Source of the DNA: a virus
DNA: 44,231 bases
IMG/VR virus record: IMGVR_UViG_3300003830_000002
Direction: 5' to 3' (one strand)
The translations under genes and the position numbers were made by a program. Positions 1 to 44,231 of this stretch are shown here, one piece after another (the first letter of the stretch is position 1; each line of letters starts with the position of its first letter). Below the pieces are notes generated by a model. It saw only the letters and a list, made by a program, of their open reading frames with translations. It searched no databases and was not told the origin of the DNA.

Positions 1-57
1 CCGCCGTAGTATTCGACCCGGTAGCCTTCAAAGCCCGCTATCCCGAATTTGCGGCGG
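1..57. repeat. Contig-end overlap, copy 1 (identical to 44175-44231)
   Basis: ccgccgtagtattcgacccggtagccttcaaagcccgctatcccgaatttgcggcgg occurs at both ends, compared base by base. Confidence 0.95.
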
Positions 58-395
58 TTGCCAATGCGACCTTGGGGGCCTACTTCACGGAAGCGGGCCT
101 TTACTTGTCCAATGCGGACAATTCGCCCGTGCGGAACCTGACCCGCCGGGCCATCCTTTTGAACATGCTGACCGCCCACGTCGCCTATATCGGCGGCGCT
201 TTGAGCGCGGACGGCATGCCGCGGCCCGTGGGGCGCCTATCGCAAGCCGGTGAAGGTAGCGTATCCGCCGCCTTTGAAGGTGCGCCCCCTGGCTCCGCGC
301 AATGGTTCCAGCAATCACAGTACGGCGCCGCATTCTGGCAAGCGACTTCCAGCTTGCGCGGCTTCCGCTACGTTTCCCGGCCTACGGTGTATTGA
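1..395 (+). CDS. DUF4054-like head-tail connector/adaptor protein (3' part; true start 44171)
   Basis: The N-terminus MTAVVFDPVAFKARYPEFAAV across the junction is the pattern I associate with DUF4054. The gene sits between the capsid genes and an HK97 gp10-like gene. The TTG start at 72 in the ORF track is an artefact of linearisation. Confidence 0.65.
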   Translation, partial: AVVFDPVAFKARYPEFAAVANATLGAYFTEAGLYLSNADNSPVRNLTRRAILLNMLTAHVAYIGGALSADGMPRPVGRLSQAGEGSVSAAFEGAPPGSAQWFQQSQYGAAFWQATSSLRGFRYVSRPTVY

Positions 396-396
396 C

Positions 397-840
397 ATGG
401 CCGACCACACTCTCAGCGGTTCCGATGGGGTCATGAAGGCCCTGGAAGCAATCGCCCAACGCATGGGCGGGGGAGAGGTTGCGGTCGGCTTCATGGAAGG
501 CGCCACTTACCCGGACGGCACGCCCGTCGCCGCTGTGGCCTATTGGAATGAGTTTGGAAGCGTGGGGCAACCGGCCCGGCCGTTCTTTCGCCAAATGATT
601 GCCGCGGAATCCCCCACCTGGCCGGACAAAATGGCGAAGCTGGCAAAGGGTACGAATTACGATGGCCCCCGCGTGCTGGCGCTGATGGGCGAAGATATCA
701 AAGGCGCATTGCAGCAAAGCATAAATGACTTCACGACGCCCGCACTGGCTGAAAGTACGATTGAGGCCAAAGGCTTTGCCAAACCGCTGATTGACACGTC
801 GCACATGCTCAATTCAATTGCCATTGAGGTATCAGAATAA
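397..840 (+). CDS. HK97 gp10-family head-tail/tail-completion protein
   Basis: ATG 397 lies two bases after the upstream stop (393-395). The motif YWNEFGSVGQPARPFFRQ is typical of the HK97 gp10 family. The 250 start in the track overlaps the previous gene. Confidence 0.7.
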   Translation: MADHTLSGSDGVMKALEAIAQRMGGGEVAVGFMEGATYPDGTPVAAVAYWNEFGSVGQPARPFFRQMIAAESPTWPDKMAKLAKGTNYDGPRVLALMGEDIKGALQQSINDFTTPALAESTIEAKGFAKPLIDTSHMLNSIAIEVSE

Positions 841-1214
841 TGGACTTGCGCGGACTCGCTAACGGTGTGACCAGCACCATAAATCCGAATGAAACCGTTA
901 CCGTTTTGCGGTCGACTGGTTACACCATTGGCGCCGGAGCCAAACAAGTTCCAGCGTTTGCCGCCCCCGTGACCGGCCCCGCGCAAGTGCAAGCCCTGGA
1001 CGCGAACGATATCAAGCAACTGGACGGCCTGAATATTCAAGGCACCATCCGGGCAATCTATTTGCGCGGCACCCTGGCGGGCGTCGTGCGGCCGAATCAA
1101 ACCGGCGGCGATATCGTCAAGCGCAAGAATGAAACGGAATTATGGCTTGTCGTCAAGGTGCTTGAAAGCTGGCCTGATTGGACTAAGGCGGCCATTGTGC
1201 TGCAGGGGCAATAA
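840..1214 (+). CDS. Hypothetical virion neck protein
   Basis: TAATG overlap with the upstream gene; 124 aa; located in the neck module. No family recognised. Confidence 0.6.
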   Translation: MDLRGLANGVTSTINPNETVTVLRSTGYTIGAGAKQVPAFAAPVTGPAQVQALDANDIKQLDGLNIQGTIRAIYLRGTLAGVVRPNQTGGDIVKRKNETELWLVVKVLESWPDWTKAAIVLQGQ

Positions 1215-1736
1215 ATGTACACCGCCAGCATTTCGGTCGATCAAGTCATTGATGCCCTGGTGGCATTCCTTGCACCTTTCATGCCTGGGGCGCAAATCGT
1301 CCGCGCACAGGTCAACCGGGTGGCCTTGCCGTCAAATCCTTGCGCTGTGCTTACGGAACTTTTGCAAGTTGATTTGAGCGTACCGGCCACGGAATACCAG
1401 CCGCCGGTCGCCCCGGCGCCAGCCATTGGGACCGCCACAATCTACGGCCCGTCGCGCATCGACGTGCAAATTGACTTTTACGGGGCGCAAGCTGGGGAGT
1501 TTTGCAAGACCGTAAAAACCGCGTTCCGGTCGCATTGGGGGTTTGCCCATTTCCCCGCGAACATTAAGCCGCTGTACACGTCCGACGGCGTTCAATCGCC
1601 CCTCTTAACCGGGGAACAGCAATATGAAAGCAGATGGACGCTTACGGCATCAATGCAATACAATCCAACTGTTACGGTTCCGCAGGAATTTGCCGAACAG
1701 GCTTATCCGGCTTTGGTTATTCCGGCGGACGTGTGA
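1215..1736 (+). CDS. Hypothetical neck/tail-terminator candidate
   Basis: Starts the base after the upstream stop; 173 aa; immediately precedes the sheath gene. No motif recognised. Confidence 0.6.
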   Translation: MYTASISVDQVIDALVAFLAPFMPGAQIVRAQVNRVALPSNPCAVLTELLQVDLSVPATEYQPPVAPAPAIGTATIYGPSRIDVQIDFYGAQAGEFCKTVKTAFRSHWGFAHFPANIKPLYTSDGVQSPLLTGEQQYESRWTLTASMQYNPTVTVPQEFAEQAYPALVIPADV

Positions 1737-1772
1737 TTATGCGGATTACCACTTATTTCATGAGGTGAACAA

Positions 1773-3254
1773 ATGACTATCCCGGCAAGCGACATTGTTG
1801 TTGTCAATCCCGGCGTCGTTGGTTCCGGCGGTAATCCGCTGGCCCTGAACGGCGTCATTCTCTCCAAAAATACTTTGCTCCCGACCGGCGGCGTGCGTTC
1901 ATTCGCCAGCGCCGACGCCGTGAATGCGTTTTTTGGCCCGTCTTCCACGGAATACGCCCTTGCCCAAACTTACTTTTTGGGCTTTGACAATTCCACGATC
2001 AAACCGGGCACGCTGTATTTCGCCCCGTTTGTGGAAGCCGACCGCGGCGCCTGGTTGCAATCCGGCTCCCTGTCCGGCATGACCCTGGCGCAACTGCAAG
2101 CCCTTTCCGGCGTGCTGACTGTGACCGTCGACGGCACGGCCTTTACGTCTTCAAGCATCAACCTCGCAACGGCAACCAGTTTCAGCAATGCGGCGACGAT
2201 GATTGCCGCGGCCTTCACTGGCACCGGCAAACCGACTTGCGCCTGGAATGCGGTCAACAGCACCTTCACGCTAAACAGCGTCACGACCGGCGCATCCTCG
2301 ACAATCGGCTATGCAACCGGCACCCTGTCCGCGGGCCTCAAGCTGACCAGCGCGACCGGCGCCATCCTGTCCCAAGGTGACATTGCGGACACCCCAGCCA
2401 CGGCCATGGATGCGGTCAAGGCGGCGACTCAGAATTGGGTCGACTTCATGACGATTTGGGAGCCCTTGCTTGCCGACAAAGAACTCTTTGCCGAATGGAC
2501 GAATGCACAAAATCAGCGTTACATGTACGTTTGCTGGGACACGGACGCGCAAGCGATCGTCAACGGTTCGACTACTTGTTTCGGTGCGGTTGCCAAGTCC
2601 TTGGGCTACGACGGCGTCGTGCCGGTTTACAACACTGTGACCCTGGCCGCGTTCATGTTGGGCACCGTGGCGTCGATTGACTTTAGCCGCCTGAATGGTC
2701 GCATCACTTCGGCTTTCAAATCGCAAAGCGGATTCGTGCCCACTGTGACCGACCAGCAAATCGCCGCCAATCTGCTGGCGAACGGTTACAGCTTTTACGG
2801 CTCCTATGCGACCGCAAACGATCAATTCAATTTCCTTTACAACGGCCAAATGTCCGGCAAGTGGAAATGGGTTGATACCTTTGTCGACCAAGTCTATTTG
2901 AACAGTCAATTCCAATTGGCCTTGCTTTCGTTGCTGACCAGCGTTAAGTCGATTCCTTACAACGAATCCGGCTATTCGCTGATTCGTGCGGCCATGATCG
3001 ACCCAATTTCCGCCGGTATCAACTTTGGCAGCATTCGCACCGGCATTACCATGTCGGCGTCGCAAAAAGCCCAAGTGAATCAGGCGGCCGGTTTGGACGT
3101 TTCGACCATCATTGAGCAACAAGGCTATTACCTGCAAATTCTCGACCCTGGTGCGCAAGTGCGCGGCAATCGCGGAACGCCGGTAATCAACTTTTGGTAC
3201 ACCGACGGCGGCGCGGTCCAAAAGATCACCGTCGCATCTATTGACATCATGTAA
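1773..3254 (+). CDS. Tail sheath protein (DUF3383-like)
   Basis: GAGGTG Shine-Dalgarno upstream; 493 aa. The N-terminus MTIPASDIVVVNPGV resembles DUF3383-type sheath proteins. The downstream gene order is tube, frameshifted chaperone, tape measure. Confidence 0.7.
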   Translation: MTIPASDIVVVNPGVVGSGGNPLALNGVILSKNTLLPTGGVRSFASADAVNAFFGPSSTEYALAQTYFLGFDNSTIKPGTLYFAPFVEADRGAWLQSGSLSGMTLAQLQALSGVLTVTVDGTAFTSSSINLATATSFSNAATMIAAAFTGTGKPTCAWNAVNSTFTLNSVTTGASSTIGYATGTLSAGLKLTSATGAILSQGDIADTPATAMDAVKAATQNWVDFMTIWEPLLADKELFAEWTNAQNQRYMYVCWDTDAQAIVNGSTTCFGAVAKSLGYDGVVPVYNTVTLAAFMLGTVASIDFSRLNGRITSAFKSQSGFVPTVTDQQIAANLLANGYSFYGSYATANDQFNFLYNGQMSGKWKWVDTFVDQVYLNSQFQLALLSLLTSVKSIPYNESGYSLIRAAMIDPISAGINFGSIRTGITMSASQKAQVNQAAGLDVSTIIEQQGYYLQILDPGAQVRGNRGTPVINFWYTDGGAVQKITVASIDIM

Positions 3255-3263
3255 GGAACAATC

Positions 3264-3701
3264 ATGGCTGATACCACAATCACCAGCGCGAACAGCGTTT
3301 TTACCATCGTGGTCGCGGGCTTGTTCCCGGCCCCGGTGCAGCTTCGCGGCTACGCCAGCGACAAGGCTTTCACCACGGAAGCTATTGACCTGGCCGAAGT
3401 CCAAATGGGCGTCGACGGCCGCATGACTGCCGGTTTCATTCCGAACCCGACGAAGCAAACCGTTACGCTGCAGGCCGATAGCCCCAGCAAGGACATTTTC
3501 ACCGCACTGATTCAGGCAATGAAGACGGCGCGGGAAGTGTTCTACATTTCCGGTTCAATCGCGTTGCCTTCGACCGGCGAATCTTTCACGCTGACCCGCG
3601 GCATTCTCACGAATGCAAAGCAAATCCCGGACGCGCAAAAAGTCCTGCAGCCCGTGGATTACGTCATTACCTGGGAAAGCGTGAACCGTTCGCTGCTGTA
3701 A
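3264..3701 (+). CDS. Tail tube protein (DUF3277-like)
   Basis: 145-aa gene directly after the sheath gene, with AAGGAA upstream. The assignment rests mainly on position. Confidence 0.6.
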   Translation: MADTTITSANSVFTIVVAGLFPAPVQLRGYASDKAFTTEAIDLAEVQMGVDGRMTAGFIPNPTKQTVTLQADSPSKDIFTALIQAMKTAREVFYISGSIALPSTGESFTLTRGILTNAKQIPDAQKVLQPVDYVITWESVNRSLL

Positions 3702-3817
3702 CAGGCGCACCAGTTAGCCCCCGGCAAGGCCCACAAAGCCGCTTTGCCCTCTCCCGAAGCACGCCGGGGGCACCTTAACACCACGGGAGAGGAATCACGA
3801 TACGGAGAGGTATCACA

Positions 3818-4276
3818 ATGGCACGCACGACAGCAAATTACACCATTCAAGACGAAGGCCGCGACCACGGTAAGGTTTTCGTTTTAACCGAACTACCCGC
3901 CAGCCGGGCGGAATCTTGGGCAATGCGGGCGCTCCTGGCCCTCATGTCAAGCGGCGTCGAAGTCCCGGAAGGGTTTGACCGCATGGGCATGGCGGGCATG
4001 GCGGAAGTCGGCATTCGTGCCCTGTCCGGCCTCAAATGGGAAGTCGCGGAACCATTGCTTGCGGAAATGTGGTCTTGCGTGCAAATCATGCCGGACCCCA
4101 GCAAACCGCATATTATCCGAAATCTGATTGAAGAGGACATTGAAGAAATTTCGACCCGCGTGAAACTTCGCGCCGAAGTGTGGAAATTGCACACGGGTTT
4201 TTTGAAGGCCGTCGCCCCCTCAATCTCCGAAGGCTCCCCGGCGGCGGCCCGCAAAAAGGGTTCGCGGAATACTTGA
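3818..4276 (+). CDS. Tail assembly chaperone, short (G-like) product
   Basis: GGAGAGG Shine-Dalgarno. The 152-aa gene lies between tube and tape measure, and its 3' end overlaps a -1 frame ORF. Confidence 0.7.
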   Translation: MARTTANYTIQDEGRDHGKVFVLTELPASRAESWAMRALLALMSSGVEVPEGFDRMGMAGMAEVGIRALSGLKWEVAEPLLAEMWSCVQIMPDPSKPHIIRNLIEEDIEEISTRVKLRAEVWKLHTGFLKAVAPSISEGSPAAARKKGSRNT

Positions 4277-4425
4277 ACCTTTCGGCCGTTATCGGCACGT
4301 TGCTTTCAAAACGTATGGCAACGCTGCACGAATTGGATACGGTTTATGGGGTGCAAGACGTCTACGATATGCTGGAAGTCATAACGGTAGATGACTACAA
4401 TAACGCTTTGGCGAACCGGGAATAA
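3818..4425 (+). CDS. Tail assembly chaperone, -1 frameshift (GT-like) fusion product, about 202 aa
   Basis: The zero frame reads acG GGT TTT at 4195-4201, a canonical X XXY YYZ heptamer. The -1 frame (ORF 4180-4425) continues open from that point to TAA at 4423-4425, just before the tape-measure ATG at 4431. Confidence 0.6.
4195..4201 (+). other. Programmed -1 ribosomal frameshift slippery heptamer G GGT TTT
   Basis: Codon phase was checked against the 3818 start (codons 4193 acg, 4196 ggt, 4199 ttt). The site sits at the conserved chaperone position upstream of the tape measure. Confidence 0.6.
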
Positions 4426-4430
4426 TCCAC

Positions 4431-6299
4431 ATGGCTACAATCATCGACAGCTTGCTTGTAAAACTTGGGCTAGATTCTTCGGAATTTAGCGCGGGTAAGA
4501 ACAAGGTCGACAAGGGCCTAAAGGATACCGGCGCCGAAGCCGATAAAGCCGGGGCGAAGCTCAAAAAATCGGGCAAGGATGGCGCCGAAGGTTTCGAGAA
4601 TGTAGCCAAGAGCGCGACCAAATTCCTGGCAATCATTGGCGGCACCATGGCCGTTAAGCGGTTCATTGAACAAACCGTCGAATCGTCCGCCGCCCTCGAC
4701 CGCCTTTCGCAAAATCTCAGTGCCAACGTGGCGACCGTGTCCGCCTGGTCCAATGCGGCCGAACTTGCCGGGGGCTCCGCTGACGGGCTCCAAGGCACCA
4801 TGGACATGCTCAGTAAGTCGCAAACTGAATTGCAGCTTACCGGACAAAGCGGCCTTATCCCCTATTTCTCCGCGCTGGGCTTGAGCCTGGCGGACACCCA
4901 AGGGAAAGCCAAACCCGTCAACGATTTGCTGCTGGAACTGTCCGACCGTTTCAGCAAAATGGACCGCACCACGGCCAACAATATGGGCCGCATGATGGGC
5001 CTTGACCAAGGGACAATGCAACTTTTGTTAAAGGGGCGTTCCGAAGTCGAATTGATGATTAAGCGGCAAAAGGAATTCGGGGCCGTCACGAAGAAACAGG
5101 CCGAAGAATCAAGCCGCCTCAAATTGGCAATGACTGACAGCCGCCAAAGTTTTGAAGCCTTCGGGCGCGAAATCTTGTCGGCCGCAACCCCAGCCATTGA
5201 AAAGCTCTTTTCCATCATGGCCGATTTTGGCGCATGGATGCGGGAAAACAAGGAATTCGTCAACGCCTTCCTAACCATCATTGCGGTCGGCCTGGGCGCA
5301 ATTGCCGCGGCAACCATCCCCATTAACCTGACTGTGGCCGCCGTCACGGGCCTGGCCGCGGCAATTGCGCTGCTGTATCAGGATTACCAGACATGGAAGC
5401 GCGGCGGGGAAAGTTTCATTGACTGGTCGAAATGGGAGCCCGGATTTAAGGCCGCTGGCGCCGGTATCCGCTGGCTCAAGGACTTGTTAAGCGACTTGGT
5501 TTATCGGGCGATTGCTGGCGCCGACGTCCTGTCCGCCGTGTGGAATCGTGATTGGGATAGGGTCAAATTTGCAGCGGGGGAATTCATGAACGGCAACGGC
5601 AAGACTTACGGCGAATCCCCGCCCCCCGCACCACCCGCCACGGCCCCCACGTCTTCGGCTGGGGGTAAGGGTGCGTCGAACAAAGAGCAAGCCGCCATGG
5701 CCTATTTTCAGGCCCAAGGCTGGTCGCGTGAGCAAGCGGCCGGACTGGCGGCCAATATCAAACGGGAATCGGCTTTTAACGCTGGGGCGGTGGGCGACAA
5801 CGGCAAGGCATACGGCATTGCACAATGGCACCCTGACCGGCAAGCCGAATTTCAAAAGAAGTTTGGCAAACCCATTCAAGGGTCGACGCTTGAAGAGCAA
5901 ATGGCCTTCATGCACTATGAATTGACCCAAGGCAATGAGCGTGCCGCCGGGGCCAAATTGCGCGGAACAAGTAGCGCCGCCGAAGCCGCCGCCGCAGTAT
6001 CCATGCACTATGAACGCCCGGCCGACAGAGCGGGCGAAGCGGCGAAGCGCGGACAAATGGCCCTTGCCATGCTTGGGGGCGTGCCTGGGGCCTCTCAGGC
6101 GGCCGCCGGGGCTGGTGCTGGTCAAGTTGCCCAAGGCAACCTTGCGGGCGCCCCTGGGGCCGGTAATCGAAGCGTTGAAACCCACATTGGAGAGGTCAAA
6201 GTTTATTCAGCGGCCACGGATGCGAACGGCATCGCCAAAGACATGGGCAAGTCGCTGGATTACCTTTTTACATCGCAAGCAAATTACGGGCTGAATTGA
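4431..6299 (+). CDS. Tape measure protein with C-terminal lysozyme-like (phage tail lysozyme) domain
   Basis: 622 aa. It has coiled-coil and hydrophobic central segments (FLTIIAVGLGAIAAATIP). The C-terminal region AAMAYFQAQGWSREQAAGLAANIKRESAFNAGAVGDNGKAYGIAQWHPDR matches the tail-lysozyme pattern. Confidence 0.85.
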   Translation: MATIIDSLLVKLGLDSSEFSAGKNKVDKGLKDTGAEADKAGAKLKKSGKDGAEGFENVAKSATKFLAIIGGTMAVKRFIEQTVESSAALDRLSQNLSANVATVSAWSNAAELAGGSADGLQGTMDMLSKSQTELQLTGQSGLIPYFSALGLSLADTQGKAKPVNDLLLELSDRFSKMDRTTANNMGRMMGLDQGTMQLLLKGRSEVELMIKRQKEFGAVTKKQAEESSRLKLAMTDSRQSFEAFGREILSAATPAIEKLFSIMADFGAWMRENKEFVNAFLTIIAVGLGAIAAATIPINLTVAAVTGLAAAIALLYQDYQTWKRGGESFIDWSKWEPGFKAAGAGIRWLKDLLSDLVYRAIAGADVLSAVWNRDWDRVKFAAGEFMNGNGKTYGESPPPAPPATAPTSSAGGKGASNKEQAAMAYFQAQGWSREQAAGLAANIKRESAFNAGAVGDNGKAYGIAQWHPDRQAEFQKKFGKPIQGSTLEEQMAFMHYELTQGNERAAGAKLRGTSSAAEAAAAVSMHYERPADRAGEAAKRGQMALAMLGGVPGASQAAAGAGAGQVAQGNLAGAPGAGNRSVETHIGEVKVYSAATDANGIAKDMGKSLDYLFTSQANYGLN

Positions 6300-6300
6300 T

Positions 6301-7056
6301 ATGGCGCTTATCCCATTCCCTGACGTGCCCAAATTGCCAGGCGTCCCGGCGTTGCCACGTTCGCCCAATTTCCCGCCGTCCCTACGTGCTGGCCTTGGGT
6401 TGCTGCAGGGCATGCTATGGCGAATTTTCCAAGTGCAAACCCGCTGGGGAATTTTCGACAGCAAAGGCAAGCCCCTGGGCGACCCTGCCAAATTTTCGGG
6501 CCTCATTGGCAACGCTTTGGACGCGGCCGGGCTGGGTTCTACATTATCGACCGGGGCCGTTGATTACTCCAAAGAAACCCGCGTAAGCGACTTCCCGCTT
6601 GAGCGTGGCAGCTTCGCCAGCTACAACAAGGTCGAAACGCCAGCGTCGCCCGTGGTTACGCTGTGCCTCACTGGCAGCGAAAAGAACCGCCGCACATTTT
6701 TGGAAGCCATCGACACCGCTTGCAAATCGACGGACCTTTACAGCGTGGTAACGCCGGAAGTGACTTACATCAATTACAGCGTCGAACGGTACAACTACCA
6801 GCGCCGGAGCAACAAGGGCGCGACCCTGCTGATTGTGGAAATCACCTTAAAGGAAATCCGCCAGGTTTCGGCCTCTTATTCCCAATCGAACAAGGGGCAA
6901 GTCGACAAGCCAAAAGACGCCAGCGCCACGCCGCAAGCTGACAATGGTAAGGTGCAGGCGCAAACGCCGAACGCTTCCACGCTCAAGAGCCTGGCGGACA
7001 AAGTGCCCGCCCTTGCTGATAAGGCCGGGGCCTACCTTCAAGGATTGGTGAACTGA
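6301..7056 (+). CDS. Baseplate/tail-tip associated protein (hypothetical)
   Basis: Starts two bases after the tape-measure stop; 251 aa; lies between tape measure and baseplate hub. No family recognised with certainty. Confidence 0.6.
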   Translation: MALIPFPDVPKLPGVPALPRSPNFPPSLRAGLGLLQGMLWRIFQVQTRWGIFDSKGKPLGDPAKFSGLIGNALDAAGLGSTLSTGAVDYSKETRVSDFPLERGSFASYNKVETPASPVVTLCLTGSEKNRRTFLEAIDTACKSTDLYSVVTPEVTYINYSVERYNYQRRSNKGATLLIVEITLKEIRQVSASYSQSNKGQVDKPKDASATPQADNGKVQAQTPNASTLKSLADKVPALADKAGAYLQGLVN

Positions 7057-7364
7057 TGCAAAGCGTACCTTTACAGCCTATTCCGTCCCAATCGACCAAA
7101 GTTGTTTTGGGCGGCCAGAATTGCCAGCTTTTAATTAACCAAAAGCCGCAAGGGATTTTTGTCGACATAAACGCGGACGGCGTGGATATCGTCACCAGTG
7201 TTATTGCCCGCGACGCCGTGCCGCTGGTTTGCCGCGAATATACCGGCTTTGCCGGGAACTTGCTTTTTATTGACACCCAAGGCAGCGACGACCCGTCTTA
7301 TGCCGGATTGGGCGACCGCTTTTCTTTGGTCTATTTGACGGCGGAAGAATATGCCCTCATTTAG
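7056..7364 (+). CDS. Hypothetical baseplate-module protein
   Basis: One-base overlap with the upstream stop; 102 aa; in the baseplate gene string. Confidence 0.55.
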   Translation: MQSVPLQPIPSQSTKVVLGGQNCQLLINQKPQGIFVDINADGVDIVTSVIARDAVPLVCREYTGFAGNLLFIDTQGSDDPSYAGLGDRFSLVYLTAEEYALI

Positions 7365-8226
7365 CAACAAGAAACAATTGCGCTTTGTCATTACGCTAGG
7401 AACTGGCAAATTCGGTTCAAGCAACAATGACCAAATTACGCTGCAGGGCTTCCGCGCAATTGCTGATATCGACAAAGCTGGCGGAATGATGATGGGCACG
7501 CTACGCGCTAAAATTTTTGGCGTGAAGCAAGTCGACATGAACAGCGTTACGACGCTGCAATGGAAGCCCGGCACACTGATTCCCAACACCGTGGAAGTGT
7601 TCGCCATCGACGGGGCCGCGGAAACGCTGGTATTCGCCGGGAACATCGTCAACGCCTGGGCTGATTACCAAAGCATGCCGGACGTGTATTTGCACATTCA
7701 GGCGCAATCGGCATTTTTCAACGCATTGAAGGCCATTCCGCCGCGGAGTTTCAAAGGCCGCGTCGACGTGGCTTCGGTCATGGCGCAAATTGCCCGCGAC
7801 CTGGGCTACACCTTTGAAAATAACGGCGTCACCACGCAATTGACCGACGTTTATTTGCCCAATACCGGCATGGAACAGGCCAAAGACCTTGCGCGGGCCG
7901 CCGGGTGCGACCTGTATCTTGACGACAAGATTTTGGCAATCACGCCGCCGAATGTCCCGCGCAAGGTAATCATTCCGCTGATATCGCCAGCGTCCGGCCT
8001 GGTGGGCTATCCGACGTTTGATGGTGTGGGCGTCAATTTTCAAACCCTATTCAATCCGGCCGTTACCTTCGGCGGTTCCGTCAAATTGGAAACTGACGTG
8101 CAACAAGCGGCCGGAGAATGGGTTGTTACTTCGGTCGGCCATAGGCTGGAATCGGAAAAGCCGGGCGGCGCCTGGTTTTCAACAATAAGAGGGAATCAAA
8201 ATGGCCTCGCAGTCACCGGACGCTAA
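7351..8226 (+). CDS. Baseplate hub candidate (gpD / Mu gp44-like position)
   Basis: 291 aa, immediately upstream of the spike gene, with a 14-nt overlap on the previous gene. The assignment is positional. Confidence 0.55.
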   Translation: MPSFSNKKQLRFVITLGTGKFGSSNNDQITLQGFRAIADIDKAGGMMMGTLRAKIFGVKQVDMNSVTTLQWKPGTLIPNTVEVFAIDGAAETLVFAGNIVNAWADYQSMPDVYLHIQAQSAFFNALKAIPPRSFKGRVDVASVMAQIARDLGYTFENNGVTTQLTDVYLPNTGMEQAKDLARAAGCDLYLDDKILAITPPNVPRKVIIPLISPASGLVGYPTFDGVGVNFQTLFNPAVTFGGSVKLETDVQQAAGEWVVTSVGHRLESEKPGGAWFSTIRGNQNGLAVTGR

Positions 8227-8974
8227 CGGCATCCCAAGCGGGCAATTGAAGCCTTCCAGCACTTGGGGGGAATTCAACAATATCGCCTTCATGGTGCAGC
8301 AAGCATTGTCGAAGATGCAAACCGCGACCCTTGTCCGCGTGGAATCTTGCACGAACGCCGGGGCACTGTCCCCGGTAGGCTTTGTCGACGTCACGCCCCT
8401 GGTCAATCAATTGGACGGCCAGGGCAACCCGACGCCTCATGTGACCATTCACAATGTCCCATATTTGCGGCTGCAGGGTGGCGCCAATGGCATCATTATG
8501 GACCCACAAAAAGGCGACATTGGTGTTTGCGTGTTTGCGTCCCGTGATATTTCCAAGATCAAGGCGACCAAGAAGCAAGGCAATCCGGGCAGCTTCCGGC
8601 AATATAGCTTTTCCGACGGCATGTACCTGGGCGGCATGCTCAACGGCACCCCGACGCAATATGTCCAATTCAGCGCAGCGGGCATCAAGATTCATTCCCC
8701 GGTCGCCGTGGTGCTGGAAGCTCCAGATATCCAATTGAACGCGGCTACTGTGGAAATCAACGGCACCACGTCGACCACGGTCACGACCCCAACATTCACG
8801 GTCAACGGCGCCACGGTCCTAAACGGCACAATTTCCCAAACTGGCGGGGGAGCGGCGCAATTCTCCGGCACCATGGATGTGACAGGCGACGTGACAGCAC
8901 AGGGCACAAGCGTTCATAATCATACCCATTCGGGCGTGCAGCCTGGCGGCGGCAACAGCGGACCCCCAACATGA
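8201..8974 (+). CDS. Baseplate central spike (gpV / Mu gp45-like)
   Basis: GAGGGA Shine-Dalgarno. The motifs GDIGVCVFASRDIS and the C-terminal HNHTHSGVQPGGGNSGPP apex motif are typical of gpV/gp45-type spikes. Confidence 0.75.
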   Translation: MASQSPDANGIPSGQLKPSSTWGEFNNIAFMVQQALSKMQTATLVRVESCTNAGALSPVGFVDVTPLVNQLDGQGNPTPHVTIHNVPYLRLQGGANGIIMDPQKGDIGVCVFASRDISKIKATKKQGNPGSFRQYSFSDGMYLGGMLNGTPTQYVQFSAAGIKIHSPVAVVLEAPDIQLNAATVEINGTTSTTVTTPTFTVNGATVLNGTISQTGGGAAQFSGTMDVTGDVTAQGTSVHNHTHSGVQPGGGNSGPPT

Positions 8975-9330
8975 CGCAATACAACACACTTTTGCTAGAT
9001 CAATCCAAATGGGATTTGGTCATTGACAGCGCTGGAAATATCGCAATGGCGACGCCCCCTTACGCCCTGGCGCAAGACGTTGCCAGCGCCGTGCGCCTGT
9101 TCCTGGGTGAATTGTGGTATGCGACGACCAAGGGCATTCCGTATTTTGAGGACGTTCTAGGGCACTTGCCGCCCGCGTCCCTGCTGACTGGCTACATTGA
9201 AAAGGTGGCCTTGACGGTCCCCGGCGTCGTGACTGCCCAATGTATAATTTCAGCATTCGACGCCCGCGAAATTACCGGACAAATTCAATTTATTGACGAA
9301 ACAGGAACCGCCAACGGCGTGACCTTCTAA
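8971..9330 (+). CDS. Baseplate wedge small subunit candidate (gpW/gp25-like position)
   Basis: ATGA overlap with the spike gene; 119 aa; directly upstream of the Baseplate-J-like gene. Confidence 0.5.
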   Translation: MTQYNTLLLDQSKWDLVIDSAGNIAMATPPYALAQDVASAVRLFLGELWYATTKGIPYFEDVLGHLPPASLLTGYIEKVALTVPGVVTAQCIISAFDAREITGQIQFIDETGTANGVTF

Positions 9331-9336
9331 GGGGCA

Positions 9337-10554
9337 ATGATGGCATCCAGCGCAGTACCAAAAATTAAATTTACGGCCGCTGGTTTGGTTATCCCGGCGG
9401 AAACTGACGTATTGGCGGGCGTGCAAGCCGACATGAATGCGGCGTTTGGCGGCGGGTTGAATCCGGCCCTTGAGACTCCGCAAGGTCAACTTGCATCCAG
9501 CCAGGCCGCCGTTATCGCGGACAAAAACAACGAAATTGCCACTTTTGTAAATCAGGTCGACCCGCAATATGCCGCCGACCGCTTTCAGGATGCAATCGGG
9601 CGCATTTACTTTTTGACCCGCAAGCCAGCCACGCCGACCGCCGTTACGGCCACACTCACGGGGCTGGCCGGTACAGTCATTCCCGCGGGCACTTTGGCCC
9701 AAGACACCAGCGGCAACACTTACGCCGCGTCCGGCGCCGCAACAATCAGCATTGCAGGCACCGTCGACGCCGAATTCCAAAATATTGAAAATGGCCCGAT
9801 TCCATGCGCGGCCGGAACCTTGACCCAAGTTTATCAAGCTGTGCCGGGCTGGGACGCAATCAACAACGCGGCCGACGGCACCATGGGCCAGGACGTTGAA
9901 AGCCGGGCCGACTTTGAATACCGCCGCAAGAATTCGGTCGCCTTGAACGGCAAAGGGACGCCCGGCGCAATTTATGCGGAAGTGTTCGCCCTGGCGGACG
10001 TTCTCGACGTCTATGTCAAGGACAACCCCAGCGGCGACACGGTCCTGACGGGAAGCACCAATTATCCTTTGCTCCCGCATTCGGTCTATGTGGCCGTCGT
10101 GGGCGGGGCCGACGCGGACATTGCCGCCGCAATCTGGCGCAAAAAGGACGTGGGGTGTGATTACAACGGCAACACGTCCGTCGTGGTCACTGACGACAGC
10201 GGCTACAACTACCCGCAACCGACCTACACCGTCAAATTTGAGCGCCCCGCGGCGCTTCCGGTCAAATTCGCCGTGCAATTGGTCAATGATGTAAGTTTGC
10301 CGTCCAACATCGTGCAACTTGTTCAAGATGCCATCATTGCGCGGTTTAATGGGGCCGACGGCACGACACGGGAGCGCATGGGCTCATTGGTGCTTGCAAG
10401 CCGCTACTATGGCGCCGTCGTGAGCGTGGCCCCTAACGTGTCCCTTATCAGCGTCTTGATTGGCACCAGCACCCCAACATTGAGCCAGGTCGCCGTCGGC
10501 ATTGACCAAAAGCCGACCTTGAGTGTTGCTGATATTTCCGTTACGCTGGTCTAG
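9337..10554 (+). CDS. Baseplate J-like wedge protein (gpJ / Mu gp47-like)
   Basis: 405 aa. The segment FLTRKPATPTAVTATLTGLAGTVIPAGTLAQDTSGNTYAA is characteristic of Baseplate_J proteins, and the gene position fits. Confidence 0.75.
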   Translation: MMASSAVPKIKFTAAGLVIPAETDVLAGVQADMNAAFGGGLNPALETPQGQLASSQAAVIADKNNEIATFVNQVDPQYAADRFQDAIGRIYFLTRKPATPTAVTATLTGLAGTVIPAGTLAQDTSGNTYAASGAATISIAGTVDAEFQNIENGPIPCAAGTLTQVYQAVPGWDAINNAADGTMGQDVESRADFEYRRKNSVALNGKGTPGAIYAEVFALADVLDVYVKDNPSGDTVLTGSTNYPLLPHSVYVAVVGGADADIAAAIWRKKDVGCDYNGNTSVVVTDDSGYNYPQPTYTVKFERPAALPVKFAVQLVNDVSLPSNIVQLVQDAIIARFNGADGTTRERMGSLVLASRYYGAVVSVAPNVSLISVLIGTSTPTLSQVAVGIDQKPTLSVADISVTLV

Positions 10555-10556
10555 CC

Positions 10557-11222
10557 ATGATTAACGTCGAAGAAACAATAATCAGCCAATACGGCAACAG
10601 CGCCACAATCACGCAATTGGTCCGCAATATGGACCAGTACATTGACCCGCGGACGGACTTCGACACGTTTTACGACTTCGTTTGGAATGTGGAAACCGCC
10701 CAAGGTTTCGGCCTGGATATTTGGGGGCGCATCGTTAACATCGTTAGAACTTTGCTAATTCCGCCCCCAATAGTAAATTTCGGGTTCAATGAGGCAGGGT
10801 CGCAAGCAAAGCCGTTCAACGAAGCCCCCTTTTACGACGGCATTCCGCCAGTATCGGAAACTTACTTTTTGGCCGACGACGCCTATCGTAAATTGATTTT
10901 GGTTAAGGCCCTGGCGAACATTTCAGCCACAAATGCGCCGACGCTGAATCAGCTTTTGCAAAATTTATTTGGCGACCGCGGCCGTTGCTATGTCAACGAC
11001 ATGGGTGGCATGGCGCTACGCTATACGTTTGAATTTGACCTTACGACCTACGAATTTGCTATTATTACGCAATCGGGAGCCTTGCCGCGCCCGGCCGGGG
11101 TCCAGTCGTCAATGCTCAATAGCGCCTTGCCCCTTTTTGGATTTTCGGAAGCTGGCCCGTCGGCCGCACCGTTTGGGCAAGGCGTATTCATTCCACAAGG
11201 GGCAATCAATGCAACTATCTAA
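10557..11222 (+). CDS. DUF2612-like baseplate/tail-fibre adaptor protein
   Basis: 221 aa. The N-terminus MINVEETIISQYGNSATITQLVRNMDQYIDP resembles DUF2612. The gene lies between the J-like protein and the tail fibre. Confidence 0.65.
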   Translation: MINVEETIISQYGNSATITQLVRNMDQYIDPRTDFDTFYDFVWNVETAQGFGLDIWGRIVNIVRTLLIPPPIVNFGFNEAGSQAKPFNEAPFYDGIPPVSETYFLADDAYRKLILVKALANISATNAPTLNQLLQNLFGDRGRCYVNDMGGMALRYTFEFDLTTYEFAIITQSGALPRPAGVQSSMLNSALPLFGFSEAGPSAAPFGQGVFIPQGAINATI

Positions 11223-13518
11223 CATTCCTGGCAAGCTGGTATTGCCGTTCGCCAATGCTGGCGGAAAAAGCACGATTCCGGTCGCCTCTCAGATTGGCAT
11301 TACCGCTGGCGCCGCATCGCTTACGGACGGATTCCCACCCCTGACGCGCACCCCGATTGCGGCCGGTGGCGTGCCCCCTTCGGGCCTGGACATGAACGGC
11401 ATTCTTTACGAAATGTCGGCAATAGTCCGTTGGGCTAACGCTGGCGGCGGGTATCCCTTCGACGGCACTTTCGCCACGGACACCAATGTCGGCGGGTATC
11501 CAAAAGGCGCCCGCATTATGCGGAGCGACGGGCAAGGGTACTGGTTCAACACGGTCGACAGCAACGTGACCGACCCGGAGAGTGCGGGGGCCGCCGCTGC
11601 TGGCTGGGTTCCTGACTTCACCACGGGCGCCGCGACCGTTGCCATGGCGTCTTCAAGCGTCACATTGACCCCGGCGCAATACGGCAAACCGTTGATTGTG
11701 ATTACCGGCACGCTTACCGCCAATTTGAATTTGGTTTTCCCAAACATTGTCGGCAATTGGGTAATCATCAACAGCACGACCGGCAATTTCACAATTACGG
11801 CAAAGACCGCTGCGGGCGTTGGCGTCACCCTTGGGACAGTTACCCCAATCACTGGCGATAGCGTGAATATTTACACAATGGCGTCGGACGCTATCAGCTT
11901 CACGCAATCGGGCGTCGGTGCGGTGGTCCGTACTGTGGCTGACGAATTGCGTGAACAGTTTTCAGTATCTCAGTTTGGCGCAAAGTTCGACGGAACTGAT
12001 GAGTCGAGCGCGGCAATCGCGGCCCTTGCTGCACATAATGTTATATACGTCCCGGAAGGTAAGACGTTAATTGCTAAAAATATTGAACTTTCCGACAATT
12101 CAAGAGTGATTGTCGAAGGCGCTTTGAAATTGCCAAGTGCATGCGCTGATTTTGATAGATTGCTTTACGGCGACTCGTTGAGTGATGTAAATATTACAAT
12201 TAACGAACTTAACGGCAATTACGCTGGTCAAGTCGGTAATATCGGAACGCATCTTATTTATCTGACAAATTGCGTGAGCCCTACAGTCGACTTGCGAAAT
12301 ACCCACGATCACTACGTCGCTAGTGGCGCGGCAACCCCTTCCGTTGATGGTATTCGGAACGCTTCCACCGGGGCTATCTTTCTGTACCAGTGCAGCAAGG
12401 CCGACGTAAACGTCAGGCTTTTAGAAGGCTGGGGGCGTGAAGGTATATACCTTCTCAACTGCACAAAATCCGAAGTCACCGTCGGACATTGCCAGGGTAA
12501 ATACTTAACTGAGTATTCAGGTGTTCAAGTAAGTGGTGTAAATAACTCAATCAATCGAGCGTCCGTCGACTTTGCGGGTGCTTCCGCTGTGGGTTTCGAT
12601 ACCTCATATGGATTTTTATCAAATGTAATCGCAACCAATACCCGCGAAAACAGCGGCGTCAACTTCGGACACACTGGCTATCCGGCAACGGGTTCAGTAG
12701 CCGAGAACATAGTCGTTGACGGTTCTTTTGGGGCTGGTATATCAGTGTTGTCGTCATCGCAGGATTTAACAATCAACAACTTCTCTGTACAGAATACAGG
12801 TGAGTCCGGTATCCAGTTTTCCGACGGTGTGATTGGTGGAAAGTTGAGTAATGGGGCAGTGTCTTACCCGGCACGCTGGAACCTCGTTGCTGGTGCTGTC
12901 GCTGAAATCCAAACATCGAACGTCAAAAGTAGCGTAAGGGATGCGGCGACCTTGCTGGTTAATGTAACCGCGGGCGCTTTTGCGGCGGGCGAGACTGTCA
13001 CATCCATAGGCGGTTCGGCTCAAGTTAGAAAGGCGTTGCAAAACTTAACAGGTAGCCAACAGCGCCTATTCTTCGTGTCTAATGTCCCAGCATCTTACGT
13101 CGTGGGCAACAGCATTACTGGTTCTGGCGGGGCGGTCGGGACAATTGCGGGTGTGTACGTGCCAACAGAATACAACGAAACCGCAGGCGGTCAATTTATT
13201 CGCGACCCGCGCTACTTCCCTGGCACTGGCGACCAAATCCGCTTTCCCGACGGTACGGCAATTTACACATGGAATTTAGCTTGTGCCTATACGGGTTCCG
13301 GTGCGATTCAGACATTCACTCAAAATTTCTTTAGTAACACAATATGGGCGTCCGCCCCATATGTCACCGCCACTGTGTCAAGCCACAGCAGCACGTCGGG
13401 TTTTGTCATCAACTATTTGGAAGCTAACGCAACAACGGCCGCCGCATCAATCATGATTAACGCAACAGCTAACCAAACTTACGGCGTAAATATCATGGCA
13501 GTTGGTCGCTGGAAATAA
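11209..13518 (+). CDS. Tail fibre/tailspike with conserved N-terminal anchor and pectate-lyase-like beta-helix domain
   Basis: ATG 11209 overlaps the upstream gene by 14 nt. The N-terminal motif GFPPLTRTPIAAGGVPPSGLDMNGILYE is common in fibre anchors. FGAKFDGTDESSAAIAALAAHNVIYVPEGKTLIA resembles the start of a pectate-lyase-fold depolymerase domain. The 10969 start in the track lies inside the previous gene. Confidence 0.75.
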   Translation: MQLSNIPGKLVLPFANAGGKSTIPVASQIGITAGAASLTDGFPPLTRTPIAAGGVPPSGLDMNGILYEMSAIVRWANAGGGYPFDGTFATDTNVGGYPKGARIMRSDGQGYWFNTVDSNVTDPESAGAAAAGWVPDFTTGAATVAMASSSVTLTPAQYGKPLIVITGTLTANLNLVFPNIVGNWVIINSTTGNFTITAKTAAGVGVTLGTVTPITGDSVNIYTMASDAISFTQSGVGAVVRTVADELREQFSVSQFGAKFDGTDESSAAIAALAAHNVIYVPEGKTLIAKNIELSDNSRVIVEGALKLPSACADFDRLLYGDSLSDVNITINELNGNYAGQVGNIGTHLIYLTNCVSPTVDLRNTHDHYVASGAATPSVDGIRNASTGAIFLYQCSKADVNVRLLEGWGREGIYLLNCTKSEVTVGHCQGKYLTEYSGVQVSGVNNSINRASVDFAGASAVGFDTSYGFLSNVIATNTRENSGVNFGHTGYPATGSVAENIVVDGSFGAGISVLSSSQDLTINNFSVQNTGESGIQFSDGVIGGKLSNGAVSYPARWNLVAGAVAEIQTSNVKSSVRDAATLLVNVTAGAFAAGETVTSIGGSAQVRKALQNLTGSQQRLFFVSNVPASYVVGNSITGSGGAVGTIAGVYVPTEYNETAGGQFIRDPRYFPGTGDQIRFPDGTAIYTWNLACAYTGSGAIQTFTQNFFSNTIWASAPYVTATVSSHSSTSGFVINYLEANATTAAASIMINATANQTYGVNIMAVGRWK

Positions 13519-13529
13519 TAGGGGTCGAC

Positions 13530-13787
13530 ATGGATAACCAGCAACTTTTTAACATGGTTTTCGCCATCGCCGGGGCCTTGGGCGGCTGGTGGATGAAAGC
13601 CATGTGGGAAGGTCTTAAAGACCTGCAGAAAGCCGATCAAAAATTATCATCGGAAGTATCCGACTTGAAAGTGCTGGTCGCCGGGGGTTACGTGCGAACG
13701 GAAGCGTTTGACAAACTGGCGACGGCCATATTCAGCAAACTTGACCGCATTGAAGACAAAATTGATTTGAAGGCTGACAAACCATGA
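13530..13787 (+). CDS. Small membrane/coiled-coil protein, holin or antiholin candidate
   Basis: 85 aa with one N-terminal hydrophobic helix (FNMVFAIAGALGGWWM) followed by a charged coiled coil. ATGA overlap with the endolysin gene. Confidence 0.5.
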   Translation: MDNQQLFNMVFAIAGALGGWWMKAMWEGLKDLQKADQKLSSEVSDLKVLVAGGYVRTEAFDKLATAIFSKLDRIEDKIDLKADKP

Positions 13788-14125
13788 CATTGGGACAAAA
13801 ACAGCGGTTGTTCACCGCGCTGATTGCGAAGCTGATTGCATACGCATACGCACATGGCTATGAACTGACATTCGGGGACGCATTCCGCGACCCGCGGGTC
13901 CATGGTCAAATGGGCGTCAAAGTTGGCTACAGCCACGCATCAAGCAACCACAAGCAAAGGCTTGCTGTGGACTTCAACCTATTCCGCGACGGCGTCTTTT
14001 TGTCCAACACGGAAGACCATAAAACACTTGGGGAATATTGGGAATCCCTCGACCCGCTTTGCCGCTGGGGCGGCCGGTTCAATGACGGTAATCATTACAG
14101 TATCGAGCATAACGGCATCAAATAG
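13784..14125 (+). CDS. Endolysin, M15-family (LAS-type) metallopeptidase
   Basis: 113 aa. SNHKQRLAVD fits the SxHxxxxAxD zinc-ligand motif, and a second His lies in DGNHYS. The gene is flanked by membrane-protein genes and spanins. Confidence 0.75.
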   Translation: MTLGQKQRLFTALIAKLIAYAYAHGYELTFGDAFRDPRVHGQMGVKVGYSHASSNHKQRLAVDFNLFRDGVFLSNTEDHKTLGEYWESLDPLCRWGGRFNDGNHYSIEHNGIK

Positions 14126-14135
14126 GAGGTGAATC

Positions 14136-14336
14136 ATGAAACCCTGGTATCAATCGAAAACCATCATTGTCAACGCCATTGTGGCCGCCCTGGTGGCCCT
14201 TGAAGCTGGCACCGGACTTTTGCAAGCCTATTTGCCCGGCAACTTTTACACCATCATTGCCGTCGGTCTTCCCGTGGTCAACGCGATTTTGCGCGTTATC
14301 ACCACCACGGCACTGACAGCCAGCAAAGAGGCTTGA
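14136..14336 (+). CDS. Holin candidate (two transmembrane helices)
   Basis: 66 aa with AGGAGG Shine-Dalgarno. There are two hydrophobic segments (IIVNAIVAALVALEAG and YTIIAVGLPVVNAIL). It lies between the endolysin and the i-spanin. Confidence 0.65.
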   Translation: MKPWYQSKTIIVNAIVAALVALEAGTGLLQAYLPGNFYTIIAVGLPVVNAILRVITTTALTASKEA

Positions 14337-14338
14337 CC

Positions 14339-14854
14339 ATGTGGAAGCTGATTGTCGGCAATCCCTGGGCACTGGCGGCCCTCTTTGCGCTTGGGCTGGC
14401 CTTCGGTGGCTCCGGGGCATGGTGGGTGCAGGGGCAACGCCTGGCGGCCACACAAGCGCGGTTTGACGGCTTCGTCGGTACGGTAAAGGCCGAAGGGGAC
14501 GCCGCAAAGAAGCTGGCCGAAGCGAAAGCGGCCGAAGACAGACGAATAAAGGAGAATTCCGACCATGAATATCAAATTACTTTGGCTGGTTTGCGTGCTG
14601 ACAATAAGCGGTTGCGCGACGCCCAAGCCGGTAGCCGTATCGTGCCCGCCGCCCCCGCCGGTTACCGAAGTCCTGGCCTTGCCTGTTTCGACCGGGCCGA
14701 GCTTGAGCAAGCGTTACAGCGATTTGATGCAGGAATTGCGGGACTCTTTGACGAAGGCGACACGGACGCCGTAGGGCTCAACGTGGCACGCTCTTGGGCG
14801 GCAAGCATTCGCGCCGGTATGTCCCCTGATAGTCCGGCCAGTGTCCGGCCTTGA
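14339..14854 (+). CDS. Rz: i-spanin (Rz-like)
   Basis: N-terminal TM helix (WALAALFALGLAFGGSGAWW) followed by a charged coiled coil. An o-spanin ORF is embedded in its +1 frame. ATG 14339; the track's 14333 is a TTG. Confidence 0.75.
   Translation: MWKLIVGNPWALAALFALGLAFGGSGAWWVQGQRLAATQARFDGFVGTVKAEGDAAKKLAEAKAAEDRRIKENSDHEYQITLAGLRADNKRLRDAQAGSRIVPAAPAGYRSPGLACFDRAELEQALQRFDAGIAGLFDEGDTDAVGLNVARSWAASIRAGMSPDSPASVRP
14565..14774 (+). CDS. Rz1: o-spanin (Rz1-like lipoprotein), embedded in the i-spanin gene
   Basis: AAGGAG Shine-Dalgarno. The signal peptide ends in the lipobox LTISGC (Cys17), and the mature part is Pro-rich (CPPPPPV). The ORF lies entirely inside 14339-14854 in another frame. 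Confidence 0.75.
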   Translation: MNIKLLWLVCVLTISGCATPKPVAVSCPPPPPVTEVLALPVSTGPSLSKRYSDLMQELRDSLTKATRTP

Positions 14855-14972
14855 CCATGTCGCAGTATTGAGCCTGGGCGGCCTTTTCGTCTTCATAGTC
14901 CATGTGACCAACGAAACCGAAGACGGCCAGCACCACCAACATTCCGACCGGGATTGTGATTTGTTTTTTCAT
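14778..14972 (-). CDS. Small membrane protein (hypothetical), last gene of the minus-strand operon
   Basis: 64 aa with an N-terminal TM helix (IPVGMLVVLAVFGFVG). ATGA overlap with the upstream gene. Its 3' end overlaps the i-spanin 3' end convergently. Confidence 0.6.
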   Translation of the reverse strand: MKKQITIPVGMLVVLAVFGFVGHMDYEDEKAAQAQYCDMVKAGHWPDYQGTYRRECLPPKSVPR

Positions 14973-15268
14973 GGTTCCATCCTGTCCAAAAATAAACGGT
15001 AAGCGGCTTGCATGCCTGCACTGTGGCCGCCGTGGGCCTGGTAAGTCTTGACCATTTCGACGGCCACATCGTCCGGGAGCTTGACGGGAAGCCGGGCCGG
15101 TTTGCTGGGCTTGCTTTCAAACTTCACGGCATCCTTGACCGCTTTAAGCCGCCGGTCAACCTTGCGGCATTCCGGCGGCTCCGGGTCGTTGACGTCCCAA
15201 TTGAGCCCGCACGGGGCGCAAATCATTTGGTCGCCGTACTGGCGTGCCTGGCAATTGTGGCGCTTCAT
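14969..15268 (-). CDS. Hypothetical Cys-rich (zinc-ribbon-like) protein
   Basis: ATG 15268 is in an ATGA overlap with the preceding micro-ORF. The N-terminus is MKRHNCQARQYGDQMICAPCG...PPEC. The longer track start at 15331 lacks support. Confidence 0.55.
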   Translation of the reverse strand: MKRHNCQARQYGDQMICAPCGLNWDVNDPEPPECRKVDRRLKAVKDAVKFESKPSKPARLPVKLPDDVAVEMVKTYQAHGGHSAGMQAAYRLFLDRMEP

Positions 15269-15357
15269 TGTTGATCGCCCCGTGAATTGATTCGGAAGAT
15301 TTGCGCAACAGCGACGCCCGCCAGCAACCAAAGAAGCAAGAGGGTGCCGACGGTCAT
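15265..15357 (-). CDS. 30-aa hydrophobic micro-protein candidate
   Basis: Hand translation gives MTVGTLLLLWLLAGVAVAQIFRINSRGDQQ. GGAG lies 8 nt upstream, and there are ATGA overlaps at both ends. It is below the ORF-track size cutoff. Confidence 0.4.
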   Translation of the reverse strand: MTVGTLLLLWLLAGVAVAQIFRINSRGDQQ

Positions 15358-15512
15358 TTCTTTTGCTCCAATTTCCAAGCCTTGTACCACGGGGCCATGT
15401 AAATGGCTGAACGGGTCAAACCAACTTTAGCGGCCGCGGCATAGGGCGTAAGGCCCTGTTCCGTCACCATCTTGCGGGCTTTGACCATTGCGGCGGATTC
15501 GCGGGCGGCCAT
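15354..15512 (-). CDS. 52-aa helix-turn-helix protein candidate
   Basis: Hand translation gives MAARESAAMVKARKMVTEQGLTPYAAAAKVGLTRSAIYMAPWYKAWKLEQKK. The core GLTPYAAAAKVGLTRSAIY is HTH-like. It has a TAATG overlap upstream and an ATGA overlap downstream. Confidence 0.5.
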   Translation of the reverse strand: MAARESAAMVKARKMVTEQGLTPYAAAAKVGLTRSAIYMAPWYKAWKLEQKK

Positions 15513-15931
15513 TATTCAGCCCCCAGCAATTCGGTAAGGCCCTGCAGCGTGTGCGTGGCTTTCTTGATATCCAGCATGCCCCCCTTGTCTTGCTCCCGCG
15601 CCAGGTATGCAATTGCTGTGCCCTTCATGTACCCGCGGAACTCTTCGGGCGTGAGCCAACGGCGCAAGACTTCCCACGGCTGATAGGCGCCCAATTTCTT
15701 GTAATGGTCCCCGCCCTCTTGGATATCCAGCACCGACAAGGCTTCGGCAACATTGGGCAGCGGCGAACCGTCGGCCTCAAAGATTACGGCAATTTCCGAA
15801 GTCTTCGCGGAGCCCCGGCCGCTGGCGCCCTGGTAATGGGTTTCTTGCGCGTTCGATTCGCTAACCACGAACACGGCGCCGGATTCCCGGTCGGTTAATT
15901 TCGTTCCACTTTTGTAAATCACTTCATGCAC
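15512..15931 (-). CDS. DUF3310-like protein
   Basis: 139 aa. The C-terminal half GGDHYKKLGAYQPWEVLRRWLTPEEFRGYMKGTAIAYLAREQDKGGMLDIKKA matches the DUF3310 pattern as I remember it. Confidence 0.65.
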   Translation of the reverse strand: MHEVIYKSGTKLTDRESGAVFVVSESNAQETHYQGASGRGSAKTSEIAVIFEADGSPLPNVAEALSVLDIQEGGDHYKKLGAYQPWEVLRRWLTPEEFRGYMKGTAIAYLAREQDKGGMLDIKKATHTLQGLTELLGAE

Positions 15932-16413
15932 TCCTTAACGATAAATTCCCGCGCCACTTCATAGGCCGCACCTTCCCACGGTTTGCGCATCCCCGTAGCC
16001 TGCAGCCTGATTGCGATAATTTCGACGCCCCTGTGAGCGACCGCCCTGTCATGTTTGGCGACCATCATGTCCCCCAAATAATCGACAGCGTAATGCAAGC
16101 GATTGGCCGACGGCCACATGGCGTCGGGAGTGGCCCGCAAATAGGCTTCATAAGCCAGCATGCCGCCAAGTTGGCAAGGGTTCGCGCTGGCCTGCTGTGG
16201 GGCCGCCACGGGCTCCCGTTGCACTTGGACAGGACAAGGGCCTTCCGTACCGTCCGCGGCGATTCTGACGCATGCCGCATGCGCCCCCGTGGCCGCCAAT
16301 GTGGCAACAATCACCACGGCCGCAAGCGCCGCCCAAAAATGCCACTTGGGCACCCAGCGCGGGCCGCAAGTACAATTCCGGCCCTGGTTGCAATTTTGAT
16401 TACACATGGTCAT
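15919..16413 (-). CDS. Hypothetical membrane-anchored Cys-rich protein
   Basis: AAGGAG Shine-Dalgarno and an ATGA overlap with the upstream gene. The N-terminus is MTMCNQNCNQGRNCTC, followed by a TM helix (FWAALAAVVIVATLAA). Confidence 0.6.
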   Translation of the reverse strand: MTMCNQNCNQGRNCTCGPRWVPKWHFWAALAAVVIVATLAATGAHAACVRIAADGTEGPCPVQVQREPVAAPQQASANPCQLGGMLAYEAYLRATPDAMWPSANRLHYAVDYLGDMMVAKHDRAVAHRGVEIIAIRLQATGMRKPWEGAAYEVAREFIVKECMK

Positions 16414-16802
16414 TTCTCCTTTTTCGGGTTAAGTATCTGGTCCAATTCTTCCCGCCCGTAGGCGGCGGCATTCGCCACGGTTTGCCCAAGTTCGCTAAGT
16501 TCTTTGGCTATCGCGTGGGCTTCCGCCTTGTTGTCACCCCGGAGCTTTTCGCCAAGTTCAAAGACCCGGTCGGCCAGCTTTTCTAAAAAATCCTCTTCCG
16601 GGTATTGGGCGATTGCTTCCGATACGCGGGCTTCAATCGTGTCGACTTCGGGGCGTTCGGCCAATTCGTCCGCCAGGCGTTCGCAACGGGCAATAAGTTC
16701 CAATTCGACCGGCGTCCGCATAATTGCCGGTTCGCACTCAAGCGACCGGATTAAGTGGTCGTCGTCCATTGACGCCATAAGGCCGGGATGCAAAATTAGC
16801 AT
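16410..16802 (-). CDS. Hypothetical acidic protein
   Basis: 130 aa, Glu/Asp/Leu-rich and predicted helical, in the coupled gene string. The alternative ATG at 16778 cannot be excluded. Confidence 0.6.
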   Translation of the reverse strand: MLILHPGLMASMDDDHLIRSLECEPAIMRTPVELELIARCERLADELAERPEVDTIEARVSEAIAQYPEEDFLEKLADRVFELGEKLRGDNKAEAHAIAKELSELGQTVANAAAYGREELDQILNPKKEK

Positions 16803-16924
16803 GGCTTTACGCTGATGCGGCGGGCACCGGGGAAGCGTTCGGCGGCATCAATGACCGCGTCGCAACTGTGAGCAAATACGCCTTCATATTCATGGCCGTC
16901 GACTGTAATTTTGAATTTGAGCAT
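16796..16924 (-). CDS. 42-aa protein candidate, first ORF after the internal promoter
   Basis: Hand translation gives MLKFKITVDGHEYEGVFAHSCDAVIDAAERFPGARRISVKPC. AGGAAG lies 6 nt upstream. It overlaps the next gene's ATG by 7 nt. It is below the track cutoff. Confidence 0.5.
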   Translation of the reverse strand: MLKFKITVDGHEYEGVFAHSCDAVIDAAERFPGARRISVKPC

Positions 16925-16953
16925 GTCCGCTTCCTTGTTGAGTTGATGGGCTG

Positions 16954-16982
16954 ATTGTAGATCAATAATTTACCTACGTCAA
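16954..16982 (-). promoter_or_regulatory. Sigma70-type promoter TTGACG-N17-TACAAT with operator in the spacer, embedded in the end of the polymerase gene
   Basis: The minus strand reads TTGACG TAGGTAAATTATTGATC TACAAT. The -35 hexamer is the last two polymerase codons, and the polymerase TAG stop is the first triplet of the operator. Confidence 0.6.
16958..16976. promoter_or_regulatory. 19-bp operator palindrome, copy with 2 mismatches (TAGATCAAT A ATTTACCTA)
   Basis: Compared by eye with the perfect palindrome at 32695-32713; one mismatch in each half-site. Confidence 0.55.
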
Positions 16983-19004
16983 CGCATAAAACCCAATATC
17001 TTTTAACATCGCTTCGGCCTTGGACGTGTACCACGCATAGTCGATATCGTCCGGGAATTGCTCCGGCAAGTTCATGCACGGCCGGGCGCCATAGGATAGC
17101 GACACGGTGTTGCCGTTGCTGGCATACACGATGGGGCCGGGCGCTTGGGTGCTGTAATACCAGCGCACCACTTTGCCCAAGTATTCCGGCGTTTGCGGCT
17201 GGAAGCATGTGCCGTAAGCTGTGGTCGCATCCGTCACACTGTCACCCTTGCGCCACTTGCGGCCCTCTTTGACCCAGCCGCACGCCTGCAACGTGCCGAC
17301 CATATCCATGACCCTGGCGCCCTTGCGCGGCCCTTCGCCCCACATTTTCACGCCGCCGCCGTTGACCTTTTGAATGGTCACAAATTTGCGAATGTCCCGG
17401 CATGCTGCAATCGTGTAAAAAATGGGCGTACCCTTCGACAAGAATTCGGCCACGGCGTCCGCGCAAATCTCGACGTCGGGGTTCTTTTTCTCCACTAATC
17501 CGGCTTTGCTGTATTCCCCTTTGCGCTTCACTTCCCCGTCGGTCTTCACGGCAAAATAATTATTCACGTCACGGGAGTAGACCGCCTGATATTCCACTGT
17601 TTCCATTTCCAGCCCCGTGCGCTTTTGCCATTCGGCAATCAGGGCTTCACTCACGGGCACTTTTTCGCGGGGGCACTTGATAACGACGCCGTCGGTGTTC
17701 GCGCTGATAACCGGAATGCCGTAAATTTCGTGCCATTCAATCAGCATCAAAAGGGACAATTGGCCCGTGATTGTTGTTTGAATCAACATGGTCGGCGCAA
17801 ATAGAACGCTGTACGGGCTCCCGGTCTTGCCAAAAGTCCCGTTAATCATAATCTTGCCGCCTTCGTTGCCGACCTTCGCGTCTTCGTATTCTTCACCCTC
17901 AGTGCGTCCGGCTTTCTTCAATTTACCTTGCAACTCTTTGGCGGCTAGGCGTTCGTTTTTGATGGCCTCATATTCCTGCAAAAAGGTTTGCCCAAGTGCT
18001 GGGGGCCATTCGCCAGAATTGAGAATCAACGACGGGTAATAGCTGGCGACGTCATTGTCCCGCAAAACCCAATTTTCGTCGGAGCGGTGGACAATGGTTT
18101 CTTCCCGGCTGTGCAATCCACCAATGCCCACTTTATAGGTCGACTGGTTGATCGTGATAAGCAAACCTTCAAGCTGTGGCGGCATTTCGACCGTACCTTT
18201 TGGCCCCAGCATAAAAACGGATTCGCGCACCAATTCAAGCGCCTTTTGAAGCTGTGGCAAGCCGTAGGAAATAAACGGCGGCACCTTATAACGAAAGCGC
18301 AAATTCCAATCAATTTCCGGCTTAAAAATGCGTTGCCCTGTGGCCTGTTCGCATCGACGCTTCAATACGGCTTCGGCTAGTTGGGCATCCGATTTGCTCC
18401 GCAAGTCAATGCCATAGCGTGCGCTCAGTGCGACCCGCTGATGAATTTGCGGGGCCAGGGCATCAAAGAGGGCTTCAAGGACGGCAAGGTCGTTTTCACA
18501 ATAGGCGTCGACTTCCACAATTTCCGCTTCGGTCACGTAATGGCCTGGGTCATAGGGTAGGTCGCGCATGGTGGGGCAATGGATGCGCCCGGCGTATTGC
18601 TTTTGACTTCCGGCACCTGGCGCCACTTCCATGACGTCGATATGGTCCGAAGGCTTCCATTCAGGCAAGCCCAATTCCCACGGCTTCACCTTTTCAACAA
18701 TGATGCGGTCGTTAAGCCATTTCAATTGCTCCGCGGTGTAGCCGGAGAGGGCCGCGGTAATCATGGGCACGTCGTAATAATTGCCGTTGAAACTAACCGC
18801 GCAAAAGGCGTCGAACAGTAGCCGAATGCGGGCGGCCGTGGCCTGGTCAAACGCTTGACCCGCACGAAGCCGGAAGCCATACGCCTGGCCGCCACGGGGG
18901 CGGAACTTCAACAGCCAATAGTTTGGGAAACATTCGGTATCGTAAAAGGCAACGGGGCGGCTTGCGGTGGCCGGTGGGGGCGGTGGCGGGGCAATTTGCA
19001 TCAT
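16974..19004 (-). CDS. Family B DNA polymerase with 3'-5' exonuclease domain
   Basis: Exo motifs are FYDTE, SFNGNYYDVPM and YCENDLAVL. Polymerase motifs are DNDVASYYPSLI (A), KIMINGTFGKTG (B) and SANTDGVVI (C). ATG 19004 is in an ATGA overlap with the deaminase stop and follows GGGGGA. Confidence 0.8.
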   Translation of the reverse strand: MMQIAPPPPPPATASRPVAFYDTECFPNYWLLKFRPRGGQAYGFRLRAGQAFDQATAARIRLLFDAFCAVSFNGNYYDVPMITAALSGYTAEQLKWLNDRIIVEKVKPWELGLPEWKPSDHIDVMEVAPGAGSQKQYAGRIHCPTMRDLPYDPGHYVTEAEIVEVDAYCENDLAVLEALFDALAPQIHQRVALSARYGIDLRSKSDAQLAEAVLKRRCEQATGQRIFKPEIDWNLRFRYKVPPFISYGLPQLQKALELVRESVFMLGPKGTVEMPPQLEGLLITINQSTYKVGIGGLHSREETIVHRSDENWVLRDNDVASYYPSLILNSGEWPPALGQTFLQEYEAIKNERLAAKELQGKLKKAGRTEGEEYEDAKVGNEGGKIMINGTFGKTGSPYSVLFAPTMLIQTTITGQLSLLMLIEWHEIYGIPVISANTDGVVIKCPREKVPVSEALIAEWQKRTGLEMETVEYQAVYSRDVNNYFAVKTDGEVKRKGEYSKAGLVEKKNPDVEICADAVAEFLSKGTPIFYTIAACRDIRKFVTIQKVNGGGVKMWGEGPRKGARVMDMVGTLQACGWVKEGRKWRKGDSVTDATTAYGTCFQPQTPEYLGKVVRWYYSTQAPGPIVYASNGNTVSLSYGARPCMNLPEQFPDDIDYAWYTSKAEAMLKDIGFYALT

Positions 19005-19432
19005 TCCCCCAGCGCCGTAATTTGCGTGCCGCATTCGTTGAACATCAATTGCGCTTGGTGCATTTCAATTCCCCAGCGTTCAATAAAGTCGACCGGCGGC
19101 AACGGATACACAACGCGGGCAATGCCGCTTTGAATCAGCTTTGCCGCGCACCTGGCGCACGGCGGCCGGGTCACATAAATGGTCATACCCGTGACATTAC
19201 GCCGCGCAAAGAGCAAGGCGTTTTCTTCCGCGTGAATCGTTCGCAGCAATTTGACTTCACGGTCAACCGGGGAATCATCAACGCCTTGCGGAAAGCCATT
19301 GAAGCCAGTCGAAACAATGCGTTTGTCTTGGTCGACAATCACGGCGCCGACCTGGGTCGACGGGTCTTTGCTCCAACTGGCAACAAGCGAAGCCAGCGCA
19401 ATAAAACGGGCATCCCATTTACTCATAATCAA
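19001..19432 (-). CDS. dCMP (deoxycytidylate) deaminase
   Basis: 143 aa with zinc-ligand motifs HAEENA and PCARCA at the usual spacing. Confidence 0.8.
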   Translation of the reverse strand: MIMSKWDARFIALASLVASWSKDPSTQVGAVIVDQDKRIVSTGFNGFPQGVDDSPVDREVKLLRTIHAEENALLFARRNVTGMTIYVTRPPCARCAAKLIQSGIARVVYPLPPVDFIERWGIEMHQAQLMFNECGTQITALGE

Positions 19433-19824
19433 TACTTCTTGCCGTTTTCAAGTTTGCGATTTTCCGGCTTATGGTCCGGCCGTGTGGCATTGAATGCCAG
19501 TTTTTCAGCGATAGCGCCGCCAAGATCAAGACCCAAGGCGCCCGCCAAATCTGCAATGCGAATCACGGCGTCGGCAAGTTCCACTTCAACCATAGGGCGG
19601 TGCGGGAGCTTGTCGTCGGGTAAATTCTTGCGGTGGCCTTCCATGGCTTCGGACACTTCCGAAACAATGAGCATGAGCTTTTCACCCACAACATGGGGCC
19701 GGTCGATAATCGGCGCCCCGGTTTCCAAATCATTCCACCAGCCCGCGGCCACGCTGGCACCGTGGCAAATCCGTACAAGTTCATTGCCGCACGACACGGC
19801 CAATTTGTTGTCGTTCATCTTCAT
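19429..19824 (-). CDS. MazG-like nucleotide pyrophosphohydrolase
   Basis: Motifs LMLIVSEVSEAMEGHR and EVELADAVIRIADLAGALGLDL are typical of MazG-type NTP-PPases. ATG 19824 was chosen because the longer track ORF runs into the upstream hairpin. Confidence 0.7.
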   Translation of the reverse strand: MKMNDNKLAVSCGNELVRICHGASVAAGWWNDLETGAPIIDRPHVVGEKLMLIVSEVSEAMEGHRKNLPDDKLPHRPMVEVELADAVIRIADLAGALGLDLGGAIAEKLAFNATRPDHKPENRKLENGKKY

Positions 19825-19843
19825 TTTGAATTCCAAAAGTGAG

Positions 19844-19870
19844 CCCGGCCCCGAAGGGCCAGGGGTTTGA
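19844..19870 (-). terminator. Possible intrinsic terminator/attenuator between the SSB-like and MazG-like genes
   Basis: A GGCCC-cgaa-GGGCC hairpin, extendable by CCC/GGG with one bulge, is followed on the minus strand by ctcaCTTTTgg. The stem is short and the T-tract weak. Confidence 0.3.
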
Positions 19871-19871
19871 G

Positions 19872-20882
19872 TTAGGCAACCATCAAGCCGTTTGCCACAA
19901 GTTGCGCGTCGTTCCATCCGGCGGCAATGTAGGCTTCATACGTTGCACCATTGGCCGCCGCGGTCATTTGGCGAACCGGCGCCACCGGGGCGGGCGGCGC
20001 TGGCGGGGGAGCCATTGGGGCCGCTGGGGGCGGTACTTGCACGAATATCGGGTTAGGCGTCACCGGAATGGGTGCAGGCATGCCAGGGACGGCCGGGGGC
20101 GCATAGGCGGCAACCGGGGCACCCATGGGCACGCCAGGCAGCACGGGTACACCGGCGGGCATTCCGGGCACTGGCGGCGGCATGTAGCCAGCCGGGGCAC
20201 CTGGGAGCGCCGGAGCGGCTGCAGGGGCTTGAGCCTGTGGCATTGGGATTGCGCCAGCGGGCGGCGTCATGCTTGCGCCAGCGGGCAAGGCCGATTGACC
20301 AAAGCCAGCCGACGACACGTCCGGGCCAAATTGAATTTCCTGACCGTAGGCGCGGAAGCAAACCATGCTGTGATTGAGGTAGACGCCCGGCTGACTGGTC
20401 GAACCGTTGCCGTCGGCGCTGAATGCCACTTCAACGAAATAGCCAGGCTTGCAAAAGTCTTTTTGCATGACTTGCACGTAACCGGCGCCCTCTTGCTGGT
20501 ATACCTTCGGGGCAAAGCCGCCGGAGAATTTCAAAATCCAATGACCGCGCCAACCTTCGTTATCGCAAGGTTTGCGGCCTTTCTTGTTCGGGATTTGTGA
20601 ATCGCCGTCTTCAATCTTCCAAGCGAACGCGGGGGACTGTGCGGCGTTGGGGTGCGCCTGGTTGCCGACGGCCCAAATTTGTTGCCCCCAAGGGGTATGC
20701 GCCCAATGCGGTTCCGCACCCTTCGGAATTGCCAACGCGAAAAAGTAGTTGACGCGGGGCTGGCCTGCATTGGGGCCGGTCTTGACGACCAGCGGTTTGC
20801 CTTCGGCGTCCGTGGTGCTGGGGTCATACAGCGACCCCATGACAATGCGGCCGACCGGGGAAGTGATATTTACTTTTGCCAT
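19872..20882 (-). CDS. ssDNA-binding protein candidate (DUF2815 / T7 gp2.5-like) with Pro/Ala-rich linker and small C-terminal domain
   Basis: 336 aa. The N-terminal 200 aa (AKVNITSPVGRIVMGSLYDP...YFFALAIPKG) resemble DUF2815. The gene sits next to a DUF2800-like nuclease and the polymerase, the usual arrangement for this module. Confidence 0.55.
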   Translation of the reverse strand: MAKVNITSPVGRIVMGSLYDPSTTDAEGKPLVVKTGPNAGQPRVNYFFALAIPKGAEPHWAHTPWGQQIWAVGNQAHPNAAQSPAFAWKIEDGDSQIPNKKGRKPCDNEGWRGHWILKFSGGFAPKVYQQEGAGYVQVMQKDFCKPGYFVEVAFSADGNGSTSQPGVYLNHSMVCFRAYGQEIQFGPDVSSAGFGQSALPAGASMTPPAGAIPMPQAQAPAAAPALPGAPAGYMPPPVPGMPAGVPVLPGVPMGAPVAAYAPPAVPGMPAPIPVTPNPIFVQVPPPAAPMAPPPAPPAPVAPVRQMTAAANGATYEAYIAAGWNDAQLVANGLMVA

Positions 20883-20896
20883 TTGGAAAACTCCTA

Positions 20897-22039
20897 TTAA
20901 GTTGAAGTGCCGAAGACGCGACGCGCATCGGCTGGATTATCGGGAACTAATTTGATCGACCCCAATGGAGTCACACTATAAGCCTTAATGACGGCTTCGT
21001 CAACACCCGACTTAACGGCTTGTTTCGGGGTCTTTACGCCAGGCTTTGAAAGGTCGACGCCCATGAGCGAACCCATAGCCAAAACTTGTTCGACGGGCAT
21101 GGTCCATTGCTGGCGACCGTACCCCTGTTCCACACGATGCCAGGGCACGGAATGACCTTGCCGAATGTACGCCCCCACGGCTTCGCGCATCCCTTCGACG
21201 CGGCTTTGCAACCGTTCTAAGGACCGTTCCAGCATCTTTAATTCAAGGCTTGCGGCCGCTGGCGGCAACTCCACGGGGGACGATTTAACGGCAAATTCGG
21301 CGTCGTAGTAAGCTGCCTTTTGCAAGGCTGGGCACGCATGGCGGCCGGGGCAATCTCCGCACTCCGAATTTGTCACGGCGGGCGGATTTGGAGCCAGGGC
21401 AACGGCCGCCGCGCCGGTCAATAAATTGATGTGGCCGCGAAGTTCCGACGCCATAATTGACCAAGTGCGAACCGGCGAACCCTTGTAAAAGCATCGCGGC
21501 TGAATTACCGTAAAATTAACTTTGCAATGCTGGTCGAACAGGCCCGGACCTTCCCCGAACTTTTCCGCCAGCATATCCACAATGCCCGTGATGTACGCGA
21601 CGCCCTGGTCATTTTCGTATTCATCGACAAAGCGGTGGCCGAATTTGTAGTCGATGACTTCCAGCACCCGCGGCGAAACGGAGAACGCCCAAATATCCGG
21701 CGTGCCCCAGCATTGCGGGTGAATGCGTGAGCAAGCGACCGCCTCTTCCACACGGGGCGCCCCGAAGCGTTCGACGGGCATGCGGGCGCGGACGGTTTCG
21801 ACAACCAGTTCCCCGCCTTCAATCATTTCTTCGGTCACGACCACGCCGTTAGGCGCAATCAAGCCTTCACAAACGATGCGCCCGGCCAGCATTTCGGCAA
21901 AGACCCAATGGGCCGCGTTGCCTTCCATACTCTCCGGCGTGTCCGGTTTCGGGTAAGCCTGATTCATTGCGACCCAAAGGCCGCAACGGCGCCAGGCCGC
22001 CGCCCCGGAAGGCGGCAAGACTGAATGGGCGCCTGACAT
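20897..22039 (-). CDS. DUF2800-like PD-(D/E)XK (Cas4/RecB-like) nuclease
   Basis: The N-terminus SVLPPSGAAAWRRCGLWV...EGNAAHWVFA matches the DUF2800 pattern. A Cys cluster (CGDCPGRHACPAL) lies in the C-terminal part. Confidence 0.65.
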   Translation of the reverse strand: MSGAHSVLPPSGAAAWRRCGLWVAMNQAYPKPDTPESMEGNAAHWVFAEMLAGRIVCEGLIAPNGVVVTEEMIEGGELVVETVRARMPVERFGAPRVEEAVACSRIHPQCWGTPDIWAFSVSPRVLEVIDYKFGHRFVDEYENDQGVAYITGIVDMLAEKFGEGPGLFDQHCKVNFTVIQPRCFYKGSPVRTWSIMASELRGHINLLTGAAAVALAPNPPAVTNSECGDCPGRHACPALQKAAYYDAEFAVKSSPVELPPAAASLELKMLERSLERLQSRVEGMREAVGAYIRQGHSVPWHRVEQGYGRQQWTMPVEQVLAMGSLMGVDLSKPGVKTPKQAVKSGVDEAVIKAYSVTPLGSIKLVPDNPADARRVFGTST

Positions 22040-23097
22040 TATCGGGCCGCAATCATGGCGTCGACCTTGGCGGCAACCTGGGCCACAAGGTCAAGACGGT
22101 TTGCCAAAAGGGGCAGCGCGGGCACGCCAGCGGCGGCGCAGCATTGCGTTATTTCGGCTTGCGTCACCTTGCCCGCCTGGATTGCAGCGGAAGCGCGGCC
22201 CACCAGCCCCACGAATTGGGCGCGGGCGTCTTGCGGCACTTCACCGACCGGAGCGGCCAAAGGCGCGGGCGGCGGTGGGGCAACCGGGGCCACTGGTGCG
22301 GTCGGGGGCGCGGGGACAGCTACGGCCGAAGAGACAACCCCAGCGGTCGGCATTGTCACAGTCGCCGCCTGTGGGGCAGGGATAGGGGCGACCGGAGCCA
22401 AAGGGGCGGCGGGGGCGGCGGGGGCGGCGCCCATAACCTGGCGCAATTCAGCTTCAACCGTGACAACCAGCGCCGGGTCGACGCCGCGTTTCTTGCGCCA
22501 TGTGCCGTCGGCAATCTTGGCTTTGCTTTCGGCATGAATGCGGCCATCCCACGGCAAGCCGGTTTTGTCCAAATCAACGGCGCCGACAGGGCTCCCGGTT
22601 TGGGGTGCAGCAATCGCCGCCGCGGGTGCGGAGTTCGGTGCAGGGGGTACGGGGGCGGTCGGTATCGCGGCAAAAGTAGTCGCCGTCGTATCCGCGGGGG
22701 CAGTCAAGGACGGAGCGGCAACCGCAATAGAGGGGGCAGCGGTTGCCCCAAGGGGCAAAGGGGGCGGGGCGCTCCCGAAGACGGCCGCGGCGTTGGCATC
22801 GCCAGCCGGGGCGCCGAATGCCACGGAAGCGTCGAACTCGCCGCCCTCTTTGGCAAGGTGCGCAATTTCATCATTCAACGCCAGCACGGCGCCGACTGGA
22901 TTTGCTGCAACGGCCGCGGCAACGGCGGTCGGCACGCGAAGGGTTACGGCTTCCGTGTTGTCGTGAATCTCAGCCGCGACGCTGGTGTGGCAAGTGCCGC
23001 CGCACGCCTTGGACGGGTAAGCCAGAATGAAGCCCGCGACGGCTTCGCGTTGTTCCTGAGTCAGCCCGGAAGGGTCGACGGTGATTTGCATGGACAT
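22039..23097 (-). CDS. Ala/Pro-rich low-complexity protein with conserved GLPWDGRIH motif (unknown function)
   Basis: 352 aa and first gene of the minus-strand operon. Short structured islands (N-terminal 60 aa, VDLDKTGLPWDGRIHAESKAKIADGTWRKKRG, C-terminal 60 aa) are separated by A/P tracts. Confidence 0.65.
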   Translation of the reverse strand: MSMQITVDPSGLTQEQREAVAGFILAYPSKACGGTCHTSVAAEIHDNTEAVTLRVPTAVAAAVAANPVGAVLALNDEIAHLAKEGGEFDASVAFGAPAGDANAAAVFGSAPPPLPLGATAAPSIAVAAPSLTAPADTTATTFAAIPTAPVPPAPNSAPAAAIAAPQTGSPVGAVDLDKTGLPWDGRIHAESKAKIADGTWRKKRGVDPALVVTVEAELRQVMGAAPAAPAAPLAPVAPIPAPQAATVTMPTAGVVSSAVAVPAPPTAPVAPVAPPPPAPLAAPVGEVPQDARAQFVGLVGRASAAIQAGKVTQAEITQCCAAAGVPALPLLANRLDLVAQVAAKVDAMIAAR

Positions 23098-23128
23098 GTA
23101 AAAATTCTCCTAAAGTTGAATGCGAGCA

Positions 23129-23157
23129 TTGACCGCGGGGCTATTGTTGCCGATAAT
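23129..23157 (+). promoter_or_regulatory. Sigma70-type promoter TTGACC-N17-GATAAT for the methyltransferase gene
   Basis: Hexamers and the 17-nt spacer were counted by hand. It lies 31 nt upstream of ATG 23188. Confidence 0.5.
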
Positions 23158-23171
23158 GACGCAATCGTCAA
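23143..23171 (-). promoter_or_regulatory. Sigma70-type promoter TTGACG-N17-AACAAT for the minus-strand replication operon
   Basis: The minus strand reads gtgTTGACG attgcgtcattatcggc AACAAT. It physically interleaves with the plus-strand promoter at 23129-23157. Confidence 0.45.
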
Positions 23172-23187
23172 CACGGGTTAAATAAAA

Positions 23188-24411
23188 ATGATATTGAACT
23201 TAGATTGCCGCCACGGTTTGGCAATGCTTCCTGATAACAGCGTCGACGCCATCCTTACCGACCCGCCCTACGAAATCGGATTTATGGGCAACGCCTGGGA
23301 CCGCTCCGGCATCGCCTACGACGTCGCCATGTGGCGCGAAGCCTTGCGGGTCTTGAAGCCCGGCGGCCACATTCTGGCATTCTCCGGGTCGCGCACCTAT
23401 CACCGGATGACATGCGCCATTGAAGACGCCGGGGCGGAAATTCGGGATTCCATCATGTGGGTCTACGGCTCCGGGTTCCCCAAGTCTTTGGACATTTCCA
23501 AGGCGCTGGACAAGCTGGCAGGGGCCGACCGTCAAGTGGTGGGCCAGCAATACCGGGCGGCAACCGGACGCGACGAAGGGTACGGCTTCGGGGAGAGTTT
23601 CGACATTACCGCACCGGCTACCCTGGCCGCGCAAATTTGGGAAGGCTGGGGCACGGCACTAAAGCCAGCGCATGAACCGATTTGCGTAGCCCGCAAGCCG
23701 CTGGCACTGGGCACTGTGGCCGCCAACGTGCTGGCGCATGGTGTGGGCGGGCTCAATATTGACGGCTGCAGGATTGCCATTGACCCAGCGGCGGACGCTT
23801 CCCAGCTTCGCACCATGGCCGTAAGCCAGCATGACGGGGCCGACGGGTGGGGCATGAACACCAGCCGCGCAAATCCGGCCGCCCGTGTGCTGGGTGAGGA
23901 AGGGCGTTGGCCTGCAAATTTCATTCATGACGGGTCGCCGGAAGTGCTGGCAATGTTCCCGCAAGCAACCGGCGCAAAAGCACCAGTGCGGGGCACCGAA
24001 GGAAGCCCGGCCAGCGACGGCCAGGTGGGCAACTTCCGGGAGCGTGTCGCCAGCGCGGAGCCCCGCGGGGACGCTGGAAGCGCCGCCCGGTTTTATCAGC
24101 AATGCGCCTTCACTCAAGACGATTTGGAAGCCGCCTTGTTTCACTATTGCGCGAAGGCCAGCAAGCGCGAAAAGGGCGCCGACAACACCCACCCGACCGT
24201 TAAGCCTATCGCCTTGGGGCGCTACCTGGCCCGCCTCATTTGCCCGCCCGGCGGCACTTTGCTGGACCTGTTCGCCGGGTCGGGTTCGTTTGGCGTTGCT
24301 GCAAAACTAGAGGGCTTCGGCTTCGTCGGCTTTGAGAAAGAAGCCGGGTCGGCAGATATCGCAAACCGCCGCCTAGTGCTGCTTCCCGTTGCCTTCGGTG
24401 CTTGTGCGTAA
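23188..24411 (+). CDS. DNA methyltransferase, N6A/N4C type (DPPY motif IV before motif I; beta-class order), no partner endonuclease seen
   Basis: Motif IV ILTDPPYEIG lies near the N-terminus and motif I FAGSGSFGVAA near the C-terminus; 407 aa. Confidence 0.8.
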   Translation: MILNLDCRHGLAMLPDNSVDAILTDPPYEIGFMGNAWDRSGIAYDVAMWREALRVLKPGGHILAFSGSRTYHRMTCAIEDAGAEIRDSIMWVYGSGFPKSLDISKALDKLAGADRQVVGQQYRAATGRDEGYGFGESFDITAPATLAAQIWEGWGTALKPAHEPICVARKPLALGTVAANVLAHGVGGLNIDGCRIAIDPAADASQLRTMAVSQHDGADGWGMNTSRANPAARVLGEEGRWPANFIHDGSPEVLAMFPQATGAKAPVRGTEGSPASDGQVGNFRERVASAEPRGDAGSAARFYQQCAFTQDDLEAALFHYCAKASKREKGADNTHPTVKPIALGRYLARLICPPGGTLLDLFAGSGSFGVAAKLEGFGFVGFEKEAGSADIANRRLVLLPVAFGACA

Positions 24412-24753
24412 TTTGCTGATGCGTACAAAGTCACCTTTGCCGGGCAACTTGGCTTGCCAAAAGTCCCAGCCGTTCGTCGGCCGGTGTGTGATTTTTCCGG
24501 CGGCGCTGGATACGCTGGTGAACCGTTCGTCCTGTATTTCAATCATGCCGTCTTTCACATGGCCCCAATACGGACGGTCTTTGTACCACGCAAGCAATGC
24601 CGTACCTTCGGGGAAGGTCACGCCTTCCGCAGTCGTCAAGCCTTCGGGCTTGAGCTTCAAGGCTTCGCGCAAAACTTGGTCGGCATTCAGATTACCGAGC
24701 GCCAGGGCTTTGGCGACGTCCGCGCTGATTGTTACTGTCTTAGGCTTGTTCAT
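24373..24753 (-). CDS. Hypothetical protein with DUF4357-like C-terminal motif
   Basis: ATG 24753 follows GGAGA. FTSVSSAAGKITHRPTNGWDFWQAK resembles the SPSAAA..NGW..W signature of DUF4357-type domains. Its 3' end overlaps the methyltransferase 3' end by 39 nt, convergently. Confidence 0.55.
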   Translation of the reverse strand: MNKPKTVTISADVAKALALGNLNADQVLREALKLKPEGLTTAEGVTFPEGTALLAWYKDRPYWGHVKDGMIEIQDERFTSVSSAAGKITHRPTNGWDFWQAKLPGKGDFVRISKLRTSTEGNGKQH

Positions 24754-24791
24754 GCTGGTTTCTCCTGGTGGGTTAGCGTACAATTTCATTA

Positions 24792-24807
24792 TTGACGGCA
24801 TCGTCAA
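24792..24807. promoter_or_regulatory. Inverted repeat TTGACG-gcat-CGTCAA in the divergent region (back-to-back -35-like hexamers)
   Basis: Seen directly. The hexamer matches the -35 used by the other promoters, but I could not find a convincing -10 at 17 +/- 1 nt on either strand. Confidence 0.35.
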
Positions 24808-24825
24808 CAAATTCAAGTCGGAAAA

Positions 24826-24844
24826 TAGATAAATGATTTACCTT
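24826..24844. promoter_or_regulatory. Degenerate copy of the 19-bp operator (TAGATAAAT G ATTTACCTT)
   Basis: The left half-site is perfect and the right half-site has 2 mismatches. It lies 34 nt upstream of the helicase ATG. Confidence 0.4.
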
Positions 24845-24877
24845 TGCGAATTATCAATAAAAAGGAGGGGTCACTAA

Positions 24878-26629
24878 ATGCCGGTCGAACTTCGCCCATT
24901 TCAAGCCGAACTTGAGCGCCGCGTGTACGAAGCCTGGCACGGTGGGGCGCTAAATGTCATGCCTGTGGCCGCCACGGGGTCCGGTAAAACCGTGATTCTG
25001 TCAAAGGTGCTTTACGACGAACCGGGCGCATCTATTGCCATCGCGCACCGGCAAGAACTGGTAAGCCAAATTTCCATTGCCCTGGCGCGTAACGGTGTAA
25101 GACATAGGATTGCTGGCGCTAAAAAAGGTTCAAACTTAATTAGGGTCATAAGTGCGCTGCAGGTTGCGGAATTGGGTTACAGCTTCTTTGACCCGAACGC
25201 GAAGACCGGGGTCGGCGGCGTTGATACCGTCATACGCATGGACGCTTCGGACCCATGGTTTAAGCAAGTGCGGCTTGTGGTGCAAGACGAAGCGCACCAC
25301 GTCCTAAAAACGAACAAGTGGGGCATTGCCGCCGAAATGTTCCCCAATGCGCGGTCGTTGCTCCCAACAGCTACACCACTCCGGGCGGACGGTAAGGGCC
25401 TGGGGCGGCACGCGGACGGCCTGGTCGACGCAATGGTGCTGGCGCCATCCATGCGGGACATTATCGACATGGGGTATTTAACGGATTACCGCATTTTTGC
25501 GCCGCCGTCCGACCTTGACCTTACCCAAGTTGCTTTGAGCCAGGCGACCGGGGACTTCAACGCGGACCAACTCCGCAAGGCCGTCCACAAATCCCACATT
25601 ACCGGGGACGTGGTGGCGCATTATCTCAAGCTGACGCCGGGTAAATTGGGCGTCACGTTCGCCGTCGATGTGGAAGCCGCGACCGAAATTGCGGCGGCGT
25701 TCCGTGCGGCCGGTGTGCCCGCGGAAGTGGTGAGCGCCAAAACCCCGGACGCCCTACGCTCCCAAATTCTCCGGCGCTTCAAGGCGCGGGAAATCCTGCA
25801 GCTTGTCAATGTGGATTTGTTCGGGGAAGGCTTCGACCTTCCAGCAATTGAGGTCGTGAGCTTCGCCAGGCCGACGGAATCGTTCGCCCTGTTCTGCCAG
25901 CAATTTGGCCGGGCCTTGCGTTTGATGCTATCCAAAGCAGCCGGGGCCGTGCATGCCCATTTGACGGACGCCCAACGCAAGGCCGCGATTGCCGCCAGCG
26001 AAAAGCCGGTCGCCTACATCATTGACCATGTGGGCAACGTGCTACGCCACGGGCTCCCGGATGCAAAGCGCGAATGGTCATTGAACCGTCGGGACCGCAA
26101 AAGCGGCGGCAAGTCTGACGCCATCCCCATGCGTGTGTGCGTCAATCCTGAGTGCATCCAGCCCTATGAGCGAATTTATAAATGCTGCCCATATTGCGGC
26201 CACTACCCGCCGCCGCCATCCCGGAGCGCCCCGGAGTTTGTCGACGGTGACTTGCTGGAACTGGACGCCGAAACCCTGGCCGCCTTGCGCGGGGAGATTG
26301 GGCGCATTGACGGCGACCCGGTCATTCCATACGGTGCGGCCCCGGAAGTGGTGGGAGCGGTCAAGCGACGCCATTGGGAACGCCGGGAGTCGCAAAACAA
26401 TTTGCGGAACGTGATTGCCTGGTGGGCTGGCCTTGAGAGTGCCCAAGGTCGCGGAGAGTCTGAAAGCTACCGCCGGTTTTATCACCGATTCGGCATCGAC
26501 GTCGCCAACGCGCAAACCCTCAACGCAAAGGACGCCGGGGAGCTTGCCGAACGTGTCCGCGTCGAGCTTGCAAAAAATGGAATTGACGGAACCGTCAACG
26601 CCGCGTCATACTTTGCAAATCAACTTTAA
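24878..26629 (+). CDS. SF2 DEAD/DEAH-box helicase with C-terminal zinc ribbon
   Basis: AAGGAGGGG Shine-Dalgarno. Walker A is AATGSGKT, the DEAH box is VQDEAHH, and the zinc ribbon is CVNPECIQPYERIYKCCPYCGH. Confidence 0.8.
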   Translation: MPVELRPFQAELERRVYEAWHGGALNVMPVAATGSGKTVILSKVLYDEPGASIAIAHRQELVSQISIALARNGVRHRIAGAKKGSNLIRVISALQVAELGYSFFDPNAKTGVGGVDTVIRMDASDPWFKQVRLVVQDEAHHVLKTNKWGIAAEMFPNARSLLPTATPLRADGKGLGRHADGLVDAMVLAPSMRDIIDMGYLTDYRIFAPPSDLDLTQVALSQATGDFNADQLRKAVHKSHITGDVVAHYLKLTPGKLGVTFAVDVEAATEIAAAFRAAGVPAEVVSAKTPDALRSQILRRFKAREILQLVNVDLFGEGFDLPAIEVVSFARPTESFALFCQQFGRALRLMLSKAAGAVHAHLTDAQRKAAIAASEKPVAYIIDHVGNVLRHGLPDAKREWSLNRRDRKSGGKSDAIPMRVCVNPECIQPYERIYKCCPYCGHYPPPPSRSAPEFVDGDLLELDAETLAALRGEIGRIDGDPVIPYGAAPEVVGAVKRRHWERRESQNNLRNVIAWWAGLESAQGRGESESYRRFYHRFGIDVANAQTLNAKDAGELAERVRVELAKNGIDGTVNAASYFANQL

Positions 26630-26638
26630 GGGGCAATC

Positions 26639-26914
26639 ATGGAAAACAAATGCGCCGTTCGCGGCATGATAGGTCGCGGCGCCATGTGTGGGCAAATTCT
26701 TGTTGGCGGCCAGGGTTGCGGCTATGCCGGAGCGTGCGAACATAAACAGGCCGGGTCGACATGGTATGCAATCAAGCATGACGGCGGGGACGTGGTGGCA
26801 ACTGGTGCCAGCTATCGAGAGGTGAGCGACGCGGCTTTTGCCGCCATGCCTTGGGGTGGCAATCCTGCTGGCGAAGTTGCCCCCTACTATCTCACGACAT
26901 TGGCTCCCGCATGA
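26639..26914 (+). CDS. Hypothetical Cys-rich protein
   Basis: 91 aa, coupled by ATGA to the next gene. No family recognised. Confidence 0.55.
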   Translation: MENKCAVRGMIGRGAMCGQILVGGQGCGYAGACEHKQAGSTWYAIKHDGGDVVATGASYREVSDAAFAAMPWGGNPAGEVAPYYLTTLAPA

Positions 26915-27396
26915 CACCCCACGTCTACCAATGGGCCGCCCGGCACGGTGTAAGCATGCAAGCCCTTCACGAACTGCAAGCCCTCTTTGGCATGAACGGC
27001 GGCCACGATCTACCGCCGACCGTCAAGGGCACCAGTGAAGCGGCCGTGCAATCCGCTGTGCGCCTGGAAGCGGCACGCAAGGGGGTGCGCCTGTTCCGCA
27101 ACAACGTCGGCGCCCTGATTGATTCCCGTGGCGTGCCGGTGCGGTATGGCCTGGCGAACGAATCCAAACAGGTCAACGAGGTTATGAAATCGGCGGACCT
27201 TATCGGCTGGCGGCCGCTGCAAATTGAGCAACACCACGTCGGGCAATGTGTGGCCGTCTTCGTGTCCCGCGAATGCAAAAAGGTTGGCTGGCAATATACC
27301 GGGGACGCGCACGAACTGGCGCAACTGGCTTGGGCGCAACTGGTCACGGCTTCCGGCGGCGACGCGGCCTTTTGCACCGGAGAGGGCACGCTATGA
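26911..27396 (+). CDS. VRR-NUC domain nuclease
   Basis: ATG 26911 is in an ATGA overlap. The pattern EAAVQSAV...GVRLFRNNVG...SADLIGW...FVSRECKK...ELAQLAWAQLVTASGG fits the VRR-NUC E..D..EVK..Q layout. Confidence 0.65.
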   Translation: MTPHVYQWAARHGVSMQALHELQALFGMNGGHDLPPTVKGTSEAAVQSAVRLEAARKGVRLFRNNVGALIDSRGVPVRYGLANESKQVNEVMKSADLIGWRPLQIEQHHVGQCVAVFVSRECKKVGWQYTGDAHELAQLAWAQLVTASGGDAAFCTGEGTL

Positions 27397-28094
27397 AAAT
27401 TCAAACATGCCCGGAATGTGGGGAAATTTTGCCGGTTGTTGATGCTGATAAGGTCGCATGCGACGCCTGTGGTACTTGCGTCGATTACGATAAACCCAAG
27501 CATGTGATTGCTCTATCGGGCGGTAAGGATTCGACGGCGCTGGCGTTGCGCTTGATGGAAGTTGAACCCCGCGACTATGAGTTCATTTGCAATTACACCG
27601 GCAACGAACTTCCCGAACTGTTCGACCACCTTGAACGCATGGAACAGCTTTTGGGTAAGCCAATAAAGCGCGTCGCCTACCATACCGACCTTTATGGGTT
27701 GATTGATGAAACCCAAATGCTGCCCAATTTTCGCGCCAGGTTTTGCACCCGCGTTTTGAAGATTGAACCGACCATAGAATATTTCGAGAGTTTGCCAGCC
27801 GGTTCCGTGTTATATGTTGGACTCCGGGCCGACGAAGAATTGCGCCAAGGTCTTTTTGGTGAAGATATTGTGTCGCGGTTCCCCATGCGGGAATGGGATT
27901 GGGGCATAAAGGAGGTTTACAGTTATCTTGACGACCGGGGAATTTGCGTGCCGACGCGGACTGATTGCGCCGTATGCCCTTTCCAACGCCTTGGGGAATG
28001 GCGCGACCTTTGGCTAAATAACCCCTTTGAATATTGGAGGGGGGGCCGCCGTGGAAATGCACTACGGCCACACGTTCCGAAGCCCTGGTCGTGA
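27393..28094 (+). CDS. PAPS-reductase-like PP-loop protein with N-terminal zinc ribbon; reading frame broken at a G7 run (intact form would end at 28197)
   Basis: ATG 27393 is in an ATGA overlap. The PP-loop is ALSGGKDSTA. After GGGGGGG (28039-28045) the assembled frame yields 17 unrelated residues before the stop. The +1 frame continues as AAVEMHYGHTFRSPGRDTWPASLVDLAKEFERGRP..., which looks like the natural C-terminus. Confidence 0.7.
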   Translation: MKIQTCPECGEILPVVDADKVACDACGTCVDYDKPKHVIALSGGKDSTALALRLMEVEPRDYEFICNYTGNELPELFDHLERMEQLLGKPIKRVAYHTDLYGLIDETQMLPNFRARFCTRVLKIEPTIEYFESLPAGSVLYVGLRADEELRQGLFGEDIVSRFPMREWDWGIKEVYSYLDDRGICVPTRTDCAVCPFQRLGEWRDLWLNNPFEYWRGGRRGNALRPHVPKPWS

Positions 28095-28200
28095 TACCTG
28101 GCCCGCAAGCCTTGTCGACCTTGCAAAAGAGTTTGAGCGTGGGCGCCCAATCCGCAAGAGCAAGCGCGACGAAACGTGCCGGGTTTGTTCTCTCTGACCG

Positions 28201-28229
28201 TTGACGGCCCCGTCACCATAACGCATAAT
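28201..28229 (+). promoter_or_regulatory. Sigma70-type promoter TTGACG-N17-CATAAT without operator, upstream of the TetR-like gene
   Basis: Hexamers and spacer were counted by hand. It lies 30 nt upstream of ATG 28259. Confidence 0.5.
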
Positions 28230-28258
28230 GCACCAACTATTCACCGGATACCCTTACC

Positions 28259-28561
28259 ATGCGCCTACACCCTGACAACCGAAAAGAACAAATCATTGAT
28301 GCCGCCGTGAAGGTCGCCGGACAGCCTGGGGGCTGGGCAAAGCTGACACGCGAAGCCGTCGCCCGTGAAGCCCAATGCGCCGAAGGGCTTATTTCAAAAT
28401 ATTTCGGCACCATGATTACGTTTCGACGCACCATCATGCGCCACGCAATCAAGGCCGCGAACCTGTCCGTCGTCGCCCAAGGTTTGGCGGCCGGTGACAG
28501 CTATGCAAAGAAAGCCGACCCGGAGTTGAAGGCCCGCGCACTCGAAACCCTGGCAGGTTGA
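28259..28561 (+). CDS. Short TetR-like HTH DNA-binding protein (DNA-binding domain only)
   Basis: RKEQIIDAAVKVAGQPGGWAKLTREAVAREAQCAEGLISKYFGT follows the TetR_N pattern. At 100 aa it is too short to carry a ligand-binding domain. Confidence 0.6.
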   Translation: MRLHPDNRKEQIIDAAVKVAGQPGGWAKLTREAVAREAQCAEGLISKYFGTMITFRRTIMRHAIKAANLSVVAQGLAAGDSYAKKADPELKARALETLAG

Positions 28562-28564
28562 CCA

Positions 28565-30958
28565 ATGCGCGAACTTCCACCAGCTTTAGGGCCAATGGGT
28601 GCATATCGACAATTTATTGTTTATATGGCGCAACCCAGCCGAACACGCCCCGGCAAAACTGACAAATTCCCCGCCGACTTCCGCTCCGGCCGTGTGGTAT
28701 CCGCGCACGACCCCTCCTTTTGGACGGACCACGCGACCGCCATTGCCGCCGCCACGACGCTGGGTGGCTCCTACGGCGTGGGGTTCGTTTTCACGGAAGC
28801 CGACCCCTTTTGGTTTATCGACCTTGATGGTTGCCTATTGCCCGACGGTTCCGATTGGTCCCCGGTAGCAAAGGTGCTTTGTGGGGCGTTTGCTGGCGCC
28901 GCTGTGGAAGTGAGCCAAAGCGGCCGGGGCTTGCATATTTTCGGAAGCGGCCGCCCGCCCCTGCATGGTTGCAAAAATGAAGCCCTGGGCCTTGAGTTCT
29001 ACCATTCCGGGCGCTTCGTTGCACTCACGGGCACCAGCGCCAGCGGTAACGCCGCCGCGGACTTTACGCATCTACTACCCAGCCTGGTCGCGCAATACTT
29101 CCCGCCGGACGCCGCGCAAGCCATGGAACAAGGATGGACCGAAGGCCCGGCCGCCGAATGGCGCGGACCTACCGACGACGACGAACTTATCCGCCGGGCG
29201 TTGCGGTCACAATCCACGGCTTCCGCATTTGGGGGCCGGGCCAGCTTTGCGGACCTGTGGACGGGCAACATGGAAGCCCTGGCCCGCGCCTACCCTGACC
29301 CCGCCCGCGGCTATGATTCCAGTAGCGCCGACGCCGCCCTGGCGCAACATTTGGCATTTTGGACGGGCAAAGATTGCGCCCGGATTGATAGGCTTATGCG
29401 CCGTTCCGAGCTGGCCCGTGACAAGTGGGAACGTGAAGACTATTTGCCCCGCACCATCCTGGGCGCCGTGGGCCGTCAATTTGAAGTGCTGACCGACAAG
29501 GCCCTTGAACCTGTGGCCGGTGCGCCAGAAAGCCCGGCACCCAGCGCCAGCACCGAACCGCCCCGGCCGACCATGGTGACGGGCGCCAGCTTCGTGAATA
29601 ACGACATGCAATTGCAACTGTTCGCCGGTTGCGTCTACGTTCAAGACCTTCACCGCGTCCTAGTGCCTGGCGGCGTCATGCTCAAGCCGGAGCAATTCAA
29701 AGTTCATTTTGGCGGCTACACCTTCACCATGGATGCCGCGAACGAAAAGACAACAAAGGACGCATGGGAAGCCTTCACGCAAAGCCAGGCTTACCGCTGC
29801 CCGCGTGCAAATGCCCCATGCTTCCGACCTGACTTGCCGCCCGGCTCCCTGGTGCAGCGCGGGGGCCAAACCTTTGTCAACACCTATTGGCCGGTCGATG
29901 TTCCGCGCAAAGCTGGGGACGGCTCCCCGTTCCTCAATCACTTGGCAAAGGTGTTACCGGACGAACGCGACCGCTTTATCCTGCTGTGCTACATGGCCGC
30001 ATGCGTGCAACACAAGGGCGTTAAATTCCAATGGGCGCCGCTTCTGCAGGGCGTTGAAGGTAACGGCAAAACCCTGTTCACCCGGTGCGTTGCGGAAGCC
30101 GTGGGGCGCCGTTATGTCCATTGGCCCAAGGCGTCAAAGCTGGCCGCGCAATTCAATTCATGGATGATTGGGAAACTCTTTTACGGCGTGGAAGATATTT
30201 ACGTGCCGGACCAAAAGCGCGAAATTATCGAAGAGTTGAAACCCATGATTACCGGCGGCGACGGCCTGGAAATTGAAGGCAAGGGCGTCGACCAAATCAG
30301 CGCGGACGTGTGCGGCAATTTCATGTTCAACAGCAACCACCAAGACGCCGTAAGGAAGACCAAAAACGACCGCCGGTTCTGCCTGCTATTCAGTGCCCAA
30401 CAACAGGCCGAAGACTTGAAGCGCGACGGCATGGATGGTGATTACTTCCCGCGCCTTTATGACTGGCTCCGGGCTGACGGTTACGCCATTGTTTCGGACT
30501 TGCTCCACACGTTCCCAATCCCTGACGAATACAACCCGGCCACACATTGCCAACGGGCACCAGTCACCACCAGCACCGCGGCCGCTATCAGCGCCAGCAC
30601 GGGCGGCGTCGAACAAGAGGTACACGAAGCCATCGCCCAAGGGCTCCCCGGCTTTTGCGGGGGCTGGATATCGTCAATTCAACTCGACCGCCTGCTGGAA
30701 CGCCTGGGGGTTGCCCGCCGCGTCACGCATTCCAAACGTAAAGAAATGCTCAACGACCTGGGGTATGCCTACCATCCCGCCCTTGTGGAAGGTCGCGTCA
30801 ACAATCTGGTATTGCCGGACGGCGGAAAGCCCCGCCTCTTTGTCAAGACCGACAGCCCCGCCCGTGCCATCCAAGGGGCCGCGGAAGCCGCCAAAGCCTA
30901 CGAACAGGCCAACAACCATAACCGCGTGCCGTTCCCCCTGGCGCCCGTGCATCTATGA
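28565..30958 (+). CDS. Bifunctional primase-polymerase (AEP) / SF3 helicase (D5/P4-like)
   Basis: AEP motifs are FIDLDGC and SGRGLHIFG. The C-terminal half carries the Walker A LLQGVEGNGKTLF; 797 aa. Confidence 0.8.
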   Translation: MRELPPALGPMGAYRQFIVYMAQPSRTRPGKTDKFPADFRSGRVVSAHDPSFWTDHATAIAAATTLGGSYGVGFVFTEADPFWFIDLDGCLLPDGSDWSPVAKVLCGAFAGAAVEVSQSGRGLHIFGSGRPPLHGCKNEALGLEFYHSGRFVALTGTSASGNAAADFTHLLPSLVAQYFPPDAAQAMEQGWTEGPAAEWRGPTDDDELIRRALRSQSTASAFGGRASFADLWTGNMEALARAYPDPARGYDSSSADAALAQHLAFWTGKDCARIDRLMRRSELARDKWEREDYLPRTILGAVGRQFEVLTDKALEPVAGAPESPAPSASTEPPRPTMVTGASFVNNDMQLQLFAGCVYVQDLHRVLVPGGVMLKPEQFKVHFGGYTFTMDAANEKTTKDAWEAFTQSQAYRCPRANAPCFRPDLPPGSLVQRGGQTFVNTYWPVDVPRKAGDGSPFLNHLAKVLPDERDRFILLCYMAACVQHKGVKFQWAPLLQGVEGNGKTLFTRCVAEAVGRRYVHWPKASKLAAQFNSWMIGKLFYGVEDIYVPDQKREIIEELKPMITGGDGLEIEGKGVDQISADVCGNFMFNSNHQDAVRKTKNDRRFCLLFSAQQQAEDLKRDGMDGDYFPRLYDWLRADGYAIVSDLLHTFPIPDEYNPATHCQRAPVTTSTAAAISASTGGVEQEVHEAIAQGLPGFCGGWISSIQLDRLLERLGVARRVTHSKRKEMLNDLGYAYHPALVEGRVNNLVLPDGGKPRLFVKTDSPARAIQGAAEAAKAYEQANNHNRVPFPLAPVHL

Positions 30959-31119
30959 GCCCCGGCCACTTCACCAACATGGCGACACTGATTTGCGGCC
31001 CCGCGGGCTTGCTGGTGCGCTATGAGTGGTCGGGGCGATTGCTTCCGCTGGAATTTCTACCGGGGCGCCCGGCGGGTCAAGAGCATCAAGAAAGCGGCGG
31101 CCGTAATCCAAGCCGCTGA
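30955..31119 (+). CDS. 54-aa ORF candidate coupled to the primase gene
   Basis: ATGA overlap with the primase stop. Hand translation gives MSPGHFTNMATLICGPAGLLVRYEWSGRLLPLEFLPGRPAGQEHQESGGRNPSR. There is no independent support. Confidence 0.3.
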   Translation: MSPGHFTNMATLICGPAGLLVRYEWSGRLLPLEFLPGRPAGQEHQESGGRNPSR

Positions 31120-31127
31120 AAAACTTG

Positions 31128-31157
31128 TTGACGCTAGATAAATAATTTAGCTATAAT
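31128..31157 (+). promoter_or_regulatory. Sigma70-type promoter TTGACG-N18-TATAAT with operator in the spacer (drives the pentapeptide/ParB-like operon)
   Basis: The sequence is cttgTTGACG ctagataaataatttagc TATAAT. It lies 41 nt upstream of ATG 31198, which has a GGAGAGG Shine-Dalgarno. Confidence 0.7.
31135..31153. promoter_or_regulatory. 19-bp operator palindrome, 1 mismatch (TAGATAAAT A ATTTAGCTA)
   Basis: Compared with the perfect copy at 32695-32713. It overlaps the -10 hexamer. Confidence 0.65.
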
Positions 31158-31197
31158 TTACCCGTGACATATTTTTAACCACCTGGAGAGGTACACC

Positions 31198-31800
31198 ATG
31201 AAGATTGAAATCAAAAGCCGCTTTTATCTGCAAATCTTGTTCTCACATGAATGCGAAGACAACAGCGTCGCAATTACTTTGGCCGCCGCGATAAACGCGA
31301 AAGCGAACCTTTACGGCGCGGACCTTCGCGGCGCGAACCTTCGCGGCGCGAACCTTTACGGCGCGGACCTTTACGGCGCGAACCTTCGCGGCGCGGACCT
31401 TTACGGCGCGAACCTTTACGGCGCGAACCTTTACGGCGCGGACCTTTACGGCGCGAACCTTCGCGGCGCGGACCTTTACGGCGCGAACCTTCGCGGCGCG
31501 AACCTTTACGGCGCGAACCTTCGCGGCGCGGACCTTGGTGAATCTGGAAAATTGACCGGCGACCGTCCGTTTTTCCAAGTCGGCCCAATCGGTTCGCGGC
31601 AAGACGTTTTAGCGGCGTTCCTCACGGAAAAGGGGGTATTCCTTCGCGCCGGTTGTTTCTTCGGCACTGTGGAAGAGTTCAAGGGCAAGCTGCAGGACAA
31701 ACACGGGGACAACTTGCACGCGGTCGAATACCGCGCCGCTTTGGTGCTGATTGAAGCGCATTATTCCGCCTGGCCCGCGACTGTGACCGAAGGGGAATAA
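31198..31800 (+). CDS. Pentapeptide-repeat protein (16 consecutive A(N/D)L(Y/R)G units) with unique N- and C-terminal domains
   Basis: The translation shows [15 protein letters not shown] ... ADLGE without interruption. It is flanked by a 35-aa N-terminal segment and an approximately 85-aa C-terminal segment ([32 protein letters not shown]...). Confidence 0.85.
31303..31542 (+). repeat. Tandem repeat, 16 x 15 bp, GCG(A/G)ACCTT(TA/CG)CGGC
   Basis: The units were aligned by hand. They vary only at the A/G position and the TA/CG dinucleotide; the last unit is degenerate. The repeat is in frame with the pentapeptide CDS. Confidence 0.9.
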
Positions 31801-31802
31801 GC

Positions 31803-32642
31803 ATGGAAAATTTTACAGACACAATGACCGCGGGCAACGTCAAAGCCGCAATGAAAGAAGTCGGCGCCGTGAGTGCTGACCTGTGGCAAGTCACGCCGGA
31901 CAAATTGCGGGTGCTGGAAGGCTTCAATGCCCGCGTGAAGAATGAAGCGTACACCGGCCGCGTGCGCTGGATTGCTGACAGCATCAAGGCAAACGGCTAT
32001 TACAAGGATAAGCCCCTTTCCGGCTTCGTGGCCCGTGAAGGCGACGACAACGTCATTTATGTGACCGGGGGCCATCGTCGGCATGAAGCCGTTTTGCTGG
32101 CTATCAGTGAAGGCGTGGAAGTGCCCGCCGTGCCGGTTATCGTGAGCCCCAAGGGCACCAGCATGGAAGACTTAACGGTCGCCCTTGTGGTGGGCAATGA
32201 CGGGGAGCCCTTGAGCCTGTACGAAGCCGCGGTCGTGTGCAAGCGCCTGGCGGCCTTCGGCTGGTCTTCCCAAGAGATTGCCCGGCGCCTGGGGTATGCG
32301 TCCGCACAATACGTCGACGGCCTGCTGGCGCTGGCCGGGGCACCCCTGGCAATCCGCAAAATGGTAATGGAAAACGTCATTGCGGCCACGACAGCCATTG
32401 AAGCCATAAAGAAGCACGGGGACAAGGCGGTCGACGTGCTGCTGGCCGCCTTGGTCAAGTCCGGGGGCGGGCGTGTCACGACCAAGCACATGCCGCAAGC
32501 TGAATTCAAAAAGGCCGTGCGCAAGCTGGCCGAACCGATGCACACGGCGTTGACCAAGGTGCAGGCCGACCCCGGCTTCGCCAGCCTATCGGAAGAGGTC
32601 CGGGGTATCCTGGCGGAACTGCTGGGGAGCATCAAGCAGTAG
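31803..32642 (+). CDS. ParB/KorB-like N-terminal-domain protein with HTH (no ParA partner in the genome)
   Basis: ParB box motifs are LRVLEGFNAR and VIYVTGGHRRHEAVLLA. The HTH is SSQEIARRLGYASAQYVDGLLAL. It starts 3 nt after the pentapeptide gene stop. Confidence 0.7.
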   Translation: MENFTDTMTAGNVKAAMKEVGAVSADLWQVTPDKLRVLEGFNARVKNEAYTGRVRWIADSIKANGYYKDKPLSGFVAREGDDNVIYVTGGHRRHEAVLLAISEGVEVPAVPVIVSPKGTSMEDLTVALVVGNDGEPLSLYEAAVVCKRLAAFGWSSQEIARRLGYASAQYVDGLLALAGAPLAIRKMVMENVIAATTAIEAIKKHGDKAVDVLLAALVKSGGGRVTTKHMPQAEFKKAVRKLAEPMHTALTKVQADPGFASLSEEVRGILAELLGSIKQ

Positions 32643-32662
32643 CCAAAATTAAATTTTCAATT

Positions 32663-32684
32663 GCCCGCCGCGTGCGGGCTTTTT
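32663..32684 (+). terminator. Rho-independent terminator after the ParB-like gene
   Basis: Stem GCCCGC-cgcgt-GCGGGC followed by TTTTT, 20 nt after the stop codon. Confidence 0.75.
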
Positions 32685-32688
32685 CTTG

Positions 32689-32717
32689 TTGACGTAGATA
32701 AATTATTTATCTATAAT
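32689..32717 (+). promoter_or_regulatory. Sigma70-type promoter TTGACG-N17-TATAAT with a perfect operator in the spacer
   Basis: The sequence is cttgTTGACG tagataaattatttatc TATAAT. It drives the 99-aa gene at 32750. Confidence 0.75.
32695..32713. promoter_or_regulatory. 19-bp operator, perfect palindrome TAGATAAAT T ATTTATCTA
   Basis: The reverse complement of TAGATAAAT is ATTTATCTA. The operator fills the spacer and overlaps the first two bases of the -10 hexamer. Confidence 0.7.
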
Positions 32718-32749
32718 TGAGCCATCAACAACGCAACGGAGCCCCGAAA

Positions 32750-33049
32750 ATGTCAAACGCCATCGCACAAACCATCCTTGCCCAACTTGGCGGCAATCGC
32801 TTTCTTGCCATGACCGGCGCAAAGGATTTGGTCAACACCGGCAAGGGCCTGCAATTCGCTATCGGCCGCGGCGCCAGTAACAAGGCCAACAAAGTGGTCG
32901 TGACCCTGACCGACGCGGACCTGTACGACGTGCGCTTCCTGACCATTCGCGGCGTCAATATGACCGAACGCGGCACCGTTGAAGGCGTGCATGCTGACCG
33001 CCTGGCCGCCGTCTTCACCGAACAAACCGGATTTGATACCCACATGTGA
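32750..33049 (+). CDS. Hypothetical 99-aa protein, monocistronic unit under the operator-controlled promoter
   Basis: ATG 32750 follows ACGGAG. The product is MSNAIAQTILAQLGGNRFLAMTGAKDLV.... The track start at 32717 lies inside the promoter. Confidence 0.65.
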   Translation: MSNAIAQTILAQLGGNRFLAMTGAKDLVNTGKGLQFAIGRGASNKANKVVVTLTDADLYDVRFLTIRGVNMTERGTVEGVHADRLAAVFTEQTGFDTHM

Positions 33050-33087
33050 GGGCGTGGTCGCCGGGAGCCCCTACGGGGCCGCCTGGC

Positions 33088-33663
33088 TTACTTGTAATCG
33101 AAGTCGCCAGGGCGTGGCACTCGCGCCCAATCTGGAACCGGCGCAATAGCGACTTGCGCGTCAAATTTCCCAAAAATTGAAGTCCTGGCCCGTTCGGGAT
33201 TGAAGGCGACCGACGTCTTCGCGTTGAACATATCGGCCGCAATTTGGCGAAGCGTTGCGACGTCGTCCTGATGACAATTGAAAGCATACATTCCGCTATT
33301 TTCCGCCCGGCTATTTGGTGCGAAATGCGTGTCGACGTCCGAGTTGGTCAACATTGGGTAACGCATCATTGCCGTCGCCCACGTAATAGCCGCGAACGCA
33401 TCCCGGTCGGCGTCAAGCAACCTAAAGCGTGCTTGAACAAGTTGCTCTTTAATTAGCCGTTTGAGATTGGCGGCGTCGGCCGCTTCGGTCAATCTAGCGT
33501 TACGCGCAACGGCCGCCGTCGAAACAGCGTCGCCCCGGATGCAATCATAACAAGCCCCGGATTGCGTATATCTAAAAGTAAGATGCCCGTTTTTGCATTG
33601 CTTGCCGGTAAAATATTTGTTATCGCCGTCGCAGACGGCTTGCTTTCGTGTCTTAATTTCCAT
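33088..33663 (-). CDS. Zinc-ribbon protein (regulator candidate), unknown family
   Basis: ATG 33663. The N-terminus MEIKTRKQAVCDGDNKYFTGKQCKNGHLTFRYTQSGACYDC has a CxxxxxxxxxCxxxH...CxxC layout. It is the only minus-strand gene between the early and packaging modules. No clear Shine-Dalgarno, so the start is uncertain. Confidence 0.55.
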   Translation of the reverse strand: MEIKTRKQAVCDGDNKYFTGKQCKNGHLTFRYTQSGACYDCIRGDAVSTAAVARNARLTEAADAANLKRLIKEQLVQARFRLLDADRDAFAAITWATAMMRYPMLTNSDVDTHFAPNSRAENSGMYAFNCHQDDVATLRQIAADMFNAKTSVAFNPERARTSIFGKFDAQVAIAPVPDWARVPRPGDFDYK

Positions 33664-33782
33664 GATCTTTATCAAAGTTAAGATGTTAGCCACGACTATA
33701 TCACACTTTTTTAAGAAAACAAGCACCCCGGCACCGCAACCCCGACGACGTTGAAACCTACGGCGCTGTATACACATCACAT

Positions 33783-33813
33783 CTTACTTAAGATAAGACT
33801 TACTATAAGTAAG
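33783..33813. promoter_or_regulatory. Two adjacent 15-bp palindromes CTTACT-taa-GATAAG and CTTACT-ata-AGTAAG (tandem operator candidate)
   Basis: Seen directly. They are flanked by direct repeats GTATACAC at 33768-33775 and 33824-33831, in the 354-bp AT-rich divergent region. Confidence 0.5.
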
Positions 33814-33853
33814 ACGCTGTAACGTATACACCCTATGGATTTTATATATTTAA

Positions 33854-33949
33854 GGGGTATAGGGGTAAATAGAGTGTAGACCGTTGATTTAATTGAATAA
33901 ATTTTACCCACCCCGTAATTTTTGGCCCTGGGGTAGCAGGGTAAGGGGT
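33854..33949. repeat. Cluster of GGGGTA-like motifs in both orientations upstream of terS (packaging-site candidate)
   Basis: GGGGTA occurs at 33854, 33862 and 33930. GGGTA is at 33939 and GGGGT at 33945. The inverted TACCCACCCCGTA is at 33905-33917. Confidence 0.45.
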
Positions 33950-34017
33950 CCGGCAACCATGGGCGTCGTTCGTTGTGATTGCCAATTGTGGCCGCTAGGC
34001 GCTATCATTGGGCCACT

Positions 34018-34737
34018 ATGAGCCTGACACCCAAACAACGCCGATTTGTAAATGAGTATTGCGTCGATGAAAACGCGACTCAGGCGTACATTCGCGCCGG
34101 ATACGCCCAAGAGGGCGCCGGGCAAGCGGCTCATAAGTTGCTGAAAATAGCTGAAATTGCCGGGGCGATAAAAGAGCGAATGGAAGAACTAGCCGTCGCG
34201 GCCAGCATTACGCCGGAGTGGGTCGTCGGCCAGTGGGCCAAAATTGCAACGGCGAACCCTAGCGCCCTAGTTAGCGTCCGTCGAACAAATTGCCGTCATT
34301 GCCATGGCTTCGGCCATCAATACCAATGGACGGAAGCGGAGTATTCCAAGGCCGTCGACGTTGCCTGTGATACTGGCAAGGAAGCCCCGGACGGCATGGG
34401 CGGTTTCGGTTTTGACCCGAACGCGGCGCCGAATAAGGATTGCCCGGAGTGCGGCGGCCAAGGTATTGCCGACGTGCATGTGGCCGATACCCGCAAGGTA
34501 CGGTCGCCCCTGTATGCTGGCGCCGAACGGACCCGCAACGGCATCAAGGTCAACATGCGGGACCAAGACGCGGCCGTGTCCAATCTGGCCCGCTATTTGG
34601 GCATGATGGTCGACCGCAAGGAAATCAGCGGCCCCGGCGGCGGCCCCGTGGCTTTGGCGCACCTGTCCGCGGACGATCTTAGCGACGACCAACTTGCCGC
34701 GATTCTCAAGGCCGACGATGCTACCGACGAAGCGTGA
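34018..34737 (+). CDS. terS: Terminase small subunit (Terminase_2 / P27-type)
   Basis: The N-terminus MSLTPKQRRFVNEYCVDENATQAYIRAGYAQEGAGQAAHKLL is the classic terS signature. A Cys cluster (CRHCHG...CPECGG) is inserted. Confidence 0.8.
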   Translation: MSLTPKQRRFVNEYCVDENATQAYIRAGYAQEGAGQAAHKLLKIAEIAGAIKERMEELAVAASITPEWVVGQWAKIATANPSALVSVRRTNCRHCHGFGHQYQWTEAEYSKAVDVACDTGKEAPDGMGGFGFDPNAAPNKDCPECGGQGIADVHVADTRKVRSPLYAGAERTRNGIKVNMRDQDAAVSNLARYLGMMVDRKEISGPGGGPVALAHLSADDLSDDQLAAILKADDATDEA

Positions 34738-36163
34738 AGCCGCGGCGGAACTGATACGGCGCCGGGAAGCGCGGCGGAACCTGGCCGCCTATATCAACTT
34801 TACGAACCGAAAATATAAACAAAGTGGCTTTAGTGCCGCCGTGTGTGCGGCGCTCGACATGTTCATTGATGACATGATTGCAGGCAAGCGGCCCATTCTG
34901 GTGCTGCAGGCCCCGCCCCAGCACGGTAAATCCGAAATTGTCAGCCGCAAACTCCCGGCGTTCCTGCTGGGTCGCTTCCCTGACTGGCGGGTCGGTGCGG
35001 CCAGCTATTCGGACGAACTTGCCGGGGCCATGGCCCAAGACGTGCGGCGCAACCTGGCGTCGGACGAACATAAACGCTTATTCCCCGTGGCCGCCGAACG
35101 GCGCCGCTATGACGTCAACCGCACCGGGGAATTTACGGCACCCGGCGGCGCTGGCGGATACCTGGGCGTCGGCGTTGGTGCTGGCCTCACGGGGCGCCCG
35201 GTCGATATCGGCATCATTGATGACCCTGTAAAGAACGAAAAAGAAGCCTTGAGCCCCACCACGAAGGAAGGGCATTGGAACTGGTATCAAACCGTTTTCA
35301 CGACCCGGCTTTCGGAGAACTCCGGCCAAATCATCATGGCGACAAGCTGGGCGGAAGACGATTTGCCCGCCCGCATTTGCAACCACTTCAAGGGCGACCC
35401 GCGGCTTACCGTGTTGCGCTTCCCGGCAATCAACATGCCCGGAGAGGTCGGCTATAACCCGAACTTGCCGCCCGGCCCCCTGGTCCCCGAACTCAAGAGC
35501 CTAGCCTTTCTGCATGAGGTTAAAAGCCTATTTTCCGACTACTGGTGGGCGGCGCTCTATCAGCAATGCCCGCGGGCGCTGGGTGGCAATGTGTTCAAGG
35601 AATCGGGCTTGCGCTACTACTTGCCCAAGGACTTGCCCGCCAAATTCGACAAGGTGCTGGCCTCTTGGGATTGCACATTCAAGGACACGGACGGCACCGA
35701 CTTTGTCGTGGGCCAGGTTTGGGGCAAGGCTGGCGCCAATGCCTATTTGCTGGCGCAAGTCCGCGCCCGCATGTCATTTACCAAGACCGTGAAGGAAGTC
35801 GTCGCCTTGCGTGCCGCCTGGCCGCGCACCAAAGAAGTTTTGATTGAAGACAAGGCGAACGGCCCGGCGGTTATCGACACCCTAAAAGCCAGCGTGCCGG
35901 GAATCATCCCAATTGAACCGGACGGCTCCAAGCTGGCGCGGGCGCATGCCGTTACCAGTTATTGGGAAGCGGGGAACGTGTGGCTTCCGCATCCTGACTT
36001 ATTCCCATGGGTCAAAGATTTGGTCGGGGAGTTGACAGGCTTCCCGGCGGCGGCCAATGATGACCAAGTAGACGCCCTGACCCAAGCATTGCGCCGCCTG
36101 TATCCGTTGTTTAACAAGCTCAAGATTACGCAAGCCGCGATAAACAAGGCCATGGGTCGTTAG
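34718..36163 (+). CDS. terL: Terminase large subunit
   Basis: The Walker A-like motif is LQAPPQHGKSE and the Walker B-like motif is IGIIDDP. The C-terminal nuclease region ends in AANDDQVDALTQAL. ATG 34718 overlaps the end of terS; the track's 34694 is a TTG. Confidence 0.8.
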   Translation: MLPTKREAAAELIRRREARRNLAAYINFTNRKYKQSGFSAAVCAALDMFIDDMIAGKRPILVLQAPPQHGKSEIVSRKLPAFLLGRFPDWRVGAASYSDELAGAMAQDVRRNLASDEHKRLFPVAAERRRYDVNRTGEFTAPGGAGGYLGVGVGAGLTGRPVDIGIIDDPVKNEKEALSPTTKEGHWNWYQTVFTTRLSENSGQIIMATSWAEDDLPARICNHFKGDPRLTVLRFPAINMPGEVGYNPNLPPGPLVPELKSLAFLHEVKSLFSDYWWAALYQQCPRALGGNVFKESGLRYYLPKDLPAKFDKVLASWDCTFKDTDGTDFVVGQVWGKAGANAYLLAQVRARMSFTKTVKEVVALRAAWPRTKEVLIEDKANGPAVIDTLKASVPGIIPIEPDGSKLARAHAVTSYWEAGNVWLPHPDLFPWVKDLVGELTGFPAAANDDQVDALTQALRRLYPLFNKLKITQAAINKAMGR

Positions 36164-36212
36164 GTCAAATAATTTTCAAAAATAATTTTTAATTTATGCC
36201 AAAATTACGAAC

Positions 36213-37727
36213 ATGAACCCAATCAAACGCCCCGTCGGTCGCCCTCGCAAGCCAGCCGCCACTATCGCCCCGCCAGCCCCCAAGGGTTCCGGCCTACGTC
36301 GGGCGGCAACCAAAGCCAAGAGCATTGCGGCCGACGGCGCCCTCAAGCCCTACGCCTACCCAATCAAGCCGCCCACCCTGGCGCCTGGCGTTGTCCCGGC
36401 CGGTGTGGTCGCTCCCGTCATGGCAACTGACGCGAACCCCTACAGCTTTGCGCAAGACGTGTACCCCGGCGGCGGATTCCCTGGCTTTTCGTACCTTTCG
36501 CAGCTTGCGACCCGTGCTGAATATCGGGCGTTCGCTTCCACCATGTCGACCGAACTTACCCGCGAATGGTTGGAATTCACCAGCAAGCAAGACGACGACA
36601 CGGACACCGCCGAAAAAATCAAACTCATTGAAGAGGAATTTAAGCGGCTGGGTGTGCGCGGCGTGCTGCAACGGGCGGCGGAAGGCGACTGCTATTTCGG
36701 CCGGGCTCAAATCTTCATTGAGATTGACGGCGCCGACCGCGGCACCCCGCTAATTTTGGACCCGCGCACGGTCAAGAAAGGAAGCCTAACGCGGGTCGTT
36801 CCTGTGGAAGCCATTTGGACCACGCCGTCGGGTTACAACGCCCTGGACCCAGCGGCCCCGGATTTTTACAAGCCGTCCAAGTGGTACATGCTGGGGCAAG
36901 AGGTCCATGCTTCCCGCCTGATGACGGTCGTAACCCGGCCGCTCCCGGATATTCTCAAGCCTGCTTTTAACTTCGCTGGCATGTCACTTTCCCAGCTTGC
37001 GGAACCCTACGTCGACAACTGGCTCCGCACCCGTCAAAGCGTTGCGGACCTTATCAACAATTTCAGCATTACGGTGCTTGCCACGGCAATGGACCAAGTG
37101 TTACAGGGTGACGATGACGGCACGGACCTTTTCGCACGGGCTGACCTTTTCACGGCCACGCGGAGCAATCGCGGCTTGATGCTGCTGGACAAAGAGCGGG
37201 AAGAGTTGGTGCAGGTCAACACCCCGTTGTCGGGGCTTCATGAGTTGCAGGCGCAAAGCCAAGAACACATGTGCAGCGTGTCGCGCATGCCCGCCATTGT
37301 CTTGACGGGTATCAGCCCCAGCGGCTTGAACGCTTCCAGCGACGGAGAGATTCGGATTTTCTACGATTGGGTCGCGGCGCAACAGGAAGCCTTTTGGCGC
37401 GAACCGCTGGAAGTAATTTTGAAGGTCGTGCAGCTTTCGCTATTCGGGGAAATCGACCCGGATATCGGCTTTACCTTCGTGCCCCTGTACCAAATGACAC
37501 CCAAGGAAGAGTCGGAAATCAGGGCGGCCGATGGTGTAACGGATTGCGCCTATGTGGCCGCCGGTATCATCGACCCCAGCGAAGTGCGGGACCGCCTGGC
37601 GAAAGACCCGAACAGCGGTTATCAGGGATTGGACACCGACGCCGTTATAGTGCCCCCGGCGCCGCCAGCGGACGAACAAGACCCCGGCGCGGCGGTTCCC
37701 GCGGATAAATTGGAGAATACGCCATGA
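36213..37727 (+). CDS. Portal protein (DUF1073-like)
   Basis: 504 aa, directly after terL. The segment FSYLSQLATRAEYRAFASTMSTELTREWLEF resembles DUF1073 portals. Confidence 0.7.
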   Translation: MNPIKRPVGRPRKPAATIAPPAPKGSGLRRAATKAKSIAADGALKPYAYPIKPPTLAPGVVPAGVVAPVMATDANPYSFAQDVYPGGGFPGFSYLSQLATRAEYRAFASTMSTELTREWLEFTSKQDDDTDTAEKIKLIEEEFKRLGVRGVLQRAAEGDCYFGRAQIFIEIDGADRGTPLILDPRTVKKGSLTRVVPVEAIWTTPSGYNALDPAAPDFYKPSKWYMLGQEVHASRLMTVVTRPLPDILKPAFNFAGMSLSQLAEPYVDNWLRTRQSVADLINNFSITVLATAMDQVLQGDDDGTDLFARADLFTATRSNRGLMLLDKEREELVQVNTPLSGLHELQAQSQEHMCSVSRMPAIVLTGISPSGLNASSDGEIRIFYDWVAAQQEAFWREPLEVILKVVQLSLFGEIDPDIGFTFVPLYQMTPKEESEIRAADGVTDCAYVAAGIIDPSEVRDRLAKDPNSGYQGLDTDAVIVPPAPPADEQDPGAAVPADKLENTP

Positions 37728-37852
37728 TGCTGCAAACCATGTTTTACCCGACATTCTGGTTTCAATTCTGGCTTGCGGCCATGACCCCGGCGCGGAGTAG
37801 CGCGACGGTTATCCAATTCAAGCGGCCGACCAAAGATGCCAAAGCAACCTAA
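37724..37852 (+). CDS. 42-aa hydrophobic micro-ORF candidate between the portal and Mu-F-like genes
   Basis: ATGA overlap with the portal stop, with GGAGA 7 nt upstream. The product is MMLQTMFYPTFWFQFWLAAMTPARSSATVIQFKRPTKDAKAT. It overlaps the next gene by 17 nt. Confidence 0.35.
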   Translation: MMLQTMFYPTFWFQFWLAAMTPARSSATVIQFKRPTKDAKAT

Positions 37853-38630
37853 AACCGTTCGGGCCATCCATGCGAACCGCGGGGTCGAAGCGAAATACCG
37901 CAAGGCCCTGCAGCGCATGATTGCCGAAATGCACGGGTCGGTCGAATACTGGCTTACGGCCGCCTATCGCAAAGACCCGCCCCGCATGCTGGCGCTGGTC
38001 GAACAAGCGCAAGACGCCGCACCCAGCGCCAAAATCAAAAAGATATTGGACGAACTGGCCCGGCGCTGGATTGCCCGCTTTGACGAATGGGCGCCCAAGA
38101 TTGCCGACGCCTATTTGCAAGGCATGTTCAAGACCACCGACAGCGCAATGCGCCTGGCGCTCAAGGATGCGGGGTGGACGGTTGAATTCAAGATGACGCC
38201 CGCCGTTCGTGACGCATTGAAGGCGTCACTTGAAGAAAACGTCGGCCTTATCCGGTCCATTCCTGAAAAATATTTGCAACAAGTAGAGGGCACCGTTATG
38301 CGCTCCTACAGCACCGGGCGCGACCTTGCGACGATGGTCAAGGAATTAAAGCAACTTTACCCGGCGGCCAGTCACCGGGCCGAACTGATAGCGCGGGACC
38401 AGTCAAACAAGGCGAACGCCGTCGTCAACCGTGCGCGGCAAATGGAACTTGGGATTACGGAAGCCATTTGGATGCACAGCCACGCGGGGAAGACTCCACG
38501 CCCTGACCATGTGGCCGCGAATGGAAAACGGTATAACATCGCGGAAGGCTGTAAAATTTCCGGCGAATTTATCCAGCCAGGCGAAGAAATAAATTGCCGC
38601 TGCACTAGCCGGGCAATATTACCTTTTTAG
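37836..38630 (+). CDS. Head morphogenesis protein (Mu F / SPP1 gp7 family)
   Basis: The C-terminal motif WMHSHAGKTPRPDHVAANGKRY...PGEEINCRCTS is typical of this family. Confidence 0.75.
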   Translation: MPKQPKTVRAIHANRGVEAKYRKALQRMIAEMHGSVEYWLTAAYRKDPPRMLALVEQAQDAAPSAKIKKILDELARRWIARFDEWAPKIADAYLQGMFKTTDSAMRLALKDAGWTVEFKMTPAVRDALKASLEENVGLIRSIPEKYLQQVEGTVMRSYSTGRDLATMVKELKQLYPAASHRAELIARDQSNKANAVVNRARQMELGITEAIWMHSHAGKTPRPDHVAANGKRYNIAEGCKISGEFIQPGEEINCRCTSRAILPF

Positions 38631-38638
38631 GGGTCGAC

Positions 38639-39979
38639 ATGAGTGGAACTCAGAAACTTTTAGACGACGGGGTCGTCGCGCAAGGCGTCGTGATGCTTTC
38701 GGAATCAGGTGACGTCGGTTTGAGTTTTGCCGATTCGGTCGCGTTAGATTCTTTTGGCCGTCTTCGGACTTCTTCACCAACTTCAATTTTTGATAGTCAA
38801 CAGGAATATGGCTTAGACACTTTGCGGCTATGGGATTGCTCCGCAAACGGGGTCGCCGCCACACTGTCAAGTAACGGAAGTGCAGTTAGTGGGGCAAATT
38901 CCGTTGGCCCGCGTAATGCCGACTCGCGGTTAACGCCAATTACAGTAGGGACTACAAACGGACATTACGCAATTTTGCAATCAAGGCAATATGCCCGATA
39001 CATCCCAGGAAAAGGCCATTTGATATTTTTAACTGGCGTTTTCGCTTCACGTATCGACTACTTGGCAAAAATTGTTTTGCGTTCATCTGGCAGCGGAAGT
39101 GTTGTCGATAATGCAATTCAGCAAGATTCTTGGAATATCGACAAGTTTGACGGCAACGGTCCGTCGGGCGTAATTCTTGATTTAACAAAAACTCAAATTC
39201 TATTTATACAAGCGCAATGGCTTGGGGTCGGTCGGGTTATCGTTGGATTTGATATTGACGGGAAATTGTTTCCGGCGCACGCATTCACACATGCGAACAA
39301 GCTGACAATTCCGTATTCTCAAACCTTCAATTTACCAGTCAGGGGGGAGTTGGTGAACACCGGAGTCGCTGAAAGCAAATCGCGCTTTGGTTATTTCGAT
39401 TCGACCAATGGTGTTTTTGTTGAATCAGTCATGCCGGTCGCGGGCGGAACGGTTGCGTTCTGTTGTTGCTCAGTGCAAAGTGAAGGCGGTTCGCAATCAA
39501 GAGGTTTTGCTAATTCAGCGCCGACGGGAATATCGACTATTGCCGTAACCGCTCGACGGCCCGTATTGTCAATTCGTCCAAAATTAACCTATAACGGGAT
39601 TACGAACCGGGCGCACATTGAAGACGTTGAATATTTAACCAAAGCGACGACCAATGATTGCCTTGTTGAAATTATTGTTGGCGGGACGTTGACCGGGGCG
39701 AGTTTTCAAAGTGTCGGCGCTAATTCCGTTGCCGAGTACGATGTGTCCGCGACGGCGATATCTGGCGGCGAAGTTCTGGCAAAAGGTTTTGCGTTATCGG
39801 GTTCAGGTCAATCGTCATTGCAACCAAGCGGCGGGTCTCTTGATATCAGATCACCTTTGGTTTTGTCAAAAATCGACGCACTTGCCGCATTGCAAATACC
39901 CGTAACGATTGTTTGCACGCCCTTTACTGGGACAAGCAACGTGACTTCTATTATCAACTGGCACGAACAGGTCGTTTAA
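38639..39979 (+). CDS. Unassigned 446-aa beta-rich protein in a low-GC insertion
   Basis: AGGGG Shine-Dalgarno. The ORF is long and clean despite a marked G+C drop. The composition is rich in Gly/Ser/Thr/Val. No family recognised. Confidence 0.7.
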   Translation: MSGTQKLLDDGVVAQGVVMLSESGDVGLSFADSVALDSFGRLRTSSPTSIFDSQQEYGLDTLRLWDCSANGVAATLSSNGSAVSGANSVGPRNADSRLTPITVGTTNGHYAILQSRQYARYIPGKGHLIFLTGVFASRIDYLAKIVLRSSGSGSVVDNAIQQDSWNIDKFDGNGPSGVILDLTKTQILFIQAQWLGVGRVIVGFDIDGKLFPAHAFTHANKLTIPYSQTFNLPVRGELVNTGVAESKSRFGYFDSTNGVFVESVMPVAGGTVAFCCCSVQSEGGSQSRGFANSAPTGISTIAVTARRPVLSIRPKLTYNGITNRAHIEDVEYLTKATTNDCLVEIIVGGTLTGASFQSVGANSVAEYDVSATAISGGEVLAKGFALSGSGQSSLQPSGGSLDIRSPLVLSKIDALAALQIPVTIVCTPFTGTSNVTSIINWHEQVV

Positions 39980-39980
39980 T

Positions 39981-40517
39981 ATGTATCCATCAAATCAACC
40001 GGGGAACCGGAACAATCGGACCAAGGTCGACAGTGAATTGGGGTCGTTCTATTCGGGAACGCAATTCCGCACGTTCAAGGAAATCACCCTTGCCGCCGGG
40101 GCTTCGCTGAATGTCAAAATGGTGCGCCCGCTGGATATCATCATTCGCGGTTTTCAAATGCACGTAAGCACCGGGGAAATGCGTTGCGAGATTTACCGCG
40201 GCGCCACGCCTGGGGGAACTTGGAACGGCACCCTTCCAGTTATTGGCAAATGCGAATTTACCGACAACCCGCTTCCGCTTTATGTCCCGCAATGTTCATT
40301 GACGTCGGGCGGCACCTTTACCGGCGGCACGCTTTATGATTTGATGCACGTTAAGACGGTCGGGGCAACGGGCCAGGCTTCCACAATTGGCGACGAAATG
40401 GAAAGCCAGCTTGGAGCCCCAGCCAATAGCACGGGCATTTATAAATTCATGAACCCCGGAAATTCTGACGCCGTAGGCATCTTTGCCATGTGGTGGGAAG
40501 AATTGCCTACAAAGTAG
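39981..40517 (+). CDS. Unassigned 178-aa beta-rich protein, partner of 38639-39979
   Basis: Starts 2 nt after the upstream stop; G+C is intermediate. No family recognised. Confidence 0.65.
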   Translation: MYPSNQPGNRNNRTKVDSELGSFYSGTQFRTFKEITLAAGASLNVKMVRPLDIIIRGFQMHVSTGEMRCEIYRGATPGGTWNGTLPVIGKCEFTDNPLPLYVPQCSLTSGGTFTGGTLYDLMHVKTVGATGQASTIGDEMESQLGAPANSTGIYKFMNPGNSDAVGIFAMWWEELPTK

Positions 40518-40532
40518 ATTTGATGCCATAAT
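40503..40532 (+). promoter_or_regulatory. Possible promoter TTGCCT-N18-CATAAT ending 6 nt before ATG 40539
   Basis: Hexamers were counted by hand. There is no Shine-Dalgarno before 40539. Support is weak. Confidence 0.3.
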
Positions 40533-40538
40533 CTGACT

Positions 40539-41795
40539 ATGCCTATCTTGAGATTAGCTTTTGACCGAACAGCACGCCGGATTGACGCCGACGGGCGTTT
40601 GCACGTCGACCGCTCCCATATCTCCAAGGCCACGGTCAACCCCTATTACGGCAAAGAGATTCCGGGATTTGATGCCCTGGGCCTGCAGCCTGATACGGTT
40701 TACCGCTTGCTTCGTGACCCTGTGGAACTTGAGCGCGGCGCCCCCAGCTTTGCGCGCCTTCCAATTCTCTCCGAACATGTCCCCGTTACCGTGGATGCGC
40801 CCCGCCCCGATCTGGTCGTCGGCGCTATCGGTTCCGAAATAACTTTTTCCGCCCCCTATCTTGACGCTGATTTATGCGTATGGGACGCGACCGCAATTGC
40901 TGGCATTGAAACTGACAAGGTGCGGGAACTTTCGTGCGCTTATCGTTACGTGCCAGTCATGGAGCCGGGTGAATTTGAAGGCCAGGCGTACGACGGCCGC
41001 ATGACGGAAATTCAAGGAAATCACCTGGCGTTAGTTGAGGTCGGCCGCGCTGGGTCTGATGTAGTTGTGGCCGACCGTAACCCTTTCACTTTCAAGGAAT
41101 CCGCCATGAAGATGACCAAACTGGGCAAGGCCCTTTTTGCGGCATTGTGCGCGGCCTCTCCTGTACTGGCAGCGGATTCCGCTTTGCCTGCACTGGTAGG
41201 CCCCGCAACCCGCAAGAATTTTAAAACCGCCGACGTCCGGGCCAAACTTTTGGCCCTCGACGCTTCGCTCGATTCAAACAAACTCGACGCCGTTCTCGAC
41301 GCGATTTTGGACGTTGAGCAAGAGCCGAAGGCAGTCGAAACCCCGGCCGCCGCCGCTGATGAATCGCCAGCCGACAAGGTTCGCGCCATGCTGGCCGGTA
41401 AAGTTGACGATGAAACTTTGAACGCTATTTGCGCCCTCATTGCACCACCGGCCGCCGCCGCTGATTCCGACCCGGTCGACCCCGGCATGAAGAAAGAGGA
41501 AGTAACCGCGGCAATGGACGGTTTGCGTAAAGACTTGCGCGAAGCCGAAGAGGCCCGCCGTGATGTTCGCGCAATCGTTGGCGACGTCATGGGTATGGAT
41601 TCGGCCGCCGAAGTCTACGGCTTCGCCCTGGACCACATGAAGGTCGACCGCAAGGATGTTGAAGGCGCCCCGGCCCTTCGCGCACTCTTCAAGGTCGCCG
41701 CTTCCAAGTCTGCCACTCCGGCCCCGCGCATCGCTCAAGATGCTGGCGGCCTGGATAAGCAGTTTCCGGGCGCCGCCCGTTTCCGTAACGCTTAA
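40539..41795 (+). CDS. Prohead protease/scaffold protein (DUF2213-like N-terminal domain with Ala/Asp-rich C-terminal half)
   Basis: RRIDADGRLHVDRSHISKATVNPYYGKEIPG matches the DUF2213 N-terminal pattern. The C-terminal half is helical and charged, like a scaffold. Confidence 0.7.
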   Translation: MPILRLAFDRTARRIDADGRLHVDRSHISKATVNPYYGKEIPGFDALGLQPDTVYRLLRDPVELERGAPSFARLPILSEHVPVTVDAPRPDLVVGAIGSEITFSAPYLDADLCVWDATAIAGIETDKVRELSCAYRYVPVMEPGEFEGQAYDGRMTEIQGNHLALVEVGRAGSDVVVADRNPFTFKESAMKMTKLGKALFAALCAASPVLAADSALPALVGPATRKNFKTADVRAKLLALDASLDSNKLDAVLDAILDVEQEPKAVETPAAAADESPADKVRAMLAGKVDDETLNAICALIAPPAAAADSDPVDPGMKKEEVTAAMDGLRKDLREAEEARRDVRAIVGDVMGMDSAAEVYGFALDHMKVDRKDVEGAPALRALFKVAASKSATPAPRIAQDAGGLDKQFPGAARFRNA

Positions 41796-41809
41796 AAGGA
41801 GTCACCACC

Positions 41810-42718
41810 ATGAGCGGCTTTCAAAAAACGGTCAACCTGACTCCCGCCCCCGCGGTAGCTGGTGACTTTGCATCATCCAATCCACGGGCGACCGTGCTGG
41901 CTGGTCCTGGCGGCCTTGTTGCTGGCCTGGGCGGCGTCACCGTTGGTAAATTCGCATGGGTCGATACTGACGGCATTACTGTCCAAAGTTTCGGCACCAA
42001 AGCGACGGCCCCTTCGGGTTTCGTTCACCGCGAACAGCAAGCCTTGATTCAAACCTATTTGGCTGAATCGGGCATGAACATTCCGCAGGGCTTCCCCGTC
42101 ACGCTGCACAATGAGGGCGACTTTTGGGCCGTCAATGGTGGCGCGGGCGCATTCAGTGTGGGCGACGCGGTTTATGCGAACTACGCCGACGGCACCGTCG
42201 CACAATCGGCGGCCACGAATGCCACGGCGACCGGCTCCATGGGTGCAACCTTCACCGCTTCGGGCTCCGGCACGAACTTGACCGTTTCCGCGGTTACTGG
42301 CGTGCTGACCGTTGGCGAGACTTTGAGCGGCACCGGCATTCCAGCCGGTACGACCATCGTTTCGCAAACCAGCGGCACCACTGGCGGCGCGGGCGTCTAT
42401 GTCACCAGTGTGGCGACCACAATCTCCGCGGCAACCGCGACCAGCTTCGGCAATGTGCTGACCGTTACCGCCGTTGCATCCGGCTCCCTGGATATTGGCG
42501 AATCCGTGACCGGCACCGGCATTCCCGCTGGCGCTGTGCTGGCTTCGCAAATTTCCGGTGCAACCGGCGGCGTCGGCGTATATACCCTGAGCCTTCCGGC
42601 CACGGCGTATGCTGCTTCCACCACCGTGACCAGTGTCGGCGGCGTAGCTGCTACCAACTGGAAAGCGCAATCGGCCGCCGCTGTGGGCGAACTCGTCAAA
42701 ATCTCTACCTGGGGTTAA
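41810..42718 (+). CDS. Head decoration-like protein with an internal tandem duplication
   Basis: AAAGGAG Shine-Dalgarno. It lies between scaffold and capsid genes. Two units of about 56 aa share LTV.AV.G.L..GE...GTGIPAG......Q.SG.TGG.GVY. Confidence 0.6.
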   Translation: MSGFQKTVNLTPAPAVAGDFASSNPRATVLAGPGGLVAGLGGVTVGKFAWVDTDGITVQSFGTKATAPSGFVHREQQALIQTYLAESGMNIPQGFPVTLHNEGDFWAVNGGAGAFSVGDAVYANYADGTVAQSAATNATATGSMGATFTASGSGTNLTVSAVTGVLTVGETLSGTGIPAGTTIVSQTSGTTGGAGVYVTSVATTISAATATSFGNVLTVTAVASGSLDIGESVTGTGIPAGAVLASQISGATGGVGVYTLSLPATAYAASTTVTSVGGVAATNWKAQSAAAVGELVKISTWG

Positions 42719-42721
42719 ACC

Positions 42722-43762
42722 ATGAATCCAATCCTTCAAGCACTGATGGAACGCGCCGGGGTCCATTTCATGGGCCAGCCCGGCGTCGACTTCCAAAGCC
42801 CTGGCGCATCCTTGCGCCTGGCACACGACGGCTTTGCGTGCGACGCACAGCCCGCCCTTATCACCACCAGCAATGCCGGTATTCCGGCCTTCCTGACTAC
42901 CTTTATCGACCCGAAACTGATTGAAATTTTGGTTTCCCCGATGAAGGCGGCCGAAGTTGTCGGCGGCGAAGTCAAAAAGGGCGATTGGACCACCGAAACG
43001 GCAATGTTCCCGGTTGTGGAATCCACGGGCGAAACTTCGTCGTATGGTGACTACTCCGAAAACGGCCAAGCCGGCGTCAACTCCAATTTCCCGCAACGCC
43101 AAAGCTATCATTATCAAGTGATGACGCAATGGGGTGAACGCGAACTGGAACGCGCCGGCTTGGCCCGCATCGACTGGGCCAATCGCATGAACATTGCGTC
43201 GATTCTGACCCTGAACAAGTTTCAGAATAAGACGTATTTCTTCGGCGTGTCCGGCCTGCAAAACTATGGCCTGCTGAACGACCCGAACCTGTCCGCCGCT
43301 ATCGTGCCCACCACGAAGACCGCGGGTGGCACGGGCTGGGCGAATGCCACGGCGCAAGAAATCAATTCGGACGTGCAAAAGCTCTACAAGCAATTGCAAA
43401 CCCAAGCGGGCGGCCTGGTTGAACTCGACACCAAGATGACCTTGGCAATGTCCCCAATTTCGGAAGTCTATTTGACCAAGACGACCGACTTCAATGTCAA
43501 CGTGCAGGACATTCTGAAAAAGAATTTCCCCAATTTGACCGTGAAGACCGCGCCGGAATACACCACGGCGTCCGGGGAACTGGTGCAACTGATCGTGGAC
43601 GAAGTGGAAGGCCAGCGCACGGCCGACACCGCTTTTACCGAAAAGCTCCGCGCCCACCCAATCGTCGTGCAGTCTTCCAGCTTCAAGCAAAAGAAGTCGC
43701 AAGGCACCTGGGGCACCGTGATTTTCCGCCCCGCCTTCATTGCCCAAATGTTGGGTGTGTAA
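42722..43762 (+). CDS. Major capsid protein (DUF2184-like)
   Basis: 346 aa. In my recollection this family partners with DUF2213. It is followed by a strong terminator. Confidence 0.75.
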   Translation: MNPILQALMERAGVHFMGQPGVDFQSPGASLRLAHDGFACDAQPALITTSNAGIPAFLTTFIDPKLIEILVSPMKAAEVVGGEVKKGDWTTETAMFPVVESTGETSSYGDYSENGQAGVNSNFPQRQSYHYQVMTQWGERELERAGLARIDWANRMNIASILTLNKFQNKTYFFGVSGLQNYGLLNDPNLSAAIVPTTKTAGGTGWANATAQEINSDVQKLYKQLQTQAGGLVELDTKMTLAMSPISEVYLTKTTDFNVNVQDILKKNFPNLTVKTAPEYTTASGELVQLIVDEVEGQRTADTAFTEKLRAHPIVVQSSSFKQKKSQGTWGTVIFRPAFIAQMLGV

Positions 43763-43771
43763 GTAAGCAAT

Positions 43772-43797
43772 CCGGGGGCTTCGGCCCCTGGGTTTTA
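43772..43797 (+). terminator. Rho-independent terminator after the capsid gene
   Basis: CCGGGGGC-ttcg-GCCCCTGG forms an 8-bp stem with one G-U pair and a TTCG loop, followed by gTTTTa. Confidence 0.7.
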
Positions 43798-43815
43798 ATC
43801 GCAAACTAGGAGAGT

Positions 43816-44166
43816 TTGAAAATGGCAAAAATCGTCGTAGTGGGTTGCAAATTGCCCCACGGTATCGTCATTCAGCACCCCATGGACCCGACCAAAAAGG
43901 TCGAATTGGCGGGCAAAAACAAAGCCCTGATTGTGGGCTCAGATTACGCCACGACCGAAGTCGACGGGGACTTTTGGGAACAATGGGCCGCAGTCAATAA
44001 AGAATTTTCGGCCGTCAAGTCCGGCGCCATCTTTGTCGCAAAAAGCGCAACCGATGCGGCCGCAATCGCCGCCGAATTCAAGGAACGCAAAACCGGCTTT
44101 GAGCCCATGCGTACCGACGGCAAAGACGAACGCGCAAGCGGCGTGAAGCCAGCCGACAAGGACTAA
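43816..44166 (+). CDS. Hypothetical head-module protein
   Basis: AGGAGAG Shine-Dalgarno; 116 aa; between the capsid gene and the DUF4054-like gene. Confidence 0.6.
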   Translation: MKMAKIVVVGCKLPHGIVIQHPMDPTKKVELAGKNKALIVGSDYATTEVDGDFWEQWAAVNKEFSAVKSGAIFVAKSATDAAAIAAEFKERKTGFEPMRTDGKDERASGVKPADKD

Positions 44167-44170
44167 GACC

Positions 44171-44231
44171 ATGACCGCCGTAGTATTCGACCCGGTAGCC
44201 TTCAAAGCCCGCTATCCCGAATTTGCGGCGG
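44171..44231 (+). CDS. 5' end of DUF4054-like head-tail connector gene (continues at 1-395)
   Basis: ATG at 44171 follows AAGGA. Its codon phase matches the 72-395 ORF once the 57-bp overlap is collapsed. Confidence 0.7.
   Translation, partial: MTAVVFDPVAFKARYPEFAA
44175..44231. repeat. Contig-end overlap, copy 2 (identical to 1-57)
   Basis: Same 57-mer as 1-57. This is most simply an assembly circularisation overlap; a short real terminal redundancy cannot be excluded. Confidence 0.95.

Follow-up and report, generated by a model that had tools for sequence, protein, structure and literature searches.

A phage pentapeptide-repeat protein with a tandem-repeat solenoid of variable length and a conserved C-terminal domain

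The window analysed here, a stretch of 44,231 nucleotides of viral DNA (IMG/VR record IMGVR_UViG_3300003830_000002), encodes a pentapeptide-repeat protein that consists, according to structure prediction, of three parts: an N-terminal cap, a beta-helix of four coils and an alpha/beta domain of 85 amino acids that is absent from curated libraries. This C-terminal domain is the sole constant element of a large protein family that is mostly found on phage contigs. The solenoid in front of it varies in type as well as in length (between one and 39 pentapeptide units), and the DNA of the array that encodes it is homogenised within each lineage and expands and contracts quickly. The explanation that we prefer, if with slightly less than even confidence, is that of an accessory protein made early, with the C-terminal domain as the acting part and the solenoid as an expandable scaffold, and with protein contacts that do not depend on the mimicry of charge.

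Gene and genomic context

The gene had originally been predicted to lie in a phage early region, behind a GGAGAGG Shine-Dalgarno sequence and a near-consensus, repressible promoter. All of this agrees with our data: the gene sits in the DNA-metabolism module of the phage, the Shine-Dalgarno sequence is present and the promoter is a strong one of the sigma-70 type that carries a putative palindromic, operator-like site (Table 1). The pattern TTGACG-N16-19-TATAAT occurs twice in the window, with 0.02 occurrences expected. Sites related to the candidate operator are found four times in the window (0.00 expected), among them a perfect palindrome, TAGATAAAT-N-ATTTATCTA, at positions 32695-32713, and we infer that the candidate operator is bound by a repressor. 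The repeat gene is probably co-transcribed with the ParB-like gene that follows it.

Table 1. Features of the repeat gene and its surroundings (positions in the window; aa, amino acids)
Feature	Position	Strand	Evidence
CDS, 200-aa pentapeptide-repeat protein (stop codon included)	31198..31800	+	ORF list; Pfam PF00805, E = 3.9e-32; record P0001
N-terminal cap, aa 1-35, predicted beta-hairpin and helix	31198..31302	+	AlphaFold
Tandem array, 15 perfect 15-bp units and a diverged 16th, A(N/D)L(Y/R)G, aa 36-115	31303..31542	+	Tandem Repeats Finder, unit matching, AlphaFold, Foldseek
Conserved C-terminal domain, aa 116-200, predicted alpha/beta, motifs GPIGSR, RAGCFFG, HGxNxHxxEY	31543..31797	+	AlphaFold, profile search
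Sigma-70-type promoter, TTGACG - 18 nt - TATAAT	31128..31157	+	11/12 consensus positions
Operator-like imperfect palindrome TAGATAAAT-A-ATTTAGCTA, within the promoter spacer	31135..31153	.	1 mismatch to the perfect palindrome at 32695-32713
Shine-Dalgarno sequence GGAGAGG, ATG 5 nt downstream	31186..31192	+	read from sequence
ParB-like gene, 279 aa, begins 3 nt past the stop of the repeat gene	31803..32642	+	PHROG 1033 (ParB-like partition protein), E = 4e-52
Terminator-like hairpin GCCCGC-CGCGT-GCGGGC followed by TTTTTCTT, end of the two-gene unit	32663..32689	+	consensus scan and sequence

Homologous genes are always found among early genes of DNA metabolism and recombination, but with no fixed partner: the neighbours are a primase-helicase and the ParB-like gene here, and Erf and RdgC, an S24 repressor and YqaJ, or a Mu-Gam-like protein, Rad52 and NinB in other phages. 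The neighbourhood therefore failed as a clue to function, as most neighbours are unique (63 of 100 neighbouring genes are singletons) and only the clade-specific primase-helicase and ParB-like genes recur; the latter adjoins the repeat gene, on either side, in seven related phages of the same clade and nowhere else in the family. A megablast search for cultured relatives of the phage returned a single match of 416 bp to Shewanella phage SppYZU01. No record of the exact 200-aa protein was found; record P0001 is the same protein except for the number of units.

Predicted structure

The protein is readily identified as a member of the pentapeptide-repeat family, as originally predicted, both by its match to PF00805 (109.9 bits, cut-off 20.2) and by the quadrilateral beta-helix in its AlphaFold model (pLDDT 87.6 over the full length). 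In this model, beta-bridges occur every five residues between aa 41 and 112, with a pLDDT of 83-92 over aa 36-115; the result is a right-handed beta-helix with four units per coil and thus four coils, the number that had been expected, predicted at good confidence. A Foldseek search matched the predicted beta-helix to pentapeptide-repeat structures, including Np275, HetL and synthetic solenoids, with an rmsd of 0.5-0.6 Å over about 72 columns and E-values down to 8e-8.

The array is flanked, again as anticipated, by an N-terminal part of 35 aa and a C-terminal part of 85 aa. The N-terminal part is modelled as two strands (aa 2-7 and 13-18) and a helix (aa 24-33) with a pLDDT of 92-96 and presumably caps the solenoid; family members of the pentapeptide type conserve the N-terminal sequence MKIxIKxRxxxxVLF. 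The C-terminal domain, when modelled alone, is predicted to have four strands followed by two helices (pLDDT 90.1).

The closest likeness of the solenoid is to generic proteins of the Rfr fold (Nostoc Np275 and Np276, HetL, Alr5209 and synthetic beta-solenoids), which share its A(D/N)LXX units; synthetic consensus solenoids superpose on the predicted helix at 0.5-0.6 Å with 54-64% identity. In contrast to the protein described here, these proteins have neither the N-terminal cap sequence nor the 85-aa C-terminal domain, and the NCBIfam models of Alr5209 (73 bits, cut-off 125) and HetL (60 bits, cut-off 260) are not reached. Most generic Rfr-fold proteins are likewise without known function.

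A conserved C-terminal domain behind different solenoids

A profile search with the C-terminal domain identified 2,803 protein clusters (50% identity) at E ≤ 1e-3. The proteins are between 83 and 447 aa in size and the domain is at the extreme C-terminus in all of them; in the family it follows directly on a repeat solenoid of variable length. PF00805 is present in 122 of the 149 best family members and no other domain recurs. Among 149 representatives, G132, C153, F161 and Y178 are invariant and H169, H174, E177 and H188 are at least 90% conserved; the family motifs GPIGS(R), (R)AGCF, HGxNxHxxEY and a late His-x3-Trp are all present in the protein of the window, between aa 129 and 192. The domain is covered by PHROGs 20532 and 7964 (phrog_20532 matches aa 125-195 with E = 2.8e-10), but no Pfam, NCBIfam or PADLOC model matches it, ten diverse C-terminal domains, scanned against Pfam at E ≤ 10, had no recurrent match, and the PADLOC scan found no relatives in defence systems. 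With the C-terminal model as query, Foldseek returned no fold match in the PDB (best E = 1.3). Sequence searches against the PDB, with the single sequence as well as with the profile, matched only polyubiquitin and a fragment of ClpC, which we regard as spurious: in the two polyubiquitin alignments shown, each single matched stretch has E > 1000.

The domain was found at only three loci in 185,579 representative bacterial genomes, compared with 202 loci in IMG/VR. Three proteins that seem to consist of the C-terminal domain only (P0018, P0020 and P0062) are probably truncated gene calls, because their first codon is an internal one for Leu and many contigs have their start within the array. 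Searches of the literature on phage pentapeptide-repeat proteins found no experiment on any family member and no tested function.

Fold matches in BFVD show that the C-terminal domain also occurs behind hexapeptide or bactofilin-like solenoids. The homologous domain is present in gp34 of Ruminococcus phage phiRM10 (hhalign probability 98.3%, E = 1.9e-14), in the Bacillus phages Bobb, phiAGATE and Bp8p-T, in Paenibacillus phage Pd_22F and in Aeromonas phage PX29; in Bobb and Pd_22F, too, the solenoid is of the hexapeptide type. These hexapeptide-type genes are likewise located in early regions, and the phiRM10 gene also contains a near-identical tandem DNA array (18-bp unit, 24.9 copies, 89% identity). 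Their products differ from the pentapeptide type in the six-residue units and in the N-terminal region, and have received names, on grounds of similarity, as acyltransferase-like or cytoskeletal proteins.

An unstable tandem array

No other repeat in the window comes near the array in strength: Tandem Repeats Finder places one array in this region, at 31303-31536, with a period of 15, 15.6 copies, 86% matches and a score of 342. The original count of 16 near-identical 15-bp units is correct for the first 15, which match GCGRACCTTYRCGGC at 31303-31527 with no mismatch and have the form GCG-RAC-CTT-(TAC/CGC)-GGC, but the 16th unit (31528-31542, GCGGACCTTGGTGAA, encoding ADLGE) has diverged from the consensus in its last six bases. 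Matches to GCGRACCTTYRCGGC with up to two mismatches number 24 in the whole window (1.6 expected), and none with fewer than two mismatches lies outside the array. The 15 perfect units encode ANLYG (five), ANLRG (five), ADLYG (four) and ADLRG (one), and the array is 0.87-0.93 identical to itself at shifts of 1-10 units.

This near-identity exceeds what the protein requires, because one Leu and one Ala codon are used throughout: all 16 Leu codons are CTT, a codon used for 17.8% of the Leu residues in 16 long genes from the same phage (P ~1e-12), and all 16 Ala codons are GCG (28% in this phage, P ~1e-9). The same is seen across the family, in which related arrays likewise keep to one Leu and one Ala codon: in 53 complete relatives most arrays have one Leu codon and a pairwise identity between units of 0.8-0.93, and the codon depends on the lineage (CTT here, CTG in the related locus L023), with each array internally uniform.

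Three near-identical copies of the locus differ in length in the array and nowhere else: the window has 16 units, and two metagenomic contigs from different samples have six (L001) and seven (L016). L001 matches the window at every base over 10,105 bp of one flank and has one mismatch over 10,258 bp of the other; the flanks of L016 are identical to those of the window (724/724 and 303/303 bases). The six-unit allele corresponds to units 1-4 and 15-16 of the window, joined across an identical stretch of 36 bp, which is the product expected from slippage or unequal recombination. In the family as a whole, unit numbers are evenly spread between 1 and 30 in one count and range from 1 to 39 (median 22) in another, and multiples of four are not favoured. 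The predicted variation in length is thus confirmed, by these alleles as well as by the comparison of related phages, and the single-codon arrays with their high unit identity bear out the recent expansion or concerted evolution that had been proposed.

Such an array could be a contingency locus: the exposed face of the solenoid would be a binding surface under diversifying selection in an arms race, and changes in unit number and in the N/D and Y/R positions would retune the recognition of a host defence protein. We consider this unlikely, although it is the strongest of the alternatives. Ala occupies position 1 and Leu position 3 in each of the 16 units, both facing inwards, and only outward-facing positions vary (i-1, N/D; i+1, Y/R; i+2, G/D/S); fold maintenance alone, however, also predicts that the inward residues are fixed, and the variable positions draw on a tiny residue alphabet that recurs across lineages, as unselected shuffling of units would produce. 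The array is the sole length-variable site of the three locus copies, the homogenised arrays in dozens of lineages imply continuing turnover, and in the cultured phages L and ST64T, which are >99.9% identical, a 15-bp pentapeptide unit in a gene of the early left operon is one of only two differences (PMC8022706).

A diversity-generating retroelement can be rejected as the source of the variation: the window contains no second copy of the unit that could be the template repeat, there is no reverse transcriptase among the annotated genes, and the variation is not adenine-specific, as the Y/R switch requires T-to-C in addition to A-to-G.

DNA mimicry

The beta-helix had been proposed to mimic B-DNA in the manner of Qnr, MfpA and AlbG and to act on a topoisomerase or against restriction or defence; in such a model it would occupy the site at which gyrase, topoisomerase IV, or a nuclease of restriction, RecBCD or another defence system binds DNA. 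Our data leave this proposal without support and we regard it as rather improbable. It is consistent with the predicted quadrilateral fold, with the presence of MfpA, QnrB1 and AlbG among the structural matches (ranks 23-48) and with the location of the gene among genes of DNA metabolism and recombination in several phages, and McbG and QnrB are credited with DNA-mimicking features in a published opinion (PMC7261183). The best structural matches are, however, generic or synthetic pentapeptide solenoids and not proteins that act on topoisomerases; QnrA/B/S, MfpA, AlbG, McbG and EfsQnr, all small and cytoplasmic proteins, share the fold class and match less well. Membership in the Qnr/MfpA group is rejected, because the scores are far below the curated NCBIfam cut-offs: 27.0 bits for Qnr (cut-off 240), 39.4 for MfpA (360) and 15-35 for QnrA/B/S/C/D/E/VC (425-500), with the entire set of related models at 15-39 bits against cut-offs of 240-500.

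The charge of the array argues in the same direction. The array has six Arg, six Asp and one Glu, a net charge of -1 over 80 residues, and thus, judged by composition, not the predominantly negative surface of a DNA mimic; the pI of the whole protein is 5.8. Across the family, the charge of the array per unit ranges from -0.83 to +0.67 (median -0.12) and varies in sign. A monomer of MfpA or Qnr has some eight coils or more and pairs with a second one via a C-terminal helix; in the protein studied here four coils are predicted, and fewer than two in the six-unit allele, with the four-strand, two-helix domain in place of the dimerisation helix. The absence of any constraint on unit number, which ranges between 1 and 39 without a favoured value, also speaks against a mimic of DNA, as does the presence of the conserved C-terminal domain behind hexapeptide solenoids of a different cross-section. 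An acidic anti-restriction mimic of the type of T7 Ocr or ArdA, which are likewise accessory proteins of phages or plasmids expressed early, is not supported either: there is no Pfam, PHROG or fold match, and the array is neutral, with as many Arg as Asp. Ocr and ArdA are densely acidic.

Genes of the P22-like phages (ST104 orf19 and orf232 of ST64T and L) appeared to offer a more specific context. They are early-operon genes with the same A(N/D)L(Y/R/C)(G/D) unit vocabulary, and in ST104 the analogous gene has ral (restriction alleviation) on one side and the anti-RecBCD genes erf and abc on the other. The N-terminus of these proteins is unlike that of the protein of the window, and in the C-terminal region of ST104 only a short xVRAGCxxxTVEEW stretch is in common (hhalign probability 31.8%, 23 columns); because of this weak similarity, the context of the early left operon (ral, erf, abc) was downgraded to an analogy. 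In phiRM10, moreover, the homologue co-occurs with a Mu-Gam-like gene and thus does not replace Gam there. None of the features tested points to DNA mimicry; if at all, DNA might be mimicked by shape.

Assembly artefacts and origin iterons

Arrays of this kind break assemblies: among 80 related viral contigs of IMG/VR, 27 end inside the array (2.3 expected), one contig of 43.7 kb carries the array at both ends, and pentapeptide repeats are reported to be 26 times as frequent in viral long reads as in assembled data (PMC9238414). Some differences in unit number may for this reason be errors of short-read assembly. That all of them are artefacts, and the array an ordinary linker of fixed length, is nevertheless very improbable. 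The six- and seven-unit arrays are only 90-105 bp long, lie wholly inside contigs from different samples, are in frame and have perfect flanks, and the six-unit allele has the structure of a recombination or slippage product. Orthologous arrays differ in their Leu codon and are internally uniform, which an assembly error cannot yield, and the unit by which phages L and ST64T differ was found in fully sequenced cultured phages.

It is extremely unlikely that the 15-bp repeats are iterons of a replication origin and the reading frame incidental. The array does lie 345 bp downstream of the primase-helicase gene, and origin iterons within coding sequences are known from some phages (lambda O is the established case), but translation of the frame gives a near-consensus pentapeptide repeat that is linked to two conserved domains, and the amino acid pattern is kept while the DNA changes (CTT and CTG lineages). 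Other phages, moreover, carry the gene at genomic positions unrelated to this one, the units follow each other head to tail without spacers and are free in number, and the cumulative GC skew has no turning point at the array. Both the retroelement and the iteron role are thus rejected.

Proposed function

In the explanation that we prefer, the protein would be synthesised early from a promoter of the host RNA polymerase, under the control of the phage operator, and the C-terminal domain would be its active part. Judged by their sequence positions, Cys153 and Tyr178 (invariant) and His169, His174, Glu177 and His188 (nearly so) suggest a small site in the C-terminal domain for binding of a metal or ligand or for protein docking. 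The capped solenoid would be a modular, rigid scaffold or bulk element, the length of which drifts or is tuned. The target could be a component of DNA metabolism or defence, of host or phage, that is engaged by protein-protein contact and steric occlusion rather than by imitation of the charge of DNA. What the domain does is a guess based on conservation and genomic context, and the surface of the solenoid, on which Tyr, Arg, Asn and Asp abound in this phage, may have a role of its own.

A bolder extension, on which we would not bet but which deserves mention, is that the family represents a novel type of phage protein for counter-defence or host takeover, with a small Cys/His C-terminal domain as warhead mounted on a deliberately unstable solenoid that acts as a contingency locus and retunes reach or specificity. 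If this were true, gain and loss of units in frame, together with the shuffling of Tyr/Arg and Asn/Asp, would retune the protein against host immunity within a few generations: a protein-coding analogue of the phase-variable repeats of bacteria, reached independently with pentapeptide and hexapeptide solenoids.

Significance

Hundreds of phage genomes have genes annotated as pentapeptide-repeat genes, and these are routinely glossed as homologues of quinolone-resistance proteins or gyrase inhibitors (for example in PMC12282133 and bioRxiv 10.64898/2026.05.02.722434). This gloss is unsafe, because the array is without the DNA-mimic hallmarks that were tested and the conserved, probably functional part is another, undescribed domain, which recurs in about 2,800 protein clusters. 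No sites in these genomes change faster than the arrays, which are also a systematic source of broken phage assemblies, with consequences for the assembly of viral metagenomes and for the judgement of which genomes are 'complete'. If the domain targets the DNA metabolism or the immunity of the host, a widespread family would join the catalogue of anti-defence proteins and would illustrate how phage proteins can be tuned by repeats.

A homogenised array within a three-part protein

Tandem Repeats Finder returned one strong array, with period 15, 15.6 copies and a score of 342, inside the gene of the 200-aa pentapeptide-repeat protein. In a pattern scan of the whole window, GCGRACCTTYRCGGC is matched exactly by 15 units and no sequence outside the array matches it with fewer than two mismatches. 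Unit 16, GCGGACCTTGGTGAA (ADLGE), is divergent over its final six bases; the 16 near-identical units of the original prediction are thus 15 units and a diverged last one. There are four unit types: ANLYG (five), ANLRG (five), ADLYG (four) and ADLRG (one). All 16 leucine codons of the array are CTT (17.8% of the Leu codons of this phage) and all 16 alanine codons are GCG (28%), indicating that the units are alike through recent common descent, beyond protein constraint alone.

The AlphaFold model of the full protein, built on an alignment of 48 sequences (pLDDT 87.6, pTM 0.65), has three predicted parts: a cap consisting of a beta-hairpin and a helix (aa 1-33), a solenoid with a beta-bridge per five residues that forms four coils (aa 41 to 112) and a compact domain of four strands and two helices (aa 126-191). 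Both the predicted beta-helix and the about four coils expected from 16 units are therefore present in the model. Foldseek searches of the PDB identified pentapeptide-repeat proteins, with generic or designed solenoids (Np275, synthetic 'beta1', HetL) as the top matches; the 'beta1' proteins superpose on the model at an rmsd of 0.5-0.6 A, and MfpA, QnrB1 and AlbG rank lower.

The C-terminal domain is the constant part of a viral family

With the C-terminal 87 aa as query, 64 relatives were found; they have both the cap and the C-terminal domain in common, and the main difference is the number of units. A profile of the C-terminal domain alone, searched against 1.84 billion cluster representatives, matched 2,803 clusters at E <= 1e-3 and 1,001 at E <= 1e-10; in the matching proteins (83-447 aa) the domain is always at the C-terminus. 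PF00805 is present in 122 of the top 149 matches, with no other recurrent domain. Within these 149, G132, C153, F161 and Y178 are invariant and R123, P124, G129, S133, T143, G146, G152, H169, H174, E177, A181 and H188 are at least 90% conserved. No Pfam, NCBIfam or PADLOC model matches the domain in scans that reached E <= 10, PHROGs cover it only under the label 'unknown function', and its AlphaFold model (domain alone, pLDDT 90.1) has no match among PDB folds (best E-value 1.3).

Among predicted viral structures, the domain is also found behind hexapeptide/LbH-like and bactofilin-like beta-solenoids, and in Bacillus phage Bobb and Paenibacillus phage Pd_22F it follows irregular six-residue solenoids. 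Ruminococcus phage phiRM10 gp34 (locus L026, 2542-2990) provides a further, independent example of this domain behind a homogenised solenoid array: its 24.9 near-identical units of 18 bp encode G(N/D)A(R/Q/W)V(S/Y) and are followed by a clear homologue (hhalign 98.3%, E = 1.9e-14). Thus, it is the C-terminal domain that stays constant across the family, and solenoids can be exchanged. Solenoid length is free as well: 53 complete IMG/VR relatives have between one and 39 units (median 22), and unit counts of family members, including these 53, show no preference for multiples of four, indicating that the orientation of the cap relative to the C-terminal domain is not conserved. That the array surface, with its changing unit number, is an arms-race interface or a contingency locus seems unlikely to us.

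The family is overwhelmingly viral, with 202 loci in IMG/VR and 3 in 185,579 representative bacterial genomes, in scans whose search patterns differed somewhat. Pentapeptide-repeat proteins are known in phages, and database homologues of the window protein are listed as hypothetical proteins; the C-terminal domain, its combination with solenoids of different types and the family-wide homogenised, length-unstable arrays are not described in searchable sources.

Comparison with Qnr and MfpA

The main hypothesis of the original prediction, a Qnr/MfpA-like DNA mimic, is weakened, as every feature that could be checked is negative. With 6 Arg, 6 Asp and 1 Glu, the array carries a net charge of -1 (pI of the protein 5.8), and among 124 family members with at least four units the median array charge per unit is -0.12 (range -0.83 to +0.67). 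The Qnr, MfpA and Qnr-subfamily NCBIfam models score 15-39 bits, compared with cut-offs of 240-500, and a PADLOC scan of the repeat protein returned no match. A Qnr or MfpA monomer is about twice four coils in length and has a C-terminal dimerisation helix, whereas the window array, with four coils, is about half as long and the protein has a different domain in place of the helix. The beta-helix is predicted, but that it mimics DNA is improbable.

Array length is unstable and interrupts assemblies

Tract length was expected to vary, and it does: three copies of the locus differ essentially only in unit number, with 16 units in the window, six in contig k141_649789 (L001; ENA sample ERZ27293407), whose flanks have 0 mismatches in 10,105 bp on the left and one in 10,258 bp on the right, and seven in JGI contig Ga0065182_1069834 (L016; flanks identical at 724/724 and 303/303 bases). 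The six-unit allele consists of window units 1-4 and 15-16, with the junction across a 36-bp identical stretch (units 3-4 equal units 13-14), as would be expected from slippage or unequal recombination. Most arrays of the 53 complete relatives have pairwise unit identities of 0.8-0.93 and a single Leu codon. This codon is CTG throughout the 32-34 units of the related locus L023 and CTT throughout the window array, a signature of concerted evolution, in agreement with the predicted recent expansion or concerted evolution.

Of 80 related viral contigs, 27 end inside the array, compared with 2.3 expected (P about 4e-20); for contigs of at least 20 kb, these are 15 of 47 (0.5 expected). The genome-length contig IMGVR_UViG_3300022744_000010 has the array at both ends (L033 and L012). 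The 27 include genome-length contigs, among IMG/VR loci L032-L109, that are linearised exactly at the array. Short-read assemblies are thus biased to short arrays and some unit counts may be wrong; with the array as a systematic breakpoint, long arrays are under-represented in databases. This agrees with the 26-fold enrichment of pentapeptide repeats in long-read viral data (PMC9238414). That the differences in unit number are purely an assembly artefact is very improbable; the cultured phages L and ST64T differ at only two sites, one of which is a 15-bp unit (PMC8022706). That these coding units are origin iterons is hardly credible.

Promoter, operator-like sites and genome context

The predicted near-consensus promoter and Shine-Dalgarno sequence are present (see table). 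A 19-bp palindrome, TAGATAAAT-N-ATTTATCTA, has four sites in the window with none expected, and three of these occupy the spacer of TTGACG-17/18-TA(T/C)AAT promoters. One of these promoters is on the minus strand, where the DNA polymerase gene ends; another precedes the repeat gene, and the third the 110-aa ORF at 32717. The palindrome appears to represent an operator or promoter class that serves the whole phage, and to call the repeat gene promoter repressible is a reasonable reading of the sequence, although no repressor was identified. A candidate binder is a 100-aa protein encoded directly upstream of the primase-helicase gene, with a borderline TetR_N helix-turn-helix match (23.7 bits, cut-off 24); it falls in PHROG 8723, labelled 'unknown function'.

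The repeat gene is at the end of the replication module, downstream of the gene for a 797-aa primase-helicase and a 54-aa ORF. This ORF has no match in PHROG or Pfam and is also called as a gene in L001. It has a 4-base overlap with the stop codon of the primase-helicase gene, and its 3' end lies 9 bases upstream of the -35 element of the promoter that serves the repeat gene. A ParB-like gene begins three bases past the repeat gene stop codon. Further downstream, the intergenic region that separates the small terminase gene from a divergent 230-aa gene contains 2.1 copies of a palindromic 16-bp unit, CTTACTATAAGTAAGA, which may function in regulation or packaging.

At ~44 kb, the window represents the complete or nearly complete genome of a contractile-tailed phage, with structural genes similar to those of Pseudomonas phages E217 and Pa193. 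It encodes a DNA polymerase, a Gp2.5-like single-strand-binding protein, dCMP deaminase, helicase, primase-helicase, DUF2800 nuclease and methyltransferase; there is no integrase among the annotated genes and no tRNA gene in the window. A cluster with dCMP deaminase, pyrophosphatase, DUF2800 nuclease, N6/N4 methyltransferase and a PAPS-reductase-like protein suggests that the phage modifies its DNA or nucleotide pool.

Features of the repeat gene region and related sites in the window
Feature	Position	Strand	Remarks
Repeat gene ORF	31198-31800	+	200 aa
Tandem array	31303-31536
Promoter TTGACG-18-TATAAT	31128-31157		matches consensus at 11/12 positions
Shine-Dalgarno GGAGAGG			5 nt upstream of repeat gene ATG
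Palindrome site	16958-16976	-	related copy of the 19-bp palindrome
Palindrome site	24826-24844		related copy
Palindrome site	31135-31153		imperfect, TAGATAAAT-A-ATTTAGCTA; in spacer of repeat gene promoter
Palindrome site	32695-32713		perfect; inside second promoter
Second promoter TTGACG-17-TATAAT	32689-32717
Terminator-like hairpin	32663-32679		3' of ParB-like gene; packaging genes next
54-aa ORF	30955-31119	+
100-aa protein with borderline TetR_N match	28259-28561	+
CTTACTATAAGTAAGA repeat	33783-33815		intergenic
Nucleotide/DNA-modification genes	19001-23097	-
Nucleotide/DNA-modification genes	23188-24411	+
Nucleotide/DNA-modification genes	27246-28094	+

Possible function of the family

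No tested function of any family member was found in the literature, and the comments that others have published on phage pentapeptide genes are annotations based on similarity to Qnr or MfpA (PMC12282133; 10.64898/2026.05.02.722434). The neighbours of the repeat gene are early DNA-metabolism or recombination genes, but not constant between phages: primase-helicase and ParB-like in the window clade, Erf and RdgC or an S24 repressor and YqaJ elsewhere in the family, and, directly downstream of the hexapeptide version in phiRM10, Mu-Gam-like, Rad52, NinB and NinG genes. As neighbours are inconstant and 63 of 100 flanking genes are singletons, the protein probably acts without a dedicated partner. 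Within the window clade the adjacency to the ParB-like gene is kept with the order switched: this gene is upstream in six related phages (L036 and relatives) and downstream in the window.

Orf19 of the P22-like Salmonella phage ST104 (locus L004, 3980-4624) has the common unit vocabulary A(N/D)L(Y/R/C)(G/D) in ~21 units and is an early-left-operon gene between ral and orf78/17/c3/kil/erf/abc. Its C-terminal region is weakly similar, with a short VRAGC...TVEEW stretch as all that it has in common with the family, and the P22-like ral/erf/abc context is therefore taken as an analogy.

We propose that the repeat protein would be expressed early and that the C-terminal domain may be its active module, perhaps with a metal or ligand site at Cys153/His169/His174/Glu177, as residue spacing suggests. 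The solenoid would serve as a rigid scaffold or bulk element, capped and able to expand, and the protein may act by binding proteins of the DNA-metabolism or defence machinery of host or phage. Together with the architecture, the family and the array, this proposal is tentative, with somewhat less than an even chance of holding as a whole; our confidence in its identity and evolutionary part is much higher than in the mechanism. The DNA-mimic hypothesis gives way to an uncharacterised phage family that is widespread and open to testing, and its length-unstable arrays have practical consequences for the assembly of viral genomes.

Follow-up and report, generated by a model that had tools for sequence, protein, structure and literature searches.

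The 19-bp dyad TAGATAAAT-N-ATTTATCTA, which occurs in four copies in the window (the whole 44,231-nt stretch of DNA analyzed here, from the uncultured phage IMGVR_UViG_3300003830_000002), is on sequence grounds a real, conserved operator that is placed in the spacer of promoters and defines a small putative regulon. Its putative role is that of an operator for a phage-encoded binder with two-fold symmetry, a reading to which a probability of approximately 0.85 is assigned. Searching with the pattern TAGATAAATNATTTATCTA at up to three mismatches yields exactly four matches in the window (32695-32713 with no mismatch, 31135-31153 with one, 16958-16976 with two, and 24826-24844 with two) and none in 100 dinucleotide-preserving shuffles, which confirms the palindrome, copy positions, and mismatch counts of the original prediction. 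That prediction had also proposed scanning this genome and its relatives with a position matrix. A weight matrix derived from 98 distinct sites in relatives, with the window sites left out, retrieves exactly the same four sites at 37.5 (32695), 34.4 (31135), 33.2 (16958), and 28.1 bits (24826), compared with 6.2 bits for the next window position and 11.5 bits for the top of 30 shuffles. Three of the four copies occupy the spacer between -35 and -10 boxes, and these three promoters share the architecture described for them, namely TTGACG, a spacer of 17, 18, and 17 nt, respectively, and TATAAT or TACAAT. Of the promoter-like sites between 14.5 and 34.4 kb, the six highest-ranking include all three of these sigma-70-type promoters (10-11 of 12 hexamer matches), with the dyad at approximately -29 to -11 and its final two bases shared with the -10 box.

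The perfect copy lies in a plus-strand promoter of this class (class I) at 32689-32717, which consists of TTGACG (32689-32694), a 17-nt spacer, the dyad (32695-32713), and TATAAT (32712-32717). Transcription from the inferred start at A32724 would cross a leader of ~26 nt, reaching without terminator or hairpin the start codon of a 99-aa gene of unknown function (32750-33049, plus strand; phrog_9437). Directly upstream, an intrinsic-terminator-like hairpin with a T-run (32663-32684, plus strand) closes the ParB operon, indicating that the 32689 promoter is an independent unit. The ParB operon (31198-32642, plus strand), which encodes a 200-aa pentapeptide-repeat protein (31198-31800) and a 279-aa ParB/KorB-like protein (31803-32642), lies under its own class I promoter with an 18-nt spacer (31128-31157, plus strand; TTGACG at 31128-31133, dyad at 31135-31153, TATAAT at 31152-31157). 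The third class I promoter, on the minus strand (16954-16982; TTGACG at 16982-16977, 17 nt, TACAAT at 16959-16954, dyad at 16958-16976), overlaps the end of the DNA polymerase gene, whose stop codon is a TAG within the dyad and whose last codons contain the -35 box. The operon that it precedes (14969-16924, minus strand) encodes proteins of 42 aa, 130 aa, 164 aa, and 139 aa (DUF3310), a 52-aa helix-turn-helix (HTH) protein, and a Cys-rich protein of ~100 aa. The fourth, weaker copy (24826-24844) adjoins a dyad of a second class (described below) in the region that separates the helicase gene from a 126-aa minus-strand gene. Although this copy stands as predicted, its proposed position upstream of the helicase gene does not make it a helicase promoter, a possibility that is ruled out since no -35/-10 pair fits in the plus orientation towards that gene. 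At best, the dyad falls within a weak minus-strand TTCGCA-17-TATTTT facing the 126-aa gene, and it is kept only in the near-identical relative L172 and is absent from L180.

Conservation in related phages, on which the original prediction had been staked, is strong, and the palindrome is always found between -35 and -10 boxes. Approximately 100 distinct related sites in metagenomic phage contigs have the same promoter-spacer architecture, with a spacer of 17 nt in 88 of 100 distinct contexts and of 18 nt in 10. Exact copies in IMG/VR come almost only from related contigs whose GC content is 56-60%, or 44% in two cases, and every one of them lies between TTGACR or TTGCAx and TAtAaT. The information profile of the sites is mirror-symmetric about position 10 (~1.9 bits each at G3 and C17, and ~2 bits each at positions 5-9 and 11-15), a pattern unlike any reading of a spacer by RNA polymerase. 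Positions 4 and 16 are both degenerate and show no covariation within sites (Fisher p = 0.59), and from this alignment they appear to be simply unread positions. Several lineages carry switched versions of the dyad. A variant, TAGTTGAAT-W-ATTCAACTA, forms perfect 9-1-9 palindromes at four promoters in contigs from one sample (L253/L292, L289, and L281) and at a fifth promoter from a different sample (L287), with symmetric changes at positions 4/16 and 6/14. Another lineage (L186) has TATGTAAATAATTGACATA four times, with a symmetric change at 3/17, and the distant contigs L313-L316 have CTTAAG/CTTAAC boxes at the equivalent promoter position. Concerted switches of this kind are not predicted by a universal host factor or by a role intrinsic to the promoter.

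These observations bear on two explanations in which the phage supplies no binder. It is highly improbable that the dyad has no trans factor at all and reflects duplicated promoter cassettes, or an AT-rich spacer selected for promoter strength only. A CATCAAC downstream of the -10 box is partly common among the sites, and tandem arrays of near-identical promoters in three relatives (L001, L029, and L186) indicate that cassette duplication does occur; however, this explanation is at odds with the mirror-symmetric conservation and the matched low-information positions 4 and 16, with the preservation of a perfect dyad between diverging flanks in relatives that have ParB proteins of only 50-99% identity, and with variant lineages that preserve perfect palindromes via paired changes. 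A regulator encoded by the host, which would place the early genes of the phage under a host signal, is very unlikely. The AT-rich dyad loosely resembles the GATAA/TTATC-type boxes of known global regulators, and a few exact copies exist in betaproteobacterial metagenome-assembled genomes. A scan of 185,579 species genomes, however, gave 46 exact matches among which no host regulon was found, nearly all of them in AT-rich genomes, outside promoter context, or within longer hairpins, and the sole match beside phage-like genes (L089) is probably a prophage or mis-binned phage. In addition, phages with GC contents of 44% and 60% have the same dyad sequence, and its concerted switches between phage lineages point to a specificity determinant borne by the phage. 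A Fur-box reading is ruled out by the spacing of GATAA...TTATC, which is 5 nt; neither Fur-box model has this spacing.

The sites, their arrangement, their symmetric conservation, and the lineage-specific changes of the dyad are direct observations; that the dyad represses rather than activates, when its genes are expressed, and which protein binds it are inferred. Occlusion of RNA polymerase, the mode of action named in the original prediction, is the natural reading of a site at approximately -29 to -11 in near-consensus promoters with 17-18 nt spacers and is quite probably how the dyad functions. Host RNA polymerase alone would fire the dyad promoters; as the regulator accumulates, it would fill the spacer and block a productive RNA polymerase complex, resulting in shut-off of, or feedback on, a set of small, variable, and probably early genes. 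The binder would act as a dimer or, in some relatives, as a two-module single chain.

The short, terminator-free leader of ~26 nt, together with near-consensus hexamers and an optimal spacer, fits repression better than activation or antitermination, and it is scarcely plausible that the dyad is instead a loading or activation site (e.g., a Q/AlpA-type antiterminator element or a MerR-type spacer activator site). Proteins of the MerR family bind dyads in promoter spacers, a precedent for such a role, and by reading, the GLTRSAIY motif of the 52-aa protein resembles helices of the AlpA/excisionase type. MerR activators, lambda Q, and AlpA (PMC9371919) all share with the present system a binding site between the -35 and -10 boxes. 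MerR-type activation nevertheless works through DNA distortion and requires over-long spacers of 19-20 nt, as opposed to the 17-18 nt and near-consensus hexamers found here, and is rejected on these grounds. Q and AlpA both require a terminator downstream as well as a sigma-dependent pause, and neither has a 19-bp dyad as its binding element; AlpA acts as a single molecule on a 6-bp element and requires the pause (PMC9371919). Antitermination of the Q/AlpA type was likewise rejected, as it requires a downstream terminator and a -10-like pause element (PMC9371919) and the leader between promoter and start codon lacks a hairpin or terminator.

The leading candidate for the operator-binding repressor, with somewhat better than even chances judging from gene content and sequence comparison, is the 52-aa HTH protein (15354-15512, minus strand), whose gene is fifth in the operon under the 16982 promoter. 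The original prediction, which chose its regulators elsewhere, missed this better candidate inside one of the controlled operons. The window protein itself has only sub-cut-off Pfam matches to HTH_3/HTH_23 (16.2 versus 23 bits) and no PHROG match, while members of its family exceed the Pfam cut-offs (P0046 at 30.5 bits for HTH_3 and P0001 at 27.2 bits for HTH_23), and P0046 also matches PHROG 'transcriptional repressor' families. A sequence search of the family against the PDB gave no meaningful match. The AlphaFold model of the 52-aa protein (single-sequence, as are all models used here) has four helices at a pLDDT of 88.7, and its top Foldseek matches, all weak (E ~1-2), are HTH DNA-binding domains throughout, the best being sigma region 4, KorA-operator complexes, ArdK, and the DeoR DNA-binding domain. 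The protein is thus predicted to have a helix-turn-helix fold; a ribbon-helix-helix protein (Arc/Mnt/CopG) was considered and rejected, as the model is all-helical and lacks an N-terminal strand.

The genomic association of the 52-aa gene with the dyad is close, since every member of the clade has the gene in the operon behind a 16982-type promoter, and in the distant L313-L316 its homologue (hhalign probability 96%, E 4e-9) comes first behind the dyad promoter. The recognition-helix region also differs with operator type (TRSAIYMAPWYK; STSAIYMSQWYK; TVGAISRTQWYK together with AQSTISRAPWYK; SQSAISQNRAYR; and THAAVSQDPLYR), a co-variation that cannot be separated from overall divergence. In a tree of the polymerase, phages with the dyad and those with the 52-aa gene form one clade, with no independent gains or losses of either, so their co-occurrence counts as a single evolutionary event and is partly synteny. 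This phage clade has no close relative among deposited phages, and a search of the literature on promoters of Jedunavirus-like phages returned a general review only. Tandem-fused 99-aa versions of the protein exist, with halves that are 45% identical, which agrees with a binder of two-fold symmetry, although in the model of the fused P0046 the relative position and packing of the two modules are not fixed (pTM 0.45). The small size of the protein counts against it, as a dimer interface would be hard to fit into 52 residues. If the 52-aa protein is the repressor, its production from the controlled operon would make the circuit negatively autoregulated.

The same operon encodes the neighboring Cys-rich protein (14969-15331, minus strand), and the chance that this protein, or a phage protein other than the regulators proposed here, binds the dyad is very small. 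Its four cysteines have a zinc-ribbon-like arrangement, and its phyletic pattern is similar to that of the 52-aa gene. Against this possibility, the protein matches no DNA-binding family, it has homologues beyond the dyad clade as well (L127, L128, L141, and L143), and in L313-L316 the Cys-rich gene is unlinked to the dyad promoter, where the HTH gene comes first.

The ParB/KorB-like protein, which the original prediction held as an alternative repressor, would bind the dyad and repress its own and other operons in the manner of KorB on plasmid RK2. Membership in the ParB family is suggested by a match to phrog_1033 (E 4e-52), an arginine-rich GGHRRHEA box identified by reading, and a ParB-type HTH, with weak, sub-cut-off Pfam matches to KorB (E 0.014) and HTH_ParB (E 0.02). 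The gene sits under a class I promoter, and proteins of the ParB family are palindrome binders that can act as promoter repressors (PMC11790492). However, neither L170 (a 98% identical phage) nor L174 has the gene in its primase-to-terminase interval, which is fully covered, or in the rest of the DNA covered (~63% of L170 and ~73% of L174), and both of these phages keep class I dyad promoters. Conversely, the more distant ParB-bearing L014 and L015 have no 19-bp dyad and instead have, close to the gene, a parS-like TTGTCACG-N-CGTGACAA. The ParB-like protein was therefore rejected as the dyad binder, a role that is very improbable for it, and by this comparison of gene content its gene is accessory, the dyad being retained without it.

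The regulator preferred by the original prediction was a 100-aa single-domain TetR_N-like protein (28259-28561, plus strand), and several features speak for it. Its TetR_N-type HTH scores 23.7 bits against a cut-off of 24, it has a strong PHROG match (phrog_8723, E 2.6e-29, with homologues annotated as TetR), its gene is present in every dyad-bearing relative, and its helix differs in L186, where the dyad is variant. TetR operators are typically dyads of 15-19 bp. The C-terminal ligand-binding and dimerization domain of TetR is absent (100 aa versus ~190-220 aa expected), and relatives of the protein are 92-113 aa long or occur as 166-aa double-HTH forms. Both its distribution beyond the dyad clade and its own promoter, which bears a different dyad, argue that it is not the natural candidate it was taken to be, and its binding to the 19-bp dyad is unlikely. 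A TetR-like gene of ~100 aa, syntenic upstream of the primase gene, is found across a far wider group of phages that lack the 19-bp dyad (e.g., Shewanella SppYZU01, Acinetobacter Scuro, and JD001-like phages). Moreover, two phages (L188 and L122) have nearly the same TetR-like helix with no class I dyad in the DNA covered, whereas in L105, at a single site, the dyad after the polymerase gene and the helix of the 52-aa protein are changed while the TetR-like helix agrees with the one in other phages that have the main type of dyad. The L105 variant, TAGGTTAA-N3-TTAACCTA, was also considered as a regulon-level test between the TetR-like and 52-aa proteins and was set aside, as a viral scan finds it in promoter context only in L105 itself.

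The TetR-like protein more likely goes with a second dyad, TTGACG-N4-CGTCA, which was absent from the original prediction and lies across the -35 box of five other promoters. The other TTGACG promoters had been described as lacking the 19-bp dyad, which is correct, but they carry this different one. The promoter of the TetR-like gene itself is of this class (class II; 28201-28229, plus strand; TTGACGgcccCGTCA...CATAAT), as it is in most relatives, and further class II dyads are located at 20989-21003, 23157-23171, 24792-24807, and 26583-26598. Upstream of TetR-like genes, TTGACG-N4-CGTCA is exact in 32 of 82 distinct regions and present at one mismatch in about a dozen more, and the only two lineages with TTGACA-N4-TGTCA both have a THGxVL helix in the TetR-like protein. 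The distribution of the protein and the dyad in its own promoter thus agree with a putative role in the control of class II promoters. The class II promoter dyad extends as far as Klebsiella JD001-like phages.

The proposed system combines features of several known ones. The lambdoid Cro and CI proteins are HTH dimers on 14-17 bp dyads overlapping the -35 and -10 boxes, and their operators and recognition helices co-diversify into immunity types. The present phages resemble them in the HTH candidate, the dyad overlapping promoter elements, and the diversification of operator and helix, and differ in lacking a tripartite operator, a divergent maintenance promoter, and a CI-like repressor, the dyad being centered in the spacer of several dispersed promoters; no integrase was found among the 37 proteins scanned, which come from outside the structural half of the genome. 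In the TetR/tetO system, as used in PLtetO-1, a 19-bp palindromic operator between the -35 and -10 boxes gives tight repression, which is the geometry of the 19-bp dyad here, although the TetR-like protein of this phage is ~100 aa long, lacks the ligand-binding domain, and is associated with a different dyad. The Arc repressor of phage P22 exerts feedback on early lytic transcription. At the Pant promoter (immI), operator and promoter overlap, and bound Arc hinders RNA polymerase in forming a productive complex (PMC2724298). As proposed here, this ~53-residue repressor is encoded in the operon that it represses. Both operators use inverted TAGA/TCTA boxes, which is a coincidence. Arc belongs to the ribbon-helix-helix proteins and contacts TAGA boxes with a spacing of 5 bp as a dimer of dimers; for the present candidate an all-helical fold is predicted, the operator is a 9-1-9 dyad with a box spacing of 11 bp, and at least three promoters are involved. 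No sequence similarity of the candidate to Arc was found. KorA of the IncP-1 plasmids RK2/RP4 is a small HTH dimer that binds a short palindrome (the OA operators) at several promoters, where perfect and imperfect copies give graded affinity (PMC2665229). The short palindrome at several promoters, in perfect and imperfect copies, is common to the two systems, as is a ParB-family protein on the same replicon (PMC11790492 for the IncP-1 plasmids), and KorA-operator complexes are among the best, albeit weak (Foldseek E ~1-2), structural matches of the 52-aa model. In contrast to the 52 aa and 19 bp found here, KorA is a plasmid protein of 101 residues with a separate dimerization domain and a 12-bp operator, and the ParB-like protein of these phages is dispensable for retention of the dyad, with no sign that it cooperates with the 52-aa protein.

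A broader reading, which is tentative and rather doubtful, holds that two orthogonal pairs of tiny repressors and operators in different parts of sigma-70 promoters (the 52-aa protein with the spacer dyad, and the ~100-aa TetR_N-like protein with TTGACR-N4-YGTCA at the -35 box) run the pre-late program, and that among related virulent phages at least five operator/recognition-helix specificities have arisen from the first pair. If true, this would represent an immunity-like specificity system outside lysogeny, through which co-infecting relatives could cross-regulate or exclude one another; it would also provide a natural set of compact orthogonal repressors.

The mechanism proposed for the 19-bp dyad is classical, and the gain lies in annotation and parts rather than in principle. 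Repressors of ~50 residues, whose 19-bp operators can be accommodated in a 17-nt spacer, would be small building blocks for promoter engineering, and the operator and helix variants would form a natural series on specificity change in a minimal HTH protein. If confirmed, the operator and its binder would provide a regulatory map for an uncultured phage clade, comprising self-limiting, probably early genes and the tiny protein that controls them, to which a second promoter class with its own dyad would be added.

The window has a GC content of 57% and looks like a complete or nearly complete phage genome. Its plus strand carries the structural and packaging genes (33979 onwards and 1-15000). 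The block at 14969-23097, on the minus strand, includes genes for a family A DNA polymerase, a dCMP deaminase and a DUF2800 protein, and a plus-strand block (23188-33049) encodes a DNA methylase, a helicase, a PAPS-reductase-like protein, a 100-aa TetR_N-like protein, an NrS-1-type primase, a pentapeptide-repeat protein, a ParB-like protein and a 99-aa protein. None of 50,697 deposited phages is closely related, the nearest (52-59% primase identity) being Shewanella SppYZU01, Stenotrophomonas B2, Acinetobacter Scuro, and Klebsiella JD001-like phages. The dCMP deaminase (19001-19432, minus strand), the N6/N4 DNA methylase (23188-24411) and the PAPS-reductase-like protein (27246-28094) co-occur with the ParB-like protein, a combination that may point to DNA modification or nucleotide remodelling, possibly with an IbrA/IbrB-like pairing. 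Within 33088-33980, a 191-aa Cys-rich protein (33088-33663, minus strand; phrog_1081), which has homologues in 33 loci, faces ~300 bp of AT-rich non-coding DNA just upstream of the small terminase gene. This DNA contains a 33-bp imperfect palindrome (33782-33814) and GGGGTA-type repeats and may serve as a pac site, as an origin or in late-promoter control.

The predicted 19-bp palindrome, TAGATAAAT-N-ATTTATCTA (the class I dyad), is present where the original prediction placed it, with exactly four matches in the window when up to three mismatches are allowed and no occurrence in 100 dinucleotide-preserving shuffles. Scored with a weight matrix built from 98 distinct sites in related phages, the window being left out, the copies reach 37.5 bits (32695-32713, 0 mismatches), 34.4 bits (31135-31153, 1 mismatch), 33.2 bits (16958-16976, 2 mismatches) and 28.1 bits (24826-24844, 2 mismatches), compared with 6.2 bits for the next-best window position and 11.5 bits for the top of 30 shuffles. 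The shared promoter architecture (TTGACG, 17-18 nt, TATAAT or TACAAT, dyad inside the spacer) was likewise borne out for the first three copies, which lie in TTGACG-17-TATAAT (32689-32717, plus strand), TTGACG-18-TATAAT (31128-31157, plus strand) and TTGACG-17-TACAAT (16982-16954, minus strand); all three promoters rank within the six top promoter-like sites in a consensus scan of the central 20 kb. The spacer is taken up by the dyad, whose final TA forms the first TA of the -10 box and which would cover about -29 to -11 if transcription starts at the conserved CA ~7 nt downstream. Engineered promoters in which a 19-bp operator occupies the spacer have the same geometry. The units behind the dyad promoters are the pentapeptide/ParB operon (closed by a terminator-like hairpin, 32663-32684), the 99-aa gene, and six small genes that form a minus-strand operon (16924 down to 14969). 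Their genes are small, variable among relatives and mostly without known function, as is typical of early genes.

Two further features of these promoters were observed. At 16974-16982, the DNA polymerase gene ends within the minus-strand promoter, such that its last codons form the -35 box TTGACG and its TAG stop forms the first three operator bases, an arrangement kept across the window's clade. Past the -10 box, the motif N5-CATCAAC (32718-32730 and relatives) is partly conserved among class I promoters and is retained even in one related contig (L130) whose promoter is without -35 box and dyad; it is possibly a start-site or leader signal. The fourth copy (24826-24844), predicted as a site upstream of the helicase gene, has no -35/-10 pointing towards that gene; its best promoter is a weak minus-strand TTCGCA-17-TATTTT facing a 126-aa gene, and the copy is retained in a near-identical contig (L172) and absent from contig L180. 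The 126-aa gene itself (24373-24753, minus strand), located beside this dyad between the methylase and helicase genes, has weak RAMA/DUF4357/DUF2924 matches and a strand assignment supported by codon-position GC; the lack of a counterpart in the 98%-identical contig L169 marks it as an accessory insertion.

Searches with the ParB-like protein, with the polymerase and primase, and with the exact dyad supplied metagenomic contigs of related phages. All exact dyads in these contigs, including two of 44% GC, lie between TTGACR (sometimes TTGCAx) and TAtAaT. In 100 distinct contexts, 88 spacers measure 17 nt and 10 measure 18 nt; TTGACA serves as the -35 box 58 times and TTGACG 23 times, and the -10 box varies (TATAAT, TATACT, TATAGT, TACAAT) with the dyad unchanged. 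The information in the dyad is mirror-symmetric (G3 and C17 ~1.9 bits each; positions 4 and 16 degenerate; 5-9 and 11-15 ~2 bits each); choosing sites at ≤4 mismatches inflates the absolute conservation, and does not produce the matched low-information pair. Judged from sequence, such a profile is the imprint of a two-fold symmetric protein, not of RNA polymerase or promoter strength. Loss of the palindrome from related phages had been named in advance as evidence against the prediction; the dyad is conserved there and always in promoter context, so the prediction is not refuted. The observation of the palindrome is confirmed, and its reading as an operator is supported.

Since the hexamers are near consensus and the spacer is optimal, the host holoenzyme should need no help and would use class I promoters unaided, while a putative dimer over -29 to -11 would block it. 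Activation of the MerR type fits poorly, as it requires spacers of 19-20 nt. Loading of the Q or AlpA type fits poorly as well, requiring a pause element and a downstream terminator (PMC9371919), whereas the leader here is ~26 nt and without a hairpin. Under repression by occlusion, the early-gene-like content of the class I units would suggest an early burst followed by self-imposed shut-off.

At the orthologous promoter directly after the polymerase gene, the dyad sequence differs by lineage. One lineage carries TAGTTGAAT-W-ATTCAACTA, a perfect 9-1-9 palindrome via paired changes at 4/16 and 6/14. Three contigs of a single sample (L253/L292, L289, L281) have it at four promoters, and L287, of another sample, has it at a fifth, all with the same -35/dyad/-10/CAT layout. 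Contig L186 has TATGTAAATAATTGACATA (a paired 3/17 change) at four tandem promoters and TAGGTAAATAATTGCCATA at two, and contigs L313-L316 have CTTAAG/CTTAAC or CTTAAA/TTTAAG boxes in the same promoter position. These concerted switches speak against a host factor common to the lineages, as well as against a role solely in cis, and indicate that the dyad is read by a phage-encoded factor. Among 185,579 species genomes, 46 exact dyads were found, almost all in AT-rich genomes and outside promoter context. The sole copy beside phage-like genes, a perfect dyad on a 643-kb contig of a betaproteobacterial MAG (L089, 4977-4995), is flanked by a primase-like gene (63%) and a gene sharing 70% identity with window 7351-8226; another palindrome, TCGAAATTTCGA, lies at the next promoter. 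The locus is probably a prophage or a mis-binned phage.

Two phage proteins had been proposed as the regulator, and neither proposal is supported. The ParB-like protein (31803-32642) is of ParB/KorB type (phrog_1033, E 4e-52; a GGHRRHEA box; weak KorB and HTH_ParB matches). Against its candidacy, its gene is missing from the primase-to-terminase interval, covered in full, of L170 (98% identical to the window phage) and L174, both of which have class I promoters, and two more distant ParB carriers (L014, L015) have no class I dyad. The latter carry a parS-like palindrome, TTGTCACG-N-CGTGACAA, near the ParB-like gene (L014 6748-6764, L015 6979-6995), and their promoters have GACACCGC-TCA-GCGGTGTC-type dyads beginning in the -35 box. 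In L174 (16609-19038), the large terminase homologue falls into two matching segments ~1 kb apart, followed by a minus-strand class I promoter; the split suggests an inserted element (intein or homing endonuclease).

The other proposed regulator, the TetR-like protein (28259-28561), has a single helix-turn-helix domain and ~100 aa in the window and in most relatives; two such domains in one 166-aa chain are found in Shewanella SppYZU01 (L017 38065-38565) and Acinetobacter Scuro (L018 21424-21924). Its conservation upstream of the primase gene group-wide, including phages without the class I dyad, speaks against it. A second dyad missed by the original prediction, TTGACG-N4-CGTCA(A) (class II), starts with the -35 box at five other promoters (20989-21003, 23157-23171, 24792-24807, 26583-26598, 28201-28215), with 12 matches on both strands at ≤1 mismatch against 0.79 expected, and is conserved as far as JD001- and PEAT2-like phages. 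This dyad usually precedes the TetR-like gene: among 82 distinct upstream regions, 32 have an exact copy 53-118 nt before the gene, and about a dozen more have a one-mismatch copy. The dyad becomes TTGACA-N4-TGTCA in Scuro and L190, the only two lineages with the TetR-like helix THGxVL; asymmetric TTGACA...CGTCA forms are also present, and the G-type dyad is found alongside very different TetR-like helices. A pairing of the TetR-like protein with the class II dyad is plausible from these patterns, making it a poor class I candidate.

A 52-aa protein (MAARESAAMVKARKMVTEQGLTPYAAAAKVGLTRSAIYMAPWYKAWKLEQKK; 15354-15512, minus strand), encoded by the fifth gene of the operon behind the 16982 promoter, is a better candidate for the class I binder than either, on circumstantial grounds. 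The window protein has weak HTH_3 and HTH_23 matches and no PHROG match; its family comprises 371 small homologues, with members above Pfam cut-offs and matching PHROG 'transcriptional repressor' families. The AlphaFold model has four helices (pLDDT 88.7), and the PDB folds closest to it are sigma region 4, KorA-operator complexes, ArdK and the DeoR DNA-binding domain, all at E ~1-2, as expected for only 52 residues. The distribution of the gene is that of the class I dyad, a co-occurrence that amounts to a single event and is partly synteny because it covers one clade on the polymerase tree. The association extends to the more distant L313-L316, where the gene that comes first behind the dyad promoter encodes a homologue (hhalign probability 96%, E 4e-9). 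The L246 lineage (L246 3335-3634) and the homologues P0001 and P0046 have 99-aa tandem fusions of two 52-aa modules with halves 45% identical, which fits a protein working as a pair; one fusion protein sits by a variant perfect palindrome, TAGTTGAATAATTCAACTA, at the promoter that follows the polymerase gene. Each operator type goes with a different recognition-helix region, but helix and operator both vary with overall divergence. A Cys-rich neighbour (14969-15331) is a less likely candidate for the binder.

In logic, the putative class I system would be nearest to P22 Arc at Pant and KorA/OA of IncP-1 plasmids. Arc, 53 residues long, represses the very operon that encodes it, through an operator lying within the promoter (PMC2724298), and KorA is a small HTH dimer that binds a palindromic operator at seven promoters with graded affinities and acts beside a ParB-family partner (PMC2665229, PMC11790492). 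The 52-aa model is all-helical, in contrast to the ribbon-helix-helix of Arc, and its similarity to KorA is weak, so that membership in either family is not supported by the model. The putative class I system is a new member of a classical kind, and its likely mechanism is not new; what adds interest is how small the candidate repressor is, the range of variant operators, and the presence, over a wide group of phages, of a second class of promoters that has a dyad of its own.

Follow-up and report, generated by a model that had tools for sequence, protein, structure and literature searches.

Within the 44,231-nt stretch of viral DNA analysed here (IMG/VR record IMGVR_UViG_3300003830_000002, hereafter the window), a single gene coding for a 446-residue protein, p446, interrupts the head operon at an exact gene boundary. 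Its horizontal acquisition is well supported by sequence comparison: the gene forms a clean gene-sized indel, its third-position GC content (GC3) is extreme and its nearest homologue lies in a low-GC podovirus. We give an even chance to p446 being a virion-exposed auxiliary binding protein that was brought in by exchange at a hotspot of the head operon. The window is a metagenomic myovirus genome of approximately 44 kb. It encodes a sheath, a tape measure, a baseplate, a tail fibre and a head module of the E217/XM1 type, with baseplate J at 9337-10554, a gp221-like protein at 10557-11222, the portal at 36213-37727 and the major capsid protein at 42722-43762; the features under discussion are listed in Table 1.

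Table 1 Features of the window, with positions counted from its first nucleotide
Feature	Position	Strand	Description
Tail fibre	10969-13518		Remote from p446, which sits in the head operon
Mu-F-like minor head protein, short form	37836..38630	+	264 aa; left border of the slot
Insertion	38634..39980	+	1,347 nt against 6 nt in the closest relatives (blastn)
p446	38639..39979	+	446 aa; stand-alone member of PHROG 1645 ('virion structural protein')
N-terminal tag	38639..38725	+	p446 residues 1-29, MSGTQKLLDDGVVAQGVVMLSESGDVGLS; common to otherwise unrelated slot proteins
p446 body	38726..39976	+	Residues 30-446; conserved in the family, predicted all-beta
p178	39981..40517	+	178 aa; resident accessory, predicted single jelly-roll or cupin-like fold
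DUF2213 head maturation protease/scaffold	40539..41795	+	PF09979, E 1e-46; right border of the slot
Cement protein, XM1 gp53/E217 gp24 type	41810-42718		Already encoded in the window

A first-pass annotation of this DNA had placed genes for 446 and 178 residues between those for a Mu-F-like protein (PF04233, E 2.7e-12; PHROG 324, E 7.5e-79; 94% identical in relatives L004-L010) and a DUF2213 protein (PHROG 2229, E 1.2e-114), and this layout was confirmed. It had also taken the two genes for one inserted cassette, which did not hold up. Blastn homology to the relatives L004, L008 and L010, which share 92-95% DNA identity with the window, breaks off at 38633 and restarts at 39981; since homology is lost only over 38634-39980, the inserted unit is p446 alone. 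The Mu-F open reading frame closes with a stop codon at 38630, p446 has its own ATG 8 nt beyond it, and the start codon of p178 follows 1 nt past the p446 stop. Reading of the junction sequences found no flanking repeats above shuffled controls, and a consensus scan for a promoter or terminator belonging to p446 returned counts no higher than shuffled controls, with none flanking the gene, which appears to borrow a ribosome-binding site that was already there and to be transcribed by read-through. P0002 (71%), the nearest homologue, is carried by an unrelated podovirus with an SU10-type portal and 43% GC. p446 would then be a recent, precise, gene-sized gain from a lower-GC phage lineage. It would have landed past the ribosome-binding site of p178 but ahead of that gene's start codon, an insertion point at which it would be co-transcribed with the head genes and p178 would now probably be translationally coupled to it.

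The base composition of the two genes differs. p446 has a GC content of 0.479 and a GC3 of 0.44, both the minimum among the 46 open reading frames (for GC3, z = -4.5 and the next-lowest value is 0.55); no more than 0.3% of windows of gene size reach so low a value, whereas p178 has a GC content of 0.534 and a normal GC3 of 0.62. The earlier description of a low-GC pair is thus retained for p446 and dropped for p178, and the same is true of horizontal acquisition, which the indel, GC3 and podovirus homologue bear out for p446 but which does not extend to p178, with its normal GC3 and no sign of new insertion. Hand counts of G+C given in that annotation were exact on recount (25/60, 25/60 and 42/60). 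Its assertion that the genome has only two low-GC islands is correct for gene-size sliding windows (11.6-12.5 kb and 38.2-39.2 kb), but 600-bp windows reveal a third at 33.3-34.2 kb. Both products are rich in Gly, Ser, Thr and Val, as had been noticed: these residues make up 39.5% of p446 and 34.3% of p178, whereas TerL, portal, Mu-F and protease contain 19-26%.

The slot between the Mu-F and DUF2213 genes was surveyed in 72 related IMG/VR contigs by comparison of their ±6-kb loci. It was empty in 20, held p178 alone in 14 and other genes in 38; p446 was found in none, and no profile gave either protein a standard head-assembly function. The junction is a cargo hotspot of the head operon, and the view that its two border genes are normally neighbours applies to 20 of the 72 relatives and fails in the remainder. 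Among cultured relatives, the slot is empty in Amjad_SA, carries two reverse-strand genes in Aeromonas phage 4_D05 and four small genes in Orisa02. Other cargo includes HNH endonucleases, a polysaccharide-deacetylase protein, reverse-strand genes and signal-peptide-bearing open reading frames; because HNH endonucleases and reverse-strand genes also occupy the slot, position alone says little about function. Homologues of p446 lie in the post-Mu-F slot of three lineages, represented by the window, by L094 and by L128/L129/L140. The Mu-F protein of the last is only ~26% identical, and the presence of a p446 homologue in the same slot beside so distant a neighbour suggests that the arrangement has been selected rather than being accidental.

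Judged by its sequence relatives, p178 is a backbone gene of the sub-clade and a long-standing occupant of the slot, independent of p446. It belongs to PHROG 13935 (function unknown; E 3.6e-24), and its copies in L004-L010, which come immediately after Mu-F, are 96-99% identical. An obligate p446-p178 pair was rejected: p178 stands alone at 14 loci and a p446 homologue stands alone in L094 (gene order Mu-F, p446 homologue, protease) and in L128/L129/L140. The two genes assort independently, contrary to the large-plus-small pair suggested at first, and comparison of the two family profiles gave no relationship (hhalign probability 0.2%); by these sequence criteria p178 is not an obligate partner. 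Its AlphaFold2 model (pLDDT 84) is 51% strand and gave weak Foldseek matches to a nodavirus capsid protein (E 2.5e-4) and to cupin dioxygenase subunits. Homologues in other phages are located in non-structural regions, those in the class II region of T7-like phages pointing to a non-structural role, and for p178 a non-virion role and a structural role are about as likely. Many homologues of p446 have a neighbouring gene for a ~110-aa 'LYTVPA' protein, which the window lacks; p178 was considered as a relative of these proteins and showed no similarity by BLAST, and a small jelly-roll fold common to both is conjecture.

The body of p446 matched PHROG 1645 over its full length (E 4e-75, 254 bits), with homologue matches beginning at about residues 24-36. 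We found 1,281 homologues, and a reciprocal profile built from an alignment of 71 sequences (A1) returned 6,658 clusters at 50% identity. The 55 invariant and ~100 nearly invariant columns of this alignment are all kept in p446, the invariant ones beginning at F39 and L42 of the LDxFGRLR motif, and the protein carries the family motifs LDxFGRLRxS, DSQQEYGL, GFDIDG and a C-terminal NWHEQ. Family N-termini are hypervariable ahead of the conserved LDxFxRLR start. Members occur in cyanomyoviruses, in P22-like and SU10-like podoviruses and in the present myovirus group. A search of 185,579 species genomes gave one match, on a MAG contig; the idea of a prophage or lysogenic-conversion gene was dropped on this result, and by sequence search the family appears to be all but missing from bacterial genomes and prophages. 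PHROG 1645 is a very large family with no Pfam model, solved structure or assigned function, and literature on relatives (vB_AsaM-56, RSB1 ORF46 and the HMO-2011 proteome) contained nothing usable on function. The window makes that function testable, because near-isogenic genomes that carry p446 and others that lack it are found together in public metagenomes, and the inserted stretch has exact borders.

In the best 150 of the 6,658 clusters, the PHROG 1645 domain forms the C-terminal end of all longer members, in which as many as about 1,800 aa precede it. In one of these proteins (P0307) a tail-fibre segment (PHROG 1980) lies upstream of the domain; a Pfam scan of the extensions of long members gave DUF6385 in one and otherwise nothing. 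Many homologues are encoded in tail-fibre clusters, and homologues adjoin genes for P22 gp10-like or SU10 adaptors, tail fibres and pectate-lyase-like proteins. Those of HMO-2011 and of cyanomyoviruses are found among accessory genes, outside fibre clusters. One homologue is a virion component: ORF190 of S-SZBM1 (121033-122307; tblastn match H26 of p446), which was detected in CsCl-purified virions by LC-MS with 3 peptides and an emPAI of 0.23 (PMC9146016). This protein is only 26% identical to p446 and its abundance in the virion is low. The 'virion structural protein' label of PHROG 1645 itself rests largely on annotation transfer. The N-terminus resembles a Sec signal in a few proteins of the family and in a few that carry the tag, which would speak against cytoplasmic virion assembly for those members.

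AlphaFold2 predicted p446 to be an all-beta protein (pLDDT 85, pTM 0.79) with 46% strand; helix makes up 2-3% of the p446 and p178 models, in agreement with the all-beta character first proposed for both. Foldseek against the PDB placed p446 in the beta-sandwich fold class, through weak matches with low TM scores (E 3e-4 to 5e-3) to a CBM22 tandem, xylanase J and lectins, the top matches being carbohydrate-binding modules and glycosidases; since these matches are weak, 'lectin-like' is a fold-class statement only. The one capsid-type jelly-roll among them was the triple jelly-roll turret protein of STIV (4ind, E 5e-3), also weak, and no double jelly-roll major capsid protein matched strongly. 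An earlier guess of jelly-roll proteins is therefore compatible with the AlphaFold2 models but finds only weak counterparts among solved structures. Strong structural matches were obtained in BFVD, to uncharacterised viral proteins only, and those of the family extend to haloarchaeal tailed viruses and giant viruses. Neither protein matched a family in Pfam or NCBIfam or a PADLOC defence profile (at E up to 1), just as no catalytic motif had been recognised by eye, and no toxin or enzyme family was detected in p446 with these three resources. PDB sequence searches with both family profiles were likewise without a match. p446 has neither a detectable signal peptide nor a transmembrane segment, and Pfam and PHROG searches returned no tail-fibre match and no recognised anchor domain or shaft.

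Ahead of the conserved body, p446 begins with a peptide that recurs in otherwise unrelated slot proteins. A tag of ~26 residues also opens slot proteins of 278-298, 708, 109, 111, 170 and 81 aa as well as P0085, and is common to at least seven unrelated slot proteins. It is kept at the peptide level, the DNA differences being synonymous, and it lies 37-41 nt past the Mu-F stop wherever Mu-F was detected directly upstream. The tag region of the p446 model has low confidence (pLDDT 45-63), and no second copy was found in the window, for instance in the tail fibre or baseplate proteins. A degenerate DNA scan of IMG/VR returned 83 stretches, about ten of them genuine and most of them chance matches in non-coding frames; a match in L191 was rejected as a false positive, the open reading frame occupying the position of a major tail protein. 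At one locus, L201, a tag-bearing 130-aa open reading frame lies directly 3' of a gene for a tail fibre; the baseplate J, gp221-like protein and fibre N-terminus of this phage are 32-35% identical to those of the window. The link between tag and tail depends on this single locus.

Based on these observations, we propose that p446 is probably an extra host-binding accessory and no new kind of system. The PHROG 1645 module forms the distal C-terminal end of longer proteins, much like the receptor-binding tips of fibres, and the tag may dock interchangeable distal modules of this sort onto one common site of the particle. The baseplate/tail-fibre region is somewhat favoured as this site and a capsid site is possible. 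Once incorporated into the virion of the window's phage, p446 would add surface-glycan or receptor-binding specificity. Such a surface, fibre or receptor-binding role would fit the C-terminal position of the domain, the fibre fusion, the fibre clusters and the one virion proteome; the host-interaction role put forward in the first-pass annotation gains from the family architecture and that proteome, but for the window's own phage it is reached by inference. Against a binding protein, p446 is encoded in the head module and not in the tail module, and carries no recognisable fibre anchor or shaft. More tentatively, and with some doubt on our part, the slot may be a 'plug-in' locus, at which the ~26-residue docking peptide lets unrelated distal modules be swapped by recombination. 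These modules would include that of PHROG 1645, the 278-aa family and the 708-aa protein, together with small adaptor proteins that precede LamG-like or LRR proteins, and the locus would be a cassette that diversifies host interaction from the head operon instead of the tail module. If the tag truly is a docking peptide, it would be useful for engineering phages with exchangeable binding modules.

In a rival reading, p446, and possibly p178, would be an accessory of the capsid, for instance a head fibre or a protein of the vertex or of capsid decoration, assembled with the head and docked by its tag on the capsid, cement protein or portal vertex. The gene lies between those for Mu-F and the protease/scaffold and would be co-transcribed with head genes, its homologues recur after Mu-F in three lineages and adjoin portal or scaffold-like genes in L083 and L087, PHROG places family 1645 in 'head and packaging', and in phage Bitten the p178 homologue adjoins a gene annotated 'head fiber'. 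Many p446 homologues are nevertheless found in tail-fibre clusters or fused behind a tail-fibre segment, the emPAI of the S-SZBM1 protein is too low for capsid-wide decoration, and neither p446 nor p178 matched a known decoration or cement family by sequence (PDB) or Foldseek; with HNH endonucleases and reverse-strand genes in the same slot, position by itself tells little, and we regard this reading as unlikely. It is very unlikely, in our judgement, that the slot proteins are packed inside the head and injected with the DNA, the tag being their capsid-targeting sequence, maybe removed by the DUF2213 protease. Although unrelated proteins with a common N-terminal peptide are indeed encoded between Mu-F and the prohead protease/scaffold, Mu-F domains carry variable effector domains delivered by phages (PMC5576092), and a gene with an LPD29 polyvalent-protein domain lies 5' of Mu-F in L094, p446 does not look like a typical ejected protein, being large, compact and all-beta, with 6 Cys and neither a toxin nor an enzyme motif. 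In addition, its family domain is C-terminal in fibre-like giants and sits in tail clusters, the tag recurs in the tail-fibre cluster of L201, and Mu-F is here the short form, not fused to cargo.

A further alternative places p446 and/or p178 outside the virion, as late-expressed accessories whose target is the infected cell or its envelope; they might, for instance, mask or modify receptors, exclude superinfection or stop progeny from re-adsorbing to debris. The slot does behave as a moron site with diverse cargo, including the polysaccharide-deacetylase, reverse-strand and signal-peptide genes. In the T7-like phages RpT1 and RSB1, p178 has homologues in the early/middle or lysis regions, and others adjoin lysozymes; some p446-family and tag-bearing proteins have Sec-like signals, and the HMO-2011 and cyanomyovirus homologues are found among auxiliary genes. 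We think this improbable as a whole, given that a p446 homologue was recovered from purified virions, that bacterial genomes and prophages are almost devoid of the family, that p446 itself lacks a signal peptide and a transmembrane segment, and that the domain takes the C-terminal position in long fibre-like proteins.

Returning to p446 as a virion-exposed binding protein, its counterparts in named phages include S-SZBM1 ORF190, S-RIM2 SWTG_00075 and gp65 of Puniceispirillum phage HMO-2011, all members of PHROG 1645. These are 26-31% identical over 78-96% of p446 (tblastn), are 419-446 aa long, predicted all-beta and sporadic in variable genome regions. Their phages are T4-like cyanomyoviruses or podoviruses rather than a 44-kb myovirus with an E217/XM1 head, and they differ at the N-terminus, where the slot tag is missing. 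Modular tail fibres and receptor-binding proteins combine a conserved N-terminal anchor with an exchangeable C-terminal tip, and branched systems of such proteins include G7C gp63.1/gp66 and the CBA120 tailspikes. p446 would be comparable in that a short N-terminus specific to the lineage precedes what may be a distal module exchanged horizontally, but it differs in having no shaft, coiled coil, beta-helix or recognised anchor and in being encoded in the head operon.

Two further systems offer partial parallels. T4 internal proteins carry an N-terminal capsid-targeting sequence, and the slot resembles them in that unrelated proteins with a short conserved N-terminal peptide are encoded near a prohead protease/scaffold gene. 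In contrast to them, no cleavage motif was identified, the cargo is large, beta-rich and fibre- or lectin-like, and the tag is also present in a tail-fibre cluster (L201). Polyvalent proteins have reportedly been described by Iyer et al. in 2017. In the Mu-F (SPP1 gp7-like) polymorphic toxins, Mu-F and the cargo at its C-terminus form one polypeptide (Jamet et al. 2017, PMC5576092). Hypervariable, recombining cargo directly after Mu-F and downstream of the portal gene is a feature that the window shares with these toxin systems; they have a fused toxin or enzyme domain, often with a small immunity gene, whereas the window has a short Mu-F and separate open reading frames with their own start codons, a common tag and no toxin domain.

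Lastly, morons are accessory genes added to a phage genome, and mosaicism at gene boundaries is known from tailed phages. On present evidence, p446 is an ordinary case of mosaicism, in which an accessory structural gene was picked up at a hotspot. It departs from a classical moron in that no promoter or terminator signal belonging to it rises over background, and resembles one in being a compositionally deviant single gene, set at an exact gene boundary in a late operon and absent from near-identical relatives.

The window is the ~44-kb genome of a tailed phage which, besides tail sheath, tape measure and tail fibre (coordinates in the table below), encodes baseplate hub and wedge proteins. 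Its head genes follow the order terS, terL, portal (PF06381), Mu-F (PF04233), the 446-aa product p446, the 178-aa product p178, DUF2213 protease/scaffold, a cement protein of the XM1-gp53/E217-gp24 type and major capsid protein. Based on these tail genes and this head module, the phage was assigned as a myovirus with an E217/XM1-like head. The first-pass annotation had described p446 and p178 as a low-GC, two-gene, all-beta cassette inserted in the head module. Both ORFs were found exactly where it had placed them, its hand counts of G+C were exact on recount, and the richness in Gly, Ser, Thr and Val that it had noted amounts to 39.5% in p446 and 34.3% in p178. Both products are indeed predicted to be nearly all-beta, and neither matched Pfam, NCBIfam or PADLOC. 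The composition of p446 (GC 0.479) is exceptional: its GC3 of 0.44 is the minimum among the 46 ORFs of the window and, given a mean of 0.655 (s.d. 0.047) for the remaining ORFs, corresponds to z = -4.5; values this low occur in only 0.3% of windows of gene size. The GC3 of p178 is normal for the window (0.62), and its slightly low GC stems from first codon positions. The other large low-GC island (11.6-13.8 kb) spans the distal two-thirds of the tail-fibre ORF together with a lipoprotein-like ORF, and is consistent with fibre-tip exchange. A third, small patch at 33.3-34.2 kb (0.47 in 600-bp windows) coincides with a 230-aa ORF just upstream of terS.

The two genes were found not to form one cassette. 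When IMG/VR was scanned with the protease, 80 loci with the same head module were obtained, and tblastn with the window's head proteins showed p446 to be absent from all of them. In 14 of these loci p178 stands alone between Mu-F and protease, including the closest relatives L004-L010, where it is 96-99% identical. DNA homology to L004, L008 and L010 (92-95% identity) ends at 38633 and restarts at 39981, with 6 nt in these relatives in place of the window's 1,347 nt. The inserted segment is the p446 ORF with an 8-nt leader; it separates the p178 start codon from the G-rich ribosome-binding site which that gene uses in the relatives, and only one base stands between the p446 stop codon and the p178 ATG. 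The GC3 values of the two genes agree with insertion of p446 alone. Conversely, in L094 (Mu-F 81% and protease 86% identical to the window) a p446 homologue of 55% identity, P0085, is the only gene between Mu-F and protease, and profile-profile comparison of the p446 and p178 families found no relationship. The two genes thus assort independently, p178 being a backbone gene in the closest relatives. The portal/Mu-F junction is a second variable junction: it lacks DNA homology in relatives otherwise 92-95% identical, and portal-to-Mu-F gaps reach ~2.3 kb in other relatives (L063, L047, L025).

The slot between Mu-F and protease is a hotspot. Among 72 loci holding both flanking genes, it contains 0-151 nt in 20, p178 in 14 and 0.3-3.3 kb of other genes in 38. 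Cargo genes encode, among others, a 489-aa protein carrying a polysaccharide-deacetylase domain, an LRR protein of the BspA type, fibre-like proteins rich in repeats, a protein of 708 aa, a family of 278-298 aa, products with signal peptides and HNH endonucleases. In cultured relatives the slot is empty (Pseudomonas phage Amjad_SA) or holds two reverse-strand genes (Aeromonas phage 4_D05) or four small genes (Orisa02). Direct adjacency of the flanking genes, taken as the normal state in the first-pass annotation, therefore applies to about a quarter of relatives and fails for the rest. The HNH ORFs (216-218 aa) of L021, L031 and L039 begin with a duplicate of the protease 5' end, and hence of its N-terminus (MPTMKLAFDRSARRIDADGRLHVDRSH...), which suggests homing-endonuclease insertion at that end of the protease gene. 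In L066, a 335-aa ORF carries the Mu-F C-terminal motif (...NCRCTSRAILPI) at its end, behind a body that bears no relation to Mu-F, and may reflect an intein or other insertion inside Mu-F.

Coordinates of features in the window and in compared loci
Locus	Feature	Position	Strand	Family
Window	Tail sheath	1773-3254		
Window	Tape measure	4431-6299		
Window	Tail fibre ORF	10969-13518		
Window	85-aa lipoprotein-like ORF	13530-13787		PHROG 462
Window	230-aa ORF	33088-33780	-	PHROG 1081
Window	Portal/Mu-F junction	37694-37837		
Window	Mu-F gene	37836-38630		PF04233
Window	p446	38639-39979	+	PHROG 1645
Window	p178	39981-40517	+	PHROG 13935
Window	Protease/scaffold gene	40539-41795		DUF2213
Window	Cement protein	41810-42718		
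S-SZBM1	ORF190 (424 aa)	121033-122307		
L021, L031	HNH ORF	~5345-5995		
L039	HNH ORF	~5299-5955		
L066	335-aa ORF	~4982-5989		
L201	130-aa tag-bearing ORF	4698-5090		
L028	Tag-bearing ORF with Sec-signal-like start	~5077-5973		
L097	P0007 and following cluster	9313-11691		
L099	HMO-2011 gp64	29032-29370	-	LYTVPA
L086	LYTVPA member	7675-8004		LYTVPA
L087	LYTVPA member	916-1248		LYTVPA
L090	LYTVPA member	8196-8528		LYTVPA
L107, L110, L115, L123, L130, L135, L169, L170	LYTVPA members			LYTVPA

p446 matched PHROG 1645 ("virion structural protein") with an E-value of 4e-75 and, on this profile match and the conserved LDxFGRLR motif at which the family body starts, is a member of that family. A word-index homology search gave 1,281 relatives and an exhaustive profile search 6,658 clusters at 50% identity (4,927 with E <= 1e-10). 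The closest, P0002 (71% identity), lies on a contig of GC 43% with an SU10-type portal and a Terminase_3 large terminase; the gene itself has a GC of 0.407, consistent with a lower-GC donor lineage for p446. Homologues directly follow P22 gp10-like ("Phage_stabilise") or SU10-adaptor genes in podoviruses, adjoin long fibre-like and pectate-lyase-like genes, lie between terS and terL in T4-like cyanophages or, as gp65 of HMO-2011, among auxiliary genes; in the distant lineage of L128, L129 and L140 (Mu-F only ~26% identical) one occupies the same post-Mu-F slot. Since a search of 185,579 species genomes gave a homologue on just one contig, the family belongs to lytic phages and viromes rather than prophages. 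Upstream of the motif, members vary in length and sequence; every longer member among the best 150 has the domain at its extreme C-terminus, preceded by up to ~1,800 aa, and P0307 (2,205 aa) has a tail-fibre PHROG segment upstream of it. Such an architecture is typical of an exchangeable module in distal position. For p446, AlphaFold2 gave a confident all-beta model (pLDDT 85, pTM 0.79) with residues 1-45 poorly defined. No sequence relatives were found in the PDB, where Foldseek gave only weak matches (CBM22 tandem, xylanase J, lectins, PHM; E 3e-4 to 5e-3); strong matches in BFVD were confined to uncharacterised proteins from tailed phages, haloarchaeal tailed viruses and giant viruses. A ~110-aa beta-rich family with an LYTVPA motif recurrently adjoins p446 homologues, on either side, in unrelated phages; the window encodes none of its members, and p178, in the downstream position, showed no detectable similarity to this family. 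In L097, a podovirus with an SU10-type capsid, the homologue P0007 is directly followed by two glycosyltransferases, a methyltransferase and a cytidylyltransferase, possibly a glycan-modification cluster linked to the family.

The N-terminal ~26 residues of p446 (MSGTQKLLDDGVVAQGVVMLSESGDV) are found again at the start of otherwise unrelated proteins of the same slot: the 278-298-aa family (L022, L034, L028, L081 and, as third slot gene, L237), the 708-aa protein (L023/L024) and small proteins of 109, 111, 170 and 81 aa (L031, L217, L042 and L040, respectively), followed in L031 and L042 by larger beta-rich proteins. P0085 begins with this tag as well, and P0002 with a weaker form of it. The tag is conserved as a peptide, the DNA differences being synonymous, and its Asp-Gly core starts 37-41 nt past the Mu-F stop wherever Mu-F was detected immediately upstream. 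No second copy was found in the window, and a degenerate DNA scan of IMG/VR revealed a single genuine carrier outside the slot, an ORF of L201 with a tail-fibre gene immediately upstream and a further fibre-like gene downstream; the baseplate J, gp221-like protein and fibre N-terminus of L201 are 32-35% identical to the window's. We read the tag as a putative docking peptide that interchangeable modules would share. Sec-signal-like starts, for example MLKIIIALLLFASNFVYA followed by the tag, occur in some proteins that bear the tag or belong to the family (L028, the p446 homologues of L141 and L173, slot ORFs of L058); for those members, such starts are difficult to square with virion assembly in the cytoplasm.

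p178 (PHROG 13935) has only 49 relatives by homology search. Its confident model (pLDDT 84) is a single jelly-roll or cupin-like domain with weak PDB matches to nodavirus capsid proteins (E 2.5e-4), cupin dioxygenase subunits and the phi812 spike knob. In phages other than this group, homologues lie between lysozyme-like and primase/helicase genes in the T7-like RpT1, after lysis genes in RSB1 and a Zobellviridae genome and, in Pseudomonas phage Bitten, make up the C-terminal portion of a 272-aa protein whose gene precedes terL and a gene annotated "head fiber". Taken together, these settings give no consistent indication of a structural role.

Insertion of p446 is ordinary phage mosaicism at a hotspot; less ordinary are the size of PHROG 1645 with its complete lack of characterisation, and a tag common to unrelated cargo in a head-operon slot. 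We propose, at about even confidence, that p446 is a recent, precise acquisition of a stand-alone copy of a widespread distal virion module, which would be produced late along with the head genes, attach to the particle via its tag and add surface-binding specificity, possibly working as a modular receptor-binding protein tip does, and that p178 is an older accessory gene independent of it. As to where the tag attaches, L201 and the architecture of the family tend to favour the tail; the position in the genome and the recurrence after Mu-F tend to favour the head. A rival reading of p446 as a head fibre or decoration protein attached to the capsid is considered unlikely. p446 fell outside all named fibre, decoration, toxin and double jelly-roll capsid families for which membership was tested.

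Presence in particles is documented for one homologue: ORF190 of Synechococcus phage S-SZBM1, the tblastn match H26 (26% identity over 91% of p446), was detected at low abundance by LC-MS in CsCl-purified virions (3 unique peptides, 7.1% coverage, emPAI 0.23; PMC9146016 Table 1, Table S1). That the genes are late non-virion accessories acting on the cell envelope appears improbable, with a higher probability for p178 alone. It seems very doubtful that the tag directs p446 into the capsid as internal cargo, in the manner of T4 internal proteins. Beside this, the Pfam cement domain covers only aa 4-158 of the window's cement protein; the C-terminal half (aa ~159-302) is built from two repeats of ~70 aa each (…GTGIPAG…GG.GVY…) that weakly match tail-fibre families of PHROG. 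As the cement proteins of cultured relatives have only 159-167 aa, the window's capsid may carry outward-projecting repeat domains.
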